DNA of 64,000 nucleotides. It comes from Entomortierella parvispora E1425. Lineage: Eukaryota; Fungi; Mortierellomycota. Within the stretch, counting starts at the first letter, position 1. Every line of letters starts with the position of its first letter. Positions 1-64,000 of the stretch are shown here, in pieces. Under the pieces are notes generated by a model. That model had not been told where the DNA came from, made no database searches, and saw only the letters and a list, made by a program, of their open reading frames with translations. The position numbers and the translations under genes were made by a program. The DNA is taken from the NCBI GenBank assembly GCA_020891255.1, contig BQFW01000008.1:2294001-2358000 (forward strand), in the 5' to 3' direction.

Positions 1-1392
1 CGGCCATGGTACCATGTCTGGAACATCTTATGTTCAAGAAAGACTTTGGAGATCAACTCTGGAGGAGTGGCGTCAATGATATCGCCCATCTTACCCCCAA
101 AAGGCGAAGGCCTGTTATAAAACTCATCGATCATTTCCTGGTTGGCCTCTGGTCCCCATTCAGAGTTCATAAACTGCTGTCGTCTGGCCTCCTCCTTGCT
201 TTGGAACTGAAGCGTCAGCTGCCAGGCGATACGATTGTTGCGCATGGAGACACAGCCCCACTGGAGTAAAGTAGAAAAAAAGGCATCAGAACAACAGCAA
301 CATATTCTTGACTCATTCAGACATTCACACAAGTAAAAGTAATTGATGAAACTTACGCCATGTCGATCTCCTCCAACAGCCGACTTGAAGTGAGCAAACT
401 CATCCTTCAGTTGAGGATACTTTTCAGAATCCATCGGTTCTGTCAGGCCCACCATACATGTGAATCCAACCTCCAATTGCTTCTTGTCCTCCTTGGGCAG
501 TTTTCCCTGTTCTTCCAAGTCCCTGTACATGTTTTGTCTGCAAGCACTATAAGTGCCGTCTAACCATTTTGGAGTCATTGTTAGATTTCAATTGCCACTT
601 TTGTTTTCAAAAAAGACTTTGGAATGTCTGAAGAAAAAAAAGGTCATCGTCTTACCTGCCCCGACCACCATATCAGCAATATATTCACTGTTGTCTGCGC
701 AAGTGACCACAACCTTGTCCTTGTGTTCCTCCTTCTCTTCGATTTTGAGAACCCTCTTGCCCCAACCAACTCTCTCGGTTGGAATCTTGGAAAGCATCAG
801 CTTGTACAAATCAGGTCTAGGCAGTAAGATGTTTTCATATCCGCTCCTATAGGTCCCCAACAGCAACAAGAGCGAGGCATATCAAAACGAAGGAGAGTCA
901 TTAGTAACGTCATCTGTCATTTCTTTTTTTTTTTTTTTTTTTGTTTTTGTTTTTGCTTTCTTGATATATCGGCAATGAGTGGAGGCGCGTCAGAGTTAGA
1001 AGATAGTGTTGCTTTACAATCCTTTCAAGTCCCGGTGCACGAGTTCGCCAATGAGGCTTAGATTTTCGTTATAATGAAGAACTCTTGGGAAAGGGAGCGA
1101 GATCGCATGCAACTCTTCGAGCATTCCAAGTTGTTCAAACAAGGCCTGGATACCAGGTGTCAAAGACATGACGGACCGTTTGATAGAAAAAAAAGAGAAT
1201 TAGGATCAAAAGGTGAAGTTGGGCGCAAAAACTGTGATTGAATCAATTACCCAACGGTTTGAGAGTGATGGCCCGTTCGAGAATGCAGTAATCAATGCCC
1301 ATACGCTCCAGAAGCATGCCCAGCATGAGGCCACCCAGGCCGCCGCCCACGACAATCACTTTGGGCAGCGGTCTTTCGCTTGGCAGGGACAT
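1..1392 (-). CDS. FAD-dependent monooxygenase (UbiH/MAK1-like), multi-exon, 3' part runs off the window
   Basis: N-terminal MSLPSERPLPKVIVVGGGLGGLMLGMLLER..ILER is a GxGxxG FAD-binding motif. Downstream exons give RPDLYKLMLSKIP..WGKRV and ADMVVGA(DG), typical of this family. Confidence 0.85.
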
Positions 1393-1929
1393 GGTTAAGG
1401 TCTGTGGGGTTTGAAAATAGGACCGTGAGTGATGGAGGAGGAGAGAGGACAAGAATGTGAAAGTGGCAGAAAGGTGGAAAGAAGGTGGAAAGGCGTCGGG
1501 GGCTATTTATCTGGCTTGCTCTTTGTCTCTCTCCCCGTCCAAGGTCGAGAGACTTTTATCCTTTGTGCGCCGTGAGCACCATTGAGATTGAAGCAACGGT
1601 GGTCACAAGAAACACAACACCTCCGAGGGTACCACAACAGAGAGAGATGGGCAAACCGGTTGCTGTTCTTGCGGAAGGCATGCATGTTTACAGCGAAAGG
1701 TGGGGCAATGCTCGTTTCCCTATTTGCTTGGCGCTTTCAGAAGAGGTCTCAAGATCTAGGCGACAGGCAGTAAAAGATCTTCGAGCTCTGGCTAAATGGG
1801 GACAGTGCGCCAATTTTTGTTGGGCGAAGCTCAATTGTCTCTCCACTCCACCTTCTCTATAATAGCCCTCAGGAGTCAAATGGCGATTTGCGGATAATCT
1901 GCTTGAGGCACTGTTTTGTCGCTCTCTTT

Positions 1930-3369
1930 TTATGATGTTTGATCTACGAAAATAAAACGCTTCATCCTTGGCCAAGACTCTGCCATCCATTGCAGATCCA
2001 TATCCTGCTGAAGCTGTGACCTGGCGAACCGGCCCTTCTTGCAAAGTCTTGCAAGACCTGCTATTTCCCGTTCTTCGCTGGCATGGGCCACGGACAGGGA
2101 GAGCTTTTTATAGAACCTCACATCCTCCCCGACTGGACGACCAATATATTCAATCTCGAGAACCTCTAATCCTTTTAGCGCCTCCATCTCCTGCAAAGCT
2201 CGATTCCCCAACTCGGTGTTGAGCGACCAAACAAGCACCTTGATTCTCAACGATCGCAAACCAGAGCAAATCCAATGATTGCCCATTGCTTCCTGCTCCA
2301 CGTCAGAACCCACCGCGAAGTAATCGTCCACATCCAGTTTCGAGACGGCCAGATTCTCGAGTCGAGTGCATGATGTGCAGATTCGCCGGTACATCTCCGT
2401 GTCCAAGTTACTGGCGTTATAGAGGTCCAGAACAATCAGATTCTTAAAGAGACCTGCCATAATCTCAAACGCTCTTTTGCCGATATCTTGACCCTCAAGA
2501 GTTAAGTCCACCAGACTGGGACAATGAGCCAAAATCGCGGCCAGATCTGCATCCTCAAGGTACAATCCACTCAGTGTCATCTTGGAGAGCCGGGGACAGT
2601 GTTGAAACAAGGAAAAGTCGCTGACCTCCTCTCCCTCCATGTAAGGCACATTTTTCAGTCGAATTAATCGCAGATTTGGGCAACGGGCTGTCCATCTAAC
2701 CAAGACTGCCAGTCCAGGCTCAAAGTTATGATCCAGATCAAGTTCTTCGATAGGCAAAAACAATGGAAGACTATCGAGCGATTGATCCACAGGGAAGCAG
2801 ATGCCACATCCTTCCAAGGTAAGCCTTCCCAAGCTTGGGGAGCTGGACATTAGATAGCCCATCTGGAGAACATCTAACTGCGCATGACTCATTCGCAGCT
2901 CCGTCAACTGCGTGCAGGTGTCGATGATATAAGACAAACAGTCATCGTCCTCATCCAGATACTCCAGATCCAGATATCGTATTCCAGGGTTGTTGCACAG
3001 AAGATGGGCTGTCCCGGTCCAACAATTTTCGGCACCATAGGCTCCCCTCACCGATAACCACTTGATGTTCTGAGTCCAATATGCCAGAAGAGACAGACTC
3101 CCTGCATCGGACCATTCCTTCACATGCACTGAGAGTGACCTAATTGAATGACCATAACCTTCCACGCTTCCAACAGAAGGCATCTTATTTTTTGTGGGAC
3201 GTTCTTGATCCTCCAGGTCCTCATCATCAACATCAAAAACGAGCTCGAGATCACGGAATAACAGTGGCATATATGTTTTGTGCCAGTCCTTCGAGACTTG
3301 AACACAGCGTGCCAGATCAGGACGCCTCAGGTACTGGCCGACATGAAGTTGGATATCGCAAAGATCCAT
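1930..3369 (-). CDS. F-box-like / leucine-rich-repeat (RNI-like) protein
   Basis: ATG at 3369 gives MDLCDIQLHVGQYLRRPDLARCVQVSKDWH (F-box-like start), then repeated LxxLxL units (CPNLRLIRL, CPRLSKMTL, CPSLVDLTL). It is the C-terminal part of the 718-aa track ORF. Confidence 0.75.
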   Translation of the reverse strand: MDLCDIQLHVGQYLRRPDLARCVQVSKDWHKTYMPLLFRDLELVFDVDDEDLEDQERPTKNKMPSVGSVEGYGHSIRSLSVHVKEWSDAGSLSLLAYWTQNIKWLSVRGAYGAENCWTGTAHLLCNNPGIRYLDLEYLDEDDDCLSYIIDTCTQLTELRMSHAQLDVLQMGYLMSSSPSLGRLTLEGCGICFPVDQSLDSLPLFLPIEELDLDHNFEPGLAVLVRWTARCPNLRLIRLKNVPYMEGEEVSDFSLFQHCPRLSKMTLSGLYLEDADLAAILAHCPSLVDLTLEGQDIGKRAFEIMAGLFKNLIVLDLYNASNLDTEMYRRICTSCTRLENLAVSKLDVDDYFAVGSDVEQEAMGNHWICSGLRSLRIKVLVWSLNTELGNRALQEMEALKGLEVLEIEYIGRPVGEDVRFYKKLSLSVAHASEEREIAGLARLCKKGRFARSQLQQDMDLQWMAESWPRMKRFIFVDQTS

Positions 3370-3559
3370 GACTTGTGTAAGAGTGTAAGGGAGGTCAGGT
3401 GTGGTGACAGCAATATCGGTGGAACGAAAGAAAAGAAACGTGCGGGAAGTGCGGCGCAAAATAATAAAAAGAGTACGGCAGGGTTGGAAGCAGTAATTTT
3501 TTTTTATGAACAAATTTGTGAGCCAAGTCTGATACCCAGGACTGCGAATGAGCCCTGTG

Positions 3560-5015
3560 TTAGCGACGAGCCCCTGGTAAGTATCTGTCAAGAGGAGGCA
3601 AAGGCGCTCAGTCAATAATATAATAGCTTGCACACGCGCCTTGGTAAAGTCAAATTGCATTACTAGGTACCTTGGGTATGAACCAAGATGAATACATTTT
3701 TGTGTAAACTCTTGGAGATTCTCGACTGCGCGTTTTACATTATCTTCATTCCCAGGCGCGCCTTCAATGTCAATGTATGTAACATATTCCCAGGGCGAGG
3801 CGAGCGTGATCGTTCGAGATGATGGCCTCGACTCAAGCTTTGTAATGTTGATGTCTCTTAGCGCAAAGCAGGAGCATACTCTGTGCAAAGCACCAACTTG
3901 GTTCTTCATGACCAGCGCGAACGAAGACTTTGGACTTTGGTTTCGATCGGGCTGAAGGACAGGATATCTCGAGATAAGCCAGTATCGCGTGACGTTCGTT
4001 GGTGTGGAATCAGACCCAAGGATGGTGAGATTGTGAAGCTCTGCTGCACGTTTACCCGCCAGCGCCGCCCTGAAAAGTAGTTCCAATGCTTGATGATTAG
4101 AGTAGTTTAGAAAGCACCTTGTGTCATTGTAAAAGGAGAGAACTTACAACCCCCTTTCGTCAGAGGTAGCGACTTGCTCGGCAGCAGTAGCAGTATTACT
4201 GGAGAGGACGGCTCGATAACCTTCTGGGAGAGTGTTGTCCAGAAAGTCTTGACATTGCTCCAGTATCGCGGGATGTGAGAGAACCTCGGTGATGTCTGCA
4301 CCAAAGAGTAACAGGAGTGATGAAAGAATCAATTACATGTCATCTCGTACTATGTAAAAGTATTTTCTTGGCTTATCACAGTTGATCGACCGATGCGATG
4401 CGAAAATATGAATATGGTAGAGGTACGGCAAGGCATGGGGCTGCAAAGCTTACCTTCAAGAGCGGTACCAGGACGGGCCATGATGTAGTGCGACTCACTA
4501 ATCTGGTACTCGCCCACAACCCAGAGACGCGGCTCCTGCTGCGTAAAGAGCTCAAGGACAGAGTGCAGTGTGCCTGAAAGTGAGTTTTCGATGGGGATAA
4601 GACCATGACGGACCGTGCCTCTCTGAACATGATGAAAAAGCTATGATCAAAGAATCCCTGAACTATTAACAAATTTTTGCCACCAATTTTCCAGATCAAG
4701 TTCCTGGGGAGAGTGAGTCAAGATAAAAAAAAGGAAAAAAAAATTACCTCGGTCATAGTGTCAAAACCTTCAGTCTTGAAGGTATGTGAGGTGAAGCTGG
4801 GGTGGGTCGAGGTTAACTCAAGAATCGCATCCTCGGCATAGGCACCATTTGCACCCTGCCAGACAGGCAAGGTAAATTGTAAAAGAGGAACGCGTGTGAG
4901 TCAGTTTGGAACGTATTCAGCGAGTGATTGATTGGCTCCTCTGTGCTGACAGGTGCAGACAAAGCAACCAGTTGCAAAAGAGAAAAGAACCTGCCTGGAA
5001 TCCAATGGTGTTCAT
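3560..5015 (-). CDS. PHA2: Prephenate dehydratase, multi-exon
   Basis: Spliced reading gives MNTIGFQ|GANGAYAE, GLIPIENSLSG, SHPAILEQC, NTATAAE, NVTRY, then the ACT domain KNQVGALHRV..LESRPS..YIDIEG..LGSYP. The stop at 3560 assumes an intron at 3670-3585. Confidence 0.9.
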
Positions 5016-5535
5016 TGGATGGAACAGATCGAGAGAGTGAGTAAGGATGAGATCAGGGATGAGGCGATGGAGCGACGAATGGCGAGATGAAGCAGCCGGT
5101 GGGATTACAAAGGAAATGAGAGGGGAACGAGCAAAAGAGCAAGCAAGCTTCGACGTGGATTTCGCCCAAAAGGGGATCGAAAAACCAAAGAAAAAGTCGG
5201 GCCCCTCCGCCGGCCGCGTGACTACTATGATGAGGACCCTTTCCTTCCTTCCATCCTGCCTTCTTCCTGTCTGCATGCTCATTCGAGAAGGAACCAGAGG
5301 GAGTGAGGGATCGGGGATGACCACATGTCCCATCTGCTCATGATGTCTGCATAGGTGGTGGTGGTGGTGTGATTAATTAACAAAGAAGGATCTCTCTTGG
5401 TGCCATCCATCCCTGTGGGTGCACAGATCACTGCCTCTCCTCGCTTTGGGCTGGTTGGTTGGTTTTCTGGCCAAAGAACGGGGGGTGCCTCTCCACCTTC
5501 GTGCCCTTCTTCGTGCCTTTATCTGTGTTTTGTGC

Positions 5536-5538
<3 letters not shown>

Positions 5539-5583
<45 letters not shown>
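5539..5583. repeat. (GT)n microsatellite, about 22 units
   Basis: Direct reading of the sequence. Confidence 0.95.
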
Positions 5584-5584
<1 letters not shown>

Positions 5585-6416
5585 GGTGTGTGTTGGTGCA
5601 AAGAGGGAGGAGACCTCTCTGTCGTCCGACTGGCCCCCCCTTCTTCCTCCTCCTCTTCTTTCTCTTCATCTATCTCTATCTCATCAGATCCCTCCCCTCC
5701 TTGCCCTCCCCCCGCTCATCTCATTCGCTTTCCCATCTTTTCTCATCCTGCTCCACTTGCTCCTTCTGTTTTCCCCATCTCTCCCATCTCACCCATCCCA
5801 TCTCCCCAGCAATTCAACAAGTCCATAAGCACCCAGACTCATCATCTGATCTTCCGCTCTTCCTCTCTTTCAGCCTTTCCTCTTACCCACATACGCAAGC
5901 TTGACCGCCCCACCTTGTAGTCTCTCATCTGTGCAGATCTCTCATCTCTCTGCCTTTTGGCCGTGGACATGTAAGCACCCCCTTCTCTCCGCTTGCTCAT
6001 TTGACTCTGCAGCATAAGCCCAGACATGCATGCATTCTAGGGTTGCATTGTTGCGCCATAGAGTTTAGCATTGCAAACCCCGACAGCATTCTGATGCATC
6101 AAATGCTCCCCCACCTTGGCTCTAACCTATTCTCCCTCCCTCCCTCCCTTCCTTTCTTCTCATACCATCACCTGCGCAAATCAGACGCACCCATAGAGAT
6201 CCTCTTCAGCGCCTTCATTGTGACCAAAGGCCCTCCGACTGGCTCACTGACTGGCTGACTGACTGACTGACTGGCTGGACTGGTCCATTAGACATTGCAC
6301 AGACAGACAGACAGATCCCTTCCCCCTCAGGAGTGCCTTGCTCACACACCCCCATTGACTCGTTGCAGACCTACAACGGCAACAGCAGCAGCAGAAGCAA
6401 AAGCTCCCGTTCATCA

Positions 6417-9145
6417 ATGAACACAATTCGGCCCTCTGCCTCCAGACCGTCTCATCCATCGACGACGAACTCGACAAAGACTATGGACCTTGTCGCTGCC
6501 GCCGCTGCGGCACTCGAGGCTTCCTCTGCCTCATCCTCTCCTCAAAAGCGCCCCATTAACCATGCAAGCAATTACGGCAGCAATTATAACCACCATCAGC
6601 ACAGCCACAACCACAACGACCGCAGAAAGAACATGCCCATGATGGGTCATCTCGACTCTTGGCGAATTGATAAAGGACTTGAGACTCAGTCCATGAGCAA
6701 TGCAGACAGGTACTTTGCAGGGAGAGAGTTAGAGTGAACGGCGGAAAGAGCAAACAAGATGGTTTGAATTGAGTTCGATGGACTAAAACCAGAGTGCGCA
6801 CATCGCTGACAATTCTTCCTCCTTATGGGTGCATCACCCCCTGCCTTCTTTGTCATCTCCCAGTGCCGCCCTCCGTGCGTCATTGACGCAGTCGCGACAG
6901 ACATGGACTCATTCCGCTTTCAGCCGTTTCAAACCCCAGACTGCCAACAACGGTGGGCACAAAGCCCAATTTGCACCCGTCTCCGAAGTGTCCCTGGCTG
7001 GCGTCTGCACTGTCAGCATTGGCCCACACATCTTCCTTGACACTAAATTCTTCACGGTCCTCAACACAGATAATGAGTCCCATGCTATCAAGTCAGAGTC
7101 GACCCGTGATCGTAGCCGATCCCCTTCGCGCCAGCGCAATGCGGCCCGTCACCAGGTTGCCCTGGAGTTCAAGGAGAACTCTGGCACACAATGGCTCTTT
7201 CCAGAGGAGGCTTCACTTGAGTTCTTCCCTGCTAACGACCGAGACTCTGCTCAGATCACAGCTTCGTTCAGCCTTCCTCTACGTGATCAGTCAAGACAAG
7301 GGAGGCCACAGCAGTCTCGAGCTGGAGACCAGGATATTGCGGTCGACATGACAATTTCACATGCCACAACGGCCTTATGGGAGGGTCTTGAGCTTGCTGT
7401 GAAGGGGCCTCGCACAGTTCATCGTTCAGGCGCCCACAGATCTCACGCTGGCGGTCATCGGTCTCGTACCTCCTCTACCTACGACGAAGATCCCTCAGAG
7501 ATCCTTGGATCTGGAAAGAAGACGTCCCAGAACAGTGAGAGTCCCTCCACGAAACGGAAACAGGATGCATTGGTGAGCCCTTGAGATTGTTTGCTCAAAA
7601 AATGTTGTATAGGGTTCTCCTCAGTCCAATTCATAGTCTAACCCACTCTATCCTTGACCACCAAAAAGACGGACCATCAAAAAGCAACAAAGCTCAAGAA
7701 ACCGAAGCATGAACAGGACATGAAGCCATCTGTGAAAAAAGCGGGAACCAGCACATCTCCGCGGAAGAATGGTACCTCTGCTAGTTCAGCCTCTTCTTCT
7801 ATGCAGCAGAAGCGATGTGGCTATTGCAACTGCTCATCCACCCCAATGTGGAGACGTGGTCCTAAAGGACCGAGTACCCTCTGCAACGCTTGTGGCGTCA
7901 AATGGAAGCATGGCAAGATCCTGCAGGACCAAAGTGACACGCAGGGGGGTCCCAAAGTGGGTGGCTCGTCGTCTTCGGCTTCCCACACCACGTCAGCCTC
8001 TCGCCCACCTCCCTCCAAGGTCAGCAAAGAGACGTCAGTGAACACCGGACAACCTGCGGATGAACTTAGTTCACATACTCGCAATAATAAGAAGGCTTCG
8101 CCCGGCGCAGGACACGGTGGCCGCAGGGACTCTAAGATCTCAGAGCCAGAAAAGATGATTCCAGTCAAAAAGAGACATTTAGGTAAGATTCCAATCAAAA
8201 AAATTGCCTGCCTCAACCCTCAACTCAAATATTGATTCTGTGCATTTTTCATAGCCCCACCTATGTCCCCAGTTGGCCCTAGAATGGTACCAATTCATCA
8301 GCTGGACAATCGCGACCAAACACCGGCACCGAAGAAAAATGGGCTCACTCATCTACTGGATGTTGCTTCTGAAGAATTGAAGTCAACCCTTTTGGCGAGT
8401 GCCCGAAATAAGGCCAGTGCTATACAATCTGCCCCTTCGGTCGTACATGCTCCTACGCCTGCTTCTCCCCCCCTTCCAGCTCCTGCTCCTACACTTGTTT
8501 CTATTCCAACTCCTGCTTCTGCTACTGTTCCTGCAACAGCTCCTAGTACTGCAACTCGACCTGATGAAAACGGCCTCGCCCTCTATCCGGTTAGGACGAC
8601 ATTCACCAACAACACGGCGACATTTCCTCTGCATTTCCCCACCATTTCTGTTGGATTCGGACCCAACAATGCATCATACAACTATCCCAATTGCGCAGTG
8701 GTACTTTATGAGAACCATTTTCAGATTCAGCTAGTCCAGGCAGGCGAGCGCACCGCGATAGATGTCTGGAAGGAGGGGATTGAAGGCACAGAATTTCAGG
8801 TTGTGGATGTTGGTGACGGTGAGAGTATGATCGTGATGAAAGCCCTCTCTCGCCAGTACTTGACCAGGTAAAAAGCATCGCCTTTTATATGGAAAATTGG
8901 GTCTGAATCTATTAGAATGTCGAATGTTCACCCCTCGCTCTCTTTCTCGTCATGATTTGCTTATCATCAGATTCGACAAAGAACTATTGAACCCTGACCG
9001 CAACGAGACATTGATAGTTTTTCGATTTCGGGAACGCCTAGGTGGGGGCGGCCCACCTGTCAAACCGTTGCTTGAACACTGGCTTGCGACGGACATTCCT
9101 GTGCCGCCACCTCCGACAACAGCAATGGATGAAACTGGGGCATAG
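6417..9145 (+). CDS. GATA-type zinc-finger transcription factor, multi-exon
   Basis: CGYCNCSSTPMWRRGPKGPSTLCNACGVKWK is a C-x2-C-x18-C-x2-C GATA finger (ORF 7654..8235). Flanking plus-strand ORFs can be joined by GT..AG introns. Start codon and exon limits are approximate. Confidence 0.8.
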
Positions 9146-9750
9146 TGGCCTTGAGTCAGTTCAGCCTTGTACCTTTTCATTTGGGTCATCCTGGTCCCCA
9201 CCATCGCTCTATGCGCGGAGGCTTTTTATACCATGTGCTTTTAGTTGTCTCTTCTTCCTGACCCGCCTGGGTTCTTTCTGTATTTTTTGTTTCTAAGTAA
9301 TTATTCCGCTGTTCAGAACCCGGACGTTCCTTTCTTGCCCTCTAAACTCCTCATGTCTTGGCCCAATCTGGCCTTGATCCCTCTCTTCCTCCCTGTACTA
9401 TTAATTCTTTGATCTTATTAATCATTCTATGCCATTTCTCTTTCAACACCACGATCCCTCCCCTTCTCGCGTATTTGTTTTGATGAAATAAAAGACCGTA
9501 AAGAGTCTTGCATCCCGCCAGTTCTCCCTTTGGTTTTTGGCTCTGCTGGAGGAGGTCTGTGCACACACGCACCTTTTTTCCGGGCACATTTTGTGTCTCG
9601 CCTGTCTTGGACTGTCTTGTTTCACTCATGCAGAATTGGTTCCGCCCAATTTGTTTCTTTCTTTTTTTTTCCCCTCCTCCACCCTCTTCTTCGTCATTAC
9701 CACATCTCTTTAGCTACTCTGCTCAACAAGGACTTACTACAGTGACCAAC

Positions 9751-10425
9751 ATGGGTACCATTCGTCGATCATCGCACAGTGGTGGCGCTAATGCTGCGTC
9801 TTCGTCTTCGCCTCCCACTTCCGAATCTCAAGAGGGCTCTTCCAGTCCCTCTGACAACGCACATCAGTCATCAGACCCCCATGAGAAAAAGGACCAAGTC
9901 CTTGAAGCCTCCGATCCAGATCTCAACCCGACCTCCTCCTCTGTCACAGTGTCCCCAAAGGCCTCTCCCGCTGTTGCTGAGCAATTAGACGATGCTGTTG
10001 GCACACCGATTAACGAGGATATCGAAGAACAAGACCCGGTGGAGGGTGCTATTGACACTATCCAGGACGAATATAACAATGAAGAGCAAGAAGATAGCCC
10101 GGATCAGGATGTCTCTGTTGAAGATCCGGAAGCTGAGGATGAAGAGGAAGCTCTTCGACTCGATAAAGGTGTTTCTCATCACGTAAACGATTCTGGAGCT
10201 AGTGCTGCTGGCAGTGTCAAAGGACATCATCGACATGGTGAAGTAAACCATTCTTTGGGCTCTCCAGCAGGAGCCACCAAACATGCCAAACGTCCGGCAG
10301 AAGATCACTTCATCGACTCAAACACGACACAGGATGACGAGACTCAGGACTACCTGGCTGGAGCCTACAAGTCGCCCTTCAGACACACCCACAAGGCCGA
10401 GAAGGTCGGAAAAGAGGAACGCTAG
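9751..10425 (+). CDS. Hypothetical acidic, low-complexity protein
   Basis: Open frame from ATG 9751 (MGTIRRSSHS), rich in Ser/Glu/Asp, with no recognisable domain. Confidence 0.5.
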   Translation: MGTIRRSSHSGGANAASSSSPPTSESQEGSSSPSDNAHQSSDPHEKKDQVLEASDPDLNPTSSSVTVSPKASPAVAEQLDDAVGTPINEDIEEQDPVEGAIDTIQDEYNNEEQEDSPDQDVSVEDPEAEDEEEALRLDKGVSHHVNDSGASAAGSVKGHHRHGEVNHSLGSPAGATKHAKRPAEDHFIDSNTTQDDETQDYLAGAYKSPFRHTHKAEKVGKEER

Positions 10426-10928
10426 TTTTATATCTTTCTCCACGAGCGAGCGAGCGATATTAGGTGATCATACGATGAATGAAAAATGAATAAAAAAAAA
10501 ACGATGAAAAGAGTGACTGTGTCTTCTCTTGTCCGTCTGTCCGTGCCCGTGCGGGAAGAAAGAACAGAGGACAGACACCGCGATCATGGTCAATCCGTTC
10601 TTGCTCTCTTCCTCACTCTTTCTCTCCGTTCGGCTGTCCTGCTTCTTTCCTCTTCTTACTCCGCAAACGTCCCTGCCGCACCCACCTCACCTCATTCCCT
10701 GTTTCAACCTCATCCCACTGCCCTTTTCGGACATCCTAACCAACAATTGAACTTAAAGCGGCCTCTCCTGACTTCGTTTTTGATCCGCGAGCGACCTTAA
10801 ATACCATGACCAACACGGCACGCTCTTCCTCCTCATATTCATCGTCCCCACCTACACCCTGTACACCCTCATCTCCAAATCCCTCAACAACGATAACCCC
10901 GGAGACTATGGTCGGAACATTCAACACC

Positions 10929-11281
10929 ATGTCCTTCCCTGCCAACGTTGGCATCCACGCCCTTGAATTCCACTTTCCAGCCCAGGTAAACGCTATGACA
11001 TCCTTTGTGCATGGAATCAGTCTCTCCACGCTTCCGTGTTTCAAAAGGAAAGGCCTACAGTAGACCCGATTCAACTTTTTATTTTCTTGGAAATGAGTCT
11101 GATGCCTTTCCTCTCATTCCCACCTCCCATTTCGCCATCGGCTTTGTCAATGTAGTTTGTCGACCAGGAAGAACTGGAGCAGTTTGACGGCGTGTCTACC
11201 GGAAAGTACACGATCGGACTCGGACAGACCCAGATGGGTGTGTGCGATGATCGGGAGGATATCAACTCGATTTCGCTGACA

Positions 11282-11315
<34 letters not shown>

Positions 11316-12615
11316 GTCTCGAACGGCAGTCTCTCCAAGGCTGCATTTTGTGCCACCCCACACGCGAAGAAACACGCATGCTGAACCGTCCCATCTCTCC
11401 TCCCTTGCGACCCCCCTTCATTTTTTTGTTTTTGCCTTCATTCATGCAGTGGTTCAAAACTTGGTGGAGAAGCACAGCCTCTCTTTCAAAGACATCGGAT
11501 TCCTCGAAGTTGGGACCGAAACCCTGATTGACAAGTCAAAGTCGGTCAAGACTGTGCTCATGACCCTGTTTGAGAAATCTGGCAATTTTGACGTGGTGGG
11601 GATCGATACCAAGAATGCCTGTTATGGTGGCACGGCGAGTGTCTTCAACGCCGTGAATTGGATCGAATCCTCATCTTGGGATGGTCGATGGGCCATCGTG
11701 GTCGCAGCGGACATTGCCTCCTATGCCCCAGGTCCGGCTCGTCCCACGGGCGGTGCAGGCGCAGTCGCTATTTTGATCGGTCCAAATGCGCCAGTCGTTT
11801 TTGATCAAGGTGTACGTGGCACGTTTATGAACAATGTCTGGGATTTTTACAAACCCGAGCTCGGTTGTGAGTATCCCATCGTCGATGGTCACTTTTCCAG
11901 TGTCTGCTACATCCAGTCCTTCGATGCCAGCTACAATTTGTTTACTCAAAAATTTGCCAAGCGATACAGTCCTCATCCCGAAAAGAAAATCACGAGCCAG
12001 GACTTGGACCATGTGGTCTTTCATTCGCCAAACTGCAAACTTGTCCAAAAGGCCTTTGCACGGATGACGTATCTTGACTTGTTGCAGGATCCTGAGAATG
12101 CACTCTATGGCCCCTTGAAGGAGTGGGCACGCTTTGGACAGACTGAGGAATCCTATTACAACAAGGATCTTGAACGCACCTTGATTCAGTTCACCAAAGA
12201 CGAGTACCAGAAAAAGGTCCTGCCTTCACTCTATGCCGCGACGAACGTGGGAAACATGTATACGGCCTCGATGTGGGCAGGTTTGGCCAGTTTATTGTCC
12301 TTGACGCCGGAGCAGGAGCTGTTGCAGAAGCGCGTGGGCCTGTTCTCGTATGGATCGGGATCTGCTGCAACGTTTTTTTCCGCCAGGATCGTCGGCTCTA
12401 CGGAAAGGTTCAAGGAGACGATCCAGATGCAGACTCGGCTGGCTCAACGGATCAAGGTGACGCCGGAACGGTATTCGGAACTGATGCTGCTACGACAGGA
12501 GACGGCGGGTTTGAAGGACTATACCCCGGTCGGTGATACCACCATCATGGCCAAAGGCACCTTTTACCTGCAACATATCGATGACAAGTCCCGTCGGACC
12601 TATGCCCGAGTTTAG
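10929..12615 (+). CDS. ERG13: Hydroxymethylglutaryl-CoA synthase
   Basis: [43 protein letters not shown], catalytic [34 protein letters not shown]. Upstream in-frame ATGs at 10806 and 10908 are alternative starts. Confidence 0.95.
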
Positions 12616-12877
12616 ATAGCTCGTTCTTCTACCTATTTTCAGAGCATACCTATTCATAAAACACGGCCCATCCATGTCCTTTGATGACCGATTCTCGGGA
12701 CATGTGAACAACACCCCTTAACCGCAGTTGAGCCAAAAAGTTCTAAAAAAAAAAGTTTTTCCTGCAGCCTCGTATTTTTTTTTCAACTCTGCATGTTCTT
12801 CACACGCTCGCTACACAAACACACTCTCATAAAAAATACACGAACACTGCACGCACCCATACTAAAAAAACGCAAAA

Positions 12878-13375
12878 ATGACGCACCAACCTGCAGGTAT
12901 CACTCGCTGGGAGCGAATGACGGACCAGCATGTCAGCGATGAACTTTCTGGCCGCAAGAACCAGTCCTCTCGTCCGGGCAGCTTGCATCCTCAGCAGGAT
13001 CAACTTGCCGCCGGTGAAGAAGCGCCTGCAACGCAGCAACATCATCACCATCATCATCATCATCACCATAACCAAGAGCACCACCATAGCACCGATAACA
13101 ATCAGACAAGTCATGATGGTCGTGGTCTGATGAACCAACAGAACCAGAACCCGAACCAACAGCAAGGTTCCACTAGTCACGCAAGAGCTCAAAGCGAGCA
13201 AAAGAATAAGTCAGGCCAGGCGCTCAAGTCGGGGGGTCCACTCAAGCGTTCTCAGAAACAACAGAAACAATCAAAGCAGCACCCCATGGACGAGGACTCG
13301 GATGACAATTCTGAAGCGGACAGCGATGTATTGGATCCCAACTTGAACGTGTACGATAACGTGCAATATAACTGA
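12878..13375 (+). CDS. Hypothetical His/Gln-rich disordered protein
   Basis: 165-aa ORF with a poly-His tract and acidic C-terminus. No domain recognised. Confidence 0.4.
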   Translation: MTHQPAGITRWERMTDQHVSDELSGRKNQSSRPGSLHPQQDQLAAGEEAPATQQHHHHHHHHHHNQEHHHSTDNNQTSHDGRGLMNQQNQNPNQQQGSTSHARAQSEQKNKSGQALKSGGPLKRSQKQQKQSKQHPMDEDSDDNSEADSDVLDPNLNVYDNVQYN

Positions 13376-13589
13376 AGAACTGAGACCTTTGCGACCGTGA
13401 TTCCTTTTTTTTTCTTTTGAGAAACAAATAAAACAAGAGGGCGTATATTTCCACATTCATTTTGCACCTCGACTGTCGTGCGCATCCTTCAGTGCCCACA
13501 AGTCCCCAACCAAAGACAGGCTACTACAAAGTGTATTGTATGATTAAATAGGATTATGATATGTAAGGGAAAATGTCTATGTTGGTTGG

Positions 13590-16500
13590 CTACTGCTTCT
13601 TCATGTCTAAACTGTCGCTCTGGGACATGGCAGTTCTCATCCGCTCCATCTCCAAGTTGGAATTGGTGGGGATGATCAAAGGCTTCATGACACGACGCTT
13701 GATCATCTTGTAAAACTCGGCCCACATAAGGAACAAGATCAAGGCCGCGACGACCAGACCCCACTCATAAGAAATACCAGAGTGCTTGAACACATCATGG
13801 TTCAAACCAGGGATGTAAATGACGGGGAAGACCAAGATGGAACCGACCACCAGTGAAATCCATAGCATCTTGTTGTACTTCAACGTTGACAGGTTCTGGG
13901 GCGTCCAGCCAGATTCGCGCAAAGACCGACAGTTAATCGCGTGAGCCAAGAGCAAGAAGGTCAAGCATGCATAGGACGTGGCACGGCCACGAAAGACCCA
14001 TTTACAGCTGGGAGAATAAGTCGCGTTGCAATCGTATCCGAGATTTCCACGACCGAATCCAAAGATGACAATACAAAAGTTGGCGAATGTCAAGGCGCCC
14101 ATGACAAAACCATAGACAAACATGTCCATGACGACTTCGAACGAGAACAGACCCTGTTTCGCTGACCGAGGGGGCTCGTGCATGTTGGTCTCGGAAGCGG
14201 GCTCGAGACCCAGACCCATGGCTGGAGGGGAGGAGGTGATCATGTTCAAGAACAAAATCTCGACGGCGCTCATGGGGAAAACGGCGTTACCATCGTCATC
14301 CTTGAAGGCCAATCCGACGATCAAAACCACGATTTCAGCCACGTTGGCAGACATCAAGTGCTGGACAAATTTTTGGATATTGGCAAACATACGACGACCC
14401 TCAGCGACGGCCTGAACGATCGTAGCAAAGTTGTCGTCGGTCAAGACAATATCAGCGGCTTGTTTGGCGACATCGGATCCAGACTGACCCATGGCAATAC
14501 CGACGTTGGCAGCTTTGAGTGAGGGGGAATCGTTCACACCATCACCAGTCATGGAGGCAAAGAGGTTTCGACGATGTAGGGCAGCAATCATCTTGACCTT
14601 GGTGTTGGGAGAACAACGGGCAACGACACGGGGGAGTTCGGCCAACTTGTCAACCTCTTCGTCAGACATGGCATCGAACTGGGTGGCAGTCATAATCAGG
14701 GGGTTGTTCTTGGTCGGGACATCTTCAGGGATAATAGCAACTTCCTTGGCAATCGCGGCTGCGGTCGAGGGATGGTCTCCTGTCAACATGTGGACTCGGA
14801 TACCGGCATCATAACATTTCAAGACAGCGGGTCTGGACTCTGCACGGGGTGGATCGTAAATACCGACGAGGCCCAAGAAGACCATGTCTGTCTCAACTTG
14901 GTCACGCACCAGATCGTGGACCAAGTCCACGCCTGCTGGAGGGTCGAAATGCTTATAGGCCAAGGTCAAGACACGAAGACCCTTCTCTGCCAAAGTGTTC
15001 ATCCTGTCCGTGATCATGTCCTCAAAAGTTTCTCTCTCTGTTCCCTTTTCGCCTTGGAGTGATCGCTCAACATCACCATCACGCCAGTAGGTACAGCAAC
15101 CAATGACACGCTCTGTTGCTCCCTTCAAGAACACAAAGAGCTCACCGGGACCTTCCTCAGTGTGGGGTCCTTGGTACAAGACCGACATGCGCTTGACAGA
15201 AGAATCAAAAGGGAATTCGGCCACAAGTCTAAATCCTTGCTCCAACAGATCGGGCTTTGCCAAACCAGCCTTGTAGGCCAAAACTTGAAGTGCAATCTCG
15301 GTCGGGTCACCATTCGCAGTCCACTCACCATTGGCCTCTGGGTGGGCAGTACGGCGCAACTCGGCCATGTTACAAAGTGAGGCGGCCTCGAGCGCGCGAA
15401 GGTAGTGATCACTGCCAGAGCCGGTAGGAATCTGTTCTTCCTGCATCTCGAACTCTTCATTCTTTTGTTCTCCCTGACGGAAGATGTCTCCTTCGGGGAC
15501 GAATCCAGTGCCGGTCATACGATAGAATCCATCGCTGGGGAGCCACATCCGGACAGCCACCATCTTGGACTGCGTCAGTGTGCCCGTCTATTCCAAAAAG
15601 AGCGTTAATTATCGGTTCTGTGTACTTCAAGGGCATGAAACGATTCTGGTTGTTTCGTGTTCTCTTTTTTTTTTTTTTTTTTTTTACCTTGTCGGAACAA
15701 ATGTTTGTCACGGCGCCCAAACTCTCCAAGGACGACAGCCGGCGGACAATGGCCTTGACCTCAGCCATTCGTCTGACACCAAAAGCCATGGTCAAGGTCA
15801 CGACAGCGACCAAACCTTCGGGAATGATAGCAATGGCGACAGAAATGGCATAGATGGCGACTTCATTACTGTACTTGAACTTGTGGACTGCAAACACGAT
15901 GATGACCAGGATGATGGCGGCCAAGAACACAAAGTAGGCCATCTTGTTCAAGCGCTTCTGAAGTGGTGTCTGCTCATTGCCGTCGACCTCCATCAAGGTA
16001 GTGGCGATCTTACCGATCTGTGTCTTCATTCCTGTGGTGGTGACGATACCCTTGGCACGTCCCTTGACGACCGTGGTAGAGGCAAACACCATGTTCAATC
16101 GATCTCCCAAAGATTGCTCTGCCTTCTCGATAACCTCCAAATTCTTCTGGACGGGCAAGGACTCTCCTGTGAGCAAGGCCTCATCTGTCTCCAGGTTGAA
16201 CACCTCAAAGAGTCGACAGTCTGCTCCTATCACATCCCCATCTTCAAACACCATGATATCTCCGGGAACAGCTTGGTTATTGGGAATCGTGACTCGAGTC
16301 TCGTCACGGATGACCTGGGCCGTGGGCGAGGACATGTTTCGGAGGGCCTCCATGGTCTGTTCGGCATTGTACTCTTGCCAGAAACCAATACCAGCATTCA
16401 TGATAATAATAAACAAGATCACACCTCCTTCTGCGAAATCTTTAGTAGCAAACGCCAACGCCTACAGCAGCGAAGCAAAAAAAAAGTTAGAAAGGCATTG

Positions 16501-16871
16501 AAAAGGATGCGATAGACAGCCGTGTTATAGTCTCTGGATAAAATAGACTAGTAATAGAAGAATGCTCATTGAAGTAGAGCGCAGATCTTGTTCTTTTTTT
16601 TTTTTCCTAGTTAGATCTGTCTTTCTCTTACCGTGGCAATGAGAAGAATGACGACCAAAGCGTTGGCGACCTGTCGCCAAAGAACTTTGTACCACTTGAC
16701 ACCTCCATTGCCTTGCAATTCGTTGCTGCCATAGATCTTGAGACGGGCTGCTGCCTCGGCCGAAGACAATCCCTCCAAGGTGTTGGTGGAGTAATGTTCT
16801 GCGACCTGTTCGACACTAAAGGTGTGGAAAGGCGTCTCGGGCTCCACATTCACAGCCTTCTTCTTTGGCAT
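13590..16871 (-). CDS. ENA1: P-type IID Na+/K+-exporting ATPase (ENA family), multi-exon
   Basis: DEALLTGES, IPEGL, ICSDK|TGTLT split by an intron, GDPTE, KGA, DPPR, MLTGDH, TGDGVNDSPSLK, NMITSSPPAMGLGLE. Confidence 0.93.
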
Positions 16872-17405
16872 CGTTCAAGTAAGAAAGAGAGGGCGGGGGG
16901 GCGGGGAGGGCGAGAGAGAGAGAGGAAGGCGTTTCTTTTGTCTTACGTTTGAAAAAAAAAATAAGAGTATGGTGTGTAATGTAAACCGGCCCCAGCAGAG
17001 ATCAGTGGCGTTTGAGGATGGACGTTAAATAAAAGAGTGTATGTACTGAGTAAAAAAACACAGATGGAGAGATGGAACGACGGAGGGAAAAGGGCGTGAG
17101 GATTGAGAGAAGAGGAAAGGGATTGGAGAAGATGACCGTGACAAAGTGAAAGTGCCACTTGCGAGACAAAAATAATAAAAAAGAGGTATCATTTTTTGGG
17201 ATGGATTCAGACCTCATTTCCCTGAGACGGCGATCTGAACCTGATGGCTCAGTCTGTGCTCTCCAGAGCCTGGAAAGGGTGCAGCTTGCTTCGCCCAATT
17301 GCGATTTTGTTTGTTTTTTTGTGTGTAGGTGTTTGTATTGCAAAAAAAAGAGAGATGCTAATGCTGTGTGGAAATGATATATAAGGAAGCGGGTCTTCCT
17401 TCTGA

Positions 17406-20400
17406 TTACTCGCTGTCCTCCTGGTCGATAAGATGGGCGTAGTCCTCCATCGACGCGAACATGGGCAGCGCAACCTTCTTTCTGCGCTTCTTGTCGCGGG
17501 CCTTCTCTTCCTGGTCAGACTCCTCTGCAACGGCTTCCTCCTCGTCACTGGGCAACATATCCTCTTCTTCATCCATGAACATGTTGGCCTCTTCATCGTC
17601 ACCGTCATCATCCTTCCAGCTGGCCTCATCCTTTCCGAATGACTCTTCGTCAATCTCTTCATCCTCGTCATCGCTGTCTCCGGCCTCAGCGCCCTTATCC
17701 TCATCATCAAGATCGCTGAGCATCAACTCCTCCAGGTCTGCATCGCTGAGGTCGTCCTCATCGTCGTCGACATCCTCCATGGCATCCTTGGGCATATCAG
17801 CCATCATAGCGTTCCAAACCTCATCCTCATCCATATCAGAACCGTCCTCATCCTCGTCATCGCTATCGCCGCCCTTCTTCTTCTTCTTGTCACCAATCAT
17901 GTCATCCTCATCATCATCCGATCCCGCAGACTTGGCGCCCTTCTTTCCGGCAGGCTTGAACGCCTTCTTCTGTGTGAAGTACTTGTGGAAGAAGACTTGA
18001 TCCACTGGTACATCGGCCACATTCTGCTTCCAGAAAGCTTCCGAGTTCACGTTCACGTCGTTTCCTCCTCCCTTCTTAAGCATGATGCTCTGTCCGCGAT
18101 GAGCGGCCATAGGCTGCATGATGGAGGAACCCTTGGTACCCAAGGCTGTGTTGACGTCATCGCGCTGCTTCTTAGGGTTCTTGTAAACCATGCGGTTCAA
18201 GAAGTGGATCAAGGCATGCTGGTAGAACTCGGGCTTTCCTTCAATGGGCTGGAGGGACAAGATGTGAGCGGCGTACAAAGACACGGTAGGATGGAAGTGA
18301 GACAAGAAAGGGGTCTAGATGGCGAAAGATACGAGGTGTTAGCAAATTTTAAGAACTTCCCATTGCTTAAAACAATAGCTTTGTAATAGATCAAAAGACT
18401 AACCATTTCCCAAAGACAGGTCTTGTCTGCGTTACTGTACAGAGGCTCGCGCTTACGGCCGTCGTATTTGGTGGAGTGTGCCTTGTTGGCCTCGGGCTTC
18501 TTGACCTCAGTCTTCTCCTCCTCTTCCTTTCCGGAATCGGCTTCCTCCTCGGGAGCATCCTTGAAGTTCTCCTCCTCCTCATTATCCTCCGGGGTGCTGA
18601 TCATAGATGACAAACCGGTTTTGGAGGTCATCAACTTGGAAATCAAAAAGAAGGCACCGCAAATGAAGGGAGGCTGGTGATGTGCGCAGGACTGAACAAG
18701 ACGCTTGACAAAGGCCTTGATTCTGGGCAAAGACTGATCCGCTTGCAAAGCGTCAAAGATAAGGTTGAGGTAGATGGACTGCTTAGAAGTGAGGATCAGG
18801 CGAGGGTCGAGGAGAGACTCGTACAACGTTCTGTAAAATCGATCCGAGGTATTTTTCTGGATAGTCGAGACGCGGAAGATCAAGAGCAAAGCCTGAATAG
18901 AGGTGTTGAAGGTTCCAGTGTGGGTGATACGGAAGATGATGTCCATGTGTGCCGCGAAAACCTTGTCCTCAACCTTGGCGAAAGGGAAAGCGCGGTTGAC
19001 ACCGGTAAGGACAGCAGCAATCATCTTGGAGTGCTCCGAGTCCTGGAGGTCCAAGACCTCGCCTGGGGTACGTTGAGGTCCTTTCGTCTTGCCAGCATCC
19101 TTCTTTCTCTTCTTATCCACCTTGTTTCTGTTCTCCTTGAGGAAGTTCTTGGTCTTCTTAACCTGTGACTCCTGATCTCCCAACATACGCTTGAAGAACA
19201 CAAAGTAAATATCGATCAGTTTGTTGGCGACATCGACCTGTCTGGCGTTCAAGATGGTCTGGTTCAGGGTGATGATGGCGTAGTACTGGGCACGCTCAGA
19301 AATACGGGGACGCATCAAGAGACGCTCGATCTCGCGCACAACAATCATGGTCATTCCTGGATGTGCTCGAAGCAACTGCTGCAACTCATATGATGACTTG
19401 GCGGACACCTTGTTCTCATTGTCACCCTACATTCAAATAAGACGTAAACGTGTTAAAACTCCATATTGTCAAAACTTCATAGCAATTGCCGGAAAGATCA
19501 GAACATCACAAAGCTTTACCAGTTTGTTAACAAGCATCTCCAAAAGGGTGTTTTCTTGCTCAGGCTTGGCAGACATGAGCTCGCAAATAAATCCGAGCAC
19601 GCGATGGCGAACGTGAACGACGGGATCGTCCGAAAGAATCTTGAGCAACTGCACAAACTTCCAGAAAGTCTTCTTCAGATAGTCTTCAAAGATCCACATG
19701 ATCAAGTGCTCGTTGGTGGCATTGGGGTGAGTCAGGGGTCTGTCCTGGAAGTATCTATTAAATCAAAAATATTCAAAGAAATCAGAATGAAAGATCGGCA
19801 ATGTCAAGACGCCAACATACGAATACAAAGCACTCTTACTTGAGCTTGCGGTCAGGAAGCATGCCTCCGATGAAAAGATCCTTCAAACTCTCGATACTTT
19901 TGACTGACTCTGTCCTGCTCTTCTTCTCAGCCATGGCCATAAGCTTGTCCAAACTCTTTGTGGTGTGAAGAGGCGATTCCTGAACAAGCAAAGTCAAGGC
20001 AGAGACTCGATCGTTCAATGTACCCGAAGCCATAATGGTGGAGACAAAGTTTTTGTCGGATGAGGAAAGGTTGGGGTTGTCATCATAGCGGGTGTTTTCC
20101 TCCTCCAAGAGCCTCTGGGCCTGAGTGGTCTTTTGGGCGAGAGTGGTCTCGAGCATATGATGGTCCTTGCCGTCGTCCTCGAGCTCAGGCAGCTGGTTGT
20201 TGTACCATTGAGGAGAGGGGGTGAAGACGAGCTTCACCTTGGCGGGCTTTGACTTCACGTTGCTGAGCATGTTCTTGGGGATACTTCCACTGGCAGACGG
20301 ACCTTTGACGACGGACGCAAAGGCCTTCTTGACCTCACTGAGAGGCTCCTTGCTCTGGCTATGGTTGTTGTTGTTGTTGTTGTTGTCTGGCCGCTTGCCT

Positions 20401-20435
20401 CCGTGCTTTGGCTTTGCGCCGTGTGGTCCAGCCAT
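17406..20435 (-). CDS. MAK21: Ribosome biogenesis protein MAK21/NOC1 (CEBPZ homologue), multi-exon
   Basis: GTLNDRVSALTLLVQESPLH, LLVNKL, AQYYAIITLNQ, LTGVNRAFPF, DRFYRTLYESLLDP, YDGRKREP, HFHPTVSLYA, acidic tail ending FASMEDYAHLI. Confidence 0.93.
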
Positions 20436-20712
20436 GATGCGCAGGGGATGGATGGGGTGAGATGGGATGGGATGGGATGGGGAAGGGGGATTGAGGATGG
20501 CACAAAGATGGAAGCACTTGTCTCCCTCTGTCGGTCTGGCGGGCAATGAGGAGGAGTGGGGAGAAAAAAGAAAGAAAAAAAATAAAAAAAATTTGTAAAC
20601 AAAAGGTGACTGCTCTTCATTCACTCTCGGAATCGGATGCAGATGCCAACACAGGGGCACATACATTACAAACTACTCTCATCCATCCCTTCTCATCACA
20701 TCACATCACACA

Positions 20713-21242
20713 ATGTTCGGCATTACCCGTTGCATCACCAGAGGCGCATCCCGCCAGCAGTTGTCGTCCAAGCGTGGTCGTAACCACTACAAGGGTACTG
20801 TTCAAGTTGCCCCTCGCCTGAATCCCCATGGAGCGTGCTAGTTCTACAGTCCTTACCATGACAGAATGACAAAGGTCTAACAAGCCAGTATGTCCATTAT
20901 AGGTACCGGAAGTGGTGCCATGGGTCGCCACACAAAGCGTGGAGGATACTTTATTGAGTGGGAGAAGGTCCGCTCCTTCGTCGTCCCAGACTTGACCGCT
21001 TTCAAGGTACAGCAGGATATCAATTGGGATAACTGGATCATTTTTACAGAGCTTTTCGCCCGCAGGTCCTAACAACACCTACCACTTTACCTACTCTTCC
21101 TCTTCACCTGGTTCTATTGTTGAATCCATAGCTTCTTCCTTATGTCTCCCGATCGACCCAGAAGACCACAGGAGCGTTCACCGCACAGGATTACTTCCGC
21201 AAGAACGAGACCACTGTCGTTCCTGAGAAGATTGCTTCATAA
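20713..21242 (+). CDS. MRPL27: Mitochondrial large-subunit ribosomal protein mL41 (MRPL27-like), 3 exons
   Basis: Spliced: LSSKRGRNHYK|GTGSGAMGRHTKRGGYFIEWEKVRSFVVPDL..|LLPYVS. Confidence 0.85.
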
Positions 21243-21690
21243 GCTGGACCAGGCTGATGCGGGGCTCATGGATCTCTCTAGGGCTTATCGTCGCCTTTAT
21301 TCTGCAGATATTTGATCTGACTTGTGCACGCATCCGCATCGTCAGATCTCACATACAGCTGATATGATGATTCCGATCTCTTTAGATCTTTACCGACACT
21401 GCCCACAAACTCGCCAACCCAACGCAATCGCATCTCGATAACCTCTCCGTAATGGGCTGCAAAAAGCAAACCCCTTACCTCTCCTTGTACATTTATTTCA
21501 TTTTTATTAGACCTTGCACAATAAAAACCAATATTGCAGTTTTTTTCCTTTCATTTCTTTGCGACACAGATGTCATCACGTGACTGTTCGCGGCCTTTTT
21601 CGGCTCGCAATGTTTCTGCATGCAAGATGACCATGGGACCTGACATTCTCTCTTTTCTCTCCTCTCCTCTCACCCTCCTCCCCATCAATC

Positions 21691-22872
21691 ATGTCCGTCG
21701 CTAAGTCTGTTGCTGCCCACATTGACTGGACCAAGTTGTCCACCTCCCTCGGTCTCAAGACCGAGACCGTTGCTGCCTTGAGCGCGTTCCGCAAGCGCAA
21801 CGATGAGGCTCGCCGTGTCTTGTCTGATCTCAAGGAGCAGAAGACCACCGTCGACTTTGCCCACTACCGCAAGGTCCTTAAGAACCAGGCCGTCATTGAT
21901 GAGGTCGAGAAGGCCTTCCAGTCCTTCAAGCCCACCTCCTACGACGTCCAGGCCCAGATCAAGTCCATCGAGGCTGTCGAGAGCAAGGCTGTAATGTGCC
22001 CTTCATGGATTGAAAACACGCCTCTTCCCACACACACACACTCTCTCTCTTCCCTCTCTCAAAGCGCCTTCATTCCAGCAAATTCTACAGCTTGATAATC
22101 TCTTGTGGATGATCGCTGGTCGTGGCAGAGATCTTTCATTCAACGCAGAACTCATGGGCTGCAAGGATTGCATGGACAACACATGGGCAAAACTGGATTC
22201 AAAATCATGGATGGACATCATACGAAGTTGTATTCTCCTTGAAACTGGCCACTCAACCTCAGCTTGCTTGAAGACATGGACACCACTGGGAGGCGAACTT
22301 CATTGCAGTCCACTATCCAACGTCGCGGAAAAGACTCAAATCAAACCAGACAGAATATTGATCTTCGTTTTTGTTCCTGACTACTGCCTCGTTTAAAAAT
22401 ATAGCTTGAGCGCGCCAAGTTCACCGCCACCAAGGTTGAGTCTGAGCTCGCTGATCTCGAGGCTACCTTGAAGAACATTGAGACCTCCCGCCCCATTGAC
22501 GAGTTGACCGTACGTATCATCATATATGTGGAGAAATCATTTTGGATTCAACGACTTCCGTGCTGTTTATGACAGCAAATGCAAACAACGAGTAGAGCGA
22601 TAGTACTTCATTTGGATAGCCCTGGAATGACCTTTTTTGGAGACAGAGAGACCATCGTTGGAGATTATTGCAGGGGAATATGTGCAAGGTTTTCCATCTA
22701 CGTTCAGGCTCACGTTGGACTCATTGTCTTGGATTTTTATTTGTCCCTCTAGGTCGATGATGTTCTCAAGTCTCGCCCCGAGATTGCCGAGAAGGTCGAT
22801 GCTTTGTTGGCCAAGAGCAAGTGGGACACCAAGGGCTACAACAGCAAGTTCGGCTATGTCACCCTCTTCTAA
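21691..22872 (+). CDS. ATP7: Mitochondrial ATP synthase subunit d, 3 exons
   Basis: IDWTKLSTSLGL, VDFAHYRKVLKNQAVIDE, LKNIETSRPIDELT|VDDV..RPEI, KWDTKGYNSKFG. Confidence 0.93.
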
Positions 22873-23569
22873 GCACCTTTTGTCATTTTGTGTAAACCCT
22901 CCTGGAAATCCATGTTAGAAGAAACGTAGAGAGCGCGCCATAAAATTCAAAAACGCCAAAATTGCGAGGAACTGTTTGTTGTTATTTGCCGATATTATGG
23001 TCCGCCTTTTCAAGCACGCCAGTTGCTGTCGCCGTTTTATCTCCAATTCTGGGAATGATGATGTTTATGAAGTGAACGAGCTATGGTTCGATATGATACA
23101 TGGCCTTGCTTCTCTTTCCCGCTCCATTGCTAAAAAAAACGACCAGGGCGGCGTACCTGGGTCTACCATGGTCATGAGGCTCTTGTTTATTTACTAGCAC
23201 TATCCTTATAGAGACCCACTTTTTTCTATAGATCTATCGACTGTCGCGTTCCTGTTTGCTATTTTATTTGTAACCTGATCTTTCTGCCGTGTTTTCCAAA
23301 GCTTAACCCATTGTCCTCTCACGCCACTGGTTTTCTTTTACTGTTCCAGATGACTGACATGGATGGTCCATGCCGTAACTCGACACGATAGAACGGGAAT
23401 CTATGGCATGGACCGTGAGTCAAGAAAGATGGTATATATTCATGGGGACTCGCTCCCTATCCCTCTTCACTCACATTCGCTTTCTCTTTTCATCTCTCCT
23501 CACTTAAACCGTTTCCTAATCCTAACCTCAAGAACAGAGTTAGAACTCGAACAAGGACTACCAAAAACA

Positions 23570-24211
23570 ATGGCTCTAACAAGTCACTTTCCGAACGTGG
23601 TTCGCAATGCTCTCCGACGCAACATTGGCGATCACGTAGTCATTGTAATGCTCCCAAAGCCAGAACCTTGACTAAAGTAGTTTGAAACGCGTGATATTAC
23701 CACTGACACAAAGCTTGGCTTTATATATTTTTTTCTCTCTCCTCTCTTGCTCATTTGCTGTTATCCTTGTCTACCTTTGGTCTTCGATCTTCTCCAGATC
23801 TTATTGCCCGTAAGTCGACACAACGGTAGTTCTCTAACTTAAAGCTTCAATTCCTTTAACACAACTGGCTCTTCTCGGTTAGCGATAGGAAATGCTACCA
23901 TGCGAAAAACATGTTTGAATCCATGCGGATCAAATATAAAGCAATCGAGCTTGATCGACATGGTAAAAAAAATCCTTCCTTCTAATTATTTAAACATAGA
24001 GCGAGAAACTAATATATCATGAGAAATAGAACGCGGTGATCAGATTCATGAAGCGCTTTCAATGTACAGGGGCCAATCCACGTTCCCAAACGTCTTTGTC
24101 AAAGGTACCCATGTCGGAGATGCCGAGGCTTTGCTCTCTGCAAATGAGTCTGGCTTGTTGTACCAACTGCTTGCAGAGGAGCCTCAATTGCAGGTATCTG
24201 CAGCGATTTAG
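23570..24211 (+). CDS. Glutaredoxin (dithiol, CPKC), multi-exon; start uncertain
   Basis: Exons join to YCP|KCYHAK, then YKAIELD and QSTFPNVFVKGTHVG, ending at TAG 24211. Confidence 0.75.
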
Positions 24212-24422
24212 TGAAGAAGGCTCCACCTCCTACTGCTTGCCATTGGCCTACCATTTTGACCGCCATTCAAGCGATGACATCTTACTTGCTTGTATATATG
24301 AAGAATAAACACCACACATTCACGAAAGTCCTCTCAGCAGGAAGTGAAAGCACTGTCTATTTGAAAAATCTATCCTACAACATCGAAGTGCCAATATTTT
24401 CCGTGCTAGTCAACTGTCTGCT

Positions 24423-27400
24423 CTATTTTCCACCTCGTGTCCACCACAAGTAACCACCTACAGCCGCAACAGCCGTCAAAGTCGCCATGACGATGGAGGC
24501 TGTCGAGGATGAAGAGGAAGAGGGGGACTGTCTCTTCCTGTGTCGTCCATTGCTCTTGCCCTTGGCACATTCCTGTTGCTGAAGACGATCCGGAGAAAGC
24601 GGCTGAACGGGTTGACCCCATTGCTGTCGTCTTTCACGCCACCATAGATACTGCTGTTCTTTAGACGGAATGGCCCACTCTTTCTTCTCTTCTTTCTTCT
24701 CTTCTGCCTTCCCCTCCTCGCTCTCGCTCTCATCTTTGGTCGTGGCGGCCGTGGTACTGGTCGTCAAAAAGTCCCTTTCAAAGATGACCTCGACCAATAA
24801 CCACTTATGATCACTGGCACTGTAATCGTGGTTTCCCATGGCGCGGCTCTCGCATCGCAAGTTCTTCAACAGGGTATAATCCAATTTCGCGGAGAGCAGC
24901 CCTAAAAAGGCCGGGTTGTGGAGCGTCAGATCCTTGCCAGAATCCCATGGGTCATAGAATCCAGGGTTACGCGCTTGATGCAATACAAGCGGTGTAAATC
25001 CTGACCACAGTCGGCGACTGGCAAAGAATTCAAGAGAGGCCGCTTCCTCTTTCTGTAGTTGCGTCCCTGCGTCCGCCACAGATTGGAAATGAGACAAGAG
25101 GAATGGTGGCTGAGGTTCCTGGAAAGTGTCATGATGCACGTCGAGTGGCCTCCTGGGTGAGATGGTCACTGTATCAGCTGTTGGCATTATCATAAGGTCA
25201 TGGTCATGAAGGTCGTTATGGTGGTCATTGAAAGTTCGTAATGTCGTACCGTCGTTATTATGTGTATGTTGGTGCACCGTGTGGTGATCATAAGGGTTTT
25301 GTTGATGGGTATAAATTCTCTGCTTCTGCTGCTCTCGGACCAAAGCGCTGTCGTCCTCATCTTCAAGGGCCCACTGTCTCTGCTTCTCTGCGAGGGATCG
25401 ATCATTCTCATCATCGTCATACTGCAAAACGATCCCGCGCCTATCTTCCTCTTGGTCATCCTCGCTCTCCTCTTCTTCTTCAATGCCTTCCTCGATGCCA
25501 TCTCCAATGAAATCGGTCTTTTCTCCAAGGATTCTGGACCGTCTGCGCTTGGGTGTCGGAGGAATCAGTCTCAGCGTCGGGGAAGGGGTCGAGGGTGTAG
25601 AAGGGAACGAGGATATACCTCTCGACGAGATTTCTCGGAGATTGCGTCTGTGAGCGTCGCCGTCCTCGCCGCTGGCAACACGAATCCGATGATGCTCATT
25701 CGGCCTGAGATGGCGATCAGCGTTATCTCCTGAATGCTCGGCATGATTTCTTCCTTCCGCCGGTAACTCTTCGCCATCCTCGCCATCACTCTCATTGCCA
25801 GAATGCTCATACTGCATAAACGATGAAGTCGAGGGCAAAGACCAGGTAGGAGATGAGGTCGAGGTCGAGTTCACAGATCGAATGTAGCTGTAGTCACCTC
25901 GGTCCAACAGACTGGAATCCAATGTGATAACACTCGGTGACCGAGAACGGTCCACAAGGATCATGCTTCCATCCACCATCTCCTGGAAACTATTCTCGCT
26001 CAAGGTGGACGCGCGACCACCCGAGGATGATCCCGTGGTAGCCACAACAGACGCCTCTTGGTCCTTTTCCTCGCGCTGTGTTAAAGACGACTCCAATGCT
26101 GAAAGTGAGCTTTTGTTCAATCGGCCAATAGGGTGGTAGTGGTGTTGATTCTCCAGATTCACAAAGACGTCGCCTGCGATCTGCTCCTGGCGCGCTTTCT
26201 TCACTTTGTCTAGCCCAGCTTCCACCAGCTTCTTTAGCCAGGTCGAATACCTGGTGTCCGCTGCCCAAAAGGCAGAATCTGTCGAAGAGTGCTTTCCAGT
26301 TCCGAGTCCTAAAACACCGATCCGTCGAAGCCAGCTCCAGCCTCCTGTAGCCAGTGCAATATTAAACTCTCCGTCCTGAACATGCCAGCTCCATAGGTTC
26401 TGGTCCCACCATTCGGCCTCATGGGAGCCCACGGACATGACCCTGTACTGGTCAGTGGAAATGGCTTTGGCCAGGCGAGCAATTGAATGAGAAATCGTAT
26501 TCAAATCTCCAAAGATGATCTGGTACGGGTATTTTTCCGAGTAAAGCTCTGCGTCTGCAAGAATGTCACTTAAGGCTGAGATTCTTCCAACAATGCCTGT
26601 GAACACCTCAAGATGAGCGCAATAGCAGAGCAAAGGTCCTGAAGGCGTTTGAATATCAGCCACTATTGTAAAGCGTCTGAGCGATAGGCAATGTTTGTAA
26701 GGAAGCCATAAATTACAAAGAGAGCTTCAGAAGGAGCACGTCTTGGCAAGGAAACATTTGTCAAAGAGAGGTTTCTTCTTTTCCCTCCCGCTTTTTCTCT
26801 TACCTTCCTAACCTCGGTTCGTTCAGTTTGTGGCCATCCCTCTCCCATTCATACGCATGATGGACATGATCCAGGACTCTGAATCCGTTAATGGGCCACC
26901 TCGACAGGATTGCGTTACCATGGACACCTCCGCCCTGATCTCGATCTTTTCTTGCTGGATCCTCCAGTTCCCAAAATTCGGGTACAAATCCACCGTAGAG
27001 ACCCTGGGAAGCACAAATCTCAAGGAAGTGATCGCGATCGTGACCAGATCGTCGACAGCCGATATCGATCTCTTGGATGCATAGAATATCTGCATTCAGC
27101 TCCGTCAAGGTAGTCAGGATCTCGTCTGGCTTGTAATTGCGCTCAATATTCCACTGAAGACAGCGAATTCGTTGTTCTCCAATAGTGGGCGCACTGGCAT
27201 GGTTTTCTAAAACGAGAAAAATGAGCAAAGGAGAGAGAAGAACAGAGGATATCAGAATGATCAGTCGGACGCGTCTTTTGCGCCTGTGAGCGAGGTGCCA
27301 GGAGGTTGAGCGCGCGAGAGAGGGATGGAAGAGCCCTCTTGGACATCTCAGGAGAAAGATGTTTGGACACAACAGAGCTCCTGACTATGTGTTGCCTGTG

Positions 27401-27744
27401 CTGGAAAATGGTTCTGAAGAGGAAGCAACTTGCATCCATCATGGAGGAGTAGGTAGGGGATTACCTGTTGAATCAGCAATTTGCCCCGAGGTGAACGTAG
27501 GCACCTGGCGTGCAGGCGTCGGCGTGGGTGGTGAAGATGAAGACGCTTCACCTGCACTCAGCAGCAAGGAACCATCGACATGGCCATCGTCGTCGACGAC
27601 CTCTGAGGCTGTTGCCGCTGCTGTGGTGGCTGTTGCCATACTTTCTTGTGCACCCGAGGCTCCCCAGGTAGGGGGTGGGCGACAATCGTAGATCAAGAGC
27701 TCGCCAGGCCGAGGACTAGGAACTGTTCGGCTCTTCGGCTGCAT
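24423..27744 (-). CDS. Endonuclease/exonuclease/phosphatase (EEP) family protein with a large insertion and C-terminal hydrophobic anchor
   Basis: QWNIER, LCIQEID, GVHGNAILSR, YCAHLE, IFGDLNT, KLDY, ASDHKWL motifs. The C-terminus is IVMATLTAVAAVGGYLWW. Confidence 0.8.
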
Positions 27745-28319
27745 GTTGCGTTCGTAGTATGTGATACTTCAGAGAACAGATATGCCTGTTGTGCAATAAT
27801 GGAAGACGACTGAAGGGAAAGGAACAAAGAGAAAAGAACCCAGGAAGAATAAAAGTCTGTGTCCAGAATGGACCCTGAGCGCGAACGAATGAATGTGGAA
27901 ATGCGACTAGTCGGAGGATGTGGGAGAGAAGAAAGATGGATGGACAGAGGGATGAATGTGGTTGGGGCAGAGGGATGCAGATAGAGAGGAAGGAAAGCGA
28001 CAAAGAGAGGAAGAAAAAGACCTCCCGCCCAAGGCACAAAGAACAAAGGACAAAAGAGGACAGAAACGGAAGGAAGGAGAAAAAAAAAAGTGACTTTCTC
28101 TTGCTCTTTTTCCCCTCTTGGGAGAACGCACGATCCATCCGAGCCGGGCAGACAGTCCGTCCGTCTCGCGTGCAGGAAAGGGGCGCGGCGGGATCGACAG
28201 ATCTGTCCTTTCCTTCCTGACTCCCCTGTCTCCCTTCATTCTTGTTCTCATGTGTGTTTGTTTGTTTATTAGTTTATGTAAGAGTTGTTTTTCTATTTCA
28301 GCAGGTTTCACGCTCGTCT

Positions 28320-29533
28320 TCAATCGCGCGCAAGGAACATGGGATCGGCCTTGGCCTTCCTGACAACATTTTGATACCAGTCATTGAATGCCTTCACGGG
28401 CAGGTAGCTCGACTCGGGCCCGTTGTTGCTTGAGAGTATAGTGGCTGCCGATCCTGGCCCTGCCATAGGGACAAGCACACTCGATCCCTGTGGCAACACT
28501 GCTGTAGCAAATGAGGTGACATGGTTGTAAAGATGGTTCATCACCTTCTGCGCCACTGCTGCCACAGAATCGGGCGACGCAGACGAGGCCCCGCTGTTAG
28601 AATTGACTGGAACGAGGGCATTGCTCGGCTGACCAAAGGCAGAGCCGCTACCAAATATTGATGAGGTAGTGGAAGCGGAAGATGTTGAGGCTGGAGTCTT
28701 GTTGCTGATCTGGGTCATCACCACATCAATTGGCTCTATGGAGATACCAAGTGTGGCCATGATCGGGTTCGCAGAGGACGAAGTGGCCGAAGATGTGGAT
28801 GTAATGGAGGAAGAAGACAGTGAGGGACCGTCCATGGCCATATCGTTGGTCTGGAGCTGTGATGAACGTTGCCCAGGAGCCATGGCACCAGCTTTTAGTC
28901 TAAAAATTGCACTGGCCTTTTCGTTGGACAGCCTGACAAAAGAGATTCCTTGGTTAGATCCGCACGTGGCTAGATGCTTTCAGCTGTCTTCGTCTTGCAC
29001 GCCCGGGACTTACATTCCAAGCAATTGCCAGTCTTTGTTGGGCCAGAGAAGATGCACGGTTGCCGCGAAACCAGGTTGGAAAGGGATGGTGCCAAGCAAG
29101 AAGACGACAATGTGGTTAATAGCCTCGGCATCCTCGAGTTGGAACGTGAACTTGTTCACGTCGACTTGCTGAAGATTGGTTTGAACCTATTAGGAGAGAG
29201 TGAAGACGGGGATATGTCAGTCATCAGAACAACGGCCAGTTTGCCTAATTTGCTGAACTGGGAAGGCACTGTCGACAGATGCACAGACTCGAAAGACTTG
29301 CAAAAACACAACGGACAAACTGCATCTGCCTGTCTCCTTGATCGCCACACAATATCGTGCGCTCTGCGAGCTCGTCTTTGTCCGGGTTTACCACGATCCT
29401 TAAAAAGATGGACAGTGCTCTCTCCCATGCTCCCTTCCTTCCAGAATATGGGATTCGCCGCGACTTGACCGAGAATAAAAGAATAAAAAAAAAGTTCACG
29501 CACCAATCGACCTGCGACAATGCAGCCAAACAT
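28320..29533 (-). CDS. OPI10: OPI10/Hikeshi family protein, multi-exon
   Basis: First exon MFGCIVAGRL. Last exon has VAQKVMNHLYNHVTSF..YLPVKAFNDWYQNVVRK..DPMFL. Confidence 0.85.
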
Positions 29534-29787
29534 GGAAACGATGTTTCTCTTTTTTTCGAGAACGGAGAGAATGACGGAGCGATTAGGCGAAAGAGCACGC
29601 GCTGGGATTAGGTGTTGGCCCGTAAAAGTAAGAGCGGAGGAGACGTTATGAGAGATGGAGGGATCAACAAGAGATAAGACAAGTGCAACCAAAAAAAAAG
29701 AGAGAAAAAGAAAAACATGCTGGGAGCATCTGGCACATTCCACCATTGCTCGTGTGGTGCGCGCCAAAGGAAAAGAAAAAAGAAGGA

Positions 29788-29859
29788 AGCAGAAAACCGG
29801 GTTTGAACCGGTGACCTGCCGATCTGCAGTCGGCTGCTCTACCACTGAGCTATTCCTGC
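29788..29859 (-). tRNA. tRNA-Cys(GCA), copy 1
   Basis: GCAGGAATAGCTCAGTGGTAGAGCAGCCGACTGCAGATCGGCAGGTCACCGGTTCAAACCCGGTTTTCTGCT folds as a full cloverleaf with anticodon GCA, discriminator U73 and a downstream T-run. Confidence 0.95.
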
Positions 29860-29920
29860 TGTGTTCCTTCATATCAAATTTTATTTTTAGATGTCTATGA
29901 TTCTATTGCATCTCCTTGGA

Positions 29921-29951
29921 TCACGTGATATTGACGGCGTGGTCACGTGTG
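29921..29951. promoter_or_regulatory. Pair of CACGTG E-boxes (TCACGTGA; GTCACGTG)
   Basis: Direct motif match between tRNA-Cys copy 1 and the divergent F-box gene. Function is inferred. Confidence 0.4.
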
Positions 29952-30231
29952 TCTTTGGTGGCCCACCAAAAAACCCCCTCTCCTCTTTTCCACTCACCTT
30001 GCTCCCATCCTATTATCAATGCAGACCCTTTGTTTCTGCACTTCTACAATCATACAAATAGACTTCCCAATGCTATCAAAATGTGCTACATTACGCGACT
30101 GGACCGGCTTTTTTTGGTGATTGGCGCTCAGCTCAAGTGTTTCGGTCTCACAGAAGGAATAATTAAAGCCGCCGGTAAGGATAAAAAAAAGTTTACTCTT
30201 CACTCCACTCCTACACCCCAGCTAATGTACA

Positions 30232-32025
30232 ATGACCTCAACTCTTGTGGAAACCTCACCTGCAATGCAGTCAACGCCTACTATGGAGCCGATGATGTCG
30301 CCTCGACACTTTGTCAGCCCGTCCTTCAAATCAGCCAGTCGATTGACAGTGGCAACAGCCTTCGATCAGGTCAATATGGCGAGCCTTGATAAACTCCCTA
30401 CCGAGATCGTGTACTGCATTCTCCAACGGCTGTCACCTCGACATATGATTCCCCTCACTCAAGTGTGCAAACGCCTCAGGATACTGGTACTGTGTCAACT
30501 CTCCACCGTCTTTGATATGCGGCTGCCAACACCAGAGCTGTCGGAAGATGCTGGCGACTCGAAATCTGAAGAAGAGACCACTGAGAAGGAATTACCCACA
30601 CTCTTTGACAAAGACAATAAGGGAGAAACAGGCCAGGATGGAGATTCTTCAATGAAAAGAACGTTTAAGCGGCACACTCGACGAATACTGCGATCGAAGT
30701 CTGGCCAAAACGATAGCAGAAAAAAGAATAGGAAGACCACGCCGACGACCATGTCCGACTTTGAACTCTATTCTCGGATGCTGCTAGCAGAGTTTTACGA
30801 GCAAGAGAATCCATTACCAGCGTTGACAGATGGCAAGGAGGTTGTGGGGCGTGTATTAGTTACTGCGAAAGCAATACTCCGGCGGCTCTATCTGAGCGAC
30901 AGTGTCAACGATGGATATTTGGAGGAAGTAGAGGCACTGACAAGATATAAACAAGAGTTTGGCGAGGAGGATCAGTCACTTGGGCAGCAAATGGACAACT
31001 GCGTCGATCGTGTTGATGCCTTGGGGTTCAGACACGCGGTACAATCGACCACCTCAACCCACTTAGAAACCACGATGACAGCGACTACACCGCCTCCACC
31101 TACACCGCTTCTAAACCCCTACGTGATCTCGAAGATCAACATGCATGTCATTGCGAGGGTGATAGCAGATCAGGTCTGTAGAGGCATCTGTCTGCCTGAA
31201 ACTGCAGTCTTAATTCTTCAGTGCCTCACCAGTCTGCGAGACCAGGATCATTTCCACTACCTCGTCAATATCCCCGAGAGGAACGCGTCATTGCGTGTGC
31301 CAGTTCACGAGGATCGTATCTCCATGGGGCAACTCTGCTTTCAATACCTAGTGCCCAACATTATGACACTTCTCAGACCGCCTTCATCGCAACAGACCCC
31401 TGCTTCGAATCTTGAAAGCTATGCCTCTGCAACCACAGATCCCACGCGTCCTAATGAACGAGTCAGGCCTGGGATTGAATCATTGAGCCAAAGTCAAGCG
31501 TCAAATTTAACAGTGGAACTGCTTCTGCCGAATTCCTCTCCGAAGTACAATCGGCCTCAGGTGGATCATACAAAGACATTGACGGCCCAAGTTCTACTGG
31601 AACAACAAGAATTGATGCAGTCTTTTCCGTCAATATCATGCCGAGCATCTCCAGTGGTTCATCAAAGCCGAGTGCTTTGTTTCTTGCCATTGCTGGGCCG
31701 CCATTTCAACACACTTCCGACAAGCACATTTATCGAGACCTTTTTGGATCGATCCAAGGGTGACCTTCCAATTGATCGCGCTGCGGTGATGGTGTATGGG
31801 TTCATGTGTGTACTTGATCTTGAAACAGGCAAGGCCAACCTGGCTTCGGACAGCTATCGAATCTTTGAGCGGTCCATGCCTACGCAGGGACGCGTGCAGG
31901 CAGAAGAGATGGTCCGTATCGTGGAGAGACATCGGCTGCTGATGCGAGGCTTTCTCATGTCGAGTCCGACCTTTTCCTCTTCGCGTGTCTTCCGGCAAAA
32001 TCTGTCCTCGCAGGGGGTCCTCTAA
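30232..32025 (+). CDS. F-box domain protein
   Basis: LDKLPTEIVYCILQRLSPRHMIPLTQVCKRLR is an F-box. 597-aa open frame; the real start may be ATG 30376. Confidence 0.75.
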   Translation: MTSTLVETSPAMQSTPTMEPMMSPRHFVSPSFKSASRLTVATAFDQVNMASLDKLPTEIVYCILQRLSPRHMIPLTQVCKRLRILVLCQLSTVFDMRLPTPELSEDAGDSKSEEETTEKELPTLFDKDNKGETGQDGDSSMKRTFKRHTRRILRSKSGQNDSRKKNRKTTPTTMSDFELYSRMLLAEFYEQENPLPALTDGKEVVGRVLVTAKAILRRLYLSDSVNDGYLEEVEALTRYKQEFGEEDQSLGQQMDNCVDRVDALGFRHAVQSTTSTHLETTMTATTPPPPTPLLNPYVISKINMHVIARVIADQVCRGICLPETAVLILQCLTSLRDQDHFHYLVNIPERNASLRVPVHEDRISMGQLCFQYLVPNIMTLLRPPSSQQTPASNLESYASATTDPTRPNERVRPGIESLSQSQASNLTVELLLPNSSPKYNRPQVDHTKTLTAQVLLEQQELMQSFPSISCRASPVVHQSRVLCFLPLLGRHFNTLPTSTFIETFLDRSKGDLPIDRAAVMVYGFMCVLDLETGKANLASDSYRIFERSMPTQGRVQAEEMVRIVERHRLLMRGFLMSSPTFSSSRVFRQNLSSQGVL

Positions 32026-32249
32026 AGAAGACAACACATTAAAAACAAAAAAAAAAAATCTCTCTTATTTGGTTTCACATTGCGTTGTGGATCCATCTGG
32101 CAACCCGTGCCATTTTTTTTATTTTGCGTTTTTCTTGTCTCCTCATCTCTTTCCAAACCCTTCCCTCATCCGTCGTCCTTGTTCATTTCCATCTTCGTAA
32201 CAAGCACCTGCCGAGCAAATTAAAACATACTTCAGGCTTTCTATCCACC

Positions 32250-32929
32250 ATGAGTCAAAAAGGCTTTGAGACCCAACCCGACCAGAACCAGGAGGGCATG
32301 TCTCTAGCTCCACCTCCATCCTACGCTACCACCACACAAGCATCCGGTGGTGCAAAATATGAGCCACCATCAGGAGCACCGCCTACAACAGAATCTTACT
32401 ACCAGGCTCAGCCCACGCAACAACAATACGCTCCTCCAGCTGGAGCCTACATCCCTCCCAGCGGAGCATATGCACCTCCTGCAGGTGAGTTAGATATGTT
32501 CTCACGCCACCACACCCAGTTCAAAAACTAATCAGAATCTTATCCGTTGCGTTTATTGTAGGTCAACCCCACACTGTCGTCTATGTGGTCGATGGTGCTG
32601 CGAATAGCAGTGGCAGTGGAGGAATTGTGGGCGGAAGTGGGGCCGCAAATAACCCCCACGAAAGCGGTATCCCCACGGCTATGATCTGCTTTATTTTTGG
32701 GTGAGTAACTTGATGTTGATCTGCCGAACGAATATGATCTGATTGTTGATCCTCTTCGTGTCTCTCTCGTCATAGTCTGTGTACATGGGTTGGATATCTT
32801 TTTGGAATGTGCTTTCTCAGGTCCTCGGATCCAAGGGAGAGATATTGGGCTCGCGCATGCTTCATTATGTGCATTATCTGGAGCTTGATCATCATTTTTG
32901 CTTCCATTTTCGGTCGCCACGGCCACTAG
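32250..32929 (+). CDS. Small Pro/Gln/Tyr-rich membrane protein, 3 exons
   Basis: PPPSY and YAPPA repeats, then spliced hydrophobic Cys-containing segments (AMICFIF|GLCTWVGYLFGMCFL..ACFIMCIIWSLIIIF). Confidence 0.65.
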
Positions 32930-34771
32930 AAAACTACACCGAGAGAAAGCGTGTGCTGTCTGTAAAGAAAAATGTTTGAATATTATTAAAAAGCCCGTAC
33001 AAAGAGTTCGCCCATGTTGCCTAACGTACTCTGCGGTATCGAAAAACCGCGGCCGATACTGAACAGCCAGCTCAGTGAAGAATAGCATGTGAGAAAAAAG
33101 TTGTAAGCCGATCCGACAATGGTCTTTTTTGGCCATACCAGGTCGTGCCAGAAAATTATTCCTCCTTGGTCTTGATAGGATTTTGACCACACAACGATGC
33201 TAAAGACACGGAGGTCACCTCACTTCACCTCATCCTGCAAAAGACGCCAGGGACTTGTGGGTAGAAAACTGTGTTGTTATCTTTTGCTGGTCCATCCCGT
33301 CTTGTCTGACCTCTTTTTGAAGACCCTCTCTCTCTCGGTGTCGTAGTGGGATAAGAGGGAAAAGGAAGTGTGGGGAAAAGGATCGTCTCGGCTTCATTGA
33401 TCACCAGGCTGTCGATCGAAGGAATGTGCTGGGGTTCGCGTGGTCTCCCTCTCTTTCTCAATTCCCAGTTCTGCAACCATAGACATAACCCCCTCACCTT
33501 GTTATTCCCTTTTTCTCTCCCTCCCTCTTTTTCTTTTTCTCTTTCTTATTGCCACTTTCGTTACTCTTGCCCCATTGCCACTTTGCTGCTTTTGCCATAA
33601 TCCTGAAACCATATCTAAACACCTGTATTCCAAACGCCTTGGCGACATTGCGCCTGTTTATTTGATCTATCCTTCAGCCATGACTACCACGCAGATCCAG
33701 GTCCAACTCTACGTTGGATCACGACCGGTATGACCAAGCAACCTAGAGCTTTCGAAAGTTGTCTCCGTTATCTATTACGTTTGTTATCCTGCAGACGCGA
33801 CTCTCCGTCATAGGATAAATTTCAGATTTTGCAGCCAATCGGTCCTTTTCCCAAGGGTCAAGTTCGGTCTCCTCTTGAAAAAAAAAATGGCACAGCTCAT
33901 CAATGTCTTCATCTCCAAAGTGGTCTGAGCGAGCAACAGATGCAAAGAAAAAAAAAAAAAAAAAACATGAATAGGGGAGGGGGGTCGTGATCTCTTTTCT
34001 CTTTCAACCACCACCTACTTTCCCGCCATTTTTGTCTCCCTTCAATCCCCCCCCCCCCCCCATCTTCTTGTGCAACCTTGCAATTAACGCTAAAACGTCT
34101 CTTTACGCTACTTCTAGCTCGTGAGCTGCCACTTTTTTGTTCCCATTCCCGAGATCGTTGTGAAGTCGCATCAACAGCTCGAGTCATATCTTCCCTATCT
34201 GCCTCTGCCGCTTGCCATCACCTCTGCTCTAACGAATTTTCCAGATCCGGAGCTACCATCGCCTTTGTCTTCACCGTCGTTCGAATCAGAACCGCCTCTA
34301 GAAAGCCTCGACAGCGTCCTTACTCTCAGTGCAGTGGATCAGGCAAATAGCAACAGCCTGAGTACAACAGACAAGCCAGACTTTGACGCTCACCACTACA
34401 GCAACTTTTACAACAAACCAACAAGAAAAGAACGAGTCGAAGGCCTCGGCTATTACTACCCAACCGCACCTACTGCTCCTCTTCATCCAGACCGAGCAGT
34501 CCTTTATATTCAAGAACAACAGCAGCTCCAGCAACAACTTCAACAACGTGAACGACCAGAAGACCTGGACCAAGACCCCACTTCTTATTCTTCCTATTGT
34601 CAAGACCTTTCAAAATTCGATCCATCCTCACCTCATAACCCTTCCTCGACAGCCTGTATCCGGATCTCACTTAAACCAAAAATTGCCCTTCGATTCCTTG
34701 ACCTTGGATTCTCGCTCAAGACCCACAGCAATAACAATAGTAACAGCGACCTCCCCAATTCACACAGCACC

Positions 34772-35755
34772 ATGCCACGCCTTTCACTCATTCGATTCAC
34801 TTTTCCCTTCCCCCCATATGATCAACCCTTCCCCTCTTCGGTCCAAGTCACTGGAAATTTCGAGGATTGGACCAGAAGCCACAAGGCTGGCTTCTTGCAC
34901 AGGAACGAGCAAGAAGGTCGGTTCGAGACTGAGTTCGAGATTGACTTGGATCAATTAGAGGCTATTGAGGTCTGCAAGACCGAGGAGGAGCACCCTTTCC
35001 GGCAGCGCAAGATCCTTTTCAAGTATGTTCTCGATGGACACAACTGGGTCACAGACCCTGGCCAGGCCCTGGAAAGAGACCAGGCTGGCAACTTGAACAA
35101 CGTATGCTTTGTTGAGGATATCGCCCCCGTAGAGAAGTCGGAGCAGCAGCAGCAGACACAAGATCAGCCAGAGCAAACATTGACAGAGTCTGCGACGACA
35201 AAGACTTTGGTGGGTTCTCAGACCAATGCGTCCGAGAAGGCTGGAGATGCTCAGCCTTCTCAGGACGGTTCGACTGCTGCCTCCTCTGCTCCTGCTCTCC
35301 GTGACGATGAGCATGATGGTGACGGTGACTATGGCGTGGCCATTGTTCAGCACGAGGCTGTGACCATTTCGCGGAAGAGCAGCATTGAGAGGGCGAAGGG
35401 TGAAGCTCGTCCCACCATTGACGCCTCTGTCGCGGCGGCCTCTACTTCATCCTCGTCTCCATCAACCCCCATGCTGTCCTCCTCCTCGAATTCAATTGCC
35501 TCCAGCTCCTCGCTTGTACCCTCGACCCTCCATACTTCCGCAGCCGCTGCTGCACCTACCATCTCAGCCTCGAGTGTGAACGCCACAGGATCTACACCAA
35601 TCTCCCCTGTCAACAAGATGCACCTCCAATCGACAGCTCCTCCCACCACTGCGGTCTCAACTTCGACCCCTCAATTCCCCTCAAACATCTCGTTGGCGCA
35701 ATCCAACAAGCACAAATCTGGCTTTTGGAAAAAGATCAAGAAAGCCCTCGCTTAA
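34772..35755 (+). CDS. AMPK-beta-like glycogen-binding (CBM48) domain protein, CRP1/MDG1-like
   Basis: VQVTGNFEDW..FKYVLDGHNWVTDP..DQAGNLNN followed by a Ser/Thr-rich tail. Upstream exons, e.g. from ATG near 33680, are possible. Confidence 0.75.
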   Translation: MPRLSLIRFTFPFPPYDQPFPSSVQVTGNFEDWTRSHKAGFLHRNEQEGRFETEFEIDLDQLEAIEVCKTEEEHPFRQRKILFKYVLDGHNWVTDPGQALERDQAGNLNNVCFVEDIAPVEKSEQQQQTQDQPEQTLTESATTKTLVGSQTNASEKAGDAQPSQDGSTAASSAPALRDDEHDGDGDYGVAIVQHEAVTISRKSSIERAKGEARPTIDASVAAASTSSSSPSTPMLSSSSNSIASSSSLVPSTLHTSAAAAAPTISASSVNATGSTPISPVNKMHLQSTAPPTTAVSTSTPQFPSNISLAQSNKHKSGFWKKIKKALA

Positions 35756-36024
35756 AACAAAAAAATAGGTAGTGCCTTTTCTATCTCGCCCTCTTATATT
35801 CCGTCATGCCCCCACCTCTCTCATTGTTACTTTGTCTATCTAATCCGACGCAAACCTTAGTAATTACCCTTGTAGCAATAGTTTCTCATCTTTTTCAGTA
35901 AACCAAAAAAAAAAAATAAAAAAATCTACCAAAGTAGAACGATCAAAATAGCAGAGAAACGCGTACTGCACTGCACTTTTCGGATTGAAGAGGAAAAACA
36001 ATAAAAAATCGGGCCCTAAAAAGT

Positions 36025-36716
36025 CTAACCAGCGACCATGTCGTTTGTTAGTTTTCCACCGACCATGGGGGGACTTTCCTTTTTGGGCGTCTTATCCGTC
36101 GACCTTGACATCTCGTATCCGCCGACCATTAACCACCGACCCCTCTCTAATCCGCCGACCTTCTTGTCCCTCATCCGCCGACCACTCCGTTTCTTGACCA
36201 CCGACACTTCCGTAGCCGCCGACTTGTGAAATTTTGGGAGGGTTCAAACTTTCCAAAGGTTGCGAAGTAATTACTCTCTCCTGAACTTATGAAAAGTGGA
36301 TACTATGGATCTTATACCAATGTGTCTAGCAATATCTCCCTTGTAGCTTGGCCAGCTGGGTCCTTGAAACTTCTGTTGGTGACCGGCTGCTCGAAAGGAC
36401 AGCGGTTGGTGAGAAAGACACCGCCGGTCTATAAGTCACCGATCTAGATTTTTTTTTTTCGTTGACATGAACAAAGTACTTATGTTAGGTCGAGGACTAA
36501 GCGAGGGGTCATCCGCAGATAAAGATGAAGACAAGTCGGCGGATACGGCAATGGTTAGGTCGGTGGATTAGAGAGCAGTCGGTGGATGAGAGACAGTAAG
36601 GTCGGTGGTTTAGAGAGGGGTCGGTTTTTGATGTCAAGGTCGACGGATAGGACGCCCAAAAAGAAAAGTCCCCCATGGTCGGCGGATAACTAACCAACGA
36701 CTGAGTCGTTGGTTAG
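36025..36716. mobile_element. Non-autonomous foldback/MITE-like element with imperfect inverted arms of about 170-200 bp
   Basis: 36025-36200 is an imperfect reverse complement of 36530-36716. The arms carry repeated CC(A/G)CCGAC motifs and terminal hairpins. No TSD identified. Confidence 0.55.
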
Positions 36717-36740
36717 ATTCTTCGGAAAAACAAAACAAAA

Positions 36741-36812
36741 AGCAGAATTCCGGGTTTGAACCGGAGACCTGCCGATCTGCAGTCGGCTGCTCTACCGCTG
36801 AGCTAATCCTGC
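36741..36812 (-). tRNA. tRNA-Cys(GCA), copy 2
   Basis: GCAGGATTAGCTCAGCGGTAGAGCAGCCGACTGCAGATCGGCAGGTCTCCGGTTCAAACCCGGAATTCTGCT folds as a cloverleaf with anticodon GCA, U73 and a downstream T-run. Confidence 0.95.
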
Positions 36813-36819
36813 TTGTTGA

Positions 36820-37427
36820 TGTCGTGAATCAGACTGCTTTTATCCCCGCCAGCTCCGCGTCTGATCACATGACTTACGATCACCTGACCGCCGACACGCC
36901 TGATGAATGGACCCTTGTTGCGCGCCCTCATTGCACTTGTGCCGCGCGTCATCGTCGTTGACTATCACCAGGTCGACTACCCTCAACCGTGTATACTCAC
37001 GAACGGAGCATTTCATGTTTCTCCGACATTAACCTACCAACCGTTGCCAATCAAAAGCTTGTCTCCACGCCGGTCGACCAAGCTCTTTGAAACCTCGGAC
37101 GTTAGGGCCCCTATTCCAGAATAGTCATAAGCCCTTCACTATTTATTTCCATAGTGTCAGCAGTATAGTCTCACTTCACTACCTTCAGTATATAAGTAGC
37201 TCTGTATCGAGACTTAGAACGGCATCCTTTCTTTGCCCTTCCATCTCGATTACAGGTAACCCTCTTGAGAACCCTATCAGTAGTAACACACAGAATATCT
37301 TATTAAACATATCCTTTCTTTGCCCTTCCATCTCGATTACAGTCAAGGTAGCTGACTGTGGTGCCCAGTGTAGAAGAACACGCTCGACACACCCTAAGGA
37401 TCAGTCGTGATACCGAGAGTCACGACA
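36820..37427 (+). repeat. 5' LTR (608 bp)
   Basis: No difference seen by eye from 42354-42961 (offset 5534). The ORF-track translations of the two copies are identical. Confidence 0.95.
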
Positions 37428-37431
37428 AATT

Positions 37432-37444
37432 TGGTAGCAAAGGA
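37432..37444 (+). other. Primer-binding site TGGTAGCAAAGGA
   Basis: 4 nt after the LTR. It is complementary to a tRNA ending GCUACCA (U72, A73), consistent with initiator tRNA-Met. Confidence 0.7.
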
Positions 37445-37577
37445 CAGTAGTAGTCCTACCGCCACGCCCATTCAAAGGACAGTAGCAGTCCTACCGCCAC
37501 GCCCATCCAAAGGACAGTAGCAGTCCTACCGCCACGCCCATCCAAAGGACAGTAGTAGTCCTACCGCCACGCCCATT
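37438..37577 (+). repeat. Four tandem 35-bp repeats in the retroelement leader
   Basis: CAAAGGACAGTAG(T/C)AGTCCTACCGCCACGCCCAT(T/C) x4. Confidence 0.95.
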
Positions 37578-37613
37578 CAAGACGACCACCTTCCCTACCC
37601 ACTTCCTTACATC

Positions 37614-38951
37614 ATGAATCAACATCAACACAACTTCGACGACGATATTGACGATGAACCCAACACGTCAAGCTATCACGCCGCCTCCACCTTCACCGTT
37701 CCCGAACCTGTGATCCACAATGATCGTCCCAAAAAGAACCTTTTGCCCTCGGATCATGAAACTTTCAATGGCACCTGCTCCCACCACGAGGCCCGAGCAT
37801 GGTTGCTACAGACAGAGTTGATTGCAGACATCAGTGAGATTCCTAGACCGAAATGGCCCAGAGCCGCGATTGCCAAGCTTCGAGGTGACGCAAGAGTCTG
37901 GGGCCTGAATTACAACTCACTCCACACCAATGCCACGTGGGACACTTTCTCAGCCGCCTTTTTAAGTCAGTTCAGCTCAGAAGACTTGGAAGAGACCCTT
38001 CGCAACGAACTCGATAGTGTTGTCTGGGAAAAGACAGACACCCCCAACACCTTCTTCCACCGTTTTCAGTTTGCTTTGATGCCTCTTGGTACCAATGTAT
38101 CTGAAGGAGAAAAAGTACACGTCTTCAAGACCCGAAGTCCACAATTTTTGCGAAAATTTCTGATCGAACACCAAGTCAAAACCTGGCAACAAGTCCGCCA
38201 ACACTGTGAAATCCGAACAGAGATGAGCACAAGCCTTGGTATCATTTCCCAATCCGCGCAGAACCGAATCAACCAAGCCAGACAAACGCCGCCGTCTCGC
38301 CCTTTTGTTGCTCCATCACGCTTTGGTTCCCCAAGACTTTTCCAACACCACGCTGCTGCAACAGCCCCGCCCCCTCGTCCCTCTCACATTACTGGAAACC
38401 CCACTACTGGTTTTTCAACTGGAAAACGCGTTAGTTTCTCTGGTCATCCGTTTTCACGCCCTCCAGATCGACGAGACAGCACCCAAAACCAAAATCAAAG
38501 TCAAGGTCGTCGATCTTCGATGGATATGGACGTTGATGTGTTCAACATCGAGTGCCACAATTGCGGAGACAATCACAAGGCCGCAGAATGCCCCAAGCCG
38601 CAAACTTGTTATAACTGTGGACAGCGAGGACACTACAAACGCGACTGCCCTCAAGGAGGACAAAACCAAGGACGACCACAACGAAGGAATCGCCCAAACG
38701 TGAACATCAACATGACCCATATCGATCCACAAGATTTCAAGCCCGAAACTTGCCCATTGATGGTCGTACCCCTCTACGTCGACGGTTGGCAATTCGACGC
38801 CCTTTTTGATAACGGCGCCAACGTCAACGTTATTTCTTCTCGTGCCCTCGAAGTTATCCGTGAAGAATCCCCGGAATCCATCCTCGATGAAAAACGAATC
38901 TATGAGCCGACCCCTGTACGAACAGCCCATGCAGGGAGACCTAGGTGCTAA
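37614..38951 (+). CDS. gag: Gag plus N-terminal half of the aspartic protease
   Basis: Retrotransposon-gag-like core (AIAKLRGDARVWG), zinc knuckles CHNCGDNHKAAEC and CYNCGQRGHYKRDC, and protease motif ALFDNGANVNVIS. Confidence 0.9.
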   Translation: MNQHQHNFDDDIDDEPNTSSYHAASTFTVPEPVIHNDRPKKNLLPSDHETFNGTCSHHEARAWLLQTELIADISEIPRPKWPRAAIAKLRGDARVWGLNYNSLHTNATWDTFSAAFLSQFSSEDLEETLRNELDSVVWEKTDTPNTFFHRFQFALMPLGTNVSEGEKVHVFKTRSPQFLRKFLIEHQVKTWQQVRQHCEIRTEMSTSLGIISQSAQNRINQARQTPPSRPFVAPSRFGSPRLFQHHAAATAPPPRPSHITGNPTTGFSTGKRVSFSGHPFSRPPDRRDSTQNQNQSQGRRSSMDMDVDVFNIECHNCGDNHKAAECPKPQTCYNCGQRGHYKRDCPQGGQNQGRPQRRNRPNVNINMTHIDPQDFKPETCPLMVVPLYVDGWQFDALFDNGANVNVISSRALEVIREESPESILDEKRIYEPTPVRTAHAGRPRC

Positions 38952-41900
38952 GGCACTAGGCGAAGTCATCCTTCGAGTTGTTATTGGAGAACACACCTGC
39001 CGTTTCACAGCCACGGTTGTTCCCGACCTAGCTCACGATGTTTTCATTGGACTTCCATGGATGTTCCGCTATAAACCTCAAATCAATTGGGATCGCTACT
39101 CATTGACTTGGCAAGTCAATGGCCGAAAACACGAAGCCATCGCCAGATCTCAGCCCGCCAGTACCCTTCTGCAGAACGAACAGGTACCTGAACTTGCATA
39201 TGTGCAGACGAACGCACAGCGGTTCTTACACACCATGGCCGCCGATGATACACAAGAAGCAGGAATCGTTTGGTTAATGAAAACCCACGTTCCAGAACAC
39301 ACCCGAGCAGAAGAGCTCATGACCAACCCGGACCTGACAGTAGAACAGCAAGCTCAAATCGATGAGATAGTGAAGGAGTACCAGCAGGATGTATTCGCTC
39401 CACTCTCAGAGATGCCACCAGCCCGTCCCGGTTTCGATCACCAAATCCCCACTGGAGTAACAAGTCCTGTGGTCAAGAAGATATATAAGATGTCACCCCT
39501 CGAGCTCAAGACTCTCAAAGAACAGTTGGATGAGCTGTTACGGTTGGGGTACATCCAGCCCTCAACGTCGCCGTGGGCCGCACCAGTCCTGTTCGTCAAG
39601 AAGAAAGATGGAACATTGAGACTGTGCATCGACTATCGTGGACTCAACGCCGTCACGATCAAGAACAAGTATTTTCTCCCGCACACCGATGAATTTTTCG
39701 ATCGCATGCGAGGAGCCCGTTATTTCAGCAAGTTGGATCTCCAGCAGGGATATCATCAACTTCAAGTTGCAGAAGAGGACAGACCCAAGACAGCGTTCTC
39801 TACCCGATATGGACACTACGAGTACTGTGTCATGGCTTTTGGTCTTACCAACGCGCCCGCGTCGTTTCAAGCCTTCATGAATACGATTTTCAGTAAAGAG
39901 TTGGATCAGTTCGTTGTTGTCTACCTCGATGACATCCTGATCTACTCCAAGACTTTCGAAGAACACTTGAAGCACATCCGAACAGTGCTATCAACGCTGC
40001 GAAAACATCACCTACATGCCAAGCAAAGCAAATGTGCGTTTGGATTATCCAGCATCACCTTCGTCGGACATGTGATATCCTACGATGGAATTCAAGTGGA
40101 TCCAGCCAAGGTCGCAGTTGTCAAGAACTGGCCCACCCCAACCAACGTACAAGAGCTTCGTTCATTCATTGGATTTGTGAACTACCATCGCCGTCATATT
40201 TTCCACCATGCCGAAGTCACTGCTTGTCTTACAGACTTGTTGACCACTGGTCCAGGCCCAAACAAAGGAAAGTTACGACCCGTGCCTACTTGGGGCCCAG
40301 TTCAACAAGCCGCTTTCGATGGAATCAAAGAACTTCTAGCGACTACCCCTGTATTGTGCCTTGGACACCCCGATGAGCCGTACTATATGGAAACCGATGC
40401 ATCCGACATTGCCACAGGAGGAGTCCTTTATCAGATGCACGAAGGCAAAAGACACCCAGTTGCCTATGAGTCACGAAAACTTAAGCCAGCCGAGAAGAAC
40501 TACCCGGTCCATGAGAAGGAACTCCTCGCCATTGTTCACGCATGCAGAGCATGGCGCACGTTTATTCTTGGCGCCCCCGAAAACGTGGTCTACACTGACC
40601 ATGCAAGTCTACGATTTTTGTTGACCCAGCCACACCTGAGCCCGAGAATGACCCGTTGGGTTGAATTTTTGGCCCCCTACAACCTGTCGATCCAGTATAA
40701 GGCAGGAGCCACCAACATCGCTGCAGATGCGCTTTCCAGATTGCAAGTCAACAATGTGACAGCAGGACGTCACATCGACACTTGGGATTGGCCGTTGCTT
40801 GTCCCTGCATTTCTGGATGATGGTTCTTTTCCGCCCCATACCGATGGAGACACCAAGAAGAGAGTCCGCAAGGAGGCTCATAACTTCACGACTGATGACG
40901 ACGAATTGCGCTACATGGTTGAAGGAAGAGCAGTTCCCTTCGTTCCGTTTGCAGAGCGCGCAGATCGTCTCATTGAGTTGCACACCGACATTGGACATCT
41001 TGGAGAGTCTGGAACGTTTGATTTGGCCAAGACTCGCATGTGGTGGCCCAGTCTTCGAGCAGATATCAAAGCAGTAGTACGTGAATGCAAGCCGTGTCAA
41101 TTGGTCAAGCCCGGTGGTGACCGCTCTGTTGCACCGTTGCATCCATTGGCGCCAGCACGTCCGTTTGAGCGCTGGGGAATTGATTTTATTGGTCGCATGC
41201 CAGCCACCAAGAAAGGAAACCGTTGGATCATTACCGCAATCGACCATGCCACGAACTGGCCGATCGCAAGAGCCTTGCCAGAAGCAACCGCCGACGCCGT
41301 TGCTACTTTTCTCTATGAAGAGATCGTCTTACAGTTTGGCTGCCCTAGCGAGATCGTTAGCGACCGAGGAGCCAACTTCATGTCTGACGTTCTTCAACGC
41401 TATTTGGAGAAGCTGCACATCAAACACAAGGCTACGTCTGCTTACCATCCAAGGTCGAATGGAAAGTGTGAGCGTCTCAATGGTGTTATCGGACACATGT
41501 TGAGCAAGTATGTGGGTACACACATCCACAGCTGGGATCAGTACCTGCACCAGAGTCTGTTCGCTTGTCGCGTACACATCTCTCAGCGAACCAAGGTCAG
41601 CCCATTTCAACTTGTTTATGGACTTGAACCCCGTTTGCCGCAAGATCCAGTACGCCCATTCTTGTTTGATTTTCAAGATCAAGACGATTTTGCAGAACAT
41701 CGTCGCAAGACTTTTCGAGAAATCGACGCCCTCCGAGAAAAGCACCTGCAGGCCCAGCAGACCGCCGCAGATGATATGGCCGCACACCATGAAGAGACAC
41801 ACACGGTCACCGATCATAAGTTCGCAGTTGGTGATTTTGTCCTGGTCAAGAACTTCGGCCGTACGAAGCTTCAACCCCATTTTTATGGCCCGTTGGAAGT

Positions 41901-42495
41901 GATCCGTATTACGCCCTTGTCGACTTATCAGCTCCGCTTGGGAGATGGTGAGTTGAAGACGGACTTAGTACACCAAGACCGTCTTAAGCGTGCTTATCCG
42001 CCAGATGAAGCATCTGCACGCCGTGCTTGGGTCACTAAGACAAAGCACACCATGGAGCAAGCCAACGACAACTCTGACGATGGTCTTCCAATTGAAAGCC
42101 GCACTGAGGAGGAACAGCGCGTGGAGGAGGCCCTCGCTCTTAGAACCGCCAATGAAGATTACCTTGCCCGTCGCGATCAACTTGGCACTTACGAACCGCC
42201 TATGATGGGTTCCGCCGCTGAAGCTGCCCGCGTGTACAGACAGGCACTTGCTGCTTCTGCCCCGAAGCCTCGTCGCCGTGGCCAACGTACTCGCGAACCC
42301 AGAGTCAATCAGTTGCAGGCAGGCCGAGGACGGCCTGAAGCCTGTGGGGGGAGTGTCGTGAATCAGACTGCTTTTATCCCCGCCAGCTCCGCGTCTGATC
42401 ACATGACTTACGATCACCTGACCGCCGACACGCCTGATGAATGGACCCTTGTTGCGCGCCCTCATTGCACTTGTGCCGCGCGTCATCGTCGTTGA
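38930..42495 (+). CDS. pol: Pol (C-terminal protease, RT, RNase H, integrase), in the +1 frame relative to gag
   Basis: DVFIGLPW, SPWAAPVLFVKKKDGTLRLCIDYRGLN, YLDD, ETDAS, integrase H-H-C-C, WGIDF, SDRG, CERLN and GP(L) module. The open frame runs 142 bp into the 3' LTR. The start given is the approximate frame-switch point. Confidence 0.95.
42346..42353 (+). other. Polypurine tract GGGGGGAG
   Basis: Immediately precedes the TG of the 3' LTR. Confidence 0.85.
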
Positions 42496-42961
42496 CTATC
42501 ACCAGGTCGACTACCCTCAACCGTGTATACTCACGAACGGAGCATTTCATGTTTCTCCGACATTAACCTACCAACCGTTGCCAATCAAAAGCTTGTCTCC
42601 ACGCCGGTCGACCAAGCTCTTTGAAACCTCGGACGTTAGGGCCCCTATTCCAGAATAGTCATAAGCCCTTCACTATTTATTTCCATAGTGTCAGCAGTAT
42701 AGTCTCACTTCACTACCTTCAGTATATAAGTAGCTCTGTATCGAGACTTAGAACGGCATCCTTTCTTTGCCCTTCCATCTCGATTACAGGTAACCCTCTT
42801 GAGAACCCTATCAGTAGTAACACACAGAATATCTTATTAAACATATCCTTTCTTTGCCCTTCCATCTCGATTACAGTCAAGGTAGCTGACTGTGGTGCCC
42901 AGTGTAGAAGAACACGCTCGACACACCCTAAGGATCAGTCGTGATACCGAGAGTCACGACA
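42354..42961 (+). repeat. 3' LTR (608 bp)
   Basis: Matches the 5' LTR and is followed by the TTGA TSD. Confidence 0.95.
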
Positions 42962-43042
42962 TTGAAGCTAAAACTTATCTTCAATAATATTCAGCGGTTA
43001 GTGAAGTCACGTGACGGAATCACGTACGTTATTAAAAAAGAC

Positions 43043-43326
43043 GGTGACGAGCCCTGGCGCCGACCAGCGCTTACTGGCTTGTGTGCGTGGCCAGGTTCAC
43101 TTATCGACATTAGAAAAATGGGGAAGATCCATTTTTTGTAACATTTTACTCTTCTTTATTACACGGTGACGAGCCGTGGCATTTGTTGCGCGGGGATCCG
43201 GGGTCTTTGTTCGTCTGGACCACGCGGCTTTGCTCAGGTTGTAGATAGTTTGGTCTCGCACCTCACTTCTTTGGCTCGACATAGCAAATAAAATGTTGCA
43301 AAAAAAAAAAAAAAAAAAAAAAAAAA
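43043..43326 (+). repeat. ~280-bp A-tailed repeat unit; diverged direct copy of ~43327-43730
   Basis: Shared CCGACCAGCGCTTACTGG..GATCCATTTTTTGTAAC..GCAAATAAAATGTTG. This copy ends in a 27-nt A run. Confidence 0.8.
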
Positions 43327-43524
43327 GGTGACGAGCCCTGGCACCGTGGGAACAATGCCTCTGGTACGATCTTACCACCAGACACTTGCCAATGCGGAAA
43401 GCCTAACACCGACCACCATCAAGGCCTCTGCCCTGGTGCCCAAGACAATCCCACGCTGGCCGACCAGCGCTTACTGGCTTGTGTGCGTGGCCAGGTTCAC
43501 TTATCGACATTAGAAAAGATGGGG

Positions 43525-45877
43525 AAGATCCATTTTTTGTAACATTTTACTCTTCTTTATTACACGGCGACGAGTCGTGGTACTTGTTGCGCGGGGATCC
43601 GGGGTCTTTTGTTCGTCCAAACCACGCGGCTTTCCCTCAGGTTGTAGATAGTTTGGTCCCATACTTCACTTCCTTTGGCTCGACACAGCAAATAAAATGT
43701 TGTAAAAAAAATAAAAATAAAAATAAAAACTGAAAAAAAGCTGTCAATGAAAGGGAAAGGGAGAAGACCGCGGACAAATACCAAATGCACATGAATCTCT
43801 TCATCAAAACTCCCGTTTAATAAAACAACAACAATTGCTACTATTATTAATGGGAGGTGCGTGGAGTGTTCAAGAAGGGACTGGGGTCCAAGCTGTTGAT
43901 GAAGTGAATCAATTGATATTGTCTTGGCAACGCAATTGGAGTTATCTTGTGTGTTTGGTCGGCCTGTTACCACCGCGACTAAGGGGCATGTGTGGTGGCA
44001 AAAAGGGTCATTGGACGCGATCCTCTTAGCTTAACAATCAGTCACCGTGTCGCTGGATCCGCAACAGTTGTTGAAGGTGCCAAGGTTGCCGTGAGTACCG
44101 GCAAACGCGCAATCGTCCCCAGTCCAGTTTCCACCCGAGTTGGCACAGCAGTTTCTGCTAGCTCCGAAGTCGATGTTGGCTCCTTGCCAGCACTTGCAGG
44201 CCATCGCCGCGGCCATCTGAGCGCACACAATCATGATAATGGAGAGCTTCATATTGGATTCTTGAGAGTTGAGGAGAGGCGTGGGTAAGGACTCGGAGTG
44301 CCGTTGCAGGTCTGGAGTGTTGAGAGGGAGGATCAGATGTGTTTGGGTGCAAGATGGTGGGTATACGCGACCTCTTTATATACAGGAGAAGGGAGGCCAG
44401 ATTTGAACTTACGAGAGAAACAAATAGGAAATACCTCGTTTATGGGGGAAGGAACGAAGAGATGGTTATGCGCTATCCGGTTGCCGAAAGGGTCGTGGGA
44501 ATGCAGACAATGAGAAAAAAAAAAGATGGGCGCCAACTCTGCATCTCCGCTGCAGAGAGAAAATGGATCTTTGAATGCAATTCATGGTGTGACAAAACGT
44601 CGAGCACCATGGACCAAGAAGACCAAATTCAGAAGAGTATTAGGTTGCACAAAATATAAGAACCCAGGAAAGGATTTTTGTGAACCCTGCCCGATTGGGC
44701 TGGGGCAGAGAGAGAAACAAAGGTGCTACATACATGTACTGTGGCGATCCTGCGTGATTGGGCGCTAGGACACCATTGGCTCCTGCGCGATTGGGCTCGG
44801 GCGTTGACGCGATGTGACGTTGTCACCAGCCTGCTGGTTCGTGGGTGTTTGGCTCGGTGCGGGAAGTACAGTTACGGTGTCCTAGCTCCATTGAGTGCGT
44901 CAATGGCAGCACATGTTCTGCAATGATCGTCCTCAATGCAAAGGCCGTCGCCCTCAACGTAGTGCGAGGGGCTAGCTGTGTCTTTAGAGGCGCTCATGGA
45001 TGGAGTGGTGGAGTTGCGTGAGGGAATGGGCAATTCTTCTCAGAATGTGCTCGCTAAGCTGCATCATGCAGGAGGTTTGTCCCCTTGCCGTTGAAAAAAC
45101 CGAAACGGCCAGGGTACCTCCCTGCATTATGCGATTCTGCCTTGTCTGACCGTGACACTGACCCACTGACCTAGCCGTTGACACCGCCCGGAATGGAGAT
45201 TCTTTTTATCCCGCAGGTATGCAATCTCTTCATTGGCTCCTGCGCGATTGGGCTTGGGCTTGGGCGTTGACGCCCGGTGTTTGGTTCGGTGCGGGAAGTA
45301 CGGTGTCAATATTCAGTTCGTTCAGCTCCCTGTCTAGCTCCTCGTCGTCCATGTCGAGTGCGTCAGTGGCAGCACCTGTTCTATGCTGATCGTCCTCAAT
45401 GTAGAGGCCGTCGTCCTCAACGTAGTGCGAGGGGCTAGCTGTGTCTTTAGAGGCACTCATGGATGGAGTGGTGGAGTTGTGTGTGGGAATGGGCAATCCT
45501 TCTCAGAATGTGCTCGCTAAGCTGCATCATGCAGGAGGTCTGTCCCCTTGCCGTTGAAAAAACCGAAACGGCCAGGGTACCTCCCTGCATTCTGTGATTC
45601 TGCCTTGTCTGACCGTGACACTGACCCACTGACCTGGCCGTTGACACCGCCCGGAATGGAGACTCTTTTTGTCCCGCAGGTATGCAGTCTCTTCATTGGT
45701 TCCTGCGCGATTGGGCTCGGACTTGGGCGTTGACGCTGGGTATTTGGTTCGGTGCGGGATGATCGAGGGGGGCAGGGAAATGTCTTTTTGTCGTCTCATT
45801 GAATTGCTTGTCGTCCGATTCTGTTATTTGTCGTCCGATGTGGGCTCACTGTCGCCCGATTACTTACCTTAACTTCC
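43525..45877. repeat. Left arm (~2.35 kb) of a large inverted repeat
   Basis: Reverse complement of 47861-50021 plus 55411-55600. Mirrored ORFs have coordinate sums of 93737-93738. Confidence 0.95.
44031..44252 (-). CDS. Small secreted cysteine-rich protein (73 aa, 8 Cys after the signal peptide), left copy
   Basis: Hydrophobic signal peptide MKLSIIMIVCAQMAAAMA, then C-x-C-x13-CC-x11-C-x14-CC-x8-C. TATATAAA lies ~130 bp upstream (44375-44382). Confidence 0.8.
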   Translation of the reverse strand: MKLSIIMIVCAQMAAAMACKCWQGANIDFGASRNCCANSGGNWTGDDCAFAGTHGNLGTFNNCCGSSDTVTDC

Positions 45878-45999
45878 TCTTCCCATTTTCGCGGATATGG
45901 CCAATTCCTGTTTCTACGAAGAAAGTCGCCATGATTACAACGCAGTAAGTGGGGACACATGAGAATGGGTGATCGATGTTACTCTGAGCCAGCAATCTA

Positions 46000-46782
46000 A
46001 TGTACTCTCTTTCTCTCTTTGCACCGCCTATACGAATGGTGCAATTATTCCTTCAAGGCGAAAACGACGATAATGATGACCGCGAGCTACTCAGGAGACA
46101 TTCGCGACAAGAGACTCGCATCTCTTCCTTGGGAGTCATTCTAAGCGACATAGAGAGTTCCGACATTGAATGTGTCCACCGCGTATCGCGAGAAGTCCGG
46201 GATGCACAGTATATACTTCTTCTTAATGACGGAGGATATCTGTGTACATGCCTCCAACTCCAAAAAGTGGGTATTGTCTGCGGGCACTTTTTCTTGATGA
46301 TGCAGAAAGATCCAGCTTTCAAGTACCACATCAAATTAATCCGTCCGCGATGGTTCAATCATACATGTTAAGACAAAAACATTTCCGATCCTGCTCTTGC
46401 TTCTCGGCCTTTCGTGCCAGCTGCCCGTCACCGCGCCAACAGCCGCCCTACTGCGCCCGGCACCATGTACATGCAGCAGGTCTATCGGCTGTTTCGCACC
46501 ATAGACAATATCCCCGTTGTCGAGCCAAAAGAACTGAAGTAGCAGGCGCACACTGCAAGCCTTTACAGTCGATCGAGCAACATGTTGCGGCTGGCTGCAG
46601 ATAGTCCTGTACTACGCCAAACTTATATTCAGGAGATGGGAAGAGTAGAGGATGTGATGCAGGCGCAGCTTGAACTGAGGTTGACGCGACAGGCGGGTGA
46701 TCTGCCAATCTGGCCGTCCCAGGGAAAACAGTCCAAAAAAAAACACAGAACATTTCAACACAGAAAAATCGCCAGGATGTGA
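46000..46782 (+). pseudogene. Decayed SWIM zinc-finger fragment resembling the C-terminus of MULE/FAR1-type transposases
   Basis: YLCTCLQLQKVGIVCGHFF fits the SWIM CxC-x(n)-CxH pattern, followed by IRPRWF. The same frame continues through in-frame stops at ~46369 and ~46539. No DDE core seen. Confidence 0.6.
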
Positions 46783-47765
46783 ATTTTCTGTGTTTTTGAA
46801 TTTCATTTATTTCTCTGATCAAGATAACTGCGTGCTTGCAGCAAATACTTCTTAGGGAAGGAGCCTATACATTCTTGCTGAAGATGGAATGACTCAATTG
46901 AAGTCCAGTTGTTATCAGAAGCTGTTTCCAGCTTTGTCACTCACTAGCTTGAGAACAAATCGAGAGGTGCTTCGTTCGAGCAGCAATTGACATCCTTTGC
47001 ACTTTTGGGTCGGCTCCCTTTACGCTTTACCTCACTTAGGCAAAGACCAATTGAATATCCTGGCCCACAGATACAAGGTATATCCGCTCGATTTGGAGGT
47101 GGTGAAGACGATAGTGGCGATGACAATGAAAACAGTACGGCGACCTTTTCTGCGCTCGATCGAAGACTTCTCGTAGACTGTGGGACGGAGTCAGTTTTCA
47201 GTGAACTGCTTGGAAGTTTTGGCATCTTCACCGTGGACCGTGGCCCATTTTTTCTTTTGGGTTGAGCGGTAGTGGTGAATATTTCGAGGAAGGGGAAGGG
47301 GACGACAAGCACTCATCACCAACGTTGCTAACCTGAGGGTATGAACGAGCAGTCTTCACAGTTTTTTCCTTGGGGACAGCAGAAGAAGTCACTAGCTCAG
47401 GCAAATCCGTCGAGATGTCGCCTTTACCTCTCAGGTACCATGCGTATGCAATATAGTATCCATATGGATGCTATAGAAGTGCAGGGCTGGAAGAGAGACG
47501 CGTTTTTTTTTTCTGGTCTGAGTGGGAAAGTGTCGTTGGGCCGTGTGGCTGTAGATTTTCTGTGTTTTTGAAAAGACCGAGTCGGGAGAATAGAAGGAGA
47601 TGACCTGCTCTGGGGAAGCGCTCGAACAAAAGAATCAAATCCAGTGTTGAGATCGTGATGGGATCGAAAAAGGTCAAGACTAAAACAGCACAAACCTAGA
47701 CAGCTCAACGGAGAATAGAAAAAAAAGAAAAAAGAATTGTTCATGTGTGTGAGAGATGTACCACC

Positions 47766-47796
<31 letters not shown>

Positions 47797-47980
47797 GTCG
47801 TGTTGGATGGACAGGATGGACAAAGATCAATCCGGATGAGCTTCGCCAAGGCAAAGTTGGGGAAGTTAAGGTAAGTAATCGGGCGACAGTGAGCCCACAT
47901 CGGACGACAAATAACAGAATCGGACGACAAGCAATTCAATGAGACGACAAAAAGACATTTCCCTGCCCCCCTCGATCATC

Positions 47981-48960
47981 CCGCACCGAACCAAATACCC
48001 AGCGTCAACGCCCAAGTCCGAGCCCAATCGCGCAGGAACCAATGAAGAGACTGCATACCTGCGGGACAAAAAGAGTCTCCATTCCGGGCGGTGTCAACGG
48101 CCAGGTCAGTGGGTCAGTGTCACGGTCAGACAAGGCAGAATCACAGAATGCAGGGAGGTACCCTGGCCGTTTCGGTTTTTTCAACGGCAAGGGGACAGAC
48201 CTCCTGCATGATGCAGCTTAGCGAGCACATTCTGAGAAGGATTGCCCATTCCCACACACAACTCCACCACTCCATCCATGAGTGCCTCTAAAGACACAGC
48301 TAGCCCCTCGCACTACGTTGAGGACGACGGCCTCTACATTGAGGACGATCAGCATAGAACAGGTGCTGCCACTGACGCACTCGACATGGACGACGAGGAG
48401 CTAGACAGGGAGCTGAACGAACTGAATATTGACACCGTACTTCCCGCACCGAACCAAACACCGGGCGTCAACGCCCAAGCCCAAGCCCAATCGCGCAGGA
48501 GCCAATGAAGAGATTGCATACCTGCGGGATAAAAAGAATCTCCATTCCGGGCGGTGTCAACGGCTAGGTCAGTGGGTCAGTGTCACGGTCAGACAAGGCA
48601 GAATCGCATAATGCAGGGAGGTACCCTGGCCGTTTCGGTTTTTTCAACGGCAAGGGGACAAACCTCCTGCATGATGCAGCTTAGCGAGCACATTCTGAGA
48701 AGAATTGCCCATTCCCTCACGCAACTCCACCACTCCATCCATGAGCGCCTCTAAAGACACAGCTAGCCCCTCGCACTACGTTGAGGGCGACGGCCTTTGC
48801 ATTGAGGACGATCATTGCAGAACATGTGCTGCCATTGACGCACTCAATGGAGCTAGGACACCGTAACTGTACTTCCCGCACCGAGCCAAACACCCACGAA
48901 CCAGCAGGCTGGTGACAACGTCACATCGCGTCAACGCCCGAGCCCAATCGCGCAGGAGCC
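47981..48960 (+). repeat. ~463-bp tandem repeat, two full units plus a partial third, inside the arm (mirror at ~44778-45757)
   Basis: CCGCACCGA(A/G)CCAAA restarts at 47981, 48444 and 48876. Near-identical ORF pairs are offset by 463 bp. Confidence 0.85.
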
Positions 48961-49484
48961 AATGGTGTCCTAGCGCCCAATCACGCAGGATCGCCACAGT
49001 ACATGTATGTAGCACCTTTGTTTCTCTCTCTGCCCCAGCCCAATCGGGCAGGGTTCACAAAAATCCTTTCCTGGGTTCTTATATTTTGTGCAACCTAATA
49101 CTCTTCTGAATTTGGTCTTCTTGGTCCATGGTGCTCGACGTTTTGTCACACCATGAATTGCATTCAAAGATCCATTTTCTCTCTGCAGCGGAGATGCAGA
49201 GTTGGCGCCCATCTTTTTTTTTTCTCATTGTCTGCATTCCCACGACCCTTTCGGCAACCGGATAGCGCATAACCATCTCTTCGTTCCTTCCCCATAAACG
49301 AGGTATTTCCTATTTGTTTCTCTCGTAAGTTCAAATCTGGCCTCCCTTCTCCTGTATATAAAGAGGTCGCGTATACCCACCATCTTGCACCCAAACACAT
49401 CTGATCCTCCCTCTCAACACTCCAGACCTGCAACGGCACTCCGAGTCCTTACCCACGCCTCTCCTCAACTCTCAAGAATCCAAT

Positions 49485-49706
49485 ATGAAGCTCTCCATTA
49501 TCATGATTGTGTGCGCTCAGATGGCCGCGGCGATGGCCTGCAAGTGCTGGCAAGGAGCCAACATCGACTTCGGAGCTAGCAGAAACTGCTGTGCCAACTC
49601 GGGTGGAAACTGGACTGGGGACGATTGCGCGTTTGCCGGTACTCACGGCAACCTTGGCACCTTCAACAACTGTTGCGGATCCAGCGACACGGTGACTGAT
49701 TGTTAA
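49485..49706 (+). CDS. Small secreted cysteine-rich protein, right copy (protein identical to the left copy)
   Basis: Identical 73-aa translation. TATATAAA at 49355-49362. Confidence 0.8.
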   Translation: MKLSIIMIVCAQMAAAMACKCWQGANIDFGASRNCCANSGGNWTGDDCAFAGTHGNLGTFNNCCGSSDTVTDC

Positions 49707-50021
49707 GCTAAGAGGATCGCGTCCAATGACCCTTTTTGCCACCACACATGCCCCTTAGTCGCGGTGGTAACAGGCCGACCAAACACATAAGATAACTCCA
49801 ATTGCGTTGCCAAGACAATATCAATTGATTCACTTCATCAACAGCTTGGACCCCAGTCCCTTCTTGAACACTCCACGCACCTCCCATTAATAATAGTAGC
49901 AATTGTTGTTGTTTTATTAAACGGGAGTTTTGATGAAGAGATTCATGTGCATTTGGTATTTGTCCGCGGTCTTCTCCCTTTCCCTTTCATTGACAGCTTT
50001 TTTTCAGTTTTTATTTTTATT

Positions 50022-50702
50022 CAGCCTCGACAACTGGGCCACTTTTTCGAAAAAAGTGACCATCCTTCGTTGCACAGAAACGGTGGCTTCACTCAATTTT
50101 TTGGTGGCCACCACTTGGTCGCCACTCAAAATAAAGGAGTGGTGCAAAGGTGTCAACAAACCTGCAGCTCCACTCTTTTTCACTCTTTTTCACTCTTTTT
50201 CACTCTTTTTCACTCTTTTTGAGTGATTCCTGCAGGAAAATGGTGATTTGTCCCAAAAAGGATCGCATCCACCAAAAAAAAAAGTGGTCGCCAGTAGTCC
50301 CACCAAAAAAAAGTGGACCTCACTTGGGAAAGGAGTGGTCGGAACATTTTGTGCGACCCAAAAGCAGAGACAAAAAGCGCGTGTGCGGTGCGGTCCAGCG
50401 TCTCTCCTCTCGAGCAGCATGCGCATGCCCATACCATGGGCCACACTAGCTTCAAGCGTGCCGTGGTCTATCTGTTCACGCCTGTTTGTCCACGGATGTT
50501 TAATTGCTTGTCTGCCCTTTTTTTTTTTTTTGTTTCCCGTCTTTTTCCAATCCTGGCCCAAGTCGACATTCTCTCCCAGTGAAATCGTATCATGGACGCG
50601 CAAGAGCAAGCCCTCCCTCCTCAACAACCCGAGGCTGATCCTGAACTCGTTCCCCAACCTCCACAAAACTTATGGCACCCACTGGTAGCGGGACTTGAAG
50701 AC
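50022..50702. repeat. Left TIR (681 bp) with 5 x CACTCTTTTT at 50171-50220
   Basis: Mirror of 54721-55401 (coordinate sum 105423). The match ends at GACTTGAAGAC. Confidence 0.93.
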
Positions 50703-51041
50703 CACTTTCAATTGCCAATTGGTGAGCTCCCTCCAGTTCAAGCATGCATCGCTGCAAACAGGCTTGCCCTCGCCGCAGTTCCTATCAGAGTTGCTAGGAA
50801 TCAATCGATTGACAACAATTTTTTTGCATTGGAGGACAGGGCCACTGGAGACACTGGTCCTCGCTTCTCTAAATGTCAAGTTCAGAACTGTCCTTACAGA
50901 ATTCGCTCTGATTTTGGCTTGAACATTCGACTGCGTCACATCAGGAACACCCACAGAGATTTGATCGATGCAGTTGTTGCCTTCCGAATCGCTCAAGGTG
51001 ACCCAGCTTTGGATCAAACACATCTCTTACCTGATCAATAA
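50592..51041 (+). CDS. 149-aa ORF with a BED-like zinc finger, starting inside the TIR
   Basis: CQVQNC-x15-HIRNTH, a C2H2/BED-like arrangement. Confidence 0.55.
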   Translation: MDAQEQALPPQQPEADPELVPQPPQNLWHPLVAGLEDHFQLPIGELPPVQACIAANRLALAAVPIRVARNQSIDNNFFALEDRATGDTGPRFSKCQVQNCPYRIRSDFGLNIRLRHIRNTHRDLIDAVVAFRIAQGDPALDQTHLLPDQ

Positions 51042-51303
51042 ACCATGTGAAGCCCTTCACATTTTTTCCTCGATGTTTTTGTGGCCATGGTGTGCATGCA
51101 TGCCCCAGACCAAGAAAAATCGCCCAAGCTTATCGCAAGCACTGTGAACCTTCCCGTTTCCTCCATGCTGTGGGAACTCTTGACTTCTTCCAATGCTCTT
51201 GTCTTGAATTTTCCTTTCCTCTTCCTCTTTCCTTTTTTTTCCTCCTTATTTTCTACCTTTTTCTTTTCTCTATAACATCTATAGTACTACCATTTCTCTC
51301 ACG

Positions 51304-54300
51304 ATGGACTACGACCCATATAGTCATCATTTCAACGATGATGATGATGCTGTCCAGACAGTACAGACCGATCCTCCTCCTCCTCATCCTCCTCCTCACC
51401 CTCCTTCCAACATCGAAACTGAGGCTACCCAAGAGCCACAGACTGGTCCACGTCTCCGTCCTTATCCTCCTTCCAGCATCGATACTGAAGATGTCCAAGA
51501 GCCACAGACTGGTCCTCGTCCTCGTCCTCATCCTCCTTCCAACATCGATAATGAGACCATCCAAGCACCCCGGACTCATCCTCCTCCTCGCCTTCATCCT
51601 CATCCTCATCCTCGTCCTCCTTCCCACACCGATAATGAGGCTGTTCAAGCACCACAGACTCGTCCTCATCCCTATCTACCTTCCCACCATCAATATAACC
51701 CACTAGTTCCATCCCAACCTCGAGGTCCTCAGTACCCATACTCCCAACCTCATGAGCTTCACCATGCATACCATATCCCTGGACAGTATCAATTTCCTCA
51801 ATATCACTCTCAAGACCCAAATCAACCTGTCTACCACCCACCAGGCCACTTCCATCCATATTCAGATGTACCATACAGTCCTTACCCAGGGATGCATCAC
51901 ACCGAATCACACCATACTATGCAGTATTCTACTCTTCCCATTCATCCACAGTATCGCCCTCCTCCCGGAATGCCCTATGAGCACTACAGAGTACCTCCAA
52001 CTATTCCAAAGAAACGTCCTGCGGATCAAATCCGTGGTCCAACTCCAGGTGCACCGAGGGCAATTGCAGATATACACCTTGGGGCTTCGTCCCGAGCCGT
52101 ATCACCAACTGCCCGAGAGGCTGAAGTTGAGACAACTCCAATGGAACTTTGGAATGCTCGACAAAGGAATCTGAGTAGAACTTCATCGGTGGCGTCCATT
52201 TCACGAGAGCCATCAATGATGTCCGAAGTGGAAATGTACACTCAGGAACAAACGGGCGATAGTACATCGTCACCTGTACTCCTTCGGTCAACCCCAGCCC
52301 TTTCCGAACCTCCACCAAATGGCGGAGGTATATCCATGACTATAGCAGACTACGAGAAAACACTGAAAGTGGGCCAGCTCCCACCATATAGTGTGTGCAA
52401 GGAGGCCAAGTCTATGCTCGCACATATACCCATAAGGCAGATCGATCTTACGATTCCAGGGGCATGGCACCGTCATTTCTTTGAGAAGGTGTCAACAACA
52501 AATCCTGCCACAATCAACCAGGTTGATCTCCAGCCCACCATCAACGCCCCAACCGTTGATCCATACACAGGGAAAAAAGTTTCCTTATGTCTCTGACATT
52601 CCAAAGGCATGGTTCTTTTGCCGAGTCAAGACTAGTGAGAACCGCAGATGTCACTACCATAAGCCAGGATCTCAAGGTACAGGCATGCGTACGGCACATG
52701 TTACAAGGAACCATCCAGAAATACTCTCAGCATTGACAACATTCCGAAAAAATCAAGGATTCGAAGGTAATCTATCTCAATGAATTACTCATAGGTGTAC
52801 ACTATCACATTTTTAACCTATCAAACGTCAATTCATGTAGATGTGGAAGCAGGAAACGCGGAAGGGTATTCAGTATTCTATGACCAGACAATGCCAAAGT
52901 CCTCGCAGCTGACCAAGATATTGCCGAGTACTCAAGAAGCTATACAGCTATTCACTACTCACAGCGCGATTCAACAGAGACTCCCGTTCTCAGTGGTTAC
53001 TGGCCCGTATGCCTCGGGCGTCGCTAGAATTCTCGGATTTTCATACCCGTCGCCTTCTCCTCAAACCGTCGGAAAGTGTGTATTCAAGCTTTACGGAAAT
53101 GCTCGCGCACGACTGGACAAAATATTTGCTGCAGGAGTCGTTCGAGGCTGCTTTACCTACGACGGTTGGAAGAGATTTGGCCGGAAATTCATCGGGATCA
53201 CGTTCCATTACATCGAGAAAAAGACCTACAAACCCAAATCTCTGGCGATTGGTTTTGAGGAATACTTTGGTTCTGGGACGGCTGTTGACATCCAGGATAT
53301 AGTAGGTAAGTGTGGATGGTAGCTCTGCTTGCCGTCGTCTTTGGCCCTGGCTGCAGCTTGATCTAATACAAATCACAACTTCTAGAGCGAACCCTTTTAT
53401 TTTTGGGGGCTAAAAGGCAAGGCCTTTTGCAGTACTACCGACTCCGCCAATGTCATGAAAGCAACAACTCGACTTTTTAATCAACGATGACGAAACTTTT
53501 GGTCCGTGGTTTCCCTGTGCCTGTCATAAACTTCAACTGTTTATCCGCAACATCATCGAAGCAACGGGTGATATAAAGACTATTGTCCGCAAGGCTGAAG
53601 AACACAACAAGGCGTTCCTATCAAGCGGAGGATCAACTCTCCTATGCAAAGCGCGATCCGACTTAAAACAAAAGGAACTAAAGGCTCTCACATTCACTGT
53701 TACGCGATGGAACAGCAGATTCATGATGATAGAGCGCCTTCTGGAGCTACGTGAAGCAACAGACCTGGTCAAGGCGCGAGCGCAGATGCCTACTGCCACG
53801 CAAATGGAGAAGACATTTTGGCGAGAATATGGTAGTCAGCTTCTGAGTAACGAAGAGTTCGATGTTCTCAAGGAGCTTCTTACTGTCCTGCGACCCACCG
53901 CAGAATTGACAGTAGCAATGTCCTCCAACGACCCTGTCATCACAGGCTTATACCCCAAGATCCGCAAGGTCCTGAGTTCCGACCCTCTGTTGACGATTCC
54001 TATTGTGGAGCGGTTCCAAGAAAAGTTTGTAAGGCAGCTCGCAGGCCTCTTCTCCACAGCTGATATGGCCGATGAAGTCCTCATTGCCACATACCTCCAC
54101 CCTACCAATATTAAGAATGATGGATTTTTCACTGGATTGGAAGGAGAAAGACTGAAACAGCTTGCAGAGGACCTTATTCTTGCAACGGCTGATCCTGAAA
54201 GTCCACTGCGCACAGGAATCGACTTTGGGGATAAGTCTACTGAGGATCTCACCACGCTCCTGTCGATGGAGCTGCAGAGTTATATCGAACTTGCCCAATC

Positions 54301-54598
54301 GGAACCGTTGAAAGATTACAACAAACCTCATGAGTGGTGGGCAGTGCATGGAGGCATGTTCAAGTACCTGTCCCAGTTTGTTGTCATCTTCTTTAGTATA
54401 CAAGCCTCCTCAGCGGCAAGTGAAAGGCTCTTTAGCGTCTCTGGATGCGTTCTTACAGCAAAAAGAACGCGTCTTGGTATCCTCAAGCTTAAGGCATTGG
54501 TTTTGCTGGCTACCTGGGACACCGGCTACAAGATAAAACTGGACGATTACTATAATGATGGCGATGACGATATCGACATATTCCAAAAATTTGGATAG
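51304..54598 (+). pseudogene. hAT transposase with a long Pro/His-rich N-terminus, probably two introns and two apparent +1 frameshifts
   Basis: BED-like WFFC..C..H..H, FTYDGW, TTDSANVM, FPCACHKLQL, TRWNS, and C-terminal dimerisation motif WW..FKYL..SIQASSAASERLFS. Frame changes occur at homopolymers near 52575 and 53475. Confidence 0.85.
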
Positions 54599-54720
54599 CA
54601 ACATTGGGTGAGAGCTCTCAAGATATAAGACTTAGCTGAGTAAACATTAGGAGAAAAATGACGAGAAGTCCTTCCTTAACATTAGTTGAATATGTACTGC
54701 ACAGCGATGCATAAAAAATA

Positions 54721-55401
54721 GTCTTCAAGTCCCGCTACCAGTGGGTGCCATAAGTTTTGTGGAGGTTGGGGAACGAGTTCAGGATCAGCCTCGGGTTGTT
54801 GAGGAGGGAGGGCTTGCTCTTGCGCGTCCATGATACGATTTCACTGGGAGAGAATGTCGACTTGGGCCAGGATTGGAAAAAGACGGGAAACAAAAAAAAA
54901 AAAAAGGGCAGACAAGCAATTAAACATCCGTGGACAAACAGGCGTGAACAGATAGACCACGGCACGCTTGAAGCTAGTGTGGCCCATGGTATGGGCATGC
55001 GCATGCTGCTCGAGAGGAGAGACGCTGGACCGCACCGCACACGCGCTTTTTGTCTCTGCTTTTGGGTCGCACAAAATGTTCCGACCACTCCTTTCCCAAG
55101 TGAGGTCCACTTTTTTTTGGTGGGACTACTGGCGACCACTTTTTTTTTTGGTGGATGCGATCCTTTTTGGGACAAATCACCATTTTCCTGCAGGAATCAC
55201 TCAAAAAGAGTGAAAAAGAGTGAAAAAGAGTGAAAAAGAGTGAAAAAGAGTGGAGCTGCAGGTTTGTTGACACCTTTGCACCACTCCTTTATTTTGAGTG
55301 GCGACCAAGTGGTGGCCACCAAAAAATTGAGTGAAGCCACCGTTTCTGTGCAACGAAGGATGGTCACTTTTTTCGAAAAAGTGGCCCAGTTGTCGAGGCT
55401 G
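54721..55401. repeat. Right TIR (681 bp)
   Basis: Reverse complement of 50022-50702. Mirrored ORF translations are identical. Confidence 0.93.
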
Positions 55402-55600
55402 ATTTTTATTTTTATTTTTTTTACAACATTTTATTTGCTGTGTCGAGCCAAAGGAAGTGAAGTATGGGACCAAACTATCTACAACCTGAGGGAAAGCCGC
55501 GTGGTTTGGACGAACAGTGACCCCGGATCCCCGCGCAACAAATACCACGACTCGTCGCCGTGTAATAAAGAAGAATAAAATGTTACAAAAAATGGATCTT
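55402..55600. repeat. Outer end of the right arm of the large inverted repeat (beyond the hAT insertion)
   Basis: Reverse complement of 43525-43720. Confidence 0.9.
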
Positions 55601-55999
55601 TGTTCACGCTTCAAGTTTCAGCCATGGGTCTAAGCCCGACCTGTTTTTCATCCCACATAGTATTTAAAACACGTCAATTTTGAAAAACAAAAACAAGCCA
55701 GTTACAGTAAAGCGCCTAGCAAATACAGCTTCCAGAGACGGTGCCGTGAGGTCGAGGGTTCGATCTCAGCTCGGTGCGCCCTCGTTTGCGCTAGCCTCTC
55801 GAGTTAGAGGCGGTAGTTTGTATCACTACCTACAGCACTTGCTGATATTTATCCCATGTGGATTAGTTACCAGGAGGCACTGTGTCAAAGTGCTAAGTAT
55901 ACAGGGTGGTCCAGCCCACTGAAAACAGTTGTCGGTCATATGCAGGATCATGTTCTATGTGAAGCGGTCGGGCACTAACAGTCGGACAATAAACAAGAA

Positions 56000-56263
56000 A
56001 TTTTCCGAGGATACACCGAGGCCCTCTCCGAGGCCGTCCAGCAAGCAAGCAAGGTGTTCCAGGCGGTGGAAGGCGGTTACTGCGAGGAGGTCTCGATCTT
56101 ATTAGCAGGCGACGAGTCTGCCAACTGGTCGCATAGGGACGTGGTAGTACGAGCGGACGGGAGACTCGATTCAACAGACCGCGCCATAGGTACTACTCTG
56201 GTTGCTGGTGTGGAAGGGGATGTTATGACAAAACATGACCCTCGTGTGGCTCGGGTACTGTAG
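56000..56263 (+). pseudogene. Possible orphan coding exon or gene fragment
   Basis: Open, coding-like frame FRGYTEALSEAVQQASKVF..VARVL* with no clear start or recognised domain. Confidence 0.25.
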
Positions 56264-56412
56264 AAAGATCAAAGTTGCAATAAAAAAAAAATACTGCTAC
56301 CCATAAGCCATCCTTGTTGCGCGTCTTCGAGGATAGGGTGTTCATGCAGAGTGGACAAGAGGATAAGGTTTCTAAATGGTCTTATAAGTATTTATGATGT
56401 ACATGTATGGCT

Positions 56413-57863
56413 CTACAGGCATTCGATCCACTTAGTGCTAATGGATTTTGTGGAGGCGGCACCGTTTGCGCTATAAACAGCAATCAAACGTTCAGTGGCA
56501 AGCAAGTCAATCGCCTTCAAATCCTCCTGTGATGTGGCGGTGGCATCTTTCGAGGGTGCCGATTTCAACAAACGAGAAGTGCACTAAGAAGATCATAAGA
56601 GATGTAAGTACAGTGAGCTAAAGGGAGGGGTGGTAGAAGTGACAAAAGGTAACTTTTCCAATGAGGTAATTTCCTTACCAATTTGATCCCATAGAGACCA
56701 CGGACATGGTCTTTGCACAGTTCAATGACACGGCAGAACTGCTTCAACGCCAATTGATAGTTTTCTTGTGTGTAAAGGATCTCGGCGTACTTAAGATGGA
56801 AAATGTGGTTCTGAGATTGGAGCATGAGGACCTCTTCCATGCAGAATGCTGCTTGTCCATACCTAAGAGTATACCACATGAACAGCGAAATGAGAATGCA
56901 AGCCCAAAAGAATAGTTGACAATACCTCCACATGTCCCGATATTTTTCATATGATTTCTCCGGAAAGCTTACATCAATTCTTCAAGGTACAGGTCGGCCA
57001 ATTGCAACCAGCCCTCAAAATCCGTGTAGTTGATATCCAGGTACTTGACCAGAGCAGAGATGGCATCTGTTGGCAATCCCATAGCCCTCAACAACATGAC
57101 CTGACGCTTGGCAGCAAGCTATATATAAGGAATGGTGAAAGTAGAGGGAAATAGAGAAAATTGTTCAATATCGCGTTCATGCTTCTCTCCTTTTGGACGA
57201 GCCTGATCCATATTTTCACGATCCTCTCCTTACGACGTTGGTCTCGTCCTCTTCAAGAATTGCTTTGTAGATTGCCGCTGCCTCTGTCAACTTTCCGACA
57301 GCTTCAAATTTCATGCCATTCAAGCGATTCACACGCGCTGATCCTGGGAACTTTGCTTCAAGGGCTTGAATGCATTTCTAGATGTAGGAGCAAAGGGCAG
57401 TGAGTAAAAGCTGGCGCAAGATATACAAACTCTGTCGTAAAGCTAGTCGGTCGATAAGAGCATTAAACTATTGAAATGAGTATGTAGGAGATTTTTGTTA
57501 TCTTACATGGGCCAAAACATCATCGCCCACGTCCAACGCGGCAATGGCAACTTGCTCATATACGAGCCAGGCTAGCAGTGATAGAGCAAAAGAAAATAGG
57601 ATCGAGGGGTCAGTAAAGTCGTTTTATAGGAATATCGCCATTAGAATATTCCCTTTGTGCTTCGAAAGTTAGTTGGGCTGAAGACGTATATTGAAGCTAG
57701 GGTGAAGTGGAGGTGAGATGATGGTGTCCTGTAAGTTACCATCAGCATCAAGTTTCATAACCGCGCCAGAGTCGATGAGTGGCTTTCCAAGACGGACGAC
57801 GACGTCGGGTTTGCGCTCGGCTGAGGCGCGCAGGTCCTGGAGTAATTTGGCGGCGTTGACCAT
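56413..57863 (-). CDS. EMC2: ER membrane protein complex subunit 2 (TPR protein), multi-exon
   Basis: MVNAAKLLQDLRASAERKPDVVVRLG, YEQVAIAALD, FCMEEVLMLQ..HLKYAEILYT, ALKQFCRVIELC..VRGLYGIKL|CTSRL. Stop at 56413. Confidence 0.85.
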
Positions 57864-58340
57864 GACTGTCTGTATGTGGAGGGGACGACTAGAGAACGAG
57901 ATGAGGAGACGAGATGATGCATGATGGCGAACATTGAACCTGGCCCTGGCCCTGGCCGCGATTTTACACGTGACATCTAGTCACATGATGCGCCACCAAT
58001 TTTCGCTTCATTTAAAAAAATCGCGTTTGTGTTTGTTGACAACAGGACAGGGGCACAAACAAGGCCAGGCGGGACGCGTCTCGGTTGACGCTCTTTCTTT
58101 CGTTGCCACCATCCTCATCCTCATCCTCATCCTCATCCTCATCCCCATCCTCTTTCCTCTTTCCTCTTTCCTCATCCTCTTTCTTCTTTCCTTCTTCTCC
58201 TTGCATTCCCTCTCTTTGGTGTATTCCCCTCTCGTCATTACCACATCTCTTCCTTCCACGAGTTACACATTGCAGAGGAATAGGTCCAGAGGAATCAGTC
58301 CCCCCATTCACATCCTCAATCCCTCCTGTCTATTGCTACC
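57864..58340. promoter_or_regulatory. Short bidirectional promoter region (EMC2/SMC1) with a CACGTGAC motif
   Basis: Divergent ATGs ~480 bp apart. CACGTGACATCTAGTCACATG near 57967. Confidence 0.5.
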
Positions 58341-61300
58341 ATGGGTCGACTGCACAGGATCGAGCTCGAGAATTTCAAGTCCTACAAGGGCCACCAGACT
58401 ATTGGACCATTCAATGACTTTACTTGTGTCATTGGTCCTAACGGTGCAGGTAATTGACTTCGTCAGACTCTACTTCTTTTCAATTCTTTTGTCCGCCTTT
58501 CGCTCGCATGTCTTTGCCACCATTTTTTTCTTCTTCTTCTTATGGACCAAACACTCATCAATTATTTTCATGTCTTCTGTATACAGGAAAGTCAAACTTG
58601 ATGGATGCCATCTCCTTTGTTCTTGGAGTAAAGTCGGCCCACCTTCGATCCAGTCAACTCCGAGAGTTGATCTATCGTGACCGTGCAGAGGACTCTCAGG
58701 ATACGCAGAGGAATGGCGCAGCAGGTAGTAGCAAGAATAACCGACCAACTCCAGTCAATGATAACGACCCTAGAAGGACCTGGGTGATGGCTGTATACCA
58801 AAACGATGATGGATCTGAGATCCGTTTCACCAGAAGGTAAAGCCGAGTTGCACAGATCATTTTCATCATTTTTCCAGCAAACTGGATAGAAATAATTTGT
58901 ACTAATCAACTTCCATATTGTATGGTGTGTTGTGCAGCGTCAACATGGCCGGTATCAGTGAATACAAGATCAATGGGGCTGCTAAAAGATATGCGGACTA
59001 TGACAAGGCGCTTCAGGATATCAACATCTTGGTCAAGGCTCGCAATTTCTTAGTGTTCCAGGTGGGCGCGCTTTTGTTTTTGATTATGTGAGGCTGCCTT
59101 CAACATGACTCAATATTAACTTCAGATTTTCTTCAATCGTTATCCTTTCTATAGGGCGATGTTGAGGCGATTGCATCGCAGTCTCCCAAAGACCTCACCA
59201 AGCTCATCGAGCAGATCAGTGGCTCCCTCGAATTGAAACAACGTTATGACGAATTGCAGCAGGAGCAGGAGCGCGCAGTGGAAAAGTCAACCTTTAACTT
59301 TCATCGGAAAAAGGGCATTAACGCCGAAATTAAGCAATACCAAGAACAAAAGGCCGAGGCTGAGCGGTTCGAGACTTTGCAAGAAGAGAAGGCCAATCTG
59401 CTCGTGAACTATCTTGTGTGGAAATTGTTCCACATTGAGAACAGCATCACATCGACTGAAGAAACCATTGTAACAAAGTCGGAGGCGCTGAGGATAACGC
59501 AGGGCGAGTTGGTAAGCATGGAGCATGTGGACATATCCTGATTCTTTCTTTCACCCTCAGTGGATAAGCTAACCGTTGACCTGAATATTATAGGATGATC
59601 TCGAGGAATCTCTGAAGAGCGCAAAGAGGAACCAGGCAGAGGCTCAGCGAGATGCGTATCGCAAAGAGCGGTCTATTGCAAAGCGCGAGAAAGCTTTGAA
59701 TGAGTTGGTAGGTCTCCAAATCAAGGACGAAGATTGTTTACTAAGATTGTACTAATGTCCCGCTATGCATGGTAAAACATAGCATCCTGAAGCACTTGCT
59801 TTGGACGAAAAGGTTGCTCATGTAACCAAAAAGATCAAATCCATGAAAGCGAATGAGATCGCCATCAAAGAAACGTATACCGCCCAACACAAGAGTGTCT
59901 CCCAGCAAGAGGTCGAACTTTCTCAGTTGGAACGTCGTGCCGCCAAATTCGAGCAAGAAGCAAAAGCCAAGGAGGAGATTCAAGGTGTGACATTGAGCTC
60001 CGAAGATCTCGCCGAGTACAGTACAAAGTAAGTCAGGAAAGAATTACTCGAATAACCCCGCGCTGATGGCTCCTTTGCTTACGTCATTCTATCTGCCTCG
60101 ATAGGAAAGAGCAGGTTGCGCTGCAAACTGTGCCACAAACTCAGCGACTGGGTCAACTCAAGAGAAATATTAAGACCGAGCGAGAGGAAAACAGTCGACA
60201 AAGAGAGGCTGTCCAGGTACTTGCAACCAAAAAATCACGGCTCTCGGAACAGGAACAGATCTTGAGCGATCATCAGCGCAAACTCGAGTCCCAGGTGGCC
60301 CAAGCTCTGCAAGATCAGGCGAGAGCCCAGCATGATCTTCAGAATCTCAACAACGAGCGAATCAAGATTGAAAAAACTGAGCTCGAGTTGAACGAAAAAC
60401 TGACTAGCACCATGAACCAACTTATGGAGGCCAAACTGGATCAGCGGGAATCTGAAAAGGAGCAGAAGCTAAAGGAAACGTTGAGCTCACTCATGCGAAT
60501 CTTCCCTGGAGTATACGGACGTGTCACAGATCTGTGCAAACCGACTCAGAGAAAATACGATGCCGCCGTTGCTGTCGTTCTTGGACGCCATTTGGACGCC
60601 ATCGTGGTGGATCGGGAAAAGACCGCCATTGAGTGTATCCAACTTTTGAGAGAACAGCGGTCGGGCCACGCAACTTTCCTTCCACTGGACACTCTTGTTG
60701 TCAAGCCCGTCAACGACCGACTCAGAAGTCTCTCCAAGGGCGCTCGTTTGGCCTGTGATATTGTTCAGTACGATGAAGTCCTTGAGCGTGCCATTCAGTA
60801 TGTCTGTGGCAATGACCTTATTTGCGACACCGTGGAAATCGCCAAACATGTCTGTTACGAAATGGGACAGCAGGTCAAGGCTGTAGCATTGGATGGAACA
60901 GTCTTTCACAAGAGCGGTCTGATTACTGGTGGCCAGTCTGGCATTGGTTCGAGTGCCAGGCGATGGGAGGAGCGTGTCGTCGATGACTTGAAGAGAAGGC
61001 GTGATCTCATGTTGGCCGAACTCAACGAGCTGTCAAAGACGAAGAAGAGGGGAGTTCCTGAAGAGTCGCTGAAGAGTGAGCTGGCTGGTATCGAAAGCAA
61101 ACTGTCTTTCACTCGTGAAGATCTCAGCGCAACAAAGCGCAAGCTGAACGGAGTCCGTGAGGAAATCAATCTTATTGATGCAGAGCTCGCTGTGAAGGCT
61201 CCTCTTGCTGAGCAATCCTCCAAGGTTTTGGCCGAGCATGAGCGTGAGATTGCTCAAGTTGAAGAGGAAGTGCATCGAGTCGAAGATGTGGTGTTCGAAT

Positions 61301-62904
61301 CTCTCTGCCGAAGAGTACGCGTGGTGAATATCCGCGAGTATGAAGAGCAAAAGCTGAAGCGAGCTCAGGAGCTATCGGAGACCAGAGCCATGTTTGAGAC
61401 TCACTTGTCCAAGCTAAGGAACCAACTTTTGTTCGAAGGCACACAGCTGAAAGAGACAAAAGAGAGAATCACTCGTTTGGATATCTCAATGGCTTCCGAG
61501 ACTGTCGCGTTGGATGTTTATGAAGGCCAGCGAGACGAAATCCAGGCTCAGCAGTCAGATATTCAGCAGCAGATCACAGTGCTTAAAGGAGATCTTGAAG
61601 CTGCCTTGAAGACCTTCCAAGTCAAATCAGACCAAGCCAACGTTTTCAAGAAGCAAGTCTCGCGAGTCAACAAGCGAGTAGACGCTATGATGAAGGAAAT
61701 CAGTTCGAAGGTATCAACTTTGCACATTTATTTTTTTTATTTTCATTCTAAACGCATAATTGCCTCTTTTCTAACCATTTCATCCAACCACTTCTAAACT
61801 TAGGAATCCCTGGTGGACACGCTGGACTCTGAGAGATCTTCTATCTTCAGACGTTGCAAGCTGGAGCAAGTTGACCTTCCAATGGAGAAAGGTTCTCTCG
61901 ACGATGTGCCTTTGGATGATGTGGATATGTATCGTCCACCTACTTCGAGCGAGAACGACATGGATGTTGATAACGATGGTAGCGGCCCTACTAGCGCATC
62001 ACAAGGACCACGTAGTCAAGACTGGAAGATTACAGTAGATTTCTCAGAATTGGATGAGGACCAAAAGCAGGTGCTGCCCAGTTCAAGCTCGCAGTCACGT
62101 TCTTCAGGTCCTGATGCGTCTGGTTCTTCAGGGTTGGATCTCCAGCGTCTGTCCCTCTCTGGATCACAGCCCACCAGTGGTGGTCATAGCGGAGAGTCTG
62201 GCGAAAGCGGCACTATGGAGCAGATGGAAAACGAGTTTCTGGATCGGTTGAAGCAGCTCTCTGATGAAATTGAGCGCTTGGCTCCTAATATGAAGGCGAT
62301 TGAGCGATTGGATGGCGTCGAGGCGCGTCTGAAGAAGACCGACAAGGAGTTTAATGCTGCTCGCAAGAGTGCCAGAGATGTCAAGGAAGCCTTTAGCACG
62401 GTGAAGCAGGAGCGTTACGATCGATTCCATGGTGCTTTTCAACATATCTCTGAAAAAATTGATGAGATCTATAAGGCTCTAACAAGGTCTACTGCGTTCC
62501 CAATGGGCGGAACAGCGTACTTGTCGTTGGAGGACACAGAAGAGCCGTATTTGGACGGTATCCGGTACCATGCCATGCCACCGCTAAAGCGATTTCGAGA
62601 TATGGACCAGCTTTCTGGAGGTGAAAAAACAATGGCGGCCTTGGCACTGTTGTTTGCTATCCATTCCTACCGCCCCTCGCCATTCTTCGTTCTGGATGAG
62701 GTGGACGCAGCGTTGGACAACATGAACGTGGCGAAGATTGGTCATTACCTTCAGCAACATGCGTCAAAGGATCTGCAATTTATTGTCATCTCTCTCAAGA
62801 GCTCCCTGTACGAACGTGGGCAGGGACTGGTTGGAATCTACCGAGACCAAGGTGTGAACAGCAGTAAAACTCTGACCCTTGGTTTGGATCAGTTTGAAGA
62901 GTAG
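58341..62904 (+). CDS. SMC1: Cohesin subunit SMC1, multi-exon
   Basis: IELENFKSY, Walker A GPNGA|[14 protein letters not shown], hinge [31 protein letters not shown], signature LSGGEKT, Walker [13 protein letters not shown]. Confidence 0.97.
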
Positions 62905-62976
62905 GCTGACTGCAGAGAAGCGAGTTGCAAAATAAACACGAAAACTGCATTTCGCCTTTGGTTATTATGTGATGTT

Positions 62977-64000
62977 CTATGGCACACTGACATTGTCTTC
63001 ATTCTGTGGTTGAAGTGCGCGGTATTTAACTTGTCGGTCCCAAGAGCTCATCCTCCAGTTTCTTTTGGCCATGCGTCGCATCTCATTTGTAAAAGTATGT
63101 GCTAGCGACGCCAAAGACTGTGAGGTTCCAGCTGAAGGGGTAGCAATCCAAGATGTCAGCTCGAGCTCGACTTGACTCCAAGAAAGCGCAGGTCCATTGT
63201 CCTGTTTTGTCCGTTTGCCCCTAACTTTATCCTGGCGATCTGTTTTGCTATTGGTACTGCTGCAGCCATCGCCACGACTGCCACCATCTCTCTCAGGTGT
63301 TGTGGCATCCAAGAGCATCCTTTTGACATGGGCCAGGATGATAGGGGAGACCTTGTTCCCGATATTGGTCAAGATGGCCAGATCTCGTTCCAAGAATGGT
63401 TGTAATAGGACCATGTCTGATTCTTGAATATGATCCGCCAGTGGATACTCTTCGGGTGGGCAGGGTTCAAGGCCCAAGGCGTAGACCTGGTTCCTGTCGA
63501 CTGGCAGAAAGGGTTCATCTGAAAAATCAGTTTTGACTGCGGAGGAAGGAGAGGGTGGTGTCGTGCTTCGCCGAGGTACAGGGAACGGATAAAAGCCATC
63601 GGGTTCCTCGAGACGATGAGAGCTGTCTATTGGGGTGACAGACCGAGATCGAGATGGGCTAAGCGAGGTGGAGTCGGAAGGGGGGATGGAGAGAGACCTG
63701 GATCTTGATCGATGCCGCTTTTCTCGTTGTGTCTGCTCTTTGTCGTCATGTTCGTCATAGTCATCCAAAGAGAGTAGAGACCGCTTCCTTCTGGGCATTT
63801 GATATTGGCCCTGTCCCTGTCCCTGATCCTGGTCCTGGTCCTGGTCCTGATCCAGCGTATGTCCTGGCTTCGAACCCCCAAAAGGCTCTCGACCTCGGAG
63901 CTTTTCCTCTTCCATGAGCGCAATGCGGTTCAAGGCAGAGATCAAGGCACTGCGCGAGTTTTTTGAGATTGAGAGTGTGTGGATGACCTCCAGAGAAGTA
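62977..64000 (-). CDS. 3' part of a hypothetical gene entering from beyond the window end
   Basis: 322-aa open frame with DQ/GQ and RS repeats. No domain recognised. Confidence 0.55.
   Translation of the reverse strand, partial: TSLEVIHTLSISKNSRSALISALNRIALMEEEKLRGREPFGGSKPGHTLDQDQDQDQDQGQGQGQYQMPRRKRSLLSLDDYDEHDDKEQTQREKRHRSRSRSLSIPPSDSTSLSPSRSRSVTPIDSSHRLEEPDGFYPFPVPRRSTTPPSPSSAVKTDFSDEPFLPVDRNQVYALGLEPCPPEEYPLADHIQESDMVLLQPFLERDLAILTNIGNKVSPIILAHVKRMLLDATTPERDGGSRGDGCSSTNSKTDRQDKVRGKRTKQDNGPALSWSQVELELTSWIATPSAGTSQSLASLAHTFTNEMRRMAKRNWRMSSWDRQVKYRALQPQNEDNVSVP

What the first reader, a model, noticed from the sequence alone, without database searches (positions are those of the whole stretch)
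36812..42965. Young Gypsy element inserted 7 bp upstream of a tRNA gene: candidate Pol III-targeted retrotransposon
Seen: the LTR starts at 36820 and the mature tRNA 5' end is at 36812. The TSD is 4 bp (TTGA, positions -4 to -7). The LTRs look identical, the ORFs are intact, and the element is transcribed away from the tRNA. Established: yeast Ty3 and Dictyostelium DGLT-A target tRNA upstream regions through Pol III factors; Ty3 makes 5-bp TSDs and usually sits further from the mature tRNA. I know of no described equivalent in this fungal group. Inference: an independent or related tRNA-targeting system. One insertion cannot prove targeting. The LTR end now replaces the native TFIIIB-binding region.
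Basis: partly seen in the sequence, partly recalled or inferred. Interest (0 to 1): 0.82.

Follow-up and report, generated by a model that had tools for sequence, protein, structure and literature searches.

The report
tRNA-targeting Gypsy retrotransposon in Mortierella-like fungus
A very young Ty3/Gypsy retrotransposon family of the soil fungus Entomortierella parvispora sits 7-35 bp upstream of a different tRNA gene at all 15 of its genomic sites, always pointing away from the gene, so it is a genuine tRNA-gene-targeting element in a fungal group where I found none described.

Summary
A 6,142-bp Ty3/Gypsy element (36820-42961, +) has two identical 608-bp LTRs and a 4-bp duplication (TTGA). 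It starts 7 bp from the 5' end of tRNA-Cys (36741-36812, -) and is transcribed away from it.

One correction: gag and pol are open but in different frames, because of one extra G at 38934-38936. Four of eight compared copies lack it and read gag-pol as one frame.

The targeting idea is strongly supported. The genome is Entomortierella parvispora by a 100% protein match. It holds 15 insertions of this family: 10 full-length, 4 solo LTRs and 1 fragment. Every one lies 7-35 bp (13 of 15 at 14-22 bp) upstream of a tRNA gene, 13 different anticodons in all. The 5' LTR always faces the tRNA.

A chromodomain-bearing Gypsy family in the same genome (at least 39 copies) shows no tRNA association.

The primer site matches initiator tRNA-Met. 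The integrase has no chromodomain; it ends in a roughly 90-residue predicted helical module found only in this lineage among 1.84 billion protein representatives.

Best reading: Ty3-like tethering to the Pol III initiation complex, with fixed orientation (opposite to Tj1) and a 4-bp duplication.

Other first-stage notes (s1-173322, s1-185132) flagged the same family elsewhere in this genome.

The parts
36741..36812 (-). tRNA-Cys(GCA) gene, the Pol III target. Its mature 5' end is at 36812.
   Evidence: ARAGORN, Rfam RF00005 at 65.6 bits, and the acceptor stem read.
36816..36819 (+). Left copy of the 4-bp target-site duplication, TTGA (positions -4 to -7 from the tRNA). In tRNA sense the 7-bp spacer reads TCAACAA.
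   Evidence: Sequence; same 4 bases at 42962-42965.
36820..37427 (+). 5' LTR, 608 bp, starting TGTCGTGA. It carries a TATA-like TATATAAG at 37189-37196 (inferred promoter). A contig of the own-strain run begins exactly at 36820.
   Evidence: table 8, record 1.
37432..37443 (+). Primer-binding site TGGTAGCAAAGG. It is 12 nt complementary to the 3' end plus CCA of the genome's initiator tRNA-Met.
   Evidence: The initiator tRNA-Met gene at L059:1448-1520 has A1:U72 and the GATCGAAAC T-loop.
37438..37577 (+). 35-bp tandem repeat in the leader, 4 units here and 3 in four other copies. It starts inside the primer-binding site.
   Evidence: (family D2).
37614..38951 (+). gag (445 aa) with two CCHC zinc knuckles. 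Its C-terminal end already encodes the start of the protease (DNGA motif).
38934..38936 (+). GGG run. One G is extra relative to four of the eight compared copies, and it puts pol in the +1 frame relative to gag in this copy.
   Evidence: Open frames of 1644-1657 aa in other copies. The collapsed contig of the own-strain run lacks the extra base (table 4).
38806..42495 (+). pol open frame (1229 aa): rest of protease, RT 39595-40077, RNase H 40291-40680, integrase zinc domain 40945-41112, integrase core 41155-41451. The frame runs 142 nt into the 3' LTR.
   Evidence: The best solved-structure match of the RT/RNase H part is Ty3 RT at 1.5e-77.
41836..41991 (+). Integrase C-terminal SH3-like barrel (GPY/F module).
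   Evidence: AlphaFold model strands 33-84, Foldseek match to the MLV, PFV and Ty3 integrase C-terminal domains, and weak Pfam hits to MLVIN_C and SH3_Tf2-1.
41995..42264 (+). Lineage-specific integrase C-terminal module of about 90 aa, predicted as three helices. Candidate targeting domain (inferred). A disordered basic tail follows at 42265-42492.
42346..42353 (+). Polypurine tract GGGGGGAG, abutting the 3' LTR.
   Evidence: Sequence.
42354..42961 (+). 3' LTR, 608 bp, identical to the 5' LTR.
42962..42965 (+). Right copy of the target-site duplication, TTGA.

Best explanation
This is one copy of a recently active Ty3/Gypsy (Metaviridae) LTR retrotransposon family of Entomortierella parvispora. 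The family integrates specifically into a narrow window just upstream of tRNA genes.

Most likely mechanism: the intasome is tethered to the RNA polymerase III pre-initiation complex on the tRNA gene. TFIIIB is the most likely partner, as for Ty3. It makes a 4-bp staggered cut next to the probable Pol III start site. The tether is asymmetric, so the U3 end of the 5' LTR always faces the tRNA gene.

The candidate tethering part is the lineage-specific helical module at the integrase C-terminus. It occupies the place that a chromodomain holds in chromoviruses and in Ty3.

Shown here: the insertion pattern, the orientation, the duplication length, the primer site, the youth of the family, and the absence of a chromodomain. 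Inferred: the protein partner, the role of the C-terminal module, and the position of the transcription start.
For: **Insertion pattern**
- The LTR search of the own genome scored all 25 candidates and gave 27 matches, which make 15 insertions.
- ARAGORN finds a tRNA gene next to the 5' LTR start of every insertion.
- After correcting tRNA ends by the canonical acceptor stem, the gaps are 7, 14, 14, 14, 15, 15, 15, 16, 17, 17, 20, 20, 20, 22 and 35 bp.
- The target tRNAs cover 13 anticodons, and the flanks and duplications all differ, so the tRNA-plus-element unit was not copied.
- All 15 are divergent from the tRNA. A two-sided sign test gives about 6e-5.

**Chance**
- The genome paper reports 192 nuclear tRNA genes in 38.7 Mb (PMC8759367).
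- A random insertion lands within 35 bp upstream of one with probability about 1.7e-4. Fifteen of fifteen is about 1e-56 (my arithmetic).

**Target-site duplication**
- A perfect 4-bp duplication flanks 9 of 10 full-length copies.

**Youth**
- Six of eight compared copies have identical LTR pairs.
- The copies differ by under 0.5%.

**Control family**
- A related chromovirus family in the same genome has the same LTR terminus and the same primer site.
- It carries a Chromo domain (PF00385, E 3.6e-7) and has at least 39 near-identical copies.
- None of its 39 predicted LTR starts lies within 2 kb of the 59 nuclear tRNA genes listed. For this family, 5 of 15 lie within 36 bp of the same 59.

**Start-site motif**
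- The base pair next to the duplication on the tRNA side reads pyrimidine-A in tRNA sense in 12-13 of 15 sites (CATCAA in three). This looks like a Pol III start motif.
- It has no mirror image on the other side of the duplication.

**Integrase C-terminus**
- No chromodomain is found by Pfam even at E 10.
- The model shows an SH3-like barrel followed by three helices.
- The helical module is conserved in relatives of 52-77% identity.
- It is absent from 109 other Gypsy Pol proteins.
- In 1.84 billion protein representatives it matches only four proteins of this lineage plus one unassigned 252-aa protein; the other two hits look spurious.

**Precedents**
- Ty3 binds TFIIIB through its C-terminal domain and chromodomain (PMC8632968).
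- Tj1 integrates with fixed orientation (PMC4600332).
- DGLT-A lies 13-33 bp upstream of tRNA genes (PMC5911963).
Against: - All data are fixed genomic copies in one genome. No new integration was observed, so selection after integration could add to the pattern and to the orientation bias.
- No protein-protein contact was tested.
- Pol III start sites are not mapped in this species.
- The structural model rests on 11 sequences and has a mean pLDDT of 65.
- The role of the C-terminal module rests on position and conservation only.
- Close relatives in other organisms sit on short metagenome contigs without flanks, so I could not show that targeting is conserved beyond this genome.
- One full-length pair has non-matching flanks (GTGT against GGCG).
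Confidence: 0.85

Rival explanations
1. Integration is random or only weakly biased. The pattern arises because insertions elsewhere are removed by selection, leaving copies in harmless places next to tRNA genes.
For: Only fixed copies were seen. The genome is compact, with 11,641 genes in 38.7 Mb.
Against: - The copies are too young for such complete filtering: LTR pairs are identical and copies differ by under 0.5%.
- Selection would not give a 14-22 bp window, one orientation and 15 of 15 sites.
- A related family with at least 39 equally young copies persists away from tRNA genes.
Confidence: 0.03
2. The integrase recognises a DNA sequence or shape that happens to lie upstream of tRNA genes, for example the pyrimidine-A or CATCAA-like motif. 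No Pol III factor is contacted.
For: A recurrent T-G (in tRNA sense C-A) lies next to the duplication in 12-13 of 15 sites, and TTGATG in three.
Against: - Such a short, degenerate motif occurs many thousands of times in 39 Mb, yet no copy lies elsewhere.
- The duplicated bases themselves have no consensus.
- The motif is one-sided, as expected of a feature of the tRNA promoter rather than of a symmetric intasome.
Confidence: 0.07
3. Targeting uses another handle at tRNA genes: a Pol III subunit as for Ty1 (AC40), TFIIIC, or the nucleosome-free region. TFIIIB is not the partner.
For: The integrase ends in helices and a disordered basic tail. This resembles the short C-terminal targeting segment of Ty1 integrase (PMC10050235, abstract) more than the Ty3 chromodomain.
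Against: - Ty1-type targeting gives a periodic window of about 1 kb (PMC5911963), not 14-22 bp.
- The position at the presumed start site matches the downstream edge of TFIIIB, as for Ty3 and Tj1.
Confidence: 0.2

Closest known systems
Ty3 of Saccharomyces cerevisiae (Ty3/Gypsy, TFIIIB-tethered)
   Same: - Gypsy gene order.
- Primer is initiator tRNA-Met.
- Integrates a few bp from the presumed Pol III start, upstream of tRNA genes.
- No canonical chromodomain by sequence.
- pol is in the +1 frame in the window copy.
- Ty3 RT is the best solved-structure match of the RT/RNase H part.
   Different: - 4-bp, not 5-bp, duplication.
- One fixed orientation, whereas Ty3 inserts both ways.
- No second beta-barrel (the cryptic chromodomain of Ty3 integrase residues 446-511) after the C-terminal domain; three helices are predicted instead.
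- The integrase is no closer to Ty3 (4.7e-24) than to foamy virus integrase (1.1e-24).
- Half of the compared copies read gag-pol as one frame.
Tj1 of Schizosaccharomyces japonicus
   Same: - Gypsy element that integrates 1-10 bp upstream of tRNA start sites.
- One fixed orientation, described there as unique among LTR elements (PMC4600332).
   Different: [quoted passage not shown]
- Tj1 has a 5-bp duplication, self-priming and a gag stop codon.
- This family has a 4-bp duplication and a tRNA primer site.
DGLT-A of Dictyostelium discoideum
   Same: - Gypsy element without a chromodomain.
- Lies 13-33 bp upstream of the mature tRNA coding sequence, with a single gag-pol frame.
- Coexists with a chromodomain-bearing, cluster-forming relative (Skipper-1) and with tRNA-targeting non-LTR elements (TRE5). 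This genome shows the same trio.
   Different: - DGLT-A inserts in either orientation.
- It has no full-length copies left in D. discoideum, whereas this family is young and complete.
- The host is an amoebozoan, not a fungus.
Beta/Tca8 (Candida albicans) and Ylt1, Tyl3, Tyl6 (Yarrowia lipolytica)
   Same: Fungal Gypsy elements found 5-30 bp upstream of tRNA genes (table in PMC5911963).
   Different: All are from ascomycete yeasts. I did not compare their sequences or orientations here.

Membership tests
Ty3/Gypsy (Metaviridae) LTR retrotransposon | Two LTRs with TG...CA ends, flanked by a short target-site duplication | tested here: met
   608-bp identical LTRs running TGTCG...CGACA, with a TTGA duplication.
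Ty3/Gypsy (Metaviridae) LTR retrotransposon | Primer-binding site after the 5' LTR and polypurine tract before the 3' LTR | tested here: met
   A 12-nt match to initiator tRNA-Met at 37432-37443. GGGGGGAG at 42346-42353.
Ty3/Gypsy (Metaviridae) LTR retrotransposon | gag with zinc knuckle; pol in the order protease, RT, RNase H, integrase | tested here: met
   Pfam domains in that order. Ty3 RT is the best solved-structure match at 1.5e-77.
Pol III-upstream-targeting LTR elements (functional class: Ty3, Tj1, DGLT-A) | [quoted passage not shown] | tested here: met
   15 of 15 insertions lie 7-35 bp upstream of tRNA genes.
Pol III-upstream-targeting LTR elements (functional class: Ty3, Tj1, DGLT-A) | New integrations go to the same sites and depend on Pol III factors | not testable with these tools
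   Needs experiments.
Ty3 in the strict sense | 5-bp target-site duplication | tested here: not met
   4 bp in 9 of 10 full-length copies.
Ty3 in the strict sense | Chromodomain fold directly after the integrase C-terminal domain, contacting TFIIIB | tested here: not met
   No Chromo hit at E 10. The model shows helices after the barrel. Foldseek finds only the barrel. The model is of moderate confidence.
Ty3 in the strict sense | Insertion in both orientations | tested here: not met
   15 of 15 in one orientation.
Ty3 in the strict sense | Phylogenetic placement with Ty3 on RT/integrase | not tested
   Named reference sequences (Ty3, Tj1, DGLT-A) could not be obtained as sequences.
Chromoviruses | Chromodomain at the integrase C-terminus | tested here: not met
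   - Absent here and in all relatives of 52-77% identity.
- In a tree of 46 Pol proteins, this lineage falls in a chromodomain-less clade. That clade has SH3-aLRT-style support of 100 (SH-aLRT 100) and is apart from the chromovirus clade, which holds the genome's family B.
Tj1-like | [quoted passage not shown] | tested here: not met
   The orientation is fixed but opposite. There is a tRNA primer site and a 4-bp duplication.

The most novel reading that the evidence does not exclude
tRNA-upstream targeting was invented independently in an early-diverging fungus.

A lineage-restricted helical integrase C-terminal module, unrelated to the Ty3 chromodomain and to the Ty1 targeting segment, docks the intasome asymmetrically on the Pol III pre-initiation complex. 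This fixes the orientation opposite to that of Tj1.

Together with the poly(A)-tailed non-LTR elements about 80-100 bp upstream of the same tRNA genes and a chromodomain-bearing sister family in clusters, Entomortierella would reproduce the whole Dictyostelium arrangement by convergence.
Probability: 0.45. Interest if true: 0.7.

Novelty: new variant of a known kind. Interest (0 to 1): 0.56.

Why it matters
**Taxonomic reach.** Targeting of tRNA genes is the classic example of a mobile element choosing a safe place in a compact genome. Among fungi it was documented only in ascomycete yeasts; the other cases are amoebae. A clean, young, complete family in Mortierellomycota extends it to a distant fungal phylum.

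**Orientation.** This is a second natural case of fixed-orientation integration, mirror-imaged relative to Tj1. It can be used to ask how an intasome reads the polarity of the Pol III complex.

**A candidate domain.** The family points to a small, lineage-specific integrase module as a testable targeting domain.

**Practical uses.** The insertions can serve as markers of Pol III start sites in a species with no such data. The integrase module could inform site-directed integration tools.

Tried and rejected
**Flanks in other organisms.**
- The contigs of the closest relatives are element-only, with no flanks and no tRNA (P0005, P0002).
- A 39%-identical element on a 6.65-Mb contig (P0045) has no tRNA nearby.

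**Metagenome scan.** The scan with the family alignment picked patterns common to all Gypsy elements. It returned relatives whose best segments were mostly 30-39% identical (up to 50% on short pieces), with no tRNA in 80 loci. It is not a test of this lineage.

**First control.** No tRNA lay within 1.5 kb of the RT-integrase hits of other Gypsy families. This proved uninformative, because those loci do not reach the 5' LTRs. I replaced it with the coordinate comparison.

**More genome sequence.** I stitched copies from overlapping loci already held, without conflicts.

**Initiator tRNA.** A first pattern for the initiator tRNA found nothing. A looser one found it.

**Reads.**
- No run on record as RNA holds the stretch, so expression is untested.
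- Other isolates under the same species label show no LTR at 80% likeness. This means either absence or strong divergence. An empty-site test was impossible within the 6,000-letter limit.

**Other.**
- The bacterial promoter and terminator scan is irrelevant here.
- I rejected segmental duplication of a tRNA-plus-element unit, because the tRNAs, flanks and duplications all differ.
Full report
**1. What is in the window**

ARAGORN finds tRNA-Cys(GCA) at 36740-36813 on the minus strand. The Rfam tRNA model places it at 36741-36812. The canonical acceptor stem followed by U8 agrees with a mature 5' end at 36812.

Two direct repeats, 36820-37427 and 42354-42961, are 608 bp long and 100% identical. 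They begin TGTCGTGA and end TCACGACA. TTGA lies immediately outside both (36816-36819 and 42962-42965).

Between the LTRs lie, in order:
- a 12-nt primer-binding site, TGGTAGCAAAGG (37432-37443);
- four 35-bp tandem repeats;
- gag (37614-38951; Retrotrans_gag and two CCHC knuckles);
- pol (38806-42495; protease, RVT_1, RNase H, integrase zinc domain, integrase core);
- a polypurine tract, GGGGGGAG, abutting the 3' LTR.

The primer site is complementary to the 3' end plus CCA of a tRNA-Met gene. That gene has the hallmarks of a eukaryotic initiator (A1:U72 and a GATCGAAAC T-loop) and is present in at least five copies in the genome.

The element is on the + strand and the tRNA on the - strand, with the 5' LTR next to the tRNA 5' end.

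**2. One correction**

gag and pol overlap in different frames, with pol at +1. An alignment of eight full-length copies shows that the window copy and three others have GGG at 38934-38936. The other four have GG and read gag-pol as a single frame of about 1,650 aa.

The collapsed contig of the own-strain sequencing run also lacks the extra base. I cannot tell whether the extra G is a defect, a site of +1 frameshifting as in Ty1 and Ty3, or in part a polishing artefact. The assembly was made from Nanopore reads polished with short reads (PMC8759367).

**3. Whose genome**

The pol product is 100% identical to a protein that NCBI names from Entomortierella parvispora.

The published E1425 assembly has 19 nuclear contigs plus a mitochondrial genome, 38.7 Mb in total, and 192 nuclear tRNA genes. 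The window's genome has 20 contigs and 38.9 Mb.

**4. The family test**

A search of the whole genome with the LTR scored all 25 candidates and gave 27 matches of 95-100% identity. They resolve into 10 full-length elements, 4 solo LTRs and 1 LTR fragment. Two of the full-length elements carry a nested insertion of another Gypsy family.

ARAGORN on the loci finds a tRNA gene next to the start of the 5' LTR, or of the solo LTR, in every case.

| Measure | Result |
|---|---|
| Gaps from tRNA 5' end to LTR (tRNA ends corrected by eye to the canonical acceptor stem) | 7, 14, 14, 14, 15, 15, 15, 16, 17, 17, 20, 20, 20, 22, 35 bp |
| Median gap | 16 bp |
| Window copy | 7 bp, the extreme |
| Target tRNAs | Cys, Asn (2), Met (2), His, Ser, Leu-AAG, Leu-CAA, Lys, Gly-UCC, Gly-GCC, Glu (2), Asp |
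| Orientation | 15 of 15 divergent from the tRNA |
| Perfect 4-bp duplication | 9 of 10 full-length copies |

The flanks and duplications all differ, so these are independent events.

With 192 tRNA genes, the 35 bp upstream of them make up about 1.7e-4 of the genome. Fifteen of fifteen by chance is about 1e-56, and the orientation alone about 6e-5 (my arithmetic).

**5. Age**

Six of eight compared copies have identical LTR pairs, and two differ by one position. Copies differ from each other at about 45 single positions in 6.1 kb, plus a few indels. One of these is the gain or loss of one 35-bp leader repeat.

One copy has the same three deletions in both of its LTRs, so that variant itself transposed. 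The pattern of shared differences does not fit a single tree, as expected if co-packaged RNAs recombine (inference).

In three other isolates filed under the same species label, contigs match the tRNA gene but not the LTR at 80% likeness. This is consistent with a strain-limited family, or with strong divergence of those isolates.

**6. A control inside the same genome**

Next to one solo LTR lies the 5' end of a second Gypsy family, which I call B. Its LTR begins with the same TGTCGTGA. Its primer site also matches initiator tRNA-Met.

Its pol is 38-39% identical to this family's. It ends in an SH3-like domain followed by a Chromo domain (PF00385, E 3.6e-7). At least 39 near-identical copies exist, many of them in clusters.

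I predicted the LTR start of each B copy and compared it with the 59 nuclear tRNA genes listed:

| Family | LTR starts compared | Close to a listed tRNA gene |
|---|---|---|
| B (chromovirus) | 39 | 0 within 2 kb |
| This family | 15 | 5 within 36 bp |

Five of 15 is the share expected if all 15 are at tRNA genes and the list covers about a third of them. If B behaved like this family, about 12 hits would be expected. So proximity to tRNA genes is a property of this family, not of Gypsy elements or of this genome in general.

**7. Where exactly it integrates**

I aligned the 15 sites on the junction. The two bases next to the duplication on the tRNA side are T then G or A in 12-13 of 15 sites. 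In tRNA sense this reads pyrimidine-A; three sites read CATCAA, and the window reads TCAACAA. The mirror position on the other side shows no such signal.

Pol III usually starts at a purine after a pyrimidine (general knowledge). I therefore infer that the cut is set against the start site, as for Ty3 and Tj1. On that reading, the spread of 7-35 bp reflects different leader lengths. This is not shown, because start sites are unmapped in this species.

**8. The integrase**

The RT/RNase H part matches Ty3 RT best among solved structures (1.5e-77), as any Gypsy element would. The integrase matches Ty3 (4.7e-24) no better than foamy virus integrase (1.1e-24).

After the catalytic core come a linker helix and an SH3-like barrel. 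The barrel matches the MLV, PFV and Ty3 C-terminal domains.

Ty3 has a cryptic chromodomain at this point, which contacts Brf1 and the target DNA (PMC8632968). Here the model predicts three helices instead; the best has pLDDT 84-92. A disordered basic tail follows. Pfam finds no chromodomain even at E 10.

The helical module is conserved in metagenomic relatives of 52-77% identity. A profile of it finds none of 109 other Gypsy Pol proteins. In a full scan of 1.84 billion protein representatives:
- four of the seven hits are proteins or C-terminal fragments of this lineage;
- one is an unassigned 252-aa protein;
- two look spurious.

In a tree of 46 Pol proteins, this lineage is one clade (support 100). 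It sits inside a chromodomain-less clade together with elements named from Mucor, Absidia and Ascosphaera. That clade is apart from the chromovirus clade, which holds family B. The tree has no Ty3, Tj1 or DGLT-A, because I could not bring those sequences into the session. Independent origin therefore remains open.

**9. Comparison with what is known**

The 2018 review lists these Pol III-targeting Gypsy elements:
- fungal, all from ascomycete yeasts: Ty3, Ty3p, Tj1, beta/Tca8, Tyl3, Ylt1, Tyl6;
- from Dictyostelium: DGLT-A and Skipper-2.

Full-text searches found no report for Mortierellomycota or Mucoromycota. The library does not cover all journals.

The new family works like Ty3 and Tj1 in position and like DGLT-A in distance and gene layout. 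It fails defining features of each:
- 4-bp instead of 5-bp duplication;
- fixed orientation, unlike Ty3 and DGLT-A;
- orientation opposite to Tj1;
- a tRNA primer, unlike Tj1;
- no chromodomain.

I therefore file it as a new variant of a known kind.

**10. Context seen in passing**

Just beyond the 3' LTR, at 43040-43730, lie two tandem units of about 270-400 bp. Each ends in a poly(A) run. Before the Gypsy insertion they began about 80 bp upstream of the same tRNA-Cys, head to head with it.

The same sequence lies beyond the 3' LTR of two other copies of this family. Other first-stage notes on this genome describe tRNA-associated non-LTR elements about 92-107 bp upstream of tRNA genes.

So the genome appears to hold three kinds of element: a tRNA-targeting Gypsy family, tRNA-associated poly(A) elements, and a clustered chromovirus. 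This is the arrangement known from Dictyostelium.

**11. Verdict**

The partner protein and the targeting domain are inferred.

It is interesting to people who study mobile elements and gives a good experimental handle, but the principle is already known.

Noticed in passing
window 43040-43730: Two tandem units of about 270-400 bp, 88-100% alike, each ending in a poly(A) run (26 A at 43300-43326). Before the Gypsy insertion they began about 80 bp upstream of tRNA-Cys, head to head with it. They look like 3' parts of a tRNA-associated non-LTR retroelement. The same sequence lies beyond the 3' LTR of two other copies (L005, L011).
   Followed up: partly
L022:2104-3599 and L050:802-4299 (own genome, other contigs): A second Gypsy family (B) with a Chromo domain at the integrase end and at least 39 near-identical copies, often clustered. 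It is not at tRNA genes, yet it has the same LTR terminus (TGTCGTGA) and an extended primer site for initiator tRNA-Met. One copy abuts a solo LTR of the tRNA-targeting family, and two others are nested inside full-length copies.
   Followed up: partly
window 37438-37577: A 35-bp tandem repeat in the leader that begins inside the primer-binding site. There are 4 units in four copies and 3 in four others, and each unit can form a short hairpin. Its function is unknown.
   Followed up: partly
window 36300-36730: The DNA on the 3' side of tRNA-Cys is itself repetitive. It shows summed contig depth as high as the multi-copy LTR bins (900-1,350) in the own-strain run, and pieces of it occur in another isolate. 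It may be another element associated with the downstream side of tRNA genes.
   Followed up: no
window 36839-36846 (inside the 5' LTR): In tRNA sense the LTR end carries GGATAAAAG. This stretch comes to lie about 27-47 bp upstream of the mature tRNA end in the various copies, roughly where the unoccupied tRNA-Cys paralogue (29788-29859) has an AT-rich stretch. The LTR may supply a TATA-like element to the displaced tRNA promoter (speculation).
   Followed up: no
window 38812-38823 (gag frame): The protease active-site motif reads D-N-G-A instead of the usual D-T/S-G-A. It is conserved in all relatives of 52-77% identity (consensus).
   Followed up: no
L024/L023 (own genome, contig 7 copy): Both LTRs of this copy carry the same deletions of 9, 12 and 87 bp. 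The 87-bp deletion lies between two 33-bp direct repeats inside the LTR. So a shortened-LTR variant has itself transposed.
   Followed up: partly
L016 and L008 (solo LTRs): Two 'solo' LTRs keep 2-4 bases of the internal region (AA, AATT) after the LTR end, and their flanks are not a clean 4-bp duplication. They may stem from internal deletion rather than LTR-LTR recombination.
   Followed up: partly

What the first reader, a model, noticed from the sequence alone, without database searches (positions are those of the whole stretch)
43525..55600. Giant inverted repeat carrying a secreted Cys-rich gene in both arms around a SWIM/MULE relic: candidate cargo-carrying foldback transposon
Seen: ~2.35-kb arms (43525-45877 and 47861-50021 plus 55411-55600) that are nearly identical, around a 1983-bp spacer. 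Each arm holds a complete, TATA-bearing, outward-pointing gene for the same 73-aa secreted protein plus a 463-bp tandem repeat. The spacer holds a decayed SWIM-finger fragment. Established: MULEs have long TIRs, SWIM-containing transposases and capture host genes (Pack-MULEs), but cargo normally lies between the TIRs. Inference: an element, or a replication-derived inverted duplication, in which an effector-like gene is part of the TIR itself. This would double dosage, allow arm-to-arm gene conversion and potentially generate hairpin RNA. I found no TSD at the outer ends, so mobility is unproven.
Basis: partly seen in the sequence, partly recalled or inferred. Interest (0 to 1): 0.85.

Follow-up and report, generated by a model that had tools for sequence, protein, structure and literature searches.

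The report
Transposon-seeded mirror duplication of secreted-protein gene
A soil fungus carries a real 2.35-kb mirror-image duplication that grew outward from the two ends of a dead Mutator-type jumping gene and doubled a very strongly expressed small secreted-protein gene; it is a local rearrangement of a known kind, not a new mobile element.

Summary
Arms 43525-45877 and 47861-50021 + 55411-55600 match at 2346 of 2351 positions around a 1983-bp spacer. Each arm carries the same 73-aa secreted 8-Cys gene pointing outward, and a 463-bp tandem array.

The foldback-transposon reading does not hold.
- Illumina contigs of the same genome give the arms twice the spacer's depth, so there are only these two copies.
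- The outer boundary of arm A lies inside an older repeat unit that runs on uninterrupted, and there is no TSD.
- A second isolate has the spacer family and the innermost ~90-107 nt of the arms, but not the rest.

The spacer is an internally deleted MULE; its SWIM ORF matches MULE transposases. The inner ~117 nt of each arm look like its TIRs. Best reading: fold-back priming or a replication U-turn at those TIRs copied 2.2 kb of left flank to the right side. A 5.4-kb multicopy hAT then inserted into the copy; arm A is its empty site.

A run from the same sample that behaves like RNA-seq shows both gene copies transcribed at very high depth, with no hairpin transcript.

In passing: the gene's only relatives are in Cordycipitaceae insect pathogens, a candidate horizontal transfer. 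The scan has noted other palindromes elsewhere in this genome.

The parts
43059..43326 (+). Unit 1 of an older ~400-bp tandem duplication in the left flank, ending in a 27-nt poly(A) run. It serves as outgroup for the outer end of the arms.
   Evidence: 92-95% identical to unit 2, and the homology crosses the point equivalent to the arm boundary
43459..43729 (+). Unit 2 of the same duplication. The arm A boundary (43525) lies inside it, which shows arm A is in its original context.
   Evidence: alignment A1: arm B homology starts at AAGATCC (43525), while units 1 and 2 remain homologous for ~65 nt further left
43525..45877 (+). Arm A, the original copy
44031..44252 (-). Small secreted 8-Cys protein gene, copy A (73 aa, intronless ORF). 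The transcript is about 43797-44332, mapped over from copy B.
44893..45759 (.). 463-bp tandem array, 1.9 copies, cut short at 45759/45760. No expression was seen in the mirrored copy in arm B.
   Evidence: X2 depth is 0 over the mirrored array in arm B
45761..45877 (+). Putative left TIR of the MULE. It starts with a G run and has four TGTCG[TC]C motifs at 20-21-nt spacing. In a second isolate the inverted repeat continues 16 nt further, to 45893.
   Evidence: motifs, array truncation; X3 shares this part and the 16 nt in both orientations; X1 has other contigs with the motif
45878..47860 (+). Spacer: internal remnant of an internally deleted, non-autonomous MULE. It is single copy at this identity and weakly transcribed at 46451-47598.
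46000..46371 (+). Relic ORF for the C-terminal SWIM (CxC...CxH) region of a MULE transposase. The DDE domain is missing.
47861..47977 (-). Putative right TIR of the MULE, the mirror of 45761-45877
47861..50021 (-). Arm B, proximal part (the copy)
49485..49706 (+). Small secreted 8-Cys protein gene, copy B. The transcript start is at 49404/49405, and depth falls between the 49704-49857 and 49858-50011 bins.
50022..55401 (+). Nested hAT-type transposon with CAG...CTG ends and perfect 681-nt TIRs (50022-50702 / 54721-55401). It adds 5389 bp in all: an element of 5380-5381 bp plus an 8- or 9-bp target duplication. About 12-fold TIR depth suggests roughly six copies in the genome.
53723..54598 (+). 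ORF with the hAT C-terminal dimerisation domain
   Evidence: PF05699, E 5.3e-13
55402..55600 (-). Arm B, distal part beyond the hAT insertion, including the second copy of the target duplication. It holds 4 of the 5 arm mismatches.
55600..55601 (.). Novel junction between the end of the copied arm and the right flank, with no homology or TSD

Best explanation
This is a local, non-mobile inverted duplication seeded by the terminal inverted repeats of a dead Mutator-like element (MULE). An internally deleted MULE lay next to a highly expressed small secreted-protein gene. It consisted of a left TIR at about 45761-45877, a SWIM relic and 3' region at 45878-47860, and a right TIR at 47861-47977. 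After a break or fork stall at its right side, the right TIR paired with the left TIR. This could be fold-back of resected single-stranded DNA or a replication U-turn. DNA synthesis then ran outward through 2.2 kb of left flank (tandem array, promoter, gene, part of an older repeat). At 43525 it was joined without homology to the right flank at 55601. The result is a MULE core as the loop, and TIR plus flank as the arms, with arm B as the copy. Later a member of a multicopy hAT family inserted into arm B about 315 bp past the gene. Both gene copies are transcribed. Shown: the anatomy, the two-copy state, that arm A is the original, the MULE identity of the spacer, the order of events, and expression of both copies. 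Inferred: that the inner 117 nt are the MULE's TIRs, and that they primed the copying.
For: 1. The arms are 99.8% identical over 2351 nt, with 1.98-fold depth relative to the spacer in independent Illumina contigs. 2. Arm A is continuous with an older repeat unit whose paralogue spans the boundary, and arm B is not. 3. The spacer ORF is homologous to the SWIM region of MULE transposases. 4. The 463-bp array homology stops abruptly at 45759/45760. It is followed by a G-rich start and four TGTCG[TC]C motifs at 20-21-nt spacing. The 12-mer TTGTCGTCCGAT occurs 4 times in the window, all in these ends, against 0.35 expected. 5. A related complete MULE from a metagenome (L003) likewise has GGG-initiated TIRs with TTGTCAAC-type repeats. 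6. A second isolate (X3) has spacer-like copies at roughly 90-94% identity. It carries the inner part of the arms and a further 16 nt in both orientations (joint 45893->47859 on opposite strands). Its depth is essentially 0 (one bin at 13.3) over 48164-50165, the rest of arm B. 7. Other contigs of the same genome share the TIR motif with different surroundings (loose ends at 47899/47934). 8. Fold-back priming at natural inverted repeats near a break is an established route to inverted duplications in yeast (PMC10622511, PMC6103520). 9. The hAT insertion is present in arm B and absent in arm A, which places it after the duplication.
Against: - The outer terminus of the proposed TIR was not confirmed by aligning several genomic copies, because I had only this window; metagenome scans found no copies.
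- No 9-10-bp MULE target duplication can be shown. The model predicts that the right one was lost.
- Neither the inner nor the outer junction shows microhomology.
- In yeast the pathway usually gives hairpin-capped or dicentric chromosomes, whereas here synthesis must have stopped after 2.2 kb and been rejoined.
- The right TIR lacks 16 nt that the family has in X3, so the exact priming point is unclear.
- The X1 and X3 evidence comes from assembler contigs, not reads. The spacer contig overlaps arm A by only 15 nt, below the tool's 31-nt bridging rule.
Confidence: 0.6

Rival explanations
1. An ordinary inverted segmental duplication in which the MULE relic is only a bystander in the spacer. 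The inner arm ends are not TIRs, and the breakpoints were set by chance or microhomology.
For: No microhomology or TSD is demonstrable. The TIR terminus is not proven. The scan's earlier notes list several other kilobase palindromes in this genome, which suggests a general tendency that need not involve transposons.
Against: The second isolate has the inner ~90-107 nt of the arms joined in both orientations to a spacer-like element while lacking the rest of the arms. The array is truncated exactly where the motif-bearing segment begins. The regular subterminal motifs are typical of transposon ends.
Confidence: 0.2
2. Transposase-driven alternative transposition, of the sister-chromatid or reversed-ends type known for maize Ac/Ds, produced the inverted duplication.
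For: Inverted-repeat alleles made by alternative transposition are documented, for example Ac killer 1 (PMC13635294, bioRxiv 10.1101/2020.01.07.897926). Active MULE and hAT families exist in this genome.
Against: The distal junction at 55600/55601 joins flank to flank. There is no transposon terminus or new target duplication there, which alternative transposition would leave.
Confidence: 0.08
3. A mobile foldback or long-TIR MULE in which the secreted-protein gene is part of the TIR.
For: Long, near-identical inverted arms around a MULE transposase relic.
Against: There are only two arm copies in the genome. There is no TSD. The outer end lies inside an uninterrupted older repeat unit. The arms are absent from the second isolate although the core family is present. 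No copy was found in metagenome scans.
Confidence: 0.04
4. An assembly artefact of the Nanopore assembly: a false palindrome.
For: The genome was assembled from 1D Nanopore reads (PMC8759367). The two 1-nt indels between the arms lie in homopolymers and may be polishing errors.
Against: Arm depth is 2-fold in Illumina contigs. Both SNP alleles at 49788 are present in a second run. One arm has the hAT-filled site and the other the empty site. A 1983-bp unique spacer is covered by one Illumina contig.
Confidence: 0.02

Closest known systems
Fold-back (inverted) duplications primed at natural inverted repeats next to a DNA break, as dissected in budding yeast (PMC10622511; PMC6103520; PMC10164571)
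   Same: A pre-existing inverted-repeat pair sits at the centre. The sequence between the repeats becomes the loop. One flank is copied in inverted orientation outward from the repeat. The new arms are identical at birth.
   Different: Here the seeding repeats are transposon TIRs ~2 kb apart. The copied tract is only 2.2 kb and was rejoined to the other side, so there is no dicentric chromosome or large rearrangement. It is a natural, fixed event in a Mortierellaceae fungus, and its pathway genes are untested.
Mu killer and Ac killer 1 of maize: natural inverted duplications associated with Mutator or Ac elements (PMC3440606; PMC13635294)
   Same: A kilobase-scale inverted repeat involving a partially deleted DNA transposon and its TIRs, generated by a rearrangement rather than by normal transposition.
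   Different: In the maize cases the transposon sequence itself is the duplicated arm, and read-through gives a hairpin RNA that silences the family. Here the transposon is the loop and host flank is the arm. The genes fire outward, and no hairpin transcript is seen.
Pack-MULEs and foldback (FB) transposons
   Same: MULE-derived core; host gene physically associated with long inverted repeats.
   Different: The cargo lies outside the presumed transposon termini, not between them. There is a single locus, no target duplication and no sign of mobility.
DUP-TRP/INV-DUP and related template-switch rearrangements mediated by inverted repeats in human genomes (PMC11293582)
   Same: An inverted-repeat pair mediates a U-turn of synthesis, followed by a second, non-homologous junction.
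   Different: The scale is kilobases rather than tens to hundreds of kilobases. There is no triplicated segment.

Membership tests
   Arm contigs have 1.98 times the depth of the single-copy spacer, which accounts for the two arms only. No further copy was found in the window or in metagenome scans.
   The flanks at 43524 and 55601 are unrelated.
   The arm A boundary lies inside repeat unit 2, which continues colinear with its paralogue unit 1 across the boundary.
MULE (Mutator-like element), for the core 45761-47977 | Transposase of the MULE/SWIM type | tested here: met
   ORF 46000-46371 matches the C-terminal SWIM region of proteins carrying Pfam MULE PF10551. Only the C-terminal relic is left.
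MULE (Mutator-like element), for the core 45761-47977 | Terminal inverted repeats of about 50-250 bp shared by family members | tested here: inconclusive
   Regular TGTCG[TC]C motifs and truncation of the array at 45760. X3 and X1 contigs share the inner part. The terminus was not defined by a multi-copy alignment.
MULE (Mutator-like element), for the core 45761-47977 | 9-11-bp target duplication | not testable with these tools
   The right flank has been replaced by the inverted copy of the left flank. A pre-duplication allele would be needed.
Pack-MULE | Captured host gene fragment lies between the TIRs | tested here: not met
   The gene (44031-44252 / 49485-49706) lies ~1.5 kb outside the putative TIRs, and it is a complete, expressed gene.
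hAT superfamily (nested insert 50022-55401) | hAT dimerisation domain in the transposase | tested here: met
   PF05699, E 5.3e-13, on 53723-54598.
hAT superfamily (nested insert 50022-55401) | 8-bp target duplication | tested here: inconclusive
   Compared with the empty site in arm A, the insert adds 5389 bp. That is 8 bp if a T/A pair is counted into the element, and 9 bp if the element is strictly CAG...CTG.
hAT superfamily (nested insert 50022-55401) | Short TIRs (about 10-30 bp) | tested here: not met
   The TIRs are 681 nt and perfect, and they include the start of the first ORF. This is an atypical member, also noted elsewhere in this genome.
Fold-back inverted duplication at an inverted-repeat pair | Pre-existing inverted repeats at the centre, the loop equal to the sequence between them, one flank copied outward, and a non-homologous distal junction | tested here: met
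   That the central repeats existed beforehand rests on the second isolate.
Fold-back inverted duplication at an inverted-repeat pair | Initiating break and hairpin or U-turn intermediate | not testable with these tools
   This is a historical event and needs experimental reconstruction.

The most novel reading that the evidence does not exclude
The duplicated gene may have been horizontally exchanged between Cordycipitaceae insect pathogens and the insect-associated genus Entomortierella. It then became one of the most abundant transcripts and was amplified by a transposon-seeded palindrome. On this reading, the many palindromes noted in this genome are a recurrent route for raising the dosage of secreted-protein genes.
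Probability: 0.2. Interest if true: 0.65.

Novelty: new member of a known kind. Interest (0 to 1): 0.4.

Why it matters
This is a clean natural example in which the order of events can be read from the sequence: an older tandem repeat, a MULE insertion and its decay, an inverted duplication seeded at the TIRs, then a hAT insertion with its empty site preserved in the other arm. It shows how a dead transposon can still reshape a genome, by offering an inverted-repeat pair at which repair or replication turns back, and in doing so double a very strongly expressed secreted-protein gene. It removes a tempting but unsupported claim of a new class of cargo-in-TIR transposon. It also gives a testable idea for the other kilobase palindromes that the scan noted in this fungus: look for transposon TIRs at their centres.

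Tried and rejected
- Exact-sequence look-up of the 73-aa protein in public assemblies found nothing on record.
- Pfam on the arm, spacer and hAT ORFs hit only the hAT dimerisation domain. The SWIM ORF was negative in Pfam and was resolved only by phmmer plus Pfam on the full-length hits.
- Rfam on 42900-57000 at E<=1 gave no RNA family. A tRNA-looking stretch near 55740-55790 is not a tRNA by ARAGORN or Rfam.
- The metagenome scan for the TIR motif and the scan for relatives of the relic protein gave no usable locus.
- Contigs encoding the best relic homologues (L003, L007-L010) show almost no DNA similarity to the core and lack its end motif. They could not define the TIR terminus.
- The AlphaFold model of the secreted protein had mean pLDDT 45.8, so I ran no fold search. 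The ESM Atlas gave only weak, mixed leads.
- The bacterial promoter/terminator scan is irrelevant for a fungus and found nothing.
- I looked for remains of the truncated array, or of any left-flank sequence, in the right flank 55601-57600 and found only an 18-nt chance match.
- The protein tree cannot say whether the Entomortierella pair is nested within Cordycipitaceae, because it is unrooted and has open forks.


Full report

Yes. The repeat finder gives four collinear inverted pairs. Once the segment 50022-55410 is removed they merge into one alignment of arm A 43525-45877 with arm B 47861-50021 + 55411-55600. It has 2351 columns, 5 mismatches and two 1-nt indels, both in homopolymer runs. 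The spacer is 1983 bp.

- Each arm contains the same 73-codon ORF, at 44031-44252 on the minus strand and 49485-49706 on the plus strand. Both point away from the centre.
- Each arm has a 463-bp tandem repeat of 1.9 units at 93% identity.
- No direct repeat flanks the outer ends.

A repeat of this length and identity is far beyond chance.

**2. Organism and data**

Earlier notes of this scan name the genome Entomortierella parvispora. What I could check is consistent with that.

- The genome announcement for strain E1425 reports 38.7 Mb in 19 contigs plus a mitochondrion and GC 49.4%. It describes Nanopore and HiSeq DNA, and RNA-seq from the same cured culture (PMC8759367).
- The window has 49% GC. 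The scan counts 20 pieces for the genome.
- An SMC1 ORF in the window has its closest named relative in a Mortierellaceae species. It is only 47% identical to a hypocrealean SMC1 fragment.

Three coded runs hold the locus: X1 and X2 from one sample, and X3 from another sample of the same labelled organism.

**3. Not an artefact, and only two copies**

Read laying on 45700-50300 shows the following for X1.

- One contig of 1924 nt at depth 82.6 covers the spacer (45863-47754).
- Six contigs that lie wholly in arm B have depths of 144-193, mean 163.8, which is 1.98 times the spacer. The arm sequence is therefore present twice per genome and nowhere else at high identity.
- The hAT TIR contig starts exactly at 50022 and has depth 963.8, or 11.7-fold. 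That suggests about six elements if each has two TIRs.

X2 is labelled 'DNA?' but behaves like RNA-seq.

- Depth is 141,000-198,000 over 49396-49857.
- Depth is 0 over 47702-49087, and 4-12 over parts of the spacer.
- Illumina adapter sequence abuts contig ends at 49404/49405, which I read as the transcript start.

In X2 the only SNP that separates the two gene copies (49788: T in arm B, C in arm A) shows both letters, with 29.5% C. So two distinct copies exist and both are transcribed.

An X2 contig (49910-50051) runs from arm B into the hAT end with 30 nt on the far side, one short of the tool's 31-nt bridging rule.

Caveat: these are assembler contigs. The spacer contig overlaps arm A by only 15 nt, and the right inner junction was not listed because a poly(A) run at 47755-47805 was skipped.

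**4. Which arm is the original?**

Left of arm A lies an older tandem duplication: unit 1 at 43059-43326 and unit 2 at 43459-43729, 92-95% identical. A three-way alignment shows that arm B's homology begins at 43525, in the middle of unit 2. Units 1 and 2 stay homologous for a further ~65 nt to the left.

Arm A is therefore continuous with its ancestral surroundings. Arm B is the copy, and 55600/55601 is a new junction. This alone argues against the outer ends being transposon termini.

**5. What is the centre?**

The ORF 46000-46371 has the CxC...CxH SWIM pattern followed by an RW motif.

- phmmer against 1.84 billion representatives finds 253 relatives, best E 1.6e-18.
- Full-length hits (P0025, P0045, P0078) carry the Pfam MULE domain several hundred residues upstream of the matching part; in P0078 a FAR1 DNA-binding domain and a Ulp1 protease domain lie further upstream.
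- Some of the best hits lie on fungal genome contigs and on a complete metagenomic MULE with 60-nt TIRs.

Only the C-terminal ~100 residues are left here, 120 bp from the arm boundary. The element is therefore an internal-deletion derivative.

**6. Are the inner arm ends its TIRs?**

Four observations say so.

- (a) The 463-bp array is cut short at 45759/45760. Units 0 and 1 continue AGTAC... there, but unit 2 continues with unrelated sequence that opens with a G run.
- (b) From there to the arm end lie four TGTCG[TC]C motifs at 45789, 45809, 45829 and 45850, spaced 20-21 nt apart. The 12-mer TTGTCGTCCGAT occurs four times in the window, all in these two ends, against 0.35 expected.
- (c) X1 has other contigs that share a 36-nt piece of this segment and continue with further copies of the motif (loose ends at 47899 and 47934).
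- (d) X3 has spacer-like sequence at roughly 90-94% identity (45891-46738 and 47571-47728, at high depth). It has a contig whose upstream 1.6 kb is unlike arm A. It has the inner ~90 nt of the arms. It also has a joint, '45893 to 47859, opposite strands', which means that in X3 the inverted repeat runs 16 nt further inward at both ends. Yet X3 has essentially no depth over 48164-50165, the remainder of arm B; one bin shows 13.3.

So a MULE with ordinary ~110-130-nt TIRs exists independently of the 2.2-kb arm extension. I could not confirm the outer terminus by a multi-copy alignment. Two metagenome scans found nothing, and the distant relatives I fetched do not share the motif.

**7. Mechanism**

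The anatomy is a pre-existing inverted-repeat pair at the centre, its interval as the loop, one flank copied outward, and a homology-free distal junction. This is what fold-back priming or a replication U-turn at inverted repeats produces. The pathway is established experimentally in yeast (PMC10622511; PMC6103520; PMC10164571) and inferred for human rearrangements (PMC11293582).

I propose that a break or stalled fork at the right of the MULE exposed the TIRs. The right TIR paired with the left one, synthesis copied 2.2 kb of left flank, and the end was joined to the right flank at 55601. The original right-hand target duplication, and possibly some flank, was lost.

- Transposase-driven alternative transposition (as for Ac killer 1, PMC13635294) is less likely, because the distal junction has no transposon end or target duplication.
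- The maize Mu killer locus (PMC3440606) is the nearest MULE-related precedent. There the transposon itself forms the arms and makes a hairpin RNA. Here it is the loop.

**8. Later events and age**

The segment 50022-55401 has CAG...CTG ends, 681-nt perfect TIRs and an ORF with the hAT dimerisation domain. Against the empty site in arm A it adds 5389 bp. That is an 8-bp duplication if a T/A pair is counted into the element, and 9 bp if not. It therefore inserted after the duplication.

Four of the five arm mismatches, and a complex TTT/AC change, lie in the 191 bp distal to this insertion (P = 2e-4 for mismatches, 5e-3 if counted as events). At two of these sites arm B keeps the state of outgroup unit 1, so not all of them are copying errors in arm B.

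This fits arm-to-arm gene conversion homogenising the proximal 2.16 kb while the hAT insertion isolated the distal stub. Error-prone synthesis near the junction, or conversion with unit 1, cannot be excluded with so few sites.

**9. The gene**

The product has an 18-residue signal-like N-terminus and a 55-residue mature part with eight cysteines.

- It has no Pfam family, no confident structure (pLDDT 45.8) and only weak Atlas leads.
- A profile search of 5.8 billion proteins found only eight relatives. One is on a metagenome contig (80% in the mature part). Five are named as Cordycipitaceae: Beauveria bassiana (two), Cordyceps javanica, Akanthomyces lecanii and Lecanicillium saksenae, four of them on contigs of 0.5-6.4 Mb. 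Two are unnamed Logan assemblies.
- Mature-part identity to B. bassiana is 76%, inside the range seen among the named ascomycete and unnamed Logan relatives themselves (64-89%). Nucleotide identity is 74%. SMC1 is only 47% identical between the window and a hypocrealean fragment.
- An unrooted tree places the Entomortierella pair on the Beauveria/Cordyceps/Akanthomyces side of a 97/93 split, but cannot show nesting.

This is a candidate horizontal transfer between distant fungi. I found no paper on it.

**10. Verdict**

The transposon interpretation is not supported. Dosage doubling is supported by expression of both copies, and hairpin RNA is not. The structure is a new natural member of a known kind of rearrangement. 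The scan has noted several other kilobase palindromes in this genome, which I did not examine.

Noticed in passing
44031-44252 and 49485-49706; loci L001, L011, L013: Besides one metagenome contig, the only relatives of the 73-aa secreted protein among 5.8 billion proteins are five proteins named as Cordycipitaceae insect pathogens (Beauveria, Cordyceps, Akanthomyces, Lecanicillium) and two from unnamed Logan assemblies. The mature part is 65-76% identical to ours, as close as those relatives are to one another. This is a candidate horizontal gene transfer between Ascomycota and Mucoromycota.
   Followed up: partly
49396-50011 (run X2): The run listed as 'DNA?' from the same sample behaves like RNA-seq. 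It gives the secreted-protein gene a summed depth of 141,000-198,000, against 4-12 for spacer transcripts, so the gene looks like one of the most abundant transcripts. A little read-through enters the hAT element.
   Followed up: partly
50022-50702 and 54721-55401: The 681-nt perfect TIRs of the hAT element include the upstream region and the first ~37 codons of its first ORF (ATG at 50592). The right end therefore carries an inward-facing duplicate of that gene start. TIR depth suggests about six copies in the genome. Another note of the scan (s1-185161) reports a hAT with 413-bp TIRs elsewhere.
   Followed up: partly
51304-52596: Inside the hAT element there is a 430-aa proline- and histidine-rich ORF with 66-84-nt internal repeats and no Pfam family, upstream of the transposase part. 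It is possibly a second element gene.
   Followed up: no
43059-43326 and 43459-43729: Two ~270-bp units, the first ending in a 27-nt poly(A) run. Each is preceded by a GGTGACGAGCCCTGGC motif, and one has a 115-bp insert. This may be a SINE-like retroposon pair or a simple tandem duplication.
   Followed up: no
36820-42965: An LTR retrotransposon directly left of the locus whose LTRs are identical over at least the 300 nt reported by the repeat finder (36820-37119 vs 42354-42653), next to a tRNA-Cys gene (36740-36813). With the hAT and the MULE, this makes the neighbourhood a cluster of young transposon insertions.
   Followed up: no
46451-47598: Low-level transcription of the MULE remnant's 3' region in run X2 (contigs 46451-46707 and 46796-47598, depth 4-12). 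The strand is unknown.
   Followed up: no
43550-43609 / 55517-55575: Differences between the arms cluster in the 191 bp that the hAT insertion separates from the rest of arm B. This may be a natural experiment on how much contiguous homology arm-to-arm conversion needs.
   Followed up: partly
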